Source: Marsupella aquatica (lineage: Eukaryota > Plantae > Marchantiophyta). Taken from it: a DNA stretch of 64,000 nucleotides. Positions 1 through 64,000 of the stretch are shown here, one piece after another. Within the stretch, counting starts at the first letter, position 1; the number at the start of each line of letters is the position of its first letter. The notes under the pieces were generated by a model that was not told the origin of the DNA, made no database searches, and saw only the letters and a program-made list of their open reading frames with translations. The stretch covers positions 9,115,839 to 9,179,838 of the forward strand of contig OZ316893.1 of assembly GCA_973895155.1 (NCBI GenBank), in the 5' to 3' direction. A program made the translations under genes and the position numbers.

Positions 1-2536
1 TGTGATGTCTGATGAAGCCTGTTTTAGTTAAGAGAACATCGTCATGTGCTTTCGTGTCTTCTCTCTTTCACTGAATCGCAATTCTGAACCTAAGAGCTCT
101 TAGACCAGCTACACTCCATGTTCGGTTTCATCTGCCCACCATGGCACCGCAAATCATGACTTGCCGAATTAATACTTGAGGTCAATCTTGGAAATGGGCG
201 ACAACTTCTGGCTGCTTATGAAATTTGTATCTCCCTTTGCCATTCAACAGAGAAGGGTTTGATGGGGTATTAAAACATACATAAGGAAGGGTCCACAACT
301 ACCTTCTTTCTATGAGTAGACTAGATCTAAGTTGACTCCTACCATGAACAGATGAAATGACAATAGGGCCAAAATTCCCAACATGACCAAAATTGCCCGA
401 AAGCCCATACAGTAGAGTTTTCCGTGGTCAATCCCGGATGAGTCAACCATTATCTTCATTCAGGGTGAGTTAACATTTGAACTCAGCTTCAGCGACTCAC
501 ATTTAGACTACAAGATCAAACTGCAAGGCGGTTACATGCTTCACCCTAAGCCACTAAGAGTTCCCAACAAGACTTTCCTGATCCTGCTTCAGTGAAAATA
601 ATGGTTGACTCAAAATAATGGTTGGGTCAATCACAGAGGGGTGATTAGCTGTGTGAGGGGTGACTCTACCGTTAATCAATTTTTGGGCTGCCATCGGTCT
701 TTTGATCCAGTTCATTTGCGTATGACCAGAAATACAATGAGAGATACCGGTAATTCATAGTTGAACTATAGGCAGCAGTCATTAAAAGTTCAGCTCAGAT
801 TCATGGAAAGGAGTCAAGGAATCAAGTCCCTCGCAAGGGAATCGACGTACCTTGCCCAAAGAGCCCCATGAGCAACTTCATTGTTCCTCGAATAATAAAA
901 GGGTCACTTTCCCTGTTCTCTTTTAGTGACAGTGATGAAAAGTGAGGGGATGCAGATATAGTAATTGCAAGTTATGGGCTTTTCCAAGGACCGTGTGAAC
1001 TCAGAATCACTGCTACAGCTACAGCTTCCTTCATCAAATTCACACTCTCCTGTAAAAAGTTCTTGAACTTTGGAACCACGTTAGAAAGCGACAGTTCGTG
1101 AGTTTGCGTTGTACCATCCTTTCAACTCATTTCAATGCAATAAAATAGTCGTGTCAACTCCTTAACGATCACAAATCGAGTGTTCAAGACTGTCTGCATG
1201 AGACACCCGTTCGGAAGGTCATGGGACGTTCGTCCTAACTGGGATTAATTGCCATTATTTTGTACAATTTGACCAAATTGTAAGTGTGCTTAACAGAGCA
1301 GTTACGGAATTACAATACTTTGCGTACACACGGGAGAATAGTTCCCTTTAATTTGGAAATTTCGAATCATCTGTACATTGGACTATAACAACTACTGTAT
1401 GCACAATGGAATTGGTTTCCACACCTAAGATGAATAGGATGGATTAGTCAATAGGACTTGCTTCTGCACCTGGCGTAGATCTTCGTAGGCAGAAGCGGGA
1501 TGGTAGGACTGTCGGAAAACTTTGCTTTTCGTCCATATTTTAAACTTCGGGAACTGTTCGGAGTCGCTTTCTCCCGAGGCTTGCCGGACAAATGCCGCTT
1601 TTCAGACCAGTTACGTCAGAAAGGGTCACGTTTCATGCTGTCAGAATCTCCAGCTTCGATGCAAACAAAGGTTTAACAGAATCAATCAGAAGTTAAAAGC
1701 TTCATCGCAGGAAAAGGCAACTTCACAAACCTCGTTTCCACTGCTGCAGTGCCTTAGGGTGAAAATCACTTCACCCGACCTTCCGCTTTTGCAGACAAAC
1801 CTTCGTTCTGGGAAGTGTTAACAGAATTAACATGTCCCCAAGCGAGGGCGTTCGCAAACAATCTGTCATAAGAGTACGTGGTTGCATCTTTCGAATGAAT
1901 CCGTTGAGAAATGCTCTACCGGCTACCTTCTACCACAGACAGTGACGTGTCGCCCCGCACTGAGATCCGAGAAGAAAAGCTGACTTCGGTGATGCCTAAG
2001 TCAGAACTCTGTCTTGGCCAAATATGCTTCTTGCTGAATTTGTCCTTAGTTCATTGAGTTGACAAGATTCTCCAGTCCTCTGAGGTGCAACACCGCAGCT
2101 CGAGTAATCATTGAGCTGTAAGCTGCAGAAGAATCTCAAATCTCGTATATGCCTTCGTAGTTTTCACGCGTCAAAAAGTACATTTGAAGATCATACTTTA
2201 CCAAGGTCTTGAAAGCCTCATTCATACAACTAACTCTCCCATCCATCAATTTCAATGCATCTGCCCACATTGTTATACATATTTGACAAGTTGAACGCAA
2301 ACAAACATGCATAAATCATGAGAGCAAAATTGACAGACGGCGGGAAAGAATAAATCTCAGAATAATGTACAAACTAATGGAGGCACTATGGGCATCTATG
2401 TCTACGATGTTGCTATTCTGTACAGTAAGAATGATGTCTAGGAGGTCATTACAGACTTTACCTACTGTCTGTAAGATCGCAAGGGACAAACCTGTCACTC
2501 AATTACAGAAGAGCCACAAGCAAGAACACAGCAACA

Positions 2537-13428
<10,892 letters not shown>

Positions 13429-14342
13429 TGCTTTGTCAACCTTCGCCCTCGCGGGCGACTTTCCTTTCTGTCACTCGTCAACAATAACCGAAGGCTCCGC
13501 CAACAGACGACCTCCAACCCAGCAATGCTTTCTTGCTTCCACTTCTCGCACCGCAACATCAGCTAAGTACTGCAGCGCAAAGTACCGTTCCCTGCATTGG
13601 ATAAAGCAACGATAGAAATCAGATACAATGTCCTCTCTCGGCAAGCAGCCTCCCGGGCACAACTCCAAAAAAAAACTTCCGCCGGGAAAAAAACCACAAT
13701 CAAGCGCGAAGCGAATTTTGGGCCACAACGGCGCAAATAAAACAACTCAACAAAAACATGGTTCCAGTCCAGGACCACACCAGAGCAGCTTCACAACGCA
13801 ACAAACGACACACCTTGTTCTCCTCTTGTCCGAGCTTCCAGCTCCAAGCATTCTAAAAAAACAACAACAAAAACACGAGACGGTCTTACCTTCAGACTGT
13901 CGACGAGTTCCAGCGCTGATTCTCAATCAACCATCCAATCGACCACACAGCACTACTTGCGCGCGTCATCGTAAGTGAGGAGAGTCCAGTGCTCGTCTTC
14001 TTCGCCACCTGCGTACCGCGCTACATCCGTTGAACAAGCAGGGAAGCTCCGCGAATTCGGCTCTGCTGGTCCGTCGCGAAGAATCAATTTCCCCGTGTGC
14101 TCGAGCGACGACGCGGCCACAGAACTACGAGCGGAACTGTGGTCGTGACAACCATGGTACCATAGAGCTCGCGCTCGCGGCGCCCTTCATTCGACCTTCG
14201 AGTCCGTTCCGTTCCGTTCCTTTCCTTTCCTTTCCTTTCACGATGGAAGACGAAACCTACACGACGGATCGTGAAGCTACTACGGTGTTCGTTCAAGCGG
14301 CGACAGTGTTTTACGGGCGGGGGGAAAGACCGGCGGGCGGAT

Positions 14343-14978
14343 GGACGCTCACCCCGCGCTTTTTTCAAGAGCAACTGGGACCAACTTTACTAAAACCATT
14401 TTTTTTAATTTCTCACCCCCATGACTGATTGAACATAATTTACTCGGTTGCCCTGTAAAATGTAAATTAATCTACAGTACTTATTATGTTATTTCCTTGC
14501 AAGGAATCGGTGATCGGTGCACCAGGGATTACCTGTAGCTCTTGGCTCTTGGTGGGACTTAATTACTTAAACCATCACTAGCCGCCATGACAAAAAGCTG
14601 GACGCTCACCATGCGCTTTTTTCAAAGAGCAATTGGGACCAATTTACTAAAACCATTTTTTTTAATTTTTTCACCCCCATGATTGAACATAGTTACTCGG
14701 TTGCCCAGTAATTTTATCGACTTATCATGTTATTTCCTTGCAAGGAGTCAGTGTGCTAGGGATTATCGAAGCTCTTGGTGGGACTTAAACCATATCACTA
14801 GCTGCCATGACAAAAGCTGGACGCTCGCCCCGCGCTTTTTTCAAGAGCAACTGGGACCAACTTTACTTAAACCATTTTTTTTTATTTCTCACTTCCATGA
14901 TTGAACATAATTACTCAGTTCCTTTGTAAATTTACCCTGTAAATTTGAAATTTATCTACTTATTATGTTATTTCCTTG
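14343..14978. repeat. Tandem array of a ~210-260-bp unit, left part
   Basis: Unit GACGCTCACC..TTTTTCAAGAGCAACTGGGACCAACTTTACTAAAACCATTTTT..TTTCCTTGCAAGGAATC..CCATGACAAAAGCTG starts at ~14343, ~14600 and ~14820. The third copy is cut at CCTTG by the insertion at 14979. Confidence 0.9.
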
Positions 14979-17900
14979 TGTGGTAGAGTGGTCAAACTGT
15001 TAAAGAACACTTTAACCTCTAAAGACCTGAATTCGTTCCCTTTAAGAGTGAATGAAAAGCAAATTGGTACTAAAAAGAGCAAATAAGATGTTGATTTGGC
15101 ATAACCTTACCAAGGAGTTCTCTCTCCTGAGGATTGATAGTAATCAATGCACAAAAACTAATAATTAAAGAAAGGCATGGAAAAGGACTAGTAAGAATGC
15201 CTTATCAATTGACTCATGAGAAAAGATGATGGAAAATGACGATCCCTAGCAAATCAACAGGATTCTGGATTTTTAAGATTTGGAAGGCAACAGAGCTCAT
15301 AACATGGTCGAATTAGAATAGACATCAAACATTAACTAGAAATTGACATGGAGATCTAGCTATCAAACCAAGAATTCTTTCTGATCAACAAATGGTGACG
15401 GTACTAGAATGCTTGAATTGATATCTTCTCACACAAAGATTTCTAGATTGTCAAATTGATAACTTCTCAATCAAATTTAGATAATTACTCATGGGAAAGG
15501 AAACATTCCATTTCGACTACTAGAACAGCAGGAGTTCAATGCTACCTAGAATCATATGAGTAATTCAAATTGAAATCCAACTTCAAAGTATGATGGTAAA
15601 ATTTCTAAGTATTAACTTCTCAACAGGAGGAGTCTGCAGTTCTACTCACAGCAGGTCAAGGCTCAACAGGAGCACCTGAGGAGGAGCTTCTATGCTTCCA
15701 ACAGAAACTGAGAACTAAGGAAAAATGAATCTGTGTTCCTCCAAAGATACACAAAGGAAGGATCCCAAAAGTCACAAAGTGTCATGTCCGGTTTTCATGG
15801 AAGAAAAAGTAACTGTCAATCAAAATCCGGAAATGAGAACAAAGGAAAATCCGGAAATGGATGTAAGGCAAAATCCGGGTTTTGATTTCCGGTTCTACTA
15901 CTAAATCCGGATTTAGATCTTAGTCGGTTCCGGAAATGCTAACTAACTAACTAAAACAACTAATCTACTGAGCATCATCAACTACATCTACTCTAAGTGA
16001 CTCATGTGTAAGATCAACTGGACTAGCAGGTTTCAGAGGAGGAGATGTAACTAAACTCGCAGTAGCCTCCAAGTCCTTCAAATCAAAAGGTGTTTCGCGT
16101 GGACTGATCGTCGGAGGTGACACTGACGGAAAACGGAACTCAACCTTCTCAAATTCGGGTGGGGTGCCTCCTACTTCATTTTCATCTTGCAACACCGGAG
16201 ACGTTCCGGATTCCGGAATCCGAATTCGGGGAGGAGTCAACATGGACTTCGCATCCGAAATCACTTTCTCCATCTGCTCAAACGTTCCGGAAATCTTCTT
16301 GGCAAAGCGGTTATTGCACTCAATAACCTTAACAAGGGTGCCTGGGTTGGCTGTCGCTAAATACTTATCTATCAGGTTAGCTTCCAACAAGCTCAGGACT
16401 GGTACATGAAGTGCTTCTTGAACACTAGTAACTGCAGCATTCAGTAATTTCCGGATCTTCAGGTGTTCCTCCAACTTCTTCTGTGCAGCATCCAACTGGT
16501 CCACCAAAGAGTCAATCTTCTGTCTGTCCTTGAAGGCCTGATCCTCCAAGTCCCAGATCCGCTTCTTAGCCTGACTCTTGATCACCATGTCCAGGGTGGA
16601 AACGATGACAATCGGGCTGCAGTTGAGCATCTCATCAACCGTCCCAACAAGGTCCTCAAGTTGTTTCGTCTTTCCGGCCGCACTCTCCAAGAAAATCCGG
16701 ACATGCTCCAACTCTGCTGATGCCGTCCACTTCGAACTGGGGGTCACACCCGGAAGACTTCCTCTACTTTCCGGTCTCCGGACAGGTTCCGGAACTTCAA
16801 TAGGATCCGGTTCCAGACTCTGCACAAATTTCTTCTGCGTCCTGGGAGGTCGCACTTCCACAACCGGTTCTTCTTCAGACTCAGTCCCTTCAGGTGTTTG
16901 CCAATCCGGATCTCCGAGTTGGGCTAACATGGCTTGATTCTCATACTCCTCCGCTTCTTCATCTGTAAGAATCCGGTCCATTGCGTAAAGATTGGCTAGA
17001 TAGCAAGAAAGGGATGTGGGAGTCTTCAAATGAAGATTCCGGACCTGGTTGGCTATAACTTCCTCCAAAACTTTGGCCCAGGAAATCTTCTTCTCCCCTA
17101 TGTTAGCAGCAATAGTATTTCCAATCCGGATTATAACTCGTCGAGGCTTGGCAGGGGAAAGAAGTGGAAGCAAAAAGGACAGAACATCGTAAAACTCCTC
17201 ATTACAACACTGGGAAACCTTCCAACCGTCCTTCGGATCCACTTCACCATCAAAATAGTTATCCGCAAAGGCATTCTTGGAGGTCAGGAAGCCCTCTCCC
17301 TTCAAAGGCACATCCAAAAGAGAAGAGATAACTGCTGCAGTCCACTTTTCCAGTTTTGCTCTGATCGAATCCGGAAATTCCGAAGCAAGGGTTGTGCGAT
17401 TCTGGACCTCCTTCACGAATATTGCACTCTGGTATCCCCATGGCAGCTCCATCAACTTCGCACAGCCCATGGTCTCAAGGTTCCCCTGCAAGCGGTCCTT
17501 CCTTGTTGAATCCGTGGGAATTTCCGGTCGCAACGGCTTTTCGTTCACAACGACTGTCCGCTCCTTGGTCGTCCGCTTTGGTAGCGTCCGGATTCCGGAT
17601 TTGTCCGGGGCAAAATCCGGGTCCTTTCTCTTCACCAAAATGAGGAGATGGAGAGAAAGAATCCAAATTAAAATCCTTCCAAAATCCAAAATTCCCAATC
17701 GAACGATCATCCAATCCGGAAATCTGAATCAAGTCGCAAACTTCCCCTCTCAATCGAACGATCACCCACTTCCCCCGTAACGAACTTCCTTTCATCTATG
17801 GCCTCGAAACGGCAGCCTCGTCCGGCTCTAAGCTCTCCTATGATTCCTCGCAAAAGATTTCTGCAGCAGTTCGGTGGTGTGAGGAATGCTTGGTCTGGCG

Positions 17901-18176
17901 TGGTCTTAAGAACTCGGTTGCCAACTTCCGGTCTCCAGTCGGACGTCAGACTTATGGTTTTAATATTCATTCTCCCACGCCTACTCGCATGGCTCAACGG
18001 TGCCGTTACTTATAAGTTCCAAAAAATGGTGCTATCCGGATATTTCCGGATTCAATACTGCAAAGTAGTTTGTTATGGTCTTTTCCGGTCAAAGTATACT
18101 CCGTTAACCACTAAAAGTTGAAAATTTTTAAATTTTTGCACTTTTTAATTTCCTTATTTATAACCATGGTATCACA
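14979..18176. mobile_element. 3.2-kb TG..CA insertion, probably a very long solo LTR or an internally deleted LTR retrotransposon
   Basis: Starts TGTGGTA and ends TATCACA (imperfect inverted termini). 5-bp TSD CCTTG at 14974-14978 and 18177-18181. Removing it restores the host repeat TTTCCTTGCAAGGAATC. No second LTR copy or gag/pol is seen inside. Confidence 0.85.
15965..17710 (-). CDS. Uncharacterised 581-aa retrotransposon-associated protein (globular N-half, acidic/Pro linker, coiled coil)
   Basis: Intron-free ORF wholly inside the TG..CA insertion. Hydrophobic block KISWAKVLEEVIANQV..PTSLSCYLANLY, then a heptad-like stretch. No RT, integrase or protease motifs. Confidence 0.7.
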   Translation of the reverse strand: MIVRLGILDFGRILIWILSLHLLILVKRKDPDFAPDKSGIRTLPKRTTKERTVVVNEKPLRPEIPTDSTRKDRLQGNLETMGCAKLMELPWGYQSAIFVKEVQNRTTLASEFPDSIRAKLEKWTAAVISSLLDVPLKGEGFLTSKNAFADNYFDGEVDPKDGWKVSQCCNEEFYDVLSFLLPLLSPAKPRRVIIRIGNTIAANIGEKKISWAKVLEEVIANQVRNLHLKTPTSLSCYLANLYAMDRILTDEEAEEYENQAMLAQLGDPDWQTPEGTESEEEPVVEVRPPRTQKKFVQSLEPDPIEVPEPVRRPESRGSLPGVTPSSKWTASAELEHVRIFLESAAGKTKQLEDLVGTVDEMLNCSPIVIVSTLDMVIKSQAKKRIWDLEDQAFKDRQKIDSLVDQLDAAQKKLEEHLKIRKLLNAAVTSVQEALHVPVLSLLEANLIDKYLATANPGTLVKVIECNNRFAKKISGTFEQMEKVISDAKSMLTPPRIRIPESGTSPVLQDENEVGGTPPEFEKVEFRFPSVSPPTISPRETPFDLKDLEATASLVTSPPLKPASPVDLTHESLRVDVVDDAQ

Positions 18177-18181
18177 CCTTG

Positions 18182-18600
18182 CAAGGAATCAGTGTGCCAG
18201 GGATTATCGTAGCTCTAGGTGGGACTTAAACCATATCACTACATTAGTCGCCATGACAAAAGCTGGACGCTCACCCTGAGCTTTTTTCAAGAGCAACTGG
18301 GACCAACTTTACTTGAACCAATTTTTTTTAATTTCTCACCCACAGGCTTGATTGAACATAATTACTCGGTTGCCCACTTAGTGTATTATTTCCTTGCAAG
18401 GAATTGGTGCACCAGGGATTACCTGTAGCTCTTGGTGGGACTTAAACCATCACTACCAGCAATGACAAAAGCTGGACCCTCACCCTGCGCTTTTTTGAAG
18501 AGCAACTAGGACCACTTTACTAAAACCATTTTTTATTTCCCACCCTCGTGATTGAACATAATTACTCAGTTGCCCTGTAAATTTGTCTATTTATTATGTA
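18182..18600. repeat. Tandem array of the ~210-260-bp unit, right part
   Basis: Continues the interrupted unit (CAAGGAATCAGTGTGCCAGGG), with further copies at ~18265 and ~18475. Degenerate pieces recur near 19200-19470. Confidence 0.88.
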
Positions 18601-19980
18601 CAGGGACTGGGTGTACAAAAAAATATAGTTGGGAGTATGATTTTCCCTCACACTCCTAGCCCCCCTCTATAGGAATAGTGCAGGGTATTCTCATTGGCTC
18701 TCAAGTCCAAAACTCCTACATTTTATATGTAGTGTACAGCTTGGAATATGGTGTATTTGGGGGCTTGGGGTGTCAGAGGGAGTGATTGTACTTCCTACCC
18801 CTGGCCATGAAACCTTGCCCTAAGCATGGATGGATGAGGGGTTTGTTTTGCCAATCTCCATGGACTGTGACGCACACTCCTTCACTTTACACCCAAAGTT
18901 CACACTAATGCATTATCTTTGGCAGGATGCTCACTTCTGAGAAGGATGCCCTTGGTAGTTCGTGCATGAGCCATGACCTACCACTGTGTATGCTAATGGA
19001 AAACCATTTGTGAGCCGTCAATTAGAGCCCATTTACAGGTCACATTCTAGTCAAAACTATAAAGAGTGTTATCCGAGCAATTTTTTGATGTTTTGAGTCA
19101 GCCCATCTCAGCTTTAAAAATCCATGGGGGCTTCACTGAAAACCCCTCAGTCCATCCAGGCTGTACTTTCCCCGAATCAAACACAATCTCTAAGTTTTCA
19201 TGTAAATTAATCTACTTACTATGTTATTCCTTTGCAAGGAATCAATCGGCCTTAGATAACTCAAACAACTGGAATTTGCAGCTAAGATCTATACATGGGG
19301 CAGCTTAAAAATTTAAAAGTTTTGGGAGCAACTTAAGAAAGTTGTCCAATTTTGCATGTGATTCAGTTAAAAACAGTAATGAGAACCATATTAATTTTTT
19401 CACTCCCAAAAATTGAACAAAGTTACTCAGTTGCCCCGTAAGTTAATCTATTTACTATGTTATATCCTTGCAGCTAAGATTAACCTTGGGGGTAGGTTAC
19501 TAATTAAAACAGTTTTGGGGCAAAAAGTCTTTTGGGTAGCTTAGTAAAAAAACAGTTTACTAGAAAGGCTGCAACAAAGTCAGAGAACCAATTTACAAAA
19601 TAGGCCAAAAAAAGTTAAAGAGGATTAATTTAGTAGCAAGGGCTAAACAAAAGGGTTCACACAAAGGGTGGGACAGACATCTCACCTTTTTGTAGACTCA
19701 GATTTCATCTCAATCGTTACTTAGGTTAGGGACTGGTTGTTCTTGATGTAGAAGACTAATGGCGGCCCTTTCAGATCTGGTTTGCCCAAGCCTACATGGC
19801 AGTCGGTGGGTCCAGCAAGTAAAGGTTAAGAAATCCTGACAGTGAGAATGTCCATGTAGCAACAATGACATTTTTGGGAAGCTTGGTCGAAAAGTGGGAA
19901 GCTGGTTTTTATAACAACCATTTGAAGGGCACATTTCCTGTTATTCTGGTGAACTAGCTCAAAACCCGTGCGTTGCACAA

Positions 19981-20310
19981 AAGATGTCGTTGAGAAAAAA
20001 AATGTCGTGTTGGCCAAGACGTTGTTGAGAAAAAAGATATCGTGTCGGCCAAGATGTTGTTAAGAAAAAAGATATCCTATTGGCCAAGACGTCATTGAGA
20101 AAAAAGATGTCGTGTTGGCCAAGATGTCGTTAAGACAAAAGTTGTCGTGTCTGGGGTCGTGTTGCCAATGATGTTGTTATGTAAAAGATGTCATTAAAAA
20201 CAGAAGTTGTGTTGCCAAAGAAGTTGGGTCACCAAAGAAGTTGTTATGTGAAAGATGTTGTCAAGTAAAAAGATGTTGTTAAAAAGATGTCAAGTAACAA
20301 GATGTTATTA
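19981..20310. repeat. 35-bp tandem repeat (AAGATGTCGTTGAGAAAAAAGATGTCGTGTTGGCC) x~5, decaying into shorter AAAGATGTTGT units
   Basis: Directly visible periodicity. Confidence 0.85.
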
Positions 20311-21726
20311 AAAAGAGTCGGGCAGGGGAGAAGGGAAGAGGGAGGGAGGGAGGGAGTGGGGCGAGGCAGGGCCGGCCCGGGTCATTGGGGCCAGGAAGGA
20401 GGGTGGTGGGAGGTTGACCGCAAGAGTGTGGCAGTCGACGGTTGGCGCATGGGGCAAGGCAGCAGGGTGGTCGCCCCACTCGTAGTAGAGGGTGGCTGCA
20501 CAACATTTTACTTGCCTCGGCTCAGTGCTGTCGCCACGATGAGACTGCAATTGACCTCAGGAGCGGGTGTGAGGGCCATTTTTGGTCACTATTGCTTTGG
20601 TTCTTTTCCATATTGAATTTCTTTCACCCAAAATGGCCCTGTAAATTCAAATGACGACCACGGCAAAAAAAGGCGCAATTCCTTATTAGAGTTTTTGATG
20701 TTGTCAAATGTGGTTGTCCCTTTGTATATGTATCCCTTAACCTGTCACCCCAGCCAAGAGTGGTTTGGCCCCCAACCCCTTGTTATCTCATCCAAATATA
20801 TATAAAATTTTGCCAAGTATATTTGTTTTTATAAAATGATTTCATTCATATGAGTACCAAGGGGACTGGGTGTATACACTCTCCTTGCATTGCATGCACA
20901 TCAGGTGTACATTGGGGCAGGGTCAATACAAATAAGACAATGGTCAGGGAGGGATTAATTAAAGAGGGATAAAGAGTGTATTTGCAAATACAATGATGAC
21001 ATCAAAAGGAAGTACTGTACTTTGTACTCGCTAAAGTGATGAGGAATATCAAGAAGGATTCTGCTCCCTCATATTTTGCGGTGGATTTATTTTTATTTGT
21101 TCTCTTAGCTTTGCTTTGTATATGTGATTTCTTTCATTTGGCACGGACAACTGTAAATTTTGAATGACAACCACTTCAGAAAACGGCGCAACTGTGTATT
21201 ATAGGATTTAATGTCTAATGGGCCAAAGGGCCTTTGCAAATATCTATAAACTAATTTATTAGCACTAATAAGTAGACTATAAAAATACAACAAGAAATCG
21301 CCATAAAGTTTTAGAGGAGGGTTCACAAGGAATAAGGATCCTGGGATTTATTCAAGTTTGAGTCTCGGTTTGAAAATGTTTCAAGTCTGAATTTTCAACC
21401 ATAGTTGTGTTATTAAATATAGTAAGTTGTTAATGATCATTGGCAGTGGAAAGCTTGATGGTCTCCCCGCCATACTAATTGTTAAACATAGTGGACAATA
21501 ATTACAGACCCCCACTCGGGGTCCCTTCCAAAATTCCAGGCTCCACAACGCACCACATCATCACGGCACGTTGCAAACACGAAGAGACTTTTTTTTGGAT
21601 AAAATTAACTTTTGCATTCGTGTTTGTGGCAACTTTTCATTAAAAACTAGGATGTCATGCCGTAAAAAAGAATGTAAAAAAAACTGAAATGCAAATCAAA
21701 AGACAAAGATTGAGGTAAAACTGCCC

Positions 21727-21901
21727 TGTCGTGACATATAGTATCGAAGCCATAGTGTATCGAAAACATACAGTCACTGGCAAGGCATATGAGCAAGCTG
21801 CTAGCAACCAACATGCATAGAAAAAGTCCCATCACATTTACAAGTGCCAAGAAAAAGCAAATGAGGTGGTATGTACGTAGTGGAGGTGTAAACCTCTGTA
21901 T
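21727..21901 (-). repeat. Repeat B2 (175 bp), 3' end of the element
   Basis: Second copy of 22262-22436. Abuts A2 and ends ..CACGACA on the element strand. Confidence 0.95.
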
Positions 21902-22259
21902 ATAAAAGGTGTGATAGAAACAAGTGTACTGAAATCGAATCGAAAACCGGCGAGATGCCAAGATCGACCGGGAGCATCTAACGAATCACTGTGTGAATCC
22001 CGTGTACGGAACCGACGAGCACTGTCTAAGCTCTGTCGACAGCGATTCAAGAAGAACTGAAAACCCTCAAAGAAAGACATGCCCTAAGCAAGCAAAGTCC
22101 TGGCGTCACACTAACAAACACATTTGCTTCAAGAACGGCCCAGACTTGCTACAAGAACATGTCGCTAACTCAGGTAGTACACTAGCCCTAACTACATACC
22201 TAGCGGGCATGAGAGGGACATGCCGATGTGCATAAGAGGCACTGTCCCTCGGCATGACA
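21902..22259 (-). repeat. Repeat A2 (358 bp)
   Basis: Second copy of 31350-31707. Separated from B1 by only 2 bp (GC, 22260-22261). Confidence 0.95.
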
Positions 22260-22261
22260 GC

Positions 22262-22436
22262 TGTCGTGACATACAGTATCGAAGCCATAGTGTATCGAAA
22301 ACATACAGTCACTGGCAAGGCATATGAGCAAGCTGCTAGCAACCAACATGCATAGAAAAAGTCCCATCACATTTACAAGTGCCAAGAAAAAGCAAATGAG
22401 GTGGTATGTACATAGTGGAGGTGTAAACCTCTGTAT
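22262..22436 (-). repeat. Repeat B1 (175 bp)
   Basis: Matches 21727-21901 with 2 substitutions. Immediately preceded on the element strand by a G7 run (22437-22443). Confidence 0.95.
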
Positions 22437-22475
22437 CCCCCCCAGACCACAGCCAAAAGGAGGGCTGAAGAAAAG

Positions 22476-23918
22476 TCAGGTAGCACGTGGAGCACAGGAA
22501 GGGCAAAACCACAACCCTTCTGGCACCTGGGAAAGTTCAGGCCGAAGGCAGAAAAGATGGTACCCTCCATTGCAATTGTCACACAGCAGCATCTGGTCAG
22601 CATCATCAATTCGCAAACACACTTTGCAAGGGTAATCCACAGGTGGGATCCAAGTAGAAGTGACAATGGTGGGATCCAGGTTAGGTAGATGACAAGGGGC
22701 ACAATTCTTGGCATTGTCAGCAATTGTGCGCCCATCTGCCCCTTGTAACTCTAGCACTCCAGACGGTCGAATAGCTTTAACCCTGAGAATAGTACGACTG
22801 GTAGAGGTGTCCAGGGTGTCGTTAGCTTGCCGCTGCAAGTACACAAAATCTCCCACATCAAACTGCCTGACCTTGGGCTGAAAAGTGCCCCCTCGTGTGT
22901 GTGCATAACGCAGTGTGTCCCTGTGCTGTGCAATGGCCAAATTCTCCATGGCCATGGGCATAACCCTCCTGAATAGGGCAGCCCTCTCAGAGATCACATC
23001 AGACCAAGTCACAGCTGAATCCAAGTCCACCACGTGAAGCATGTGAGCAGCAATAGCAGAAGGTGGAACTGGGTGACGACCAAACAACAAGAAGTAGGGA
23101 GAAAAGTTAGACAGTGATGCATGTCTGGACATCCTATACCCCATGGCAATGTAGGGTAAGGCCAGGTCCCAATCCTCCTTGTTTTTGGTAAGGCAGATCT
23201 TCCGGAGGTCCTTCTTGCATGTCTGAACCATGCGCTCTGCCAAGCCATCTGCCTGTGGGTGATCTCGTGATGTCCGACGATGATCAATGAGGGCCTGAGC
23301 AAGCAGCTCCTGGAACTCTCCTCTAAACTCTGAGCCCTGGTCAGTGAGACATTCTGCACAAGCTCCAAAACGACTGAGAACTTGTTGCAGGAATGCCTGG
23401 CTGGTGCTACGGGAGATCTTATCCGGCAATGCCACAAGTTCTATCCACTTGGAGAAATGCTCTATCATGATCATGATGTAGAGATTACCCCGAGACGTGA
23501 GGGGTAATTCTCCAGCCAAATCACATGACCAGTGATAAAACATGCCCTGAATAGGGAGTGGATGAAGTGTGGGTTGCCGAGATGTGAAAGAAGTCCTCAC
23601 CCTATCACACTGTTCACACCGGGCAATAACATCTCGGACCTGGCCATGCATGCCTCTCCAATGATAATGAGGGACCAAGAGGCTATAAGTCCTCTTAACG
23701 CCAAAATGACCAAGCTCAGAATGTACCTTACGGATAAGGCCAACCCTCTCATGAATGGGTGGAACCACCACTTCCCTGTCTGGCAAGCAGCGCACGAGAT
23801 GATCTCCCTTCCACAAGTAACGCTTGGACCTTTGCTGAATGCGGTCTCTCTGGGCAACAGTAACATGTACGGGTACTCCCCATGCTGCAAAAATCTCACA
23901 GTGTCGTTGTCCTCCCAT
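22476..23918 (-). CDS. DDE integrase with C-terminal PHD finger (frameshifted continuation of pol)
   Basis: HHCC zinc motif HSELGH..CEQC; catalytic WSCDLAG, LTDQGSEF, GLAERMV; PYFLLFG. C4HC3 PHD CKVC..LLCDNCNGGYHLFC..WFCPSC at 22494-22628. Confidence 0.93.
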   Translation of the reverse strand: MGGQRHCEIFAAWGVPVHVTVAQRDRIQQRSKRYLWKGDHLVRCLPDREVVVPPIHERVGLIRKVHSELGHFGVKRTYSLLVPHYHWRGMHGQVRDVIARCEQCDRVRTSFTSRQPTLHPLPIQGMFYHWSCDLAGELPLTSRGNLYIMIMIEHFSKWIELVALPDKISRSTSQAFLQQVLSRFGACAECLTDQGSEFRGEFQELLAQALIDHRRTSRDHPQADGLAERMVQTCKKDLRKICLTKNKEDWDLALPYIAMGYRMSRHASLSNFSPYFLLFGRHPVPPSAIAAHMLHVVDLDSAVTWSDVISERAALFRRVMPMAMENLAIAQHRDTLRYAHTRGGTFQPKVRQFDVGDFVYLQRQANDTLDTSTSRTILRVKAIRPSGVLELQGADGRTIADNAKNCAPCHLPNLDPTIVTSTWIPPVDYPCKVCLRIDDADQMLLCDNCNGGYHLFCLRPELSQVPEGLWFCPSCAPRAT

Positions 23919-26900
23919 ATGTCCACCATAGGTTGGTCAACAACGTAGCATGGCAGCAAAGCAAGATAAGTAGATGCATGAAATGTAGGCAGGATGGAAA
24001 CCTGGTCAAAATCCTGCCGTGCATTTGAGGAATCATCAGAGGCAATCAAAGGGCTGCGGGACATAGTGTCAGCATTTTGATGTGTCACACCAGGCCTATG
24101 AATTACCTCAAAATCATACTCCTGGAGTATGAGCGCCCAACGAGCAAGCTTGCCAGTAAGCTTGTCGTTGGTCATCAACCACTTTAAGGGCTGGTGGTCG
24201 GTGTAGAGAACAAACCTGGTCCCATAGAGGTAGGGCCTGTAATGTATGACAGCCCACACAACAGCAAGGCATTCACCCTCATAAGAAGAATAATGACTCT
24301 CTGCCTGATTGTTGCTCCTGGATGCATAGGCAATGACGTACTCTTTACCTTCCTCATCAGGCTGGCCCAGAATGGCATCAATCCCAAGGGCACTCCAATC
24401 TGTGTGTAGCACAAAGACCTTGCTGAAATCAGGTCTTCTAAGCACCGGGTATTCTGAGAGCTTCTCCTTCAAAGTGACAAATGTTGCCTCAGCATTTGTA
24501 CTCCATGTCCAAGTCACATTCTTTTTCAACAAAGAGTACAATGGATGTGCAATGGTACTGAAATCTTTGATGTAGATCCGGTAGTAATTGCACAACCCAA
24601 TAAAGCTCCTAAGAGTGTGAACATCAGTAGGAGTGGGCATTTCCAGGATGGATACCACTTTGGCCCAGTGAGCCATGGTTCCATTTGGAAAAATGCGGTG
24701 CCCAAGGTATACTACTGATCTGACAGCAAATTCACACTTCTTGGGGTGTATCTTCAGGTTCACCTTCTTGAGCCTCATGAATAGCTCCTCAAGGTCAAGT
24801 AGATGCTGGTCAAATCCTTTGTTGTGGACCAACACATCATCAATGTAGCATTTCAGAAACTCAACACCTTGAAGAACGTGGTCCATGACTCTTTGAAAGA
24901 ATATGGGCGCATTCTTCAAGCCAAATGGCATCACCAACCACTCCCATAGTTGGTTACTACCATGGAAAGCTGTTTTCTTGCGATCCTTTGCAAGCAGCAA
25001 AATCTGGTTAAAGCCTTGCCTTAGATCCACAAGAGTGAAGATGTCTGAGTCTCCAATGCTGTCAAATAGCTCCTCTGGCCGTGGCATGGGGTACCTGTCC
25101 TGGGGTGTGACCAGGTTCAGTGGCCTGTAGTCCCCACACATGCGCTTCTCTGTCCACAATCCACTGGAATCCTTCTTTGCTGGCATCACTGTAGCTGCTG
25201 CAAAATCTGATGTAGATGGCTGAATAAGACCAGCTTCATATAACTCTTGGCACCTCTCATCCACCAGCTGCCACTCATGCTTACTCAAACGATGTCTCCG
25301 CCTGAAGATAGGTGTTTCATCAGCCAACTCAATGGAGAACTGCATGGTCTTGCACTTACCCAAGTCCTTCATAGAGAAAGCAAACACATTCTCATACTTG
25401 AGGAGCAAATTCAGCAGCTGGTCCTTCTGCCTTTTACTCAGGTGGTTGCCCATGATGAATGTGTAGTTGGCAACACTAGGAATAGGACCTGATGTACTCG
25501 TGCTTGAAGAGCCAAAAGTGCCAGCCTCTCCACTGTCCAAGCTGCTAGCATGCTGCTGATAATGTGATGAGGCCTCTCCAAGGCCTGTTGTACTTGTTGC
25601 TCTGGTCTGATCCACACCATGAAACTCAAAAATAATGTCAGCCACGTTACAAGGGATCTCCTCCCCCCCAACACTTGGACTGAAGCGGTGAGTGTTGAAT
25701 AGAGGTAAGTGCACCTGGTCTGGATGCCATGTAGCAGCACCATGGAGTGGTAGAGCTGGAACTCCTGGTGCGGGATGAATGTACATCTGAAGAAGGATGC
25801 AAGTGACCAAAAGCCAAGTGAGAGCATGGAGATCCATTACCCTACCAAGTAAAGCATTCCTGGCCAGCCTGGTGATGTGGGTGTGGCCTGTAGTACCGGA
25901 TTGGAAGCCCATAGCCCGTTCTCTCTCCTCAGGACTAGGTTCATCCCAAGTACTGGTAGAATGTCGATAAACCAGGCCAGGACCATCACCCTGAAAGGCA
26001 TGTGCACCTAGAAAGGATACAAATGTAGGCCAAGCAGCACGGGGCTGTCTAATGGTATTGGCTGGATACCAAGGTGCTGGCTCTTGCCGTGTAACTGGTT
26101 GGCAAGAACTGTCAGGATCCAAAATCTGGTCCACTGTGAGGTTAGTGTCCCTGGATGTGTGGTGAAGAGCTAACTCCAACAAGGAAGGTGGTGCAAGGTT
26201 AGTCCAAAAGTTACGAAGACGATGTGCATAAGAACCACAGTGCACTGCATCAATGAGAAGGGGTGGTCCCAAGTAGTGTTGGACCACACTGAAATCTTCT
26301 TTGACCTGTGGACGCTGATCAAACTGAGATGGAGTATTCTCAATGATATAACCAACAGCAGGATAAAGGGATTGAGCCCAGGTGAGAATCTGAACCAATG
26401 CTGTGAAAAGGCCAGAACGAGAATCATGCAGTCCAGCATCGTGACCAGCAGCTAAAAACCCTTGGCATTCCCAACCAGCTATGATCAAATCAAGGGAGCC
26501 AAGAAGGGTTAAGTGCCGGTGCTGGACAAGCTGGATATATGGAGGAAAGAAAGAAAATGCAGACTTCCATGCACTGTGTGGAAACTGCTGGGGAAATCGC
26601 TTTGAAAATTCCAGCAGACGGGATTCAGCCACTTGCCTTGCACCTGGATCAATATCCACATAGATGTACTGCTTCACCACCATGCCAAACTGTAGGAGAG
26701 CTTCCAGGCCTGTAGAAATGCCACCAAAAAGCTCAAGCAATGTAAGGCCATCTGAAGGAGGAGTCCATGTAACTGGTGCGCTCAAGATTGGGGCTATTGG
26801 TTGGCCATTGTGCTGCCCAAGATCCTCAAATTTGCGCAATGCAGCCACCAAAGGTCCATGGGCTGCTTGGAGCCGTTGTACCACCTCTGGTTGATGATCC

Positions 26901-28282
26901 ACGCTGCTGGAAAGTGCTGCTATATGTGCAGCAGCATGTGCAGTAGCCACCTCATCGTCATCCTCCTCAATCCAATCTTGTAATGGGTGGTTGACATAGG
27001 TAGCTGTGTGCACTGCTTTCAACACACAGTGGTGAGCCATAGGTGTATGGGCACCATGCAAATCAAGTGGAATGTAGCCCAAGTGTGAGCCATCAGTATG
27101 CCAATCAACTCTGTAGTATGCATGCTCATGCCAGTTGTCAATGGTAAAACCTGGTGGGAACAAAGCCTCCTGGCCAATGAGCACATCATACGTAGTGGCA
27201 TTGGTAACCAAACATCTGACTGGGAAATGCAGTTCCTGATCTGTACCTCCATTAAAAGTGAGAGTGAGTAAAGTAGAACTCTCACCCAGCACATCCTCCA
27301 CAGTGCCACTAGCAGTCCGAATGTGCCACTTGGATTGCTGTAAGTGATCAGTCAACAGTCCCATCTTCTTGGCAAACTGAATGCCCAATATCACTGGTTG
27401 AGCACCTGTGTCTAGCATGACCACCTGAGGAGTGTGACCCTCCAACTTGACCACGGAATTCCTGTTGTCAACAATGGCAATGGTGGTGGAAACTGAAGTC
27501 CTGTCACTAGGCACCACTCTCGGCAAATGATGAGGTACCTTGTGAAGGGAGTTAGTGTCCACGGTCTTTCCACTCAACAACATAGCCAGGAAAGATGGAG
27601 CAGCATGACCAGAATCAAATGTAGCTCTGGTCACACAATCAGCAGCAATCGGTACTGGGGCAGCCAAACCAATGGAAACATGTAAAGGAGAAGAAGAAGG
27701 TCCAGTATGTACATGAGATTGGACCTCCAAAACCGGTGTCACAGGGGCTGATGAAGAATGCAGTGAACCCTCTAGCGCTCTGATGACAGCTCTAGCATCC
27801 AGCTGTAAATCATGGCAACTGAAAAGTGGAGTTGTAAGAATCCTTTGTGCCATACTGGAGGTGAAATGCTCAAGCAGCTCAGGAGAAACAACTCCCTGTG
27901 AAATGTCAGCAGCACCTGGTGGTGGAATGGATGTAGCTGCAGCTCCCTCCCCCCTCGCCAACAAGGTGCGCTCTTCAGCAAGTGTGAGTGGCTGAAAAGA
28001 TTGGGGCATGATAGCCTGAGCTCCCCTGGCTCTAGTTATAGGACTGGCAAGACCATCAGCCTGTACAATGCGGCGTGTGGGAGCAATACGGGAGGCAGCA
28101 CTAGCCTGTTGGTAAGCAAAATAGGAAGGGCAGAATGAATCTGAAAATTCTGCTGTAAGGCCAGGCTGTGGAGCAGAGGACAGCACACACTCACCCATAT
28201 GAGCATCAAATGGCAAGCCATAGAAAGAGCGGGGTAGAGGTGCTGAACTGTCAGTGGTGCCTGGGCCAGGGATGGGTTGCAC
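23597..28282 (-). CDS. Pol polyprotein: aspartic protease, C5-cytosine methyltransferase, reverse transcriptase, RNase H
   Basis: Protease VMLDTGA..YDVLIG (~27170-27420). MTase motifs at ~25820-26750. RT KRMCGDYRPLN, VMPFGLKNAP, YIDD (~24840). RNase H LHTDWS, YEGECLAV, YTDHQPL. The reading frame shifts to the integrase ORF near 23870. Confidence 0.93.
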   Translation of the reverse strand: MQPIPGPGTTDSSAPLPRSFYGLPFDAHMGECVLSSAPQPGLTAEFSDSFCPSYFAYQQASAASRIAPTRRIVQADGLASPITRARGAQAIMPQSFQPLTLAEERTLLARGEGAAATSIPPPGAADISQGVVSPELLEHFTSSMAQRILTTPLFSCHDLQLDARAVIRALEGSLHSSSAPVTPVLEVQSHVHTGPSSSPLHVSIGLAAPVPIAADCVTRATFDSGHAAPSFLAMLLSGKTVDTNSLHKVPHHLPRVVPSDRTSVSTTIAIVDNRNSVVKLEGHTPQVVMLDTGAQPVILGIQFAKKMGLLTDHLQQSKWHIRTASGTVEDVLGESSTLLTLTFNGGTDQELHFPVRCLVTNATTYDVLIGQEALFPPGFTIDNWHEHAYYRVDWHTDGSHLGYIPLDLHGAHTPMAHHCVLKAVHTATYVNHPLQDWIEEDDDEVATAHAAAHIAALSSSVDHQPEVVQRLQAAHGPLVAALRKFEDLGQHNGQPIAPILSAPVTWTPPSDGLTLLELFGGISTGLEALLQFGMVVKQYIYVDIDPGARQVAESRLLEFSKRFPQQFPHSAWKSAFSFFPPYIQLVQHRHLTLLGSLDLIIAGWECQGFLAAGHDAGLHDSRSGLFTALVQILTWAQSLYPAVGYIIENTPSQFDQRPQVKEDFSVVQHYLGPPLLIDAVHCGSYAHRLRNFWTNLAPPSLLELALHHTSRDTNLTVDQILDPDSSCQPVTRQEPAPWYPANTIRQPRAAWPTFVSFLGAHAFQGDGPGLVYRHSTSTWDEPSPEERERAMGFQSGTTGHTHITRLARNALLGRVMDLHALTWLLVTCILLQMYIHPAPGVPALPLHGAATWHPDQVHLPLFNTHRFSPSVGGEEIPCNVADIIFEFHGVDQTRATSTTGLGEASSHYQQHASSLDSGEAGTFGSSSTSTSGPIPSVANYTFIMGNHLSKRQKDQLLNLLLKYENVFAFSMKDLGKCKTMQFSIELADETPIFRRRHRLSKHEWQLVDERCQELYEAGLIQPSTSDFAAATVMPAKKDSSGLWTEKRMCGDYRPLNLVTPQDRYPMPRPEELFDSIGDSDIFTLVDLRQGFNQILLLAKDRKKTAFHGSNQLWEWLVMPFGLKNAPIFFQRVMDHVLQGVEFLKCYIDDVLVHNKGFDQHLLDLEELFMRLKKVNLKIHPKKCEFAVRSVVYLGHRIFPNGTMAHWAKVVSILEMPTPTDVHTLRSFIGLCNYYRIYIKDFSTIAHPLYSLLKKNVTWTWSTNAEATFVTLKEKLSEYPVLRRPDFSKVFVLHTDWSALGIDAILGQPDEEGKEYVIAYASRSNNQAESHYSSYEGECLAVVWAVIHYRPYLYGTRFVLYTDHQPLKWLMTNDKLTGKLARWALILQEYDFEVIHRPGVTHQNADTMSRSPLIASDDSSNARQDFDQVSILPTFHASTYLALLPCYVVDQPMVDIWEDNDTVRFLQHGEYPYMLLLPRETAFSKGPSVTCGREIISCAACQTGKWWFHPFMRGLALSVRYILSLVILALRGLIASWSLIIIGEACMARSEMLLPGVNSVIG
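25820..26750 (-). other. C5-cytosine DNA methyltransferase domain inside pol
   Basis: Motif I LELFGGIS, II YVDID, IV LIIAGWECQG (catalytic Cys), V DSRSGLF, VI YIIENT, VIII AHRLRNFW, IX ERERAMGF, X RNALLGRVMD, all in canonical order. Confidence 0.9.
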
Positions 28283-29835
28283 GTGACCGCCGGTTGAGAA
28301 GGACCAGCAGAGGCAGTTGACTTGCCTTTGATGTTGGCAAGTTGGGCACGTAGGGACTCAATCTCATGAGTCAGAGACTGGAGTTGAGTTGCCTGTGCGT
28401 TGTGAGCCTCCTTTTGAGCTAGTTGCTTTGGTTGCTTCTTGGGCGGTTTGTTGGCACTGGATGCTTTGCCACTGGAAGGAGGAGCAGTTGATGTAGTAGG
28501 AGCCCTCCTAGCTGGTGGGGGAGTGGAAGCAGGAGCAGGAGGAGGGGCCTGCTGGCGTAGCTGCTTCCTCTCTGGGAATTTGGCAAAACAAACTGCCTCC
28601 AAGTGACCCACTTTTCCGCAAAAATCACAAGACAGGTCCTCAGCAACAATATCACAGTCATTAGCCTTGTGATTGGGGTTACCACAGTAGTTGCAAGATG
28701 GCAGCATGAAAGCAGCATGGGCTGGCTTGGTCTTGGAACCATACTGTGGCACACGGGAAGGGGTGGCCAGTGTAGGGGCAGCAGCCCGGTACCTGGATCG
28801 CGGTGGACGTGCAATACTGGCCTCATAATGTGCATGGGCCAACTCAAGTTTCTCAGCAGTGTCATAGACATTGAGCAGGGTGTAGCTGTCTCCAAACTCT
28901 GAGAATACTTGCTGCAACACTTGCGAATGGAGAGCTAGTGTGCCCTCCAATGCGCGAAGATAGCGATGAGCAGCTTCCAGGTCAGTGATGCTCTGGGTGT
29001 CCTCCTTAAGCTTGAGAAGCCGACGATACATCATCTTCAAGGTTTCATCGCGTTGCCTCACAAAGGTGGCCAACTGCATGATTTTGTCAGCACTCTTGAT
29101 GGGGAATTCCAATTCAAGAACCTGGAAAAACTCAGCCACTGGATCAGCAAAGGCAGGGGAATCAATGGTGGGAGAAATGCCTGATGTAGCCTGTGCCAAG
29201 ATAGTGGGAGTAACTAGCGCAGTGGTAGGAACTGGAGTAGGAGGGGAAGTGGCAGGAGCAGCAGCATGGGCTGCAATGGCATTCTGTAATGCCAATTGTG
29301 AGGCAGCCGCAATTGCACTGGCATAAGCAGGGTTAGGCAATTGTGTGACAGCAAGCAGCCGTTGAGAGTGCTGCTCATACACATCCAAAGCCTCGTGGTG
29401 CACATACTTGGCTAGCTGCTTAAATGCAAAAGCATTTGTGAAATTGCTGCCGTACTTCAACTCCAATTCATAAACGACAGTGTAGAAAGTGGATTTGAAC
29501 TCACGTAAAGAAACAGTGCCTGGCCGCCCGCTGAAGCGCTCAATGCGGCCAGATGAGTGGCTAACATCCATGCTGTATGTCGGTGAAGCTGGAACAACCA
29601 CTGATGCAGAAGGGGTAAATGGCAAGGAAGTGGTAACAGGCTTCGGGTTAGTGGTGAAGCAACCGCCAAATTGAGCAGAAGGATTGCGTGGTGTGGGTGC
29701 TGCTGCTGTCTGCGGATGTCGTCGAAATTGCCGAGACTCCAATGAAATTGGCACCAATGGTCGTGGATCACTCCGTAAATGGTACCTGGGTGTCGGTGGT
29801 GATGTGCTGCTACCTCCTGGCTCGTCGGCTGACAT
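28036..29835 (-). CDS. Gag-like protein with two CCHC zinc knuckles
   Basis: IERFSG..LREF N-terminal capsid-like motif and QRDETLKMMYRRL major-homology-like motif. Knuckles CNYCGNPNHKANDC and CDFCGKVGHLEAVC. Confidence 0.9.
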   Translation of the reverse strand: MSADEPGGSSTSPPTPRYHLRSDPRPLVPISLESRQFRRHPQTAAAPTPRNPSAQFGGCFTTNPKPVTTSLPFTPSASVVVPASPTYSMDVSHSSGRIERFSGRPGTVSLREFKSTFYTVVYELELKYGSNFTNAFAFKQLAKYVHHEALDVYEQHSQRLLAVTQLPNPAYASAIAAASQLALQNAIAAHAAAPATSPPTPVPTTALVTPTILAQATSGISPTIDSPAFADPVAEFFQVLELEFPIKSADKIMQLATFVRQRDETLKMMYRRLLKLKEDTQSITDLEAAHRYLRALEGTLALHSQVLQQVFSEFGDSYTLLNVYDTAEKLELAHAHYEASIARPPRSRYRAAAPTLATPSRVPQYGSKTKPAHAAFMLPSCNYCGNPNHKANDCDIVAEDLSCDFCGKVGHLEAVCFAKFPERKQLRQQAPPPAPASTPPPARRAPTTSTAPPSSGKASSANKPPKKQPKQLAQKEAHNAQATQLQSLTHEIESLRAQLANIKGKSTASAGPSQPAVTCNPSLAQAPLTVQHLYPALSMACHLMLIWVSVCCPLLHSLALQQNFQIHSALPILLTNRLVLPPVLLPHAALYRLMVLPVL

Positions 29836-31349
29836 GCTGCATGCTCACCTGGGTGCCAATGGGAAAGAAACTGACAAGAAAAAGAAATGGCAGCCCCAAG
29901 GCTAGGAAATAAACGGTGCGAGGCAGAAATGTGTCGAATGTGTAAACACACAGAAAAATTGTCACAGAGAAAAACCGTCACCGGAGAAAAAGGACCCTTA
30001 AAACCACCAAATTGTCCCTTGTCGCACTTACCTATGTGTATACATAGGCGAAGCAAAGAATAAGGGAAAACGGGCCCCTAGAACGTGAAAGGAGGGCCCC
30101 CTTTACGTGTATACCTCGGGCCCCTTGTGGACCCGGAAACTGGCAGCAAAGGTATGCAAAAGTAGGTGGGACGGTCGTCGCACGGCGAAGGAGCAAGAAG
30201 GCCAAAAACTAAAAGAAAAGGGCCCCAATTAAGTGTATACACATGGGGGCAGGGCGTCGGCAGAAAAATGGTCGGCCGCAGTGCCCTATGCACATGCCCT
30301 CATGTGAGTCGAAAGACTCTGCAATCGTCGCGCAGCGGACGAGCGACCATGGAGGAACAGAAAAAGAAATAGAAGAAAAACGGCTTTGGCAAGGACGAAA
30401 GGAAAAGACGAGACCCAAGGCGAGGAAAAAGAAAAACGGGCCTTTAAGTGCTCTAGCCCTGCATAGGGCTTTGCGCACCCTTCCCCTCCTCTAATGTTCC
30501 ATAGGGCCTCGTGCCCTTGTCCTCGCCCCTGACAAAAGCACTCCCGTGTGAGGGAGTTTGAATTGAACTCCCCTGAGTCCCCTCCCCTGGTTTAATGCTG
30601 CCTAGGGCCTCGTGCCCTTCTTTCGCTTCCCCCTCCCCTCCTTAATGCTTCATAGGGCCTCGTGCCCTCTCCTGGCACACTCGCGCTGCCTTATGCTCGG
30701 CTCCCCTTCCCCCATGCTTTAATTCTCCATAGGGCTTCGTGCCCTCTGTCCTCTCGCTTGCTTATGGCAGGGCAAAAAGAAAGGGAGTCGAGGCAGGAAA
30801 AACGGGCGAGAAAATGCCGAAAAAGGGAAGAAACATCCCGGATTGAGGAGGGACTACGGCCGGTAAAGGGAGATACAGCCGAGGCAAGGGCATGGTGCCC
30901 TATGCACGGCCTGTGCAGGGCGTCGCGAGGCAACAAAACGGGCTCAACGGCAGCCGTGGCCGAAAAGTGGCAACAAACACAAAACGGCCCCAAAAGCAGT
31001 CGAGGCAACGGTTGATGCAACGTCGGCAGCAGCAGGTTGTGGCGGGAATGTGAAGGGCCAGCGGCCTACAAACCACGGGTTGCAGTCGGGAGGTGGTCGT
31101 GCGGCAAACGGCAGTGACAGTCGGAAGCAGCAAAGGAGTCGCGGATGCAACCGGAAAGGGAACTCCTGACCCCTTCGGAAGCATGGATATGTGTATACAC
31201 TTAAGTATACACATAACCACATAAACCCATAACTTTCATTCCGTCGCTCCAATGTTCGTCAAAGAAATTGCAATGGCTTCACCAAAAATTGTCGAAATCG
31301 CCACGAGCAATCTTCTTCCCGTCACCGCTAACTCGACAGTTCTTCTTGA

Positions 31350-31707
31350 ATAAAAGGCGTGATAGAAACAAGTGTACTGAAATCGAATCGAAAACCGGTG
31401 AGATGCCAAGATCGGCCGGGAGCATCTAACGAATCACTGTGTGAATCCCGTGTACGGAACCGACGAGCACTGTCTGAGCTCTGTCGACAGCAATTCAAGA
31501 AGAACTGAAAACCCACAAAGAAAGACATGCCCTAAGCAAGCAAAGTCCTGGCGTCACACTAACAAACACATTTGCTTCAAGAACGGCCCAGACTTGCTAC
31601 AAGAACATGTCGCTAACTCAGGTAGTACACTAGCCCTAACTACATACCTAGCGGGCATGAGAGGGACATGCCGATGTGCATAAGAGGCACTGTCCCTCAG
31701 CATGACA
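31350..31707 (-). repeat. Repeat A1 (358 bp), 5' end of the element
   Basis: Matches 21902-22259 with about 7 substitutions by eye. Confidence 0.95.
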
Positions 31708-46493: not shown

Positions 46494-49396
46494 TAAGCAT
46501 TCAACAGGTGCGGATGTGGCATAGGAGCGACTGTGTATAGAGTCGTGCATAGCATCGTTTGAATCATGTTTGTCGTAAGCTTGTTGAATGTGAGCTTGTG
46601 GGACTTGTTGCAATTGTTGTCGATCCTGTTGATTTTCTACAGAGCTCGAAGAGTTCAGCAGATTGGACATGCTGGCACTGACCGTGCCATGTTACAGTAG
46701 AGTTTATAGGAGGAGAACATTTCCTCTCTTTCTTCCCATACGCAACCCCTTGAGCTTTTGCCTGCATTTTGTGCACTTCTTTGACATATAGATGGACGAG
46801 TTGAGCTCCGAATGGGTTGGACTCAGGCTTTCCTCCGTGCTCTTTGAATGCAGCTTGGAGAGGCCCTATCAGCGCATCGAGAGAACCCCAGGCCTAGCGC
46901 AGTGGGCACTGGCAAGGGTTGGGAGGGCGTCGACATCTAGTGCGTACGCGTGCTGCAGTGCTTACGCGTGCATGCAACTGTGATCAATTTTGTTGTCCAA
47001 GTGATACCAGGCCCACGGTAAAGCTACAATACTCCTCCCTCCTCCTACCCTCCGCCTCTTCCTGTAGGCTGTAGCAATAGGCTGAAAGAATGTGTCCAGA
47101 GAAGAACGCAGCTCCCAACAAATGGTTGTTCTAATCCACTTGTGGAGAATTTTATACGGTACCTCTCGTGCACCTGTAGGATATGTTTTTAGTTTAGTAA
47201 ATTACTACCATGGCAGGCCAACCTACCTTAGGCGGCTGCCTCCTCCTATAGTAGACCTCACAAACACAAATTTGACCTTCGATCAGTCTATTATGGGCCG
47301 AATGTGCTCCTTTGCGAGTCAAGAGAACTATGTTTTCTCTTAATCTAACCATATAATTGATTTACTCTGTGTTTGGCTGAAGCATTCTTTATTGAGCCAT
47401 AATGTAACTACACAATTGGTGCTTAATAGTTTCCCTGCTGTTGCAACTGCAGTAGCTGGAATGCTATCTAGCCTGGCTTGGGAGAACGAGCAACACACGA
47501 GGCCCAGAACGAGCCAAGCATCGAACAAGCCAAGCATCGAACAAGCCAAGCATCGAGGTCTTGTTGTTGAGTTGATTGTTAGTGTGGAGGTAATTAATTT
47601 ATATTTGCCTGCACACGGCTACCTTGAAAGTTCTGTGAGATAGAATGATGTTGTGTTGCTCAGGAGTCTGAGTCAATGCTCTTTTGTTGGCTATTTGACA
47701 TGTTTATATTGTTGGGAGTACGTATTGGAGTTTCTTGTAGATTGGCTCAATCTAGATAATTTTATTGATCAATTTTAATTTTGATTAATATTGGCTATTA
47801 TGTACCTTGAAGGTACTAAAACGATTCTTCCTGGAAAGGTAGTGTCCCACCAACACTCTTCGCAAATTTGGCAGAGGTAGGCCATTCATTCAACCTTCTG
47901 AATCATATCATTCTATTATCTTGTATTATATTTTATGACTGAGGTGTTCTATGGCTATTCAATTTCAATTTTTTTCTATTACACCTAACGACAGGAAATG
48001 TGCATGTTACCCAGGTGAGATTAAATTAGGAGTCATTTATTTCTTTCAGTTATTTCTTTTCCTGCACTTGCATGTGTGGGCTGGCAGGGATACTCAAATC
48101 TAAGTAGACCCCAAGGAAGTCATGCCCTTGGTGGAGACTGTTGGAAAGTGATGCCCCAACAGCCTAGCGCTACTTAGAGGAGAGGCAGGTTGCCTGTGAG
48201 GGGGGACCTTGGAGGTGATTGCCAATGGCAGAGAGTTTAGAGCCTAGTCTTTAGATGTGGGTGGTCCAGGAGATATTCTTGGTTGTGGATTATTCAACTT
48301 ACAGAGAGGAAGTCTGAGTAAATGTCAAACAGACCCACCAACTCTGAGGAGAGGGATTGGAGTGTGGGCTTGGCCCCGACTGCACATGGATCTAGCACAG
48401 TTGGGACAAGCTTTATCTGGACAAGCTCAATGCGGCCATACTAGGACAAGCTATTGACTCTGTTCCAAACAGAAAACCAGATTGGGACAAGCTACTCTGT
48501 ACCAAACAGAAAACCAGATTGGGACAAGCTACACAATTATAAACAGAGAAGGCCATACTAGGACAAGCTAATGAAGGCCATGTGCAGATCCCATACCCTC
48601 TTGTGCTTACACTGAAGCAAGAGTCCTTGCCAGCAAAGGGTATGACCCTTCCCACCCGAACAATTTCGGAGAAAGCTGCAAGGATCTTTAAACGCGAATC
48701 ACCAAGAGAAATGGCCGGGATGGGGCAAGGCTCTCTTGGGGTTTGTCTTGTGGATGTGGTCTCTATTGGTGGGAATCTGTAGGTCTGTCTATGTTTTTTC
48801 TCATCCTTGTATCAAACACTAATTCTTTCTCTGGTCTAGATCAAGTTAATAATTGTTTGCTTGAAAGCTTATTGAAGTCATACTAAGAAACTAAATGCAG
48901 ACTTTTCTTTGGATGGTTTAAACAAATGCCTCCAATAATTCCTGTGTTCTATCCTGCTTGACATGGTCCTCCACCATACAGGCCAACTATCAGCTGTTAT
49001 TGAAATATCCCTGATATGCTTCTATCCAAGCATTGGGCCATTTAAAACGCCTGAAGAGACTGGACCATTCGAAAATAACCTGCCTTGGATGAGATTCATA
49101 TAACTATCCAGCTTTGAATCTCATCAAAAGACCTGTTTGTTTGCTATAGGTTGTGGCAAGAAATTGTGCTACTACAATTAATTCAAAGGCCTTGTCTCCC
49201 CACTTGCCTCCTTAACCTGTGTGTCAATTGAATACAGATGTTAATGTAGGTGGACTCATGGTGAGCCTCTACAAAGATAATTGTCTGTTGACACATTATA
49301 TTTATTGGGTTTTTTCAACTTTTAAGTCCTCTTTCTATTGTTAATGTTTGCAGGAGTGTGTGAATCATCTTTAAATTTGGATGTCTATACTGCAAC

Positions 49397-52300
49397 ATGG
49401 TGGCTGTGGTGGTCTATAAGGTCTTGAAGGAGGGCGGATCTCCACTGCTTATAGGGTCTCTTAGCTATAAATCTGGAGAAACTTTCCATGGCTTTAGAAA
49501 AACTGTTGAGGAACGTGGCCTGTTTGACTTCCCATTCCAATTTATTGACAGCCTCACAGGCTCAAGGATGCACATTCCTTGGGAGAAAGCAAATTTGGTG
49601 GAAGATTTTGGATCCAGTATTTCTGTCATTCCTCTGTATGACTCTGTACCTGAAGTTTCCCAAGATAAACATGATAGACAGGAGCTGGAGTTTGATTCTT
49701 GTACACCTCCATTCCTCAGTAGCAATGCATCTAATAGTCAGGCAGTCTCTGTAAACACTGGTTCACAAGAGCAGCCAGAGGAAGATGTGCATCCTAACCT
49801 TCTAGAGCCTGCTGTAGAGGTACCCATGGAAGTAGACAATGCCCTAGAAGAAGTTTCAAAAGTAGAGTTTTTGTCAAAGCTTATGATCCCTGAACACAAA
49901 AAATTATGGGAACGTGAAGCTAAGAGACTCCAAGAGTTTATGGCTTCTGAGACCTTCTGTGACCATCGTTGGAGAGTGAAAACTTGGGACCAAGACAATA
50001 GCCCCAGGGGCAACATTCATTGTCTTGAATGTGATGAACAGTTTCATGGATCATCCCGAGGGGGGGTCATGGAGAGAAGCACCATTAGCAACTGTTTCAT
50101 CAATTATAGAAAGAAACATTTGATAACCAACAAACACGTTTCTTCTATGTTGAGGAATAGAAAACGTCCAGCAAGTGCAGAAGATGTACAAGCAACTGTG
50201 CAAAGACCAACTGTCCAGGATGACCAAGCTATTCTTGACCAGCATGTGAAAATTGTGGAGAGTGTAAATGCAACTCAAGAAGGAGAGCATGTCACTTTTG
50301 AAATCCTTGGTGACCTTCATCGAGAACCTCTTCATTTAGACTTTTTCAAAGTCCGATGTTACTATTGTTTTGAATTGATTCGCTTGGTTCCCAAGCAAAG
50401 AAACTTGGAGTTTAATTTGTCCCAACATTGTGCAAGTTCAAAGCACATTGAAGCTTATGATAGGAGTTGTAAGAATTCCAAAGGTGCTCCTGTGTCTTCT
50501 GGAAGGGCAGGAAGGCCACCAAAGCCAACTGGTCCAGACAAACGACAAAGAAAAATTGGTCTATTTTTCTTAACAGACAACTCTCAAAGTGAGCAGAGCA
50601 GCAGATCCTCAAGAGCTAACTCTCACACTGGGCAGAGCAGCAGATCATCAAGGTCTGCCCAGGAGAGAGGGAAAGGTGACCCTTCGTTAACCAATCCAAC
50701 TTCATATTTATGTTGGGGATTGTGGCATTTTCGATCCAATATTTCCAGGCAAGCCAGGCCTATCAAGGACATTTTAAAAGATTTCAAACCAGGGGCATTT
50801 TGGTATACAGAACCCTATGTAGATGAGGAGGTATTTAATATGAGTAGAGGAAAATATTGTCATGTGCAAGGGACATTCAGACACATACACTATAGTAGAA
50901 TATCTTGTAGTGGATTTGAGGATATGACATGCCAACATTGTTGGAGTATTCAAGCAATGACAGACTTCCGATTGAGAGTTTATAGAGAATCAAATGCTGT
51001 GAGAAAGAGAGGAAGTAGAGACACAAGCGAAGGCTTGCGGTTGAGTTACATGACTGTGGATGAGATTCTGAGGCAAGCCAGACTTCACAGTGGAACTATT
51101 CACTGTTACCAACGGCGGATTAGGAGCTTGCAAGCAAGTGCTGTCATGCTCCAAGCAAGGGTACCTAAATTGCGTGATATGTGTCAGCAATCTATGTCTC
51201 AAGGCTCTGTGTTGAAATTCTGCAACTCAATCATCGTTGCACACAGGAAAGGTGCATTTGGTGGACGGGAAGCAGTGTGGGATTTGATGACAGATATAGC
51301 AAGTAATCTTAATAAGTCAGCAACAGGTCACCGATGGAAAAAAGGTTCTAGACTAATTTGTCAAGCTCTATACCAGCATGGGGGAAGACGTGTGGTTGAT
51401 TGTTTAGCAACCAACATGATTGGACCTAGTCTAATTACTTTACAGAGAGACCGTAGAGGGATGTCTGAGTTTAGAGCTGGTGTCCATGCTCAGCAATTTA
51501 AATTCATTGTTGACATCTATGGCAAGATCAAGACTCACATTGGCATGCATGGTCCATTGCCTTGCTATTTAGCAGAGGATGAAACCTGTGTGAAGAGGAC
51601 AGTTAGATGGTTGCCAAAGCATGACACATTATTGGGTTTCTGTGGAACAAAAACAGATCATATTTGCATTCCAGGGTTGGAGATCAAGGTAGGAGAGGGT
51701 GATGTGGGTTTCAATAATGTACTGAAAGCATTTGAAAACAATGTGGTGGGACGGCAAGTCCGCTGCATTATGGTGAACCCTTTGCATAAAGAGTTCCCAA
51801 GACTATGTATGGTGTGCATGACAACTTGCAACACATTTGATGCTCCATGGGTTAGAAAACAGTGGAATGAGATTGATGCTCTCTGGACAGAGATTTGCTC
51901 TATGTCAGTTGGGCCATTGTTGGGTCATGCCAGTGATGGAGATTCACGAAGACGGAAGTTGATGTTAGAAGATTTTGTAGGGACAAATTCAAGTCCAGGA
52001 GTAACACACAGACGCCAAAATGTTGGATGGATAGGGTGGCCATTGAGCCATTCTGTATTACAGGTGGGAGACAAAGTTTATGCTCACAGATTACATGACC
52101 AGGATTACATTCATAATGCCAAAAAGTTAATCAATCCATTGGATTCTACTGCAAAGGTATTGAAATTGGGTGCTACACTTGTTAGCTTTAGTCATGTTGA
52201 ACAGGTAAGTAAAACATACTCTATTGCAGAGCATGGTTTAACCCTAGAAGACATGTCTAGAAATGATAGACAAAATTGGACAAGTGCTCAGAGAATCTGT

Positions 52301-53991
52301 AGCAGAAAGGTAATTCTGTGTATGAAAGAGTTGAGAAGTAGAAAGGATGCAAGATATGAGCAATGTGCCGGAACAGAGGTCTATTTGTCGCTGTGTGCAG
52401 ATTATGTTGACATTTTTGCCAACAAAACACTTACTCTGAGGGAAAAAGTGGTTCTTTGTGGAAAAGTCTCATTTTTATTGAGATTGTGGCGATTATGGGT
52501 GTTCCATGGAAATCACCAAGTAGGGGGCAACAGACAGAAGATTACTATGAGCAATATGGTCTCTATGCAAACATTCTTGGATGTTCAAATGTCATTGCAC
52601 TTTGCAGTGCTTCTCATTATCCAATTTCGAGATCATTTCCCTGGTTTACCTATCCCTTTGCATTTAACCGGTTCAGATAGTTGTGAGAAATTTTTCTCCA
52701 AAGTGGGAGGAATGAAAGGAACAGAACGCTGTTATGATGTGGCTGAATTGGTAGATTGCGCCACATCATTAAACCGCTTAGCAGAAATGGATTTAACTGA
52801 TGGAATCCATGGTATTGGGAAGAGTCATAAAAAACATAAAAACATTTGGATGAAAATACATTTTCCAGAGGGATATCAAGATGCAGATTTCACAGATTAT
52901 AGTGGCATCAATACCAATGATGAGATAGTGATAGCATTGAAAGAAGGTTTTTCTTTGGCCCAAGATGCAGCTACTCTAGTTCAAATGAACCCCTCCACAT
53001 CATGCAGGAATTGTCTGTGGTGGACATCACCTTGGGTAGTAGAGGCAAAGGGAAGGGACCAAGGAGGTTGGTGTGACATTATAGTGGAGACTTTGCCTGT
53101 GGAAGACCAACCTGAATCAGAGCAACAGCCACATCTTGTGGTGGGCTCCTCTGCTGCTGGTATTACAGAGGATATAGTTGAAGGAGATGGGGTGGCGGAT
53201 GAAGTTATTGCCCAAGGAGAACTCTAGGGAACTATCCGTGAATTGTGTGCTGAGTTGAATGAAGGTCCAGTAGTTCTTGGACAGCCCAAATGGGTTCCCA
53301 TGGTTAGTTGTGACAATCGTTATATATACAAAAGTACATTGGTGAGTCAACTAGCTGGAAATCCTAGTCTTAGTAAGGATCGATTAACCAGGGTGAAAAA
53401 CATAGTGTTTATTTCAATAATCTGGTTGATAAACGATCAGATCAAGAAGGGGTTCCAACAATGTTCATGTCTTATGGTATGGACTGTGGAGTGTATTTTG
53501 TAGCAGATCCACAACCTGGTAAAGAAACCAGGTCTCAAGGTCTACTAAAAGCATTGTCAAGGAAGGGAAAAGGACAACCTACCTCAACCTCTGGAAGAAA
53601 AGTTTCAAAGAAGGGAGGCAAAGGTGAAGCTGTGTCTGTAGGATCCATTCCAAGAGTGGAAAAGTATGTTTGGTGGATTGGAAGAGTTCAAATGATTCGG
53701 AAAAAATATAACAACAAATGGGGAAGATGCAGGGAACCTATTGACTTACTTGATAGGCCTGGCAAAGTGGATGATGGATCAGCTGTGTGTGAAGTACTGT
53801 TCAATTGGTTCAGTCCCTGTAGTGGGAGAACAAAATTTCGATATGATATGTGTGATCCTCAATGGATTGATTTGGACTGTGTGATATCCACAGTGAGCCT
53901 TTCAATAGCTCCAGCTACTCCTAATGTGTTTGTCTTGCATGATCATGATGCAAGTTTACTTGATGATTTTGTAAAGAACAAGATCATATGA
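49397..53991 (+). pseudogene. P-element/THAP9-like DDE transposase, C-terminus disrupted
   Basis: 1276-aa ORF with LAEDETCVK (~51575), HASDGD (~51930), DYIHNAKKLIN (DxxH, ~52105), DRQNWTSAQRICS and GSDSCEKFFS (~52680). After TAG 53225-53227 the same frame stays open, then a frameshift near 53400 leads into ORF 53461-53991. Confidence 0.8.
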
Positions 53992-56900
53992 AGCTTATTC
54001 ACCAATGTATTGGTGAGTCACTTTCTTTTGATTGAATTTGCAGTCATTTGATGTCAGTGTGACATGATTTCATATGTAAACATGTAGCATTATATTGTTG
54101 CAGACTCATGATGTGCTGTCTCAACAGATATATTACAACAACCAGGAAACTCGAATGGTGTATGAAGTTAGCATTCATGAAATTGCACCTAATCTTAAAG
54201 TGAGTTGTCTCAATTTTGTTTATATTCATTGTATTCTTTATGAATGTTTAAGCTCATCTCTAACATACTCTCCTAATTTTTTGCAGCATACGCAACATCA
54301 CAATATCTGGTGTAATAGTTGAACATCATTTGTAATTGATGTGTAGTTTAGGGACTGTCACTAGTCTCCAAAACAGGTGCATGAGTAGTCCATAGAACTT
54401 GTGTAACATCATCACATGTGCTTTGATAATATCTGTAGTGTAAAACTTGTGCAACATCATGACATGTGCTCTGATAATATCTATGTAGAGCAGTGTAGAA
54501 CTAATTGTGCAACATCACCACATGTGCACTTGTTAATTATCTTTGTAGTGTAGTGTAAGGATTAATAGTAATCCATGCATTGAACAGATAAATAGTAGTT
54601 GTAGGATACATCCTATAAATATCCCATAGTCACAATTACAAGTACACTCATCATGTGTCCTTACAAGCAACATTTTATAATGAAACAAGGGTATTTTTAT
54701 TGAATGTCAAAAGTACTTATAAACTACTCAAGGGAGTTTTTAATGGATGACATTTTTATTATTATAATTTTCAAGGATAATTTAAATTTGTAATATGAAA
54801 ACTAATAAGGGGTACTCAACATGGAAGTGTTCACAGGGGTATAAGACATTTTAGCCTAAGTGATTCCCCAGGGCAAAGGACAAATGTGCCAAACTGGGAA
54901 CTGGGACACAGGATCCCTAGGGCAAAAAGACCTAGTAAAGGGAAGGAAAACTAAAAGGGAAAGACCCCAATAAGACTAAAGAGGCTCAACAAGCCAAGGA
55001 TTCTCCCACAACAACAAAAGAACAAAATCCCACTAAGTAGCCAAGTAGACAAACCTTACTGGGCGGAAAATAGAAAAGCCTAGTAGAGCTCCAGGTTACA
55101 AAAGGGAAAATTTTAAAATTTCTTCTTTTAAGGGGGAAGCGACCGAGCACAAAGTTCATTCAATTGCAACCGCGGCAAAAACCAGTGGGGAGAAACAACT
55201 GAAAGAGCACCTGACAACAGCCCCAGGGCCAGAACAAAAGCACCAACAAACCGCAGCAGAGGAGACAAAGCAACAGGCCCCCAAGCACCATCACCCCGGT
55301 TTGGACTTGTCGGACAAATAGCAGTATTTACGAAGACAAAAGACATATGTCGTCCCGGTCACTCCTGGTCGATCCCGGCCGCAAAGTGAATTACCGGCCC
55401 GGCCCCTTCCCCCCCCCCGCCCCAGTCTCCCTCCCCGGCTGGAGATTCTGGGTTCGATCCCCAGTATGGTCGCCAACTTGTCCTGAGGATAAGCAAAGAG
55501 GTGGGAAAAGAGGCTCAAGGGACACGCAGGGTGTATGACTGCTTGAGATAGGAAACGGTTGCAAACAAGATAAAGTAGACCCTAAGCACTTCCTTTCATC
55601 CACATCATCACAAGCAAGCAAGCAAGCAAGCATGCATGCTTTCGAAACTCAAGCCATTTACATACTCATACCCAATCACAATCAAAATAACTAGTTCAAG
55701 CTTCCCAATGTAATCCTCACAAGTCTAAGCCCAACATTCAATTCCTTTTCCAACACTTGATTGCACACAATCCCTTGCAACCTTCTAAGGTACACAAGTT
55801 CAAGTGTACATTCAATGTGGTCAAGTTAAGGGTCACTCTTGGTTGTGGCTAAGACAAGTGGGACATCCAAAGGTATGCAAGGCATCTCTATGCACCATTC
55901 AAACATCCAACTTTCGAAACATGGGAAACTACTTTCAAAAAGTGACCTAGGGTTGGCCAACAAACTCCTTAACAAACATGGAATTGACCTTAGTCCCTTC
56001 CTCTAGTAGAACCACCAAGTATAATCCACAAACAACCCAATCCATCAATCGAAAATGCCTTCACTCTTTACTCTTGCAACTTCCCTCATGCATAATAACT
56101 ACTTTCGAAAGTACCTTATTCAACCCATCTACTTTCAAAAACACCTTCAAGCTCACAACAACATTCGAAAATGGCATGAAGACATTCATTCTAACCATTC
56201 CATCACTCATAGCCAAAGCAAGGCATCAACACACATCTCAAAAACGAGGATACCTCTCCTCTAAATGCATAGCAAGAAGGCACATGTAGCATCATGGCCT
56301 CCAAGTAAAAACATGGGTCACAAGCAAGACCCTCCTAGCAAAAATGAATCATCACCAAGTCTAATCATCAACCAAGCATTCAAAATCCCTCCATAACCTA
56401 TCCAAGCTTCAAAACCCTAGTCTCCTTCTCTCATACTTCCTTCTATCAACCAAATCTACTTTCGAAGCTTCAAGTCAAGGAGTTTACAAGAGAGTAGTCC
56501 TTCTTAGTGAGCCATCTCTAATGCAAGACTCCCAAGCTTCAACAAGATTAGGTCTCATCTCCTCTAAGCTTTCGAAAATCTCCTACAAGTCCATTCTCCT
56601 CAAAACTTGAAGCAACAAACCTACATTCGAGTATGCCTTCTTATGGGCAATCTCTCATGCAAGCTCCTTATACTTCCTACTCACATCCTACCTCCTTCCT
56701 AAGGCTTCGAGTCAGCCTCTCCTACATTCAAAACCTCTCTCCAAATCCCTAGAAAAACCGTCACAAAACTCAATCTCTTCACATTCAAAGCTTCTACTCC
56801 ATCTATCTCTTCACAAAATTGCCTCTACATCTCCTACCCTCAAAATCCTAAGGCCATGGCCAAGGAGGAGGGTTCCCCCTTCACTCATGCCTCATGCTCG

Positions 56901-57844
56901 AGCTCCCCTCAAGAGGTTCGCTCCTACAACTAAAATTGGGACTTAACACTCCAAAACGGCAAAATGGCAGCACTTCAGCAGCATCTAACCTCCGAACCCT
57001 TGGCCACTCGAACTTCCTCCTTAAGTATCCACGTGGGAAGGCCCAGGGCACCCACAAGCTCCTCCACTTATGGTTTTAATCCTCGTTGAATCACAGCCCT
57101 TGATCTCACACCAATTAGATCAAACGGCCAAAAATGAGCCAAAAAACCCCTCCTTAGTAACTTGCAAACCAAAAGAGCTTCGACCTTTTTGAAAAAGCCA
57201 CGACCTCCACCAAGCCCTAACTCTCATCTCCACCTTCAATCCAAACCATCCATTAACCAAAACCAAGATCCACCGTTGAAGTAGATACATTGAATCTGGT
57301 CCATTTAACACAAAAATCTGAATCTGGTCCAAATCTCACAAAACTGATGCACTTGGTCCAAACCCTCTTACATGCCTTGAACCTGGTCACCTCCTCCATG
57401 TATTCAATGAACTTGGTCACCATGTTGCCAAAACCCTAAATACCTTGCTTGTCGAGCAAGCAACCTCCATTCCGCCGATCCGCCAAATGATAACTTAATC
57501 GCTGGTCACAAATGAAAAACATACCCCACAATAGTAAGAAGGGTGGATAGGCTCGACCTCATCCCTACCTTGACCCTCATAACTCTACTTCCTCCTTCAC
57601 CTTGGTCAAGTTAGCTCAAGTCAAGTCAACTTGCCCAAGTTAGAAGCAAAATTGGTTTCAACTTCCTTCACAAAACATGAGGATTCCTCCTTTAGGATGG
57701 AAACCTCATGACACCGGTCTCCCCACCCTCCCCCCCGGCCTCTGTCCCCGCTCCCCCCCCCGGTCTCCCCACCCTCCTCCCCAACATTATCTTGGTAAGT
57801 CCGCTGTCTTCTTTCAGTCCAGATGCTGGCAATCATTTGGTGAA

Positions 57845-58340
57845 TCAGCCAGGGTCACACTTTTGTGAGCAAATGGCAGTATCCAACTTACCAACCCACT
57901 TACCAAAGAAAGAGCACCCAGCTGCCTTATCAAGCCTAGTTCCAACAACAATGTGTTCGAGTTGGATCCACCGGGGTCTCAATCTAGGACACTCATAGAA
58001 TATGTGCTCAATGGTCTTGATATTACCTTGACATGCAGTGCATTTACCATCACCCTTGTCCCACTTGAGCAGCTCCATGAGTTGTGTCTGTAGCCCCAAT
58101 GCACTTTCCCTGGTAGTTCTGATTGACCCGTTGATATGTTCTATAGTCTTCCATCCCTGCTCTTGATTGACCATATCAGCTACACTGTAGATTTTCCTAG
58201 TTGCCAGAAGGTTTCGGCATTCCTATAGCACATGCTCTCCTGCATTAAGTTGTCTTTGAATCAGGAGCAAGAGTTGATCAGTGGAGATACCAATTGGTAT
58301 TTTCCCAGCATCAAGTTCAAAGCACAGATGAGTTCAATGC
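57845..58340 (-). pseudogene. Degenerate 3' fragment of a LINE (L1-like) ORF2
   Basis: KCTACQGNIKTIEHIFYEC fits the C-terminal CX2C..EH..C zinc motif of non-LTR retrotransposon ORF2. Surrounding frames are broken. Confidence 0.65.
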
Positions 58341-59642
58341 AGAGTTGAGTGTGTATGAGTTCCCATCCCCTCTCAACATGTGCTACAAAAAAAAACTAAA
58401 AAAGAAAAGAAAAAAAGTGAATTTGTTTAGAAGCTCTAAACCTCGACTCTACAAAGATTAGTGAAATCCTTAGCGGGTGTCTAAGAAGGTCAGGTTGGCG
58501 AACTGATTACTTGAGTTACACTACTGTACCTGATTGGGTTGGGCATGCAAACTGTATAATAGGAAATTAATAGGAAACTAAGGCAGGCTTGGTCTGATTG
58601 CTAGTAATTATTGGTGAGGCAGGTGTGCAAGAGGTGAACGCTAGAGGGGTCATGTAAGTCCAAACCTTGCGCTAGGAATGCATTTCTCTTTTCTGGCCCG
58701 ATTCCTGTCCCGACATTTTCTTCTGTTCCGGTGGCAACTCAGATTCTCCGTGGGTGAGAAGGCTTTGACGGCAGCGGGAGGTGGGCCCTCTGCGTTCACT
58801 CCAAGCAAGCAGAAAATATCATTGGGAGGTGACAAGGCTGGTGGGGCTTTCTGGGCTTCGCCATATCTGCAGGCTTTGTATGAAAATGGGAAGGGGAAGG
58901 TGGTGGGGCACAGCGTCTTCGATACGGCACACCGTTTATGTTGGATTTGGATTTGGATCAGTGGGAACGAGAGGCCATACAGACTGAGGATATGGACTTC
59001 ACGAGACAGAGGAGATAACATTATTCCAAGTTTGAAGCGCCAGAGATGCTCCAACAGACACAACTGTGGACAAAATCTCAGCTGTCCGAGTGTACTGGAG
59101 AAGGCGAAGAAGAAGCGCACTGGTTTGTCTTCTTCTTCCATTAACATCGTTATCTTGGAGGGTTGCCCCAGCTTTAAGCTAAGTAAGGAGCGCAATTTTT
59201 TTGAAAGAATTCCTTGGAACTGAATTAGAGAAATCGAGGAAGGGACGAATGAATTGTTAAGATCGGTTAAGTCAGCTGCCCCATTGATGGATTGAGTGAC
59301 CGAGGGAAGCTTTGAAGAGAAGGTAGGAGGCGTGACGGCAATCCCAACTGACGAGAAGGCACACACGGGGTTGTACGTGACGAGAGTGTGAGGCCACAGA
59401 GCAACCAGAGAAGCAATTCCCACGTAGGGCTCCTGGACTGCAATTCTAGCTCTCTCCTGTGCTCCCTCATTCGTGGCGGACTGTTTTAAGGGAGGACGTG
59501 GAGGAGAGTGGGGAGGCCCGTGCCCGTACCCTGCCTTTACCATTCACCAACATTTCTGGACAGGTCCGCAGGGTAATGTTGAAACTTCTGCTGCAATTCT
59601 ACAGGTTTTCTGCCATCTTTCGTCTCCCCTAGTGTTGCCACA

Positions 59643-62600
59643 ATGGCAACCCAAGTTGTAGCAGTAGCTGCTGGTTCTCCTGTCGCCACAGGCAGCAGCG
59701 GATCAGCAGCTGGGTTCTTGGGTTCGCGGAAAGATGTTCACTCCCTTGGCCGATTCACAGGCTTCAGCGTGAGCTCTCGGACCACATTGGAGAATAGAAG
59801 CAGAAACAGATTTGGAGCTCGTGCTGCTGTGTTGGTGCGAAATCCGCCTTCTGGAACGATTGATAGAAGTGGAAATTCAGAGAATGGGAGTTCCAGAACT
59901 GGAGGAGGAAGTAATGGAGCTGAGATCAGCAGCAGGGACACTGGAAACGGAGCTGTGATGCCCGTAGTCGTAGGTAAGGGTGCAGTCTATAGAACAGGTA
60001 ACCAAAGAGTGGCCGTTGTTCCTAAAAAGAAGATGACCGGAATAAACGCTGATACTCCACAGGAGAGAGAGGCTGAGGCAAGAGCTGCGTTACGAGCTGC
60101 AGATGCCATCGTGTACGATCCTTTGAGCTTGTATCAGCGTTACAACAAGATGCCATTCAAGGTATGCTGCCTGATTGCAGCACTGCTGTCGCTGTTTTCA
60201 ATTGATGTACGTTGCGTTATGCTCGCCTGTTTGGTGGATTGGCAGGATGGTTTTTTGGCCTGGATTGGCGTTTTCTTTCCATCTGCTGTCGCAGTATGGA
60301 TTCACCTAAAGCTCTTTAAGTGAATCCCCCGCTACATTATGGTCCCCACCAGTATTTATCCCAGGATGCAGAAAGAGGTAGACGACCGTAAACTGGTTCT
60401 AGTGTTGGATGTTAGAATGGGCGATGAGAGGGCTGGAGCTTGTACCAAACTACAAGCTGGTGCCTTTGCGTTAGGATTTTGTGGGCCCAGATTTTCAAAG
60501 AATTCAGTTTGTGAGGGCACAAGAATGGGTGTGAGTTGCCCAACTCATCCACACCCAACTCAGGATGGGCGTTCAGAAAATGAAGTGCCTCGGAATTCCG
60601 TTAATTTATCAACGATTGTAACATAGAAGATGGACGGGGAATGAATTCTCCCAGATCTTGACGTATAGGAGAAAGTGCAGTGATTCAAGGCAATGAAGAT
60701 TTTGATGTAGTAACACAGTCCACGATAGACAGCGAGGGTGAATAAATCCACCCAAGTCTTGAGCTGTAGCGGAAATTGCAGTGATGCAAGACAATGAAGA
60801 TTTTAGTACATATTGACCTAATTGCCTCCAAATGCAGGTGTTAGGAAGGGCATTGAACATTTCAACAACTCTAGGCACATTTGCCTTGAGCGTCTTTGTG
60901 GATACGAAAAGAGGCACAGTGAAGCAGAATATGAGAATGAGAGCAATACAGTTGCGGAAGAAGCTTACAGAGCTTGGACCAACATTTGTGAAGATTGGGC
61001 AAGGCCTCTCAACTCGGCCCGACCTTTGCCCTCCTGAGTACTTGGAAGAACTTGCCGAGTTACAGGTTGAAAATTTCTCTCATTTGGACGACTAATAACG
61101 AACTACCTTTGCCAAGCTGTCTCAAAATTACCACAGCTGGCCTTGAGGGCTGGTCGGAGGTTATGCTACGTATCTTGAGGATTTTGCTTCTTAACCGTCT
61201 GCATGTTTGAGACTGGGAGTCAGTTGATTGGATTGATCATGACCAGTAATGACATACTTCTGTGTCGTGTGTGTCATGTCACAGGATGCCCTTCCATGCT
61301 TTCCAGACATTGAAGCATTCGCTTGCATAGAAAGGGAACTGGGAGCACCTCTAGAATCAATGTATTCATCGATTACTGCATCGCCAATAGCTGCAGCAAG
61401 CCTTGGACAAGTGTACAAAGCAATACTAAAATCTACTGGGGATGTAGTAGCTGTAAAAGTTCAGAGACCTTTTATTGAGCGGTCTGTCGGGCTTGATTTC
61501 TACCTCCTGAGGGGCTTGTGTGGGCTCGTGGACAAATATGTGGATGTGGTTACAAGTGACGTTGTGTCACTATTGGACGAATTTGCTCGGAGAGTCTATG
61601 AGGAGCTCAACTATGTGCAGGTAATCTTCAATTCTATTCCAGAATTTCATTTCTCGCCGCTGGAATGGTTTTAGCTCCCCTGTTACTGCTGTGTCTTGAT
61701 ACCTTCAAGACTACCGCTGATTGTTCGTCAATGAATCAAAATGGTAGATCCATAGAGGTTAACTCACGTTTACTACTCGACATTCATTACTTCAATTTTC
61801 ACACGCCAAGGCCTCGTTCCCTCAGCAGGATATTTCCTCTAGTCCTAGGTTATGGTGAGGAGGTGGGAATGTGGTTAATTTGAGAGATCGTATTTGATGT
61901 GCTAAGATCTTTGACAAATGTAACACCCTATAACTAGCAGATACAGATATTGTCGAAGTGTTCTATTCCACTTTTGGTTTGGGGTTTTACTTACAACCAG
62001 CAAGATTGCAAGGTTTAAGCTTGTTGACTGCTTGCACTTCTCAGTACCGAGGATGTGGCTGCAATGTGCCTGGAATTGCTGATTGTTCTGTCTCCATTGT
62101 AACTTTGGTGCTATGTGGATAATATCAGGAAGCAAGGAATGCCATACGATTTAGGAAACTATATGGAGACAGAGCAGATGTTCTGGTTCCTGGAATATAC
62201 TGGGACTATGTTGGTACAAAGGTGTTGACCATGGAGTGGGTTGATGGTGTAAAACTCAGTGATCAAGCTGTCATTCAGCAACAGGGGCTCGACATAATTA
62301 AGCTTGTAGATATAGGTATCCAATGCAGTCTTCGGCAACTCCTTGAACATGGATATTTCCACGCAGATCCACACCCTGGAAATCTTCTGGCAACTCCTGA
62401 TGGCAGACTGGCGTTTCTGGACTTTGGCATGATGAGTGAGACTCCTGAGCTGGCGCGGTTTGCAATCATTGGTCATGTTGTACATCTTGTCAACCGTGAC
62501 TATGAAGCTATGGCTCGTGACTATTACGCATTGGATTTTTTGGAGCCCGATGTTGATGTTACACCAATTGTCCCTGCCTTGAAAAACTTCTTTGATGATG

Positions 62601-64000
62601 TGCTGACTGCCACTGTCAGTGAACTAAACTTCAAAACAATAGTCGATGGACTTGGCGCTGTTCTATACCAATATCCTTTTAATGGTATGGAGTTCAAACT
62701 TTCTCCTCTACTTACATTTGTTTTTTCCCAAATTGAAGTAGTTGTCCTAATTGTCAGAAATTGAGCCATCCCCAACACTACCATGAGAAGCACTTCGCGA
62801 CATATGCAATTCTTCAGTCATTTATTATGTCAAGAAATTACTCTGGGTTTCGATGGTTAGGTTCACAACTGGATAACACGTTTTGCTGCATTGCTGACTT
62901 GTCTTTGGATGGCAGTGCCAGCCTACTATGCGCTTATATTAAGATCCCTAACAGTTTTGGAGGGACTAGCGCTTTTCACCGACCCAAATTTCAAAGTGCT
63001 TGCTGCATCATATCCATATTTTGCCAAAAGGCTACTCACTGATGGCAACCCTTACTTGCGAGATTCTCTAATTGAGCTTTTGTTCAAGGATGGCAGCTTC
63101 AGGTGAAGGAAATTTAGTTTGGAACTCGCTGGTGTTTCATGCCAGTATTATCGTGATGCTATGAGGTTTATTGGTCCACGCCTTGAAAACGATATAAGCG
63201 GGTCCATAGATCACTAGAGATTGTCAAATCCCTCTAGGTAATGCAATGCAGTTATGCAACCGTGTGCCACAATCAGAGAAATTGAGCTTCCTGCTGAATC
63301 CTGACGGGAAGGGTCTAAGGATTGTATGTTGCTGGTCTAATGGCAGGAAACCGTCCTGGATCAAGTTTTGAAATGACACCTTATGTTGATGTTTCTATTG
63401 TCATGGTTTGCAGATGGAATAGACTAGAGAACCTACTTGTACAAGGAAGTAAAGACTCGGACTACAGAGCATCTGACGTGATGCAGCCGGTCCTCAACCT
63501 TTTGTTGGGGGAAGGGGGCGAGGAGCTAAGAAAGTTGGTAGAAAAAGAGGCAATTCGAGTAACAGAGGCCCTGGTGGTTGGCACAGCTATAGAAGGTTAC
63601 AGAACAGTGCCACAGCCGCTACGGGCGATATTGGGGAGTAATCTTGTGCGAGTTAAAGACAGTGAAGAGGCTTCCATCCTCGCTCTTAGAGCTCAAGTGT
63701 TGAGAATATGGGGATTGCTTCGCAGCTCAAGTGGGTTCGACCCAGCCATGCTACAGCCAATAGTCGAGGTATCCCTCTACCTTAACTCCTCCTGGGCGTT
63801 TCCTAGATCTAGTAGGACACCAGTCACCTCCCACATGTGGCCCCAAGATGGAAAATAAAACACCTACAGTGGATCATAGATGCACCACCTAGCGAAATGG
63901 AACTCTAGGCAAGCTAATCAACTCATACCATATCTCCTAATGCACAAAGGGGACTCAATGCAGATGTTTGATTCTCTACTGCATGTTCTAGATGTCTCCC
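59643..64000 (+). CDS. ABC1K3: Plastid ABC1-like atypical kinase, multi-exon, 3' end outside the window
   Basis: Ser/Ala/Arg-rich transit-like N-terminus. [85 protein letters not shown]. Approximate exons 59643-60161, 60838-61065, 61285-61620, ~62130-62684, ~62916-63102, ~63414-63768. Confidence 0.92.

Follow-up and report, generated by a model that had tools for sequence, protein, structure and literature searches.

The Ty3/Gypsy-type element of 9,981 bp that occupies the minus strand at 21727..31707 of the window (the whole 64,000-nucleotide stretch of Marsupella aquatica DNA that was analysed) ends in a circularly permuted LTR, within which the integrase attachment sites lie as a palindrome, CA-GC-TG. 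The novelty of the element lies in these permuted-LTR ends and in the self-priming signature, G7 tract and internal palindrome that accompany them. The model that best explains this arrangement, and probably the correct one judging from the sequence, is that the cDNA ends would be joined and the integrase would then cut at the internal palindrome to insert the element; the unconventional replication suspected in an earlier, sequence-only reading is most likely real.

Element ends and repeat layout

The element has TG..CA termini and is bounded by a 4-bp TSD, GCCC, whose left copy (21723..21726, no strand) abuts the TG at 21727 and whose right copy (31708..31711, no strand) follows the CA at 31707, as the sequence-only reading had it. 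Termini of TG..CA and a TSD within 4-6 bp agree with Ty3/Gypsy, on the evidence of one TSD only. The first two bases of the right TSD copy are identical to the GC spacer described below, and empty sites at paralogous positions are one base longer than expected from a 4-bp TSD. The element sits within a high-depth host repeat, and the adjoining ABC1K3 exon is 94% identical to that of Calypogeia fissa, 91% to Marchantia and 85% to mosses.

Read in the sense direction, the layout is B1, primer site, gag-PR-MT-RT-RH-IN-PHD, G7, A1, GC, B2 and A2, giving a repeat order of B-ORFs-A-GC-B-A. The split direct repeats that had been claimed are therefore present, as two 175-bp copies of A with 2 differences and two 358-bp copies of B with 7 differences, 8 of the 9 differences being transitions. 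All four copies lie on the minus strand: B1 (31350..31707) forms the 5' end and begins TGTCATG, B2 lies at 21902..22259, A1 (22262..22436) begins directly after the G7 polypurine tract (22437..22443, minus strand; C7 on the plus strand), and A2 (21727..21901) forms the 3' end, terminating in GACA. No complete LTR pair flanks the internal part, since B stands alone at the 5' end and A is copied internally, and the polypurine tract is not directly before the TG of a 3' LTR, as G7 precedes A1, 177 nt upstream of TG. That B stops exactly at the primer site and A begins exactly after the G tract is intelligible only if A-GC-B is the replicating LTR. The earlier description of the ends as non-LTR-style is accordingly misleading, for a primer site and a polypurine tract are present in permuted positions; the view that the element lacks LTRs and a primer-binding site likewise overlooks the permuted LTR, its self-primer site and its polypurine tract.

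 At 21902/21901, B2 and A2 meet in a blunt join (overlap 0, insert 0) that fuses the primer-site end of B to the polypurine-tract end of A, and we infer that A2 is the tract-proximal part of the upstream LTR, relocated to the right end. At 22256..22265 lies the internal palindrome GACA-GC-TGTC, consisting of the right end, the GC spacer (22260-22261) and the left end of the element; the spacer is missing from the inserted ends, and we propose the palindrome as a candidate site of integrase cutting.

Primer site and predicted RNA ends

No tRNA-type TGG primer site is found in the element; instead, a predicted self-priming primer-binding site (31337..31349, minus strand) directly follows B1 and is complementary to 31493-31507 over 15 bp, 2 nt of them within B1, a match to the self-priming complement found in 0 of 20000 shuffled B1 controls. 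The stretch 31493..31507 (minus strand) is the predicted RNA 5' end and self-primer, with a start near 31507. A primer site placed in this way after the 5' repeat is the signature of self-priming and suggests that the RNA would serve as its own primer, although the primer stem is paired in the centroid structure and unpaired in the minimum free energy structure (z -0.82). Among relatives, a G7 tract also precedes A in L140, L145, L144 and L150, and L140, a distant relative, has a 13-nt complement at offset 359 whose letters differ from those of the window copy; a complement of at least 10 nt was not found in L150, and in L001 the 400 nt preceding the junction contain no stretch of 5 G.

Coding capacity

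The gag, protease, C5-methyltransferase, reverse transcriptase, RNase H, DDE integrase and PHD content that had been read from the sequence is borne out by Pfam, which gives the order zf-CCHC, aspartyl protease, DNA_methylase, RVT_1, RNase H, Integrase_H2C2, rve and PHD, with zf-CCHC (E 0.0024) and DNA_methylase (E 0.003) below the cut-off, and by sequence and structure matches to DNMT3. The gag-PR-RT-RH-INT order and the DDE integrase are those of Ty3/Gypsy elements. On the minus strand are gag with a zinc knuckle (28291..29571), an aspartyl protease with the motif LDTGA (27161..27451), a Dnmt3-like C5 cytosine methyltransferase domain (25760..26770), reverse transcriptase with the motif YIDD together with RNase H (24098..25357), an integrase with an H2C2 zinc finger and an rve core in which the D, D and E motifs are present (22947..23771), and a PHD finger at the integrase C-terminus (22494..22628). 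Pfam detects no tyrosine recombinase in the element, finding rve and H2C2 instead. Upstream of gag is a GC-rich leader of 1.5 kb (29850..31336, minus strand) with four 41-nt repeats and a CpG o/e of 0.82, which, given the low read depth there, differs between subfamilies; an Rfam search gave no match.

The coding region is split over three frames. Close relatives read straight through both places at which the frame changes, one near 28290 and the other near 23870, so the window copy is probably defective. Gag and pol share one frame in close relatives; relative P0201 has a single ORF from gag to PHD, and P0314 a single ORF from the methyltransferase to PHD at 71-86% identity.

The integrase lacks a chromodomain and has in its place the PHD finger, after which the ORF stops. 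The closest solved domains are the PHD fingers of WSTF, CHD4, ATXR5, KDM5 (PHD1) and BAZ2, and there is about an even chance that the PHD finger reads the unmodified H3 tail and steers insertion away from active promoters.

The weak Pfam match to DNA_methylase is genuine and the domain has a Dnmt3 fold, since searches of PDB sequences (best matches DNMT3A/3B) and a structural model (pLDDT 94; matches to DNMT3A/B, E 7.5e-19, TM 0.70) both lead to DNMT3A/B. The catalytic residues C102, E144, R184 and R186 are all present in the window copy and are kept in 99-100% of 169 relatives; two positions that are conserved elsewhere are substituted in the window copy (S106L and G241R), and a methyltransferase match is absent in four relatives with long N-termini. 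It is conceivable, with the balance tipped slightly against it, that the enzyme is packaged in the polyprotein and methylates new cDNA. Self-methylation cannot be read from the CpG depletion of pol (o/e 0.24), as an unrelated ORF at 49364-53227 has 0.23; CpG o/e in relatives is 0.46-0.78. The Klebsormidium methyltransferase is reported to have had no activity in yeast (PMC5890265).

Family members and independent insertions

The element belongs to a repeated family with a Dnmt3-like domain and a PHD finger, supporting the earlier claim of a distinct lineage, here in a land plant. GACAGCTGTC occurs on the 3' side of pol in each of the 5 family loci that extend that far (L002, too short, was left out of the count) and is absent from 144 other loci, 1.59 Mb in all. 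Trees restricted to the family place a Coleochaete scutata transcript in one RT/INT group with the element. Family members made up 4 of 11 genome-contig matches and 2 of 61 loci in a metagenome scan with a generic pattern, the remainder being other C5 methylases; a scan of viral contigs with the methyltransferase, its alignment, the integrase motif and RT-RH found none.

The layout sought in independent copies is seen in L145, where B is 360 nt, the A1-GC-B2-A2/flank arrangement is complete and GC is absent after the terminal CA, and in the ends of insertions in reads, with the qualification that only one TSD has been seen. Flank joins in three read runs fall exactly after the CA equivalent to 22259 and before the TG equivalent to 22262: at least 12, 11 and 9 contigs, respectively, with unlike flanks begin right after CA, at least 4, 5 and 2 carry one further G after CA, and at least 3, 6 and 5 have flanks before TG. 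Run X4, which may be the source sample, contains the left junction of the window copy itself; run X5 yielded 0 contigs on the junction stretch, where absence of a contig is no proof. With unlike flanks at the same bases in three runs and the left junction in X4, an assembly chimera, the outcome that would have undone the earlier reading, is unlikely.

A model for replication and integration

In the favoured model, the RNA would start in B1 near 31507 and end in B2, and its first 13 nt would prime the minus strand by Tf1-style self-priming. The plus strand would begin at the G7 tract, and ordinary reverse transcription would yield a linear DNA with an LTR of A-GC-B at both ends. The ends of this DNA would then be joined, as a 2-LTR circle or a head-to-tail joint, and the integrase would open the upstream palindrome by nicking each strand after CA, so that 2-nt 5' GC overhangs remain. 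Such ends resemble processed retroviral ends, and their insertion would give B1-ORFs-A1-GC-B2-A2 and a TSD. A 2-LTR circle would hold two palindromes, and only the product of upstream cutting is seen.

That single isomer would be accounted for by an alternative route of the PAT/Ngaro type, a copying model reportedly due to Goodwin and Poulter, in which the RNA would extend from B1 as far as A2, both ends would be rebuilt with the internal A1-GC-B2 acting solely as the template, the B2/A2 join would be inherited from the parent, and a DDE integrase would have replaced the tyrosine recombinase. PAT, Ngaro and VIPER do have their split direct repeats in this order, A1...B1-A2-B2 (PMC6681497), and the repeats of KnitGypsy-Dnmt3 have already been termed DIRS-like (PMC5890265). 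This route is nevertheless unlikely, as it offers no reason for B to end at the primer site and A to start after a G tract, a coincidence that holds here, in L140 and L145, and in Chlamydomonas families with an A of 6-8 bp.

A slimmer chance attaches to a permuted LTR in which the B/A join would arise by a template-end jump of the reverse transcriptase (in a concatemer or open circle) and not in a ligated 2-LTR circle, with the integrase trimming at internal sites. The same inserted layout and a blunt join would be expected, and such jumping could favour the upstream site, but end-to-end jumps often gain or drop bases, whereas the join here is exact. That an ordinary paired-LTR element was altered by deletion, nested insertion or mis-assembly is very improbable, for although the copy is decayed and lies inside a high-depth host repeat, L145 has the same layout, five distant relatives share the internal palindrome, many insertions stop at identical bases and reads contain the left junction.

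The Chlamydomonas Gypsy library

Records of the supplementary library of PMC9940879 extend the layout beyond the land plant. CA-GC stands at the LTR boundary in 20 of 31 Gypsy internal records (12 of 22 numbered families) and in 0 of 11 Copia records, and the A repeat of these Gypsy elements is 6-50 bp, mostly with a G-rich tract just before it. Gypsy-7, 8, 9 and 10b have a TGG primer site directly after B, and a self-priming complement is found in 2 of 4 records tested. Records beginning with GC (5a, 21 and 24), considered as a second isomer, look reverse-stored, because record 24 terminates in a reversed primer site and in record 5a the repeat is followed by a run of C. The methyltransferase motif, in six codon variants, had 0 matches in the library. 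The clade's integrase motif is near Gypsy-3, 5/6, 14, 21 and 22 and not near Gypsy-7 to 11, so that Gypsy-7a may share the layout without belonging to the same clade. Gypsy elements with a PHD finger have been reported from Chlamydomonas, and Gypsy-7a, whose legend notes that the last 8 bp are missing from its left LTR, is actively jumping, having added 86 insertions in a reference strain (PMC9940879).

Implications

On the sequence evidence we lean, by a small measure, towards a wider reading: a large green-lineage group of Gypsy elements, from Chlamydomonas to liverworts, would have attachment sites inside the LTR and an obligatory end-joined intermediate opened by the DDE integrase at CA-GC-TG, one branch having a cDNA-methylating Dnmt3-like enzyme and a targeting PHD finger. 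The group would have escaped notice since LTR finders depend on paired LTRs and, by implication, standard annotation under-counts permuted-LTR Gypsy elements; it would also be testable with Gypsy-7a. Since the layout is present in about two in three of the curated Gypsy records from Chlamydomonas, Gypsy-7a among them, the model can be tested in a genetic system.

Joined-end circles are usually viewed as by-products of LTR retroelement replication. If the model is true, here is a clade that takes this route as a matter of course, every inserted copy recording the cutting of an end-joined intermediate, and a single geometry connects LTR elements with those of the split-repeat type (PAT/Ngaro). 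The range of Gypsy-Dnmt3 elements, so far one alga, now takes in a land plant and named chlorophytes, and hundreds of sequences are now at hand for finding an active methyltransferase.

Comparison with known systems

An element that combines Gypsy domains with Dnmt3 and DIRS-like repeats has a published precedent, so the combination is not new. KnitGypsy-Dnmt3 of Klebsormidium nitens has Gypsy domains, a Dnmt3-like domain inside Pol and DIRS-style A-coding-B-A-B repeats (de Mendoza et al. 2018, PMC5890265, Fig. 4c legend), and the earlier statement that the full combination was not known in a land plant holds to the extent that no land-plant report was found. The host here is a land plant, the comparison is with a published description, the named hits including no K. 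nitens sequence, and the available text on KnitGypsy-Dnmt3 does not mention a PHD finger, TSD, primer site, polypurine tract, CA-GC-TG palindrome or mechanism. A literature search that extended neither to subscription papers nor to Repbase Reports nor to the Craig 2021 thesis found no description of a permuted-LTR Gypsy or land-plant Gypsy-Dnmt3 element.

EpiLTRs/DAM-LTRs are also Gypsy-type elements with DNA methyltransferases and a chromatin reader, but carry DAM, a DNMT4-related enzyme and a chromodomain, whereas the element has a single Dnmt3-fold domain and a PHD finger; their authors regard the streptophyte Gypsy-DNMT3 as a separate acquisition, and no mention of mosses or land plants was found in the accessible text of the preprint (bioRxiv 10.64898/2026.05.21.726589). 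Tcn1/Tf1-sushi chromoviruses, which occur in bryophytes, resemble the element in self-priming in place of a tRNA primer (here a sequence signature) and differ in their paired LTRs and chromodomain, with 0 mentions of PHD or methyltransferase in the text available (Neumann et al. 2019, PMC6317226). The permuted layout would escape that survey, which relied on LTR-FINDER and accepted only paired LTRs.

Chlamydomonas reinhardtii Gypsy-3, -6, -21 and -22 and Gypsy-7a_cRei share with the element CA-GC-TG at the LTR boundary and a short A after a G-rich tract, and in addition Gypsy-7a has a PHD finger and Gypsy-3, 5/6, 14, 21 and 22 the integrase motif. Unlike the element, they are annotated as ordinary LTR and internal records, the primer sites of Gypsy-7 to 10 are of the tRNA type and their A is 6-8 bp, and a methyltransferase is not among the features listed for Gypsy-7a in the consulted part of PMC9940879. 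PAT, Ngaro and VIPER have split direct repeats and an internal copy of the joined ends, as here, but they encode a tyrosine recombinase (PMC6681497), whereas a DDE integrase, TG..CA ends and a TSD characterize the element.

A parallel to the proposed cutting step is the 2-LTR junction of prototype foamy virus, a palindrome that the integrase cuts after CA on both strands to leave a 2-nt 5' overhang, in a study that argues against the by-product view of joined-end circles (Delelis et al. 2005, PMC1180852). In foamy virus the palindrome arises only when the ends are joined, whereas in the element it lies within the LTR and the joined ends (B/A) are elsewhere.

Structure and ends of the element

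The Ty3/Gypsy-type element occupies 21727-31707 on the minus strand, beginning with TG, ending with CA and having a copy of GCCC on either side, as described in the sequence-only reading. That reading was likewise correct about split direct repeats at the bounds, which consist of repeat A (175 bp; 21727-21901 and 22262-22436, 2 differences) and repeat B (358 bp; 21902-22259 and 31350-31707, 7 differences), arranged in sense order as B1, leader, ORFs, A1, GC, B2, A2. Divergence between copies is 1.7% overall and 8 of 9 differences are transitions, indicating that the insertion is fairly young. Pfam matches to a zinc knuckle, protease, DNA_methylase (weak), RT, RNase H (RH), H2C2, rve and PHD confirm the domains previously assigned, namely protease, RT, RNase H, DDE integrase, PHD and C5-methyltransferase, the last being recovered also by DNMT3 sequence and fold matches. 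The coding region is split over three frames; because the break near 28290 is bridged in the close relatives P0002 and P0021, and that near 23870 in P0193, P0307, P0312 and P0314, the window copy is probably not autonomous.

At the internal junction, the right and left ends of the element itself meet across GC, which creates the palindrome GACA-GC-TGTC. The same palindrome lies downstream of pol in five related loci (L001, L140, L144, L145 and L150), with RT, RH and integrase domains that share only 36-75% identity with those of the window, and in none of 144 loci outside the family, which cover 1.59 Mb; a sixth, L002, is too short to reach this region. L145 possesses the complete 3' layout A1-GC-B2-A2, followed by a flank that has no GC at its start. 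A G7 tract directly precedes A1 in the window, and a G6-7 tract precedes the junction in L140, L145, L144 and L150, with none before that of L001. At the other end, the 13 nt that directly follow B1 can pair with part of B1 (15 bp in total; 0 of 20,000 shuffles match), a predicted self-primer whose stem is present in the centroid structure and absent from the minimum-energy fold. L140 has a 13-nt complementary pair of different sequence, the second arm of which begins at offset 359, consistent with B being 358-360 nt long; pairs of 12 nt occur in L144 and L001 at positions that are uncertain, and L150 has no such pair. Moreover, the B2|A2 join fuses the primer-side end of B exactly to the start of A on the side of the polypurine tract (PPT). 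Together, the palindrome, G tract, self-primer and exact join argue that the A-GC-B unit, delimited by PPT and primer site, is an LTR in the reverse-transcription sense. What had been called non-LTR-style ends is thus a permuted LTR bounded by a PPT and a predicted self-primer site, and the inserted element, as read from its sequence, is a circular permutation of a linear cDNA opened at GC.

Insertion ends in sequencing reads

Thirteen sequencing runs contain part of the window, five with a share >0.2. In run X3, depth is 13-16 on two window-identical flank contigs as compared to 1,207-1,686 on six core contigs, or roughly 100 copies if depth is equated with copy number, a reading against which we caution. 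Among matches listed for the junction stretch in X1, X3 and X4, 12, 11 and 9 contigs, respectively, leave exactly after CA into flanks that are mutually unlike (agreement 0.42-0.45), 4, 5 and 2 have one extra G after CA, about the random-flank expectation, and 3, 6 and 5 leave before TG. One X4 contig joins the element end to the window's own flank, and X5 has no contig on this stretch among matches listed, which does not prove absence. Unlike flanks at identical bases indicate a family of many insertions with these exact ends, at which the GC spacer is not retained; the view of a repeated family is upheld, and local rearrangement as the source of the layout is scarcely credible.

The host sequence on either side of the element (about 21601-21726 and 31708-31846) is a short repeat of very high depth, and empty-site forms in reads join 21724 to 31713. 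In about 5% of depth, T replaces C at 22261, within the GC spacer; this substitution would disrupt the palindrome and probably arose after insertion.

A proposed integration route

The model that we consider best, and reasonably probable on sequence grounds, is that end-joined cDNA is cut by integrase at the upstream palindrome and then inserted. Self-primed and PPT-primed reverse transcription would yield A-GC-B...A-GC-B, the two cDNA ends of which would be joined; integrase would then nick each strand of the upstream palindrome after CA, and the resulting ends with 5'-GC overhangs would be inserted with a 4-bp stagger. Of the two palindromes, only the upstream one seems to be used. By analogy, foamy-virus integrase performs such cutting on its circle junction (PMC1180852). 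Templating of the PAT/Ngaro type is an unlikely source of the same product, and a template jump in place of the ligation step slightly less likely still.

Methyltransferase and PHD domains

For the methyltransferase domain (MT; METHYLTRANSFERASE), the nearest solved proteins by sequence are DNMT3A, 3C and 3B (best E 1.4e-6), with HhaI at 0.17, and a structure model from a 30-sequence alignment (pLDDT 94) has DNMT3A/3B as its first matches (E 7.5e-19, TM 0.70). The family is large, with 240 clusters matched at E no higher than 1e-30 and 672 at no higher than 1e-10. Among 169 relatives, conservation is about 100% for the catalytic Cys and the Glu of motif VI and 99% for the Args of motif VIII; the window copy retains all of these and deviates at S106, G241 and S256. 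Among 187 proteins examined, 54 have the order RT-RH-MT-INT-PHD; in 15, as in the window, MT follows protease or precedes RT. Named carriers of the former order, some of them partial proteins, are chlorophytes: Tetradesmus, Hariotina, Pleodorina, Haematococcus, Volvox and Chlamydomonas eustigma. The PHD is closest to domains of WSTF, CHD4, ATXR5, KDM5 PHD1 and BAZ2, most of which bind unmodified H3 tails.

The most likely target of the putative methyltransferase is the element's own cDNA, as proposed by de Mendoza et al. (PMC5890265); CpG depletion in the window does not discriminate for self-methylation. Some relatives with MT after RH, including P0004 and P0011, have an extra C-terminal domain beyond the PHD with an adenine-methyltransferase-like motif, a loose pattern found in 18 of 89 long C-terminal tails, and may represent Dnmt3 + DAM + PHD elements; chromo or G-patch domains also occur in some.

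Relationships and position of the methyltransferase

RT and integrase trees (FastTree, midpoint root, no outgroup) were built from 75 sequences: the window, all 42 proteins outside the MT-after-RH class and 32 of 89 within it. In both, a group that contains no MT-after-RH protein unites the window, the L140 family, a Coleochaete transcript and all 7 MT-before-RT proteins (support 0.97 and 0.80). In an MT tree of the window, all 18 other MT-before-RT domains and 48 of 159 from the MT-after-RH class, also without outgroup, the 19 MT-before-RT domains form one clade (0.98), so that either a single positional shift or two captures of related enzymes is implied. In the chlorophyte-type group, no MT match was obtained for four proteins despite their long N-termini, and MT is therefore not universal. 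The suggested distinct lineage stands as a separate supported RT/INT group.

In L140 (3-6635), an in-frame stop splits gag-PR-MT from RT-RH-INT-PHD. Proteins of about 1,043 aa running from RT to PHD are found again in a cluster of 226 members, so that having two ORFs, or reading through the stop, may characterise a subfamily. Contigs of the clade occur in prokaryotic bins, namely L140 and L145 (a MAG titled uncultured Synechococcales cyanobacterium), L144 (Mollicutes MAG) and L150 (Halorubrum MAG), likely as bin contamination by eukaryotic retrotransposons, and one clade protein is labelled a cyanobacterial reverse transcriptase in UniRef.

Window neighbourhood

The plastid kinase gene ABC1K3 has plus-strand exons at 59583-62764; exon 62123-62686 is 94% identical to Calypogeia fissa, 91% to Marchantia, 89% to Riccia, 85% to Sphagnum and Ceratodon, and 76-83% to seed plants and ferns. 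Judged by these identities, the host is probably a liverwort. A tRNA-Asp(GTC) gene (33537-33609, minus strand) shows no apparent complementarity to the primer site of the element. Two plus-strand ORFs of 1,287 and 204 aa (49364-53991), with no Pfam match and strong CpG depletion (0.23), presumably resemble a DNA-transposon gene. Region 14320-19470 is probably another mobile element, with a 587-aa minus-strand ORF (15965-17728; no Pfam match) and repeat clusters of 200-260-bp spacing on both sides of it. A tandem duplication of period about 730 bp, 89-96% alike, occupies 45029-46492.

Comparison with known elements

An equivalent layout occurs in Chlamydomonas. All 51 LTR records of the Chlamydomonas repeat library supplied with PMC9940879 were compared, the 3' ends of Gypsy-13 and -17 being left unassigned. 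Seventeen Gypsy internal records end CA-GC and 3 begin GC-TG (20/31; 12 of 22 numbered families), as compared to 0 of 11 Copia records with either boundary. Gypsy-2 and 7-11 carry a copied piece of 6-8 bp, and Gypsy-3, 6 and N2a one of about 50 bp, mostly with a G-rich tract in front of it. A TGG primer site starts Gypsy-7, 8, 9 and 10b; a self-priming complement is present in Gypsy-6 and N2a, and none was found in Gypsy-3 and 10a. The clade's integrase motif lies near library file parts 279, 281, 293, 297 and 299, by position Gypsy-3, 5/6, 14, 21 and 22, and was not found near Gypsy-7 to 11. According to PMC9940879, Gypsy-7a has a PHD and, in CC-4532, was the source of 86 of the 109 new insertions; a figure legend there describes its left LTR without the last 8 bp, as the permuted-LTR model predicts.

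In the texts searched, which did not extend to the REM1 paper, the Craig thesis or the figure and main supplement on K. nitens and to which these may add, we found no land-plant Gypsy-Dnmt3, no Dnmt3 with PHD, no chlorophyte carriers and no permuted-LTR anatomy. A 2026 preprint mentions streptophyte Gypsy-DNMT3 (bioRxiv 10.64898/2026.05.21.726589). The element is real, and its main interest is its integration route and the testability of that route. Its combination of Gypsy domains, Dnmt3 and DIRS-type repeats is not new, having been described for KnitGypsy-Dnmt3 of Klebsormidium nitens (PMC5890265).

Follow-up and report, generated by a model that had tools for sequence, protein, structure and literature searches.

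The Locus and Its Repeats

The 64,000-nt stretch of Marsupella aquatica DNA analysed here (the window) contains a 9,981-bp Ty3/Gypsy retrotransposon on the minus strand that starts with TG at position 31707 and ends with CA at 21727. Its repeats are split. In element orientation, A1 (31707-31350) and A2 (22259-21902) are 358 bp each and align without gaps with seven differences, while B1 (22436-22262) and B2 (21901-21727) are 175 bp each and align without gaps with two differences. A 2-bp GC (22261-22260) lies between B1 and A2, and A2 adjoins B2 with no spacer. Both pairs are far beyond chance (BLAST E-values of 1e-180 and 9e-87), and no further copy of A or B was found in the window. Given the near-identity of the ungapped pairs, the window copy is young. 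The repeat coordinates, lengths and 2-bp gap in a sequence-only reading of the window were accurate to the base, and the order it reported, that of the split direct repeats of PAT and Ngaro elements, was also borne out. It had overlooked the Dnmt3-like methyltransferase domain, the PHD finger, the G-run ahead of B1 and the predicted self-priming stem behind A1. The features of the element, all on the minus strand, are as follows.

31708-31711, minus: left 4-bp target-site duplication, GGGC when read along the element (from the sequence and the family test)
31350-31707, minus: A1, 358 bp, starting TGTCATG; inferred last part of U3 plus R-U5
31493-31507, minus: upstream arm of a perfect 15-nt stem; predicted RNA 5' end (about 31506) and self-primer
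31337-31351, minus: downstream stem arm; predicted primer-binding site at 31349-31338, directly after A1
29845-31349, minus: 5' leader of about 1.5 kb; a 41-nt repeat occurs four times at 30478-30746
28036-29844, minus: gag frame of 602 aa between stops; CCHC zinc knuckle present (PF00098 at E 0.0024, not reaching the curated cut-off)
27161-27451, minus: aspartic protease (PF13975, 2e-6)
25778-26755, minus: Dnmt3-like C5 cytosine methyltransferase domain (PF00145, E 0.003)
24692-25153, minus: reverse transcriptase core (Pfam, 1.7e-27)
24116-24505, minus: RNase H (Pfam, 1.2e-36)
22476-23936, minus: integrase frame with H2C2 finger, DDE core and PHD finger (PHD at 22628-22494)
22437-22443, minus: G7 run directly before B1, predicted polypurine tract
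22262-22436, minus: B1, 175 bp, starting ATAC and ending CACGACA; inferred first part of U3
22256-22265, minus: palindrome core GACA-GC-TGTC joining B1 to A2; predicted integrase cut site
21902-22259, minus: A2, 358 bp
21898-21905, minus: A2/B2 joint TTAT/ATAC, inferred ligation scar
21727-21901, minus: B2, 175 bp, ending in CA
21723-21726, minus: right copy of the 4-bp duplication, GGGC (from the sequence)

The element sits in another high-copy repeat, which forms its flanks (21500-21726 and 31708-31900). Four public runs yielded contigs over the entire element and its flanks; none of these contigs spans the full repeat set, so copies cannot be typed from them. In all four runs there are also contigs joining the two flanks without the element, and this empty-site joint has one base more than the 4-bp duplication of the window allele predicts, a difference not counted as evidence either way because the flank is a divergent multi-copy repeat. 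Over the leader (29828-31215) contig depth, a rough measure, drops 10- to 100-fold in the four runs, which suggests that the leader differs between subfamilies.

Elsewhere in the window, two intronless ORFs of 1287 and 204 aa without a Pfam family lie at 49364-53991 (plus strand), and their acidic motifs presumably recall a P-element/THAP9-like DNA transposase. The region 14320-19472 is probably another mobile element; it holds a 587-aa ORF (17728-15965, minus strand), also without a Pfam family, and on either side of this ORF lie families of 41-92-nt repeats at intervals of about 210-260 bp. A multi-exon host gene at 59583-63858 (plus strand) encodes an ABC1 atypical kinase (Pfam, 4.6e-38) with an Ala/Ser-rich, plastid-transit-peptide-like N-terminus. 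The tandem duplication at 45029-46492 repeats about every 730 bp, its pieces being 89-96% alike.

Coding Content

The window copy is frameshifted in gag near 28.3 kb and between the integrase frame and pol near 23.9 kb. Among named solved structures, Ty3-G Gag-Pol is the best match for the reverse transcriptase-RNase H region (E 5e-65) and Ty3-G likewise for the integrase (1e-20). The integrase matches the Pfam families rve (1.9e-14) and Integrase_H2C2 (1.2e-13), with a DDE triad of D127, D187 and E222 as numbered from window position 23900; at its C-terminus Pfam matched a PHD finger and no chromodomain family. The best solved-structure match of the methyltransferase domain is DNMT3A (E 1.3e-6), and the position of the catalytic Cys is kept (GWECQ versus GSPCN).

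No tyrosine-recombinase Pfam family was matched by the three long ORFs or by 17 further element ORFs of at least 100 aa. Thus the DDE integrase without a recombinase that had been noted from the sequence stands on the rve match and on 20 ORFs. That reading had also proposed a convergent or hybrid replication mode. Convergence is the better word, as reverse transcriptase, RNase H and integrase all match Ty3 best and no recombinase family was matched in these ORFs; a hybrid has no support. By its enzymes the element is Gypsy, without two full LTRs, and is not of the tyrosine-recombinase type. Of the features of Gypsy membership, it has the domain order, the TG..CA ends with a 4-bp duplication and, as predicted, the primer sites.

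The nearest named integrase is that of the liverwort Calypogeia fissa (86% identity), followed by those of Klebsormidium (50-56%; in K. nitens these are unnamed proteins) and Haematococcus (49%). Matches of the methyltransferase region further include Marchantia, Closterium, Sphagnum and chlorophyte proteins, with no K. nitens protein among the matches listed. In all, the named relatives come from Calypogeia, Marchantia, Sphagnum, Closterium, Haematococcus and Monoraphidium; none was found among viral contigs. Three Marchantia proteins (P0133, P0155 and P0195) are among the closest relatives of the element's methyltransferase domain, having such a domain at 36-40% identity and no reverse transcriptase family listed. 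Through them, a link between bryophyte host Dnmt3-like genes and the element clade is possible.

End Structures of Related Copies

To survey the ends of related copies, the best 80 of 539 confirmed loci, with integrase identities of 64-81%, were taken from short-read metagenome contigs. Fifteen of the 80 were dropped as duplicates of the same insertion (integrase identity of at least 95% and shared flanks), leaving 65 distinct loci. These loci represent a related family rather than the window's genome; A and B of the window have no DNA-level match to them.

Downstream of the coding region, 34 of the 65 distinct loci have B-A-B (five of them damaged), 17 have B and then the flank, 3 have B-A without B2 and 11 are unreadable. 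Both ends could be read in 12 loci and the window, giving 10 copies with A-ORFs-B-A-B and 3 with A-ORFs-B. None of these 13 copies carries A+B at both ends, and the mirror form A-B-A-ORFs-B was seen 0 times against 10 for A-ORFs-B-A-B. At the 5' end, B was found neither after nor before A1 (0 of 16 ends). One locus (L051) was left out of the both-ends set as its 5' end is rearranged, with an inverted A before a truncated A1 (3110-3637) and a B2 that ends after 14 bp.

The split layout is therefore family-wide. The sequence-only reading had named full A+B LTRs at both ends of most copies as the result that would make the window copy a one-off rearrangement, and no related copy has them. An ordinary A+B LTR element, with the window copy as an isolated rearrangement, a tandem insertion or an error of assembly, is hardly credible, even though A2+B2 does resemble a 533-bp TG..CA LTR and the survey draws on related loci rather than on the window's genome. 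Against it stand the 34 distinct related loci, in different flanks and all B-NN-A-B, the 5' ends lacking B beside A1, duplications that enclose the whole unit and the identical layout published for Klebsormidium. At the level of the family this reading is already refuted.

Some loci are altered in other ways. L071 contains a 2.26-kb copy with an internal deletion (9603-11859) in which A, the primer site, the integrase tail and B-A-B are retained; the duplication of this copy matches at three of four letters, and it is a candidate non-autonomous form. L080 has a partial extra B ahead of a full B-A-B (11443-13181). Loci L081-L086 are more distant. They are eukaryote-type retrotransposons from metagenome-assembled genomes of prokaryotes, in which they probably ended up through mis-binning of contigs. 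In one of them, L085, no methyltransferase domain was found, and some members of the clade may thus lack this domain. No evidence of a circle is drawn from the circular path of contig L081, which could reflect an assembly collapse.

Target-Site Duplication and the Internal Palindrome

The TG..CA ends and 4-bp duplication noted from the sequence were confirmed, the latter across the family. Over 13 copies, 40 of 52 letters of the 4-bp duplication match and 6 copies are exact, compared with 0-2 exact copies for duplications of other lengths; mismatched flank pairs reach at most 22 of 48 letters where 36 were observed. Duplications of 2, 3, 5, 6 and 7 bp were rejected on this family flank test. 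A recombinase-type crossover at the GC was also rejected, since the right flank does not start with GC and the duplication is 4 bp. L014 and L015, two of the 12 full-length loci, lack a duplication and are possibly chimeric.

The TG and CA found at the ends of the element also sit inside the likely LTR, B-GC-A, as GACA-GC-TGTC. The spacer is 2 bp long in 38 of 38 rows, one row being a duplicate locus. Its letters are GC in 13, AC in 12, GT in 6, AT in 4 and others in 3, a variety that would mostly be expected from C-to-T decay of GC. In the distant loci the same palindrome lies 56-108 bp behind a G-run in all four that reach that far (46-53% integrase identity), the contigs of L085 and L086 ending before the position. 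Two of these four palindromes are perfect (16 and 20 bp), and L082 shows B-GC-A-B. Based on this constancy, the internal palindrome is predicted to be the site cut by the integrase.

Predicted Primer Sites and the Probable Reverse-Transcribed LTR

A run of four or more Gs stands directly before ATAC, the first bases of B, in 52 of 56 distinct loci and is the predicted polypurine tract. A tRNA-type TGG is absent directly after A1. Instead, 31351-31337 is the perfect 15-nt complement of 31507-31493 inside A1, where 2000 shuffles reach no more than 11 nt. Ten of 13 related loci have a stem of 10-16 nt at the same place with both arms changed relative to the window, and two of the related loci (L038 and L056) have paired changes of their own in both arms. 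Stems of other sequence are found in distant loci L081 (13 nt) and L083 (12 nt), while the remaining 3 of the 13 related loci and L084 have no long stem. When the 191-nt segment was folded, the minimum-energy structure lacked the stem and the centroid formed it (z of -1.0, not significant). Given its covariation, the stem is predicted to be a self-priming site of the Tf1 type located after A1.

The G-run and the stem bracket B-GC-A, so the reverse-transcribed LTR is likely B-GC-A and not A+B. With standard reverse transcription, such primer sites would yield a cDNA of the form [B-GC-A]-ORFs-[B-GC-A], and the apparent LTR A2+B2 would be a permuted copy. Accordingly, A+B as the functional LTR was rejected, and with it the view, offered as equivalent from the sequence, that A2+B2 is one complete LTR and the other is split around the ORFs.

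The A2/B2 Joint

The A2/B2 joint consists of the end of A, in the form found ahead of the primer site, and the start of B, in the form found behind the G-run. Its length is altered in 16 of 33 distinct copies, classed by eye and belonging to the related family (64-81% integrase identity) rather than to the window's genome, compared with about 3.5% expected. The expectation derives from 22 background indels in 5,015 bp of B1-B2 comparisons, or about 3.5% per 8-bp window. Among the altered joints, 8 lack 2 bp, 2 lack 1 bp, 4 gain 1 bp and 2 have larger losses. The excess gives p of 4e-15, or 1.5e-5 without the 2-bp class. Eight of the 16 are losses of one AT unit, which could also be attributed to slippage, and 17 of the 33 joints have the exact length, a higher number than error-prone joining would have to produce.

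On an integrase tree of poor resolution (34 of 52 inner branches open), joint types have no signal (15 changes versus 15.8 in shuffles, 31% of which are as low), nor does B-only versus B-A-B (15 changes versus 14.4), whereas a control trait, the length class of A, does (4 changes versus 10.7; 0 of 1000 shuffles). The one remaining strongly supported sister pair, L008 and L009, has a common joint shorter by 2 bp. In L071 and L020 the joint departs from the A1 end of the same copy. In L075 (from 3985 onward) the element breaks off precisely where A2 ends and is followed by 655 bp of its own pol in inverted orientation. Given this variability, we infer that the A2/B2 joint is a scar made anew at each insertion. 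Two-LTR circles have been attributed to end joining (PMC7197481, in the part available).

A Model for Integration and Its Alternatives

Starting from the layout, the domains, the duplication length and the constancy or variability of the four joints, all of which are direct observations, the best model is an internal cut at the palindrome of the left LTR, insertion with a 4-bp stagger and joining of the true cDNA ends; we regard it as reasonably probable. Under this model transcription would begin near 31506, within A1, and the first 12 or so bases of the RNA would prime the minus strand after A1 in the manner of Tf1, with R lying in A2. The transcript start in A1 and the end in or after A2 that the sequence-only reading predicted would fit this anatomy. 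The plus strand would begin at the G-run before B1, giving a linear [B-GC-A]-ORFs-[B-GC-A] whose ends (ATAC.. and ..TTAT) would carry no TG or CA. The integrase would then nick after CA on both strands of ACA-GC-TGT, leaving two CA-3' ends with 2-nt 5' overhangs. These would have the form given by 3' processing and would be joined to the target 4 bp apart. The free A end would be ligated to the free B start either before insertion (as a two-LTR circle) or after it (as break repair), and the outcome would be A-ORFs-B-GC-A-B between 4-bp duplications. Cutting of both sites, or a one-LTR circle, would lead to a dead-end A-ORFs-B, the form seen in a third of copies.

The weakest step is the choice of site. 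Two identical sites in the cDNA predict A-B-GC-A-ORFs-B as often as A-ORFs-B-GC-A-B, and the count is 0 versus 10, so an internal-cut model needs an extra asymmetry. The left site would have to be preferred, perhaps since the LTR of the plus-strand strong-stop product would become double-stranded much earlier than the right one. The same count led to the rejection of a two-LTR circle that is opened freely (10:0, p of about 0.001). A circle, the kind of intermediate that the sequence-only reading associated with tyrosine-recombinase elements, survives as one of two step orders that fit.

A route like that of PAT and Ngaro but with a DDE enzyme would account for the asymmetry in a different way. 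Here the RNA would run from A1 into B2, B1-GC-A2 would template or splint a circle, the A2/B2 joint would be copied from RNA and the integrase would open the new junction, a restriction to one junction that could explain the 10:0. The repeat order is indeed that of PAT, Ngaro and VIPER (PMC4157794, PMC6681497 and PMC8547959, as far as these sources were available), for split-repeat elements a model with annealing between repeat portions has been cited, half of the joints are exact, and L008 and L009 have a common variant. However, this route has no need for a conserved G-run ending at B or a self-priming site starting after A, and a copied joint should be inherited, whereas the tree signal is absent and the joints of L071 and L020 depart from their own A1 ends. 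We therefore think it unlikely, though it is the main competitor for the full layout. Still less probable is a linear route with ordinary 3' processing, in which extra template switches would give a blunt GC-A-ORFs-B-GC-A-B-GC and two bases would be trimmed from each end. Two bases beyond CA are what end processing usually removes, and a route of this kind requires no internal cutting and has no asymmetry problem; yet no priming or stop signal adjoins the TG or CA, the G-run and the stem mark other positions, and both the variable A/B joint and the A-ORFs-B class are left unexplained.

For the A-ORFs-B class alone, the chances are close to even, if slightly below, that no second integration route was involved and that B1 recombined with B2 once the element had inserted, or that the assembly collapsed. 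As direct repeats, B1 and B2 are separated by about 470-535 bp and have exact stretches of 31 bp at the median, and B-only copies are slightly, but not significantly, younger by two proxies (p of 0.08 and 0.09). On the other hand, the B-only end recurs in separate contig sets (L003/L006, L027/L032 and L042/L044), duplications are kept in L072 and L022, and a solo A+B occurs at 0 of 80 loci, though the loci were chosen by their integrase.

Relation to Known Elements

The split layout on a Gypsy element is not new, as it was published once, unexplained, for KnitGypsy-Dnmt3 of Klebsormidium nitens, described as having a DIRS-type repeat structure with Gypsy domains (Fig. 4c legend, de Mendoza et al. 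2018, PMC5890265, seen in part). Both elements have Gypsy domains, a Dnmt3-like domain in Pol and A-coding-B-A-B repeats (PMC5890265); the comparison is with the published description, and the relatives of the window element have a wider host range. The text, legend and supplement words of PMC5890265, in the parts available, give no ends, duplication, primer sites or mechanism for KnitGypsy-Dnmt3. It is the only source for a Gypsy element with a split layout in the available parts of the literature searched, which lacked most subscription papers and Repbase, and the only one in that literature with the name KnitGypsy. With figure images and bioRxiv supplements excluded, the same literature held no account of primer sites, palindrome or joint for the family, and the element family is not mentioned in the best 12 of 22 matching passages of 10.64898/2026.05.21.726589. 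What appears to be new beyond the published layout is the G-run, the putative self-priming stem, the palindrome and the variable joint, together with the mechanism proposed from them.

Split direct repeats are otherwise described for tyrosine-recombinase elements (PMC4157794, PMC8547959, PMC6681497 and PMC7192593, each seen in part). The window element is like PAT, TOC, Ngaro and VIPER/TATE in its A1-ORFs-B1-A2-B2 order and near-identical pairs, but where PAT/Ngaro-type elements have a tyrosine recombinase it has rve, TG..CA ends, a 4-bp duplication, a Gypsy reverse transcriptase and apparently standard primer sites. A methyltransferase is also present in some DIRS/PAT elements, there of the adenine type (PMC5890265). 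With the Tf1/sushi group and moss Tcn1 the element has in common the Gypsy order, the lack of a tRNA-type site and a stretch of the 5' repeat that pairs with the bases after it (PMC7175516 and PMC6317226, in the parts available). In Tf1-type self-priming the first bases of the RNA pair with the primer site and RNase H then removes them. Unlike the window element, Tf1/sushi elements have two full LTRs with their ends as the integrase sites, and the window element has a PHD finger and no chromodomain match.

In vitro, the integrase of foamy virus cuts both strands of a palindromic LTR-LTR junction and leaves a 5' 2-nt overhang (PMC1180852, in the part available). The double cut at a CA-NN-TG palindrome is common to both systems, being predicted in the case of the window element. 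However, the foamy-virus palindrome is made by joining of cDNA ends (PMC1180852), whereas that of the window element is encoded in the RNA, inside the putative U3. In the proposed model the joined cDNA ends would, unlike those of foamy virus, become an internal scar. Among bacteria, circle-junction insertion of the IS3/IS30 type uses a DDE enzyme on abutted inverted ends with a short spacer; these are DNA transposons without reverse transcription, unlike the window element.

Implications

Taken together, we lean, by a small degree, towards an old, green-lineage-wide Gypsy clade in which the integrase site moved from the cDNA ends to a palindrome inside U3. Every productive insertion would then need internal double-strand cutting by a DDE enzyme and joining of cDNA ends. 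For most retroviruses the two-LTR junction is a dead end; in this clade it would be a fixed part of a living element, and DIRS-like split repeats would have formed without a tyrosine recombinase. Productive use of two-LTR junctions, or internal cutting by integrase, is an old and disputed question of retrovirology, and evidence for the two-LTR junction route has so far been in vitro or has concerned a side route (PMC1180852, in the part available). A natural family built on the internal-cut route, if true, would give exact predictions for the RNA start, the cDNA ends and the cut site. It would also offer an easy way of deriving split direct repeats, formerly thought to be a mark of tyrosine-recombinase elements, from an ordinary LTR. 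Annotation tools that require two full TG..CA LTRs (a criterion in the available part of PMC6317226) would miss the element family, and the Gypsy clade carrying a methyltransferase and a PHD finger may be under-counted in bryophytes and green algae.

Follow-up and report, generated by a model that had tools for sequence, protein, structure and literature searches.

A conserved internal copy of the joined termini in a Ty3/gypsy-type retroelement with split repeats: a likely integrase attachment site within the LTR

A Ty3/gypsy-type element with split direct repeats carries, at the boundary between two of these repeats, a copy of its own two ends joined head-to-tail around two base pairs, CATGACA-GC-TGTCGTG. 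This junction is fixed and widely conserved among related elements and is not an accident. Judged from its sequence context, the motif is likely to be a conserved, element-encoded copy of the termini that serves as an attachment site inside the LTR and is opened by a 2-bp staggered cut. With somewhat less assurance, we favour a wider reading, in which an old, green-lineage gypsy clade relocated its attachment site from the termini of the cDNA into the middle of the LTR. The reverse transcript would normally be joined end to end and then opened at the encoded CA-GC-TG, and each genomic copy would thus be a circularly permuted two-LTR circle.

Organization of the element

The window (the whole stretch of DNA that was analysed, 64,000 nucleotides) contains the following features of the element, in order of position:

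21723..21726, plus strand: left copy of the target-site duplication GCCC, 4 bp (4-bp duplications also occur in relatives)
21727..31707, minus strand: whole Ty3/gypsy-type element, 9,981 bp, with TG..CA ends and the order A1-internal-B1-GC-A2-B2
21727..21901, minus strand: repeat B2, 175 bp, 3' end of the element
21901..21902, minus strand: A2/B2 joint, blunt in this copy and ragged in relatives, a putative LTR-LTR junction made by end joining
21902..22259, minus strand: repeat A2, 358 bp
22205..22256, minus strand: hairpin beginning 3 nt past the junction, with a copy in A1 too (z -1.9 to -2.9)
22253..22268, no strand assigned: joined-termini junction (end of B1, GC spacer at 22260-22261, start of A2), putative integrase attachment site
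22262..22436, minus strand: repeat B1, 175 bp, its ATACA start adjoining the G-run
22437..22443, minus strand: G7 run (GGTCTGGGGGGG) ahead of B1, polypurine-tract-like
22476..23936, minus strand: integrase (H2C2, rve) and PHD finger, in another frame than pol in the window copy
23597..28357, minus strand: pol ORF with aspartyl protease, DNMT3-like C5 methyltransferase (within 25600-26800), reverse transcriptase and RNase H (Pfam)
28036..29844, minus strand: gag ORF with a zinc knuckle (zf-CCHC, E 0.0024, below the curated cut-off)
31337..31351, minus strand: primer-binding-site-like 15-mer at the A1-internal boundary, perfect reverse complement of 31493-31507
31350..31707, minus strand: repeat A1, 358 bp, 5' end of the element
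31493..31507, minus strand: putative RNA 5' end and self-primer within A1, with its A2 copy at 22045-22059
31708..31711, plus strand: right copy of the target-site duplication GCCC, 4 bp

The coding strand of the element is the minus strand, along which A1, the internal region, B1, GC, A2 and B2 follow one another. Two complete direct LTRs around an internal region are absent, and the DIRS-type A-coding-B-A-B repeat layout is found instead. Aligned within the window, A1 and A2 show 7 differences in 358 positions, and B1 and B2 show 2 in 175. The TG..CA termini, the 4-bp target duplication (expected range 4-6 bp) and the gag-PR-RT-RH-IN domain order with a DDE integrase are those of a Ty3/gypsy element. 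The integrase triad D139-D199-E234 is intact in the window copy, and all 38 aligned relatives share D199 and E234. No chromodomain was found by Pfam, and a PHD finger stands at the integrase instead. The segment between protease and reverse transcriptase has DNMT3A as its best PDB match (E 3.5e-6), and a Dnmt3-like domain is present in 29 of 34 long related loci.

Among named proteins, that of the liverwort Calypogeia fissa is nearest (86%), followed by proteins of Klebsormidium nitens and Haematococcus (49-56%), and the element appears to come from a bryophyte. The integrase-PHD proteins of K. nitens, at 50-56% identity, are placed in the clade of the window element by a quick tree, and may belong to the described element KnitGypsy-Dnmt3 itself. 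One review, in its accessible portion, describes transposon methylases as absent from land plants such as tracheophytes (PMC6338049).

The left flank of the element (21550-21726) is a high-copy repeat in public runs, which places the element inside or beside another repeat. Elsewhere, the window contains a dispersed family of repeats of about 220 nt in 5-6 copies (14320-14960 and 18160-19480), a tandem array with a period of 35 nt (19946-20310), two long open frames with no Pfam match at E 0.001 (49364-53227, plus strand, 1,287 aa, and 15965-17728, minus strand, 587 aa), and a fragment like an ABC1 atypical kinase (62123-62764, plus strand).

The joined-termini junction and its conservation

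The left half of the junction, CATGACA, is the right end of the element (31701-31707), and the right half, TGTCGTG, is its left end (21727-21733). The first-pass annotation had described the B1/A2 boundary as both ends head-to-tail with a 2-bp spacer, forming a perfect palindrome; this is confirmed for GACAGCTGTC at 22256-22265, the whole 16-mer being an imperfect palindrome with one mismatched pair. Palindromes of 10 bp are ordinary, with 79 in the window and 11 within the element. The composite CATGACA-N(0-10)-TGTCGTG occurs a single time in the window, both strands scanned, and lies exactly at the border of two long repeats, so its position is non-random.

The related set comprises 80 metagenome loci with an integrase identity of 64-83%, to which a spacer-unbiased scan for the junction was applied. 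The junction was found in 40 of the 80, and the CA-TG spacing is 2 nt in all 40. When duplicates are merged, the 80 loci become 70 insertions (L058 and L060 are probably one further pair), and the spacer is again 2 nt in 33 of 33; L047 and L063 were excluded from this count for their more decayed 2-nt junctions. Four best matches with a 5-nt 'spacer' (L018, L041, L051, L068) proved to be 15-bp tandem units inside B with no A behind them, and are not junctions. The junction is moreover the sole DNA similarity found between the 3' 900 bp of the element's region in the window (21600-22500) and the 80 loci.

The identity of the spacer is less constant than its length: AC in 11 of the 33 junctions, GC in 10, GT in 6, AT in 4, and AA and TC in one each, which makes the spacer more variable than the neighbouring positions. 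That GC accounts for only 10 of 33, together with this variability, is counted against the attachment-site model. The spacer types are mostly transitions from GC, and 84% of the B1-B2 differences are transitions; AC, GT and AT are what C-to-T change would make of GC within a methylated CAGCTG. Copies with a GC spacer are not significantly younger among the relatives (p 0.12), which is likewise counted against the model.

Twenty-two further, more distant loci were also scanned. Among the seven with 41-53% integrase identity, five carry exactly one GACAGCTGTC, 56-240 nt past a G6-7 run, and the other two end too early; none of the 15 loci with 21-38% identity carries it. B1 equals B2 in one locus, L084. 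Viral contigs gave no match in a single-protein search, and an alignment search led to two distant loci, both without the motif. In a quick integrase tree, in which long branches are flagged, the motif-bearing branches are spread across the clade with the Klebsormidium and Haematococcus proteins nested among them. The loci L083-L089 are eukaryote-type retroelements on contigs filed under prokaryotic metagenome-assembled genomes, a filing that is probably due to contamination.

These fixed-spacer counts rest on related metagenome families, and the spacer of the window's own family is not part of them. That family is represented by contigs of four public runs (two studies), which cover the whole 3' region. 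Among the 24 of 367 loose contig ends listed, unlike flanks begin exactly at 21727 in 16 contigs of X1 (agreement 0.40) and 8 of X2 (0.47), and exactly at 22259, the start of A, in 14 contigs of X3 (agreement 0.42), and A is joined to internal sequence at 21902. Mutually unlike flanks at identical positions mean that the termini of the window's family are fixed across many insertions. Among the 40 of 207 differences listed for the window-family contigs, none falls at 22260-61; the constancy of the spacer is thus known from relatives.

The first-pass annotation had named two observations that would tell against its reading, namely the absence of the junction from other copies and a spacer that follows the target site. 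The junction occurs in other copies and in other families, and the spacer does not follow the target site: among nine elements with both a spacer and a target duplication, the first and last bases match in the window's alone.

Target duplications and forms of the copies

B1 is followed by A2 in 34 of the 70 insertions and B by flank in 26, and 10 are unclear. The nine full-form elements with both ends have a 4-bp duplication that is exact in six (ATGT, ACCT, ATAA, CCTT, TTTA and ACAA), has one mismatch in two and is absent in one, and the eight elements of the form A-int-B have it exact in three, with one mismatch in three and absent in one, the 5' end being lost in one. One locus, L080, is a lone A/B with a CAAT duplication. 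The 53 3' flanks show an A/T lean and otherwise no clear target motif. Full and A-int-B copies have similar terminal branch lengths (p 0.77), a test that cannot separate direct integration from later recombination.

The mirror form, A/B-GC-A-int-B, was seen in none of the 17 loci with A1 present, against nine full forms (p 0.004). L013 was considered as a mirror form and rejected, having no B upstream. L083, a circular-looking contig, and the stretches of L083 and L086 in which A continues into internal sequence were taken for collapsed assemblies rather than physical circles.

In L054, L065 and L049, B ends in 15-bp tandem units, each containing CACGACA, and the termini are one unit shorter; L054 and L065 still have an intact target duplication. 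Such a terminus would result either from cutting at the upstream unit or from slippage at a later time.

Priming signals and the LTR made by reverse transcription

At the boundary between the internal region and B1, the window reads GGTCTGGGGGGG directly followed by ATACA. The metagenome family shares this arrangement, at least six G in the last 8 nt ahead of B1 being found in 61 of 63 relatives, and a G-run is also present in L083-L086 and L089; the run has the signature of a polypurine tract. In L089, about 3 kb (9517-12879) with a long open-looking stretch lies between the integrase and the G-run and junction, and is a possible extra ORF.

Directly past A1 no tRNA-type TGG site was seen by eye, and a 14-15-mer complementary to part of A is found instead. 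In elements of the Tf1 type, the first bases of the RNA pair with the primer-binding site, and the complement pair at the A1-internal boundary would be a self-priming signature of this type. In 16 of 18 relatives, A contains a complement of the primer-binding site that has two mismatches at most and in every case lies 31-32 nt past a TATA box, as compared with 5 of 1,800 control 14-mers. The self-pairing of L083 is perfect over 13 nt and is a third sequence, unlike that of the window (15 nt, perfect) and those of other relatives. The A repeat of the window has no TATA box, and no clear self-priming pair was found in L085, L086 and L089, both of which are counted against the attachment-site model. 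In L083, 7 nt (CACTTGA) are common to the primer-binding-site-like sequence (~7054) and the start of B (~7410), and might serve end joining as a built-in microhomology.

Both a primer-binding-type site after the 5' repeat and a polypurine-type site before the 3' repeat are thus present as sequence signatures. Their positions at the A1-internal and internal-B1 boundaries suggest that the LTR produced by reverse transcription is probably B-GC-A, with the attachment site and its junction inside the LTR. The first-pass proposal of a templated attachment site survives both observations that it had named, and is amended in one respect: given these signals, the B1/A2 boundary is not an LTR-LTR junction in the sense of reverse transcription.

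The place of such a junction would be taken by the A2/B2 joint. Eight classes of joint occur among 34 copies, with a blunt AT in 15, the loss of 2 nt at an AT overlap in 6, and extra bases of the primer-binding site, an extra G or deletions in the remainder. This raggedness between copies is as expected of an end-joined LTR-LTR junction, and whereas length changes are frequent at the joint, the joined-termini junction has none (p about 1e-6, Fisher test). The joint types are distributed over the tree without signal (18 changes versus 17.9 shuffled), and as the tree is star-like, with 46 of 67 inner branches open, this comparison has little power. By comparison of layouts, the genomic form would be a linear B-GC-A-int-B-GC-A with its ends joined, opened at the 5' GC.

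Proposed integration route and alternatives

The proposed route starts from directly observed points: the fixed junction, the TG..CA ends, the variable 4-bp duplications, the intact DDE triad and the absence of a tyrosine recombinase match in the frames searched. The RNA would start inside A1 and prime itself at the A1-internal boundary as in Tf1, with plus-strand priming at the G-run ahead of B1. The resulting linear cDNA would be B-GC-A-int-B-GC-A, with physical ends ATACA.. and ..AT that contain no attachment sites. These ends would be joined imprecisely, through an end-to-end jump of the reverse transcriptase or host end-joining, giving the A/B joint. The integrase would then nick each strand of the 5' CA-GC-TG after CA. 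This would produce CA-3'OH ends that carry 2-nt 5' overhangs, as processed retroviral ends do, and the opened molecule would be inserted with a 4-bp stagger. The product, A-int-B-GC-A/B, would retain the second junction as a template for the next round. Copies of the form A-int-B might arise when both junctions are used, from a one-LTR circle, or by later recombination of B1 with B2.

A symmetric two-LTR circle predicts the mirror form, so its absence makes polarity an added assumption of the route. Speculatively, polarity could come from the plus-strand end-to-end jump or from earlier completion of the 5' LTR duplex, the 5' junction copy being favoured because it is already double-stranded, and has received the plus-strand jump, at a time when the 3' copy is still incomplete.

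The foremost alternative, possible but on balance unlikely, is a templating mechanism like that of DIRS/PAT elements, in which the reverse transcriptase rebuilds the termini from B1-GC-A2 and stops 2 nt beyond, perhaps at the hairpin beside the junction, and the integrase trims a linear A-int-B-GC-A-B and never cuts internally. Such templating accounts for the missing mirror form, and the accessible portions of two articles describe an identical repeat layout in PAT/Ngaro (PMC4157794) and an analogous ICR that is required for DIRS-1 transposition (PMC7192593). The conserved hairpin, which starts 3 nt past the junction and could either mark the attachment site or stall the reverse transcriptase, is also in its favour: in relatives, where its sequence is a different one, z is below -2 in 19 of 33, compared with 8/32, 3/33 and 4/32 in control blocks. 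Nevertheless, under templating the A/B joint should be inherited, yet it falls into eight classes, has no tree signal and contains extra primer-binding-site bases or an extra G; moreover, the polypurine-like and primer-binding-like sites at the inner boundaries predict ends at the start of B and the end of A, and not at the junction.

That a tyrosine recombinase, supplied in cis or in trans, recombines the junction site-specifically, as proposed for DIRS circles, is very improbable. Split direct repeats are a hallmark of tyrosine-recombinase elements, and the flanks share bases with the spacer, in the window alone. On the other hand, no tyrosine recombinase match was found in 14 frames and segments at E 0.1 or in the three main ORFs at E 0.001, the DDE triad is intact, the 3' flanks have no clear target motif beyond the A/T lean, and the variable 4-bp duplications of unrelated sequence largely refute this mechanism. 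A one-off accident (autointegration, nested or tandem insertion, or a rearranged LTR element, with GC taken from the GCCC target) has the single copy in the window in its favour and is hardly credible in view of the B1-A2 order in 34 of 70 independent insertions, the identical core in distant families and the variety of flanks that public runs show at the same termini, and is refuted by the recurrence of the junction with a fixed 2-nt spacer in relatives.

Novelty and significance

For retroviruses and LTR retrotransposons alike, the ends of linear cDNA are regarded as the substrate of integrase, circles being dead ends or a minor salvage route. The integration route proposed here, in which the encoded junction is opened in an end-joined molecule, is probably new, none such being established for any LTR retrotransposon. 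In the literature searched (subscription papers, Repbase reports and theses being outside its coverage), the junction, target duplication, priming sites and integration route of such elements were not found. The polypurine-like G-run ahead of B1 and the Tf1-type self-priming site past A1, as sequence signatures, are also new here. What was already known is that a gypsy element with Dnmt3 can have the A-coding-B-A-B layout, which was noted once in the accessible literature, for KnitGypsy-Dnmt3 of Klebsormidium.

A single internal CA-GC-TG kept from algae-like relatives to land plants makes the question of circles as precursors testable on a natural substrate, and the junction element links LTR elements with split-repeat DIRS/PAT elements. 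If the proposed route is true, a natural LTR retroelement would have the circle, a side product in retroviruses, as its obligate precursor, and it would offer a working model for how the split repeats of DIRS/PAT elements arose from LTRs. Software that finds LTR elements by requiring an LTR on either side would overlook these high-copy elements or misplace their boundaries. The elements additionally bring a DNMT3-like enzyme into apparently bryophyte genomes.

Comparison with known systems

KnitGypsy-Dnmt3 of Klebsormidium nitens has repeats arranged as in DIRS according to a Fig. 4 legend, a layout that the article elsewhere writes as A-coding-B-A-B (de Mendoza et al. 2018, PMC5890265), and has this layout and a Dnmt3-type domain in a gypsy pol in common with the window element, whereas neither the sequence of a junction nor a target duplication, any priming sites or a mechanism is given in the accessible part of that article. 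Among the literature searched, KnitGypsy is named solely there; it is absent from the text of the supplement, whose figures may bear on novelty.

The self-priming site is shared, as a sequence signature, with Tf1/Sushi and plant Tcn1, for which the accessible part of one article describes a primer-binding site that is not complementary to tRNA and predicts self-priming (PMC6317226). Those elements have an ordinary LTR-internal-LTR structure and a chromodomain, in contrast to the PHD finger and split repeats found here. Gypsy-7a_cRei, an active element of Chlamydomonas with 86 new insertions, also bears a PHD finger, and its LTR is drawn as several subparts (PMC9940879).

The circle junctions of HIV and MLV contain four extra bases. 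The first-pass annotation had likened the boundary to retroviral circle junctions; the form CA-extra bases-TG holds, and the 2-bp geometry fits that of foamy virus. As far as the accessible portions of these sources extend, foamy-virus integrase in vitro cuts both strands of a palindromic junction, each behind its CA, so that a 5' AT overhang results (PMC1180852), HIV circles are cleavable and integrable (PMC4372172), and the titles of two papers from 1989 present MLV as inefficient in using a palindromic junction or internal att site, which is counted against the attachment-site model. Foamy virus thus shares the palindromic junction with the window element, and the geometry of a 2-nt 5' overhang with the cut predicted for it. 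In foamy virus and HIV-1 the junction is made by ligating att ends and is a side route, whereas here it is genome-encoded and, if the attachment-site model holds, would be both internal to the LTR and the main route.

PAT, Kangaroo, TOC, Ngaro and VIPER share the A1-B1-A2-B2 split direct repeats and an internal copy of the joined ends, as the accessible portions of two articles describe (PMC4157794, PMC7192593). Unlike these, the window element has a DDE integrase in place of a tyrosine recombinase, variable 4-bp duplications and TG..CA ends, and its methyltransferase is of the C5 type, whereas that of the PAT/Kangaroo/TOC/Ngaro/VIPER group acts on adenine. PAT/Ngaro elements integrate through recombination at a short common motif and leave no variable staggered duplication, whereas unrelated 4-bp duplications are found here. 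In the IS3 family, for example in IS911, a DDE enzyme of the rve type acts on a circle in which the two ends abut across a short spacer, and opens it at that junction. The members of that family are bacterial DNA transposons in which the spacer derives from the donor flank, whereas the spacer of the window element is templated.
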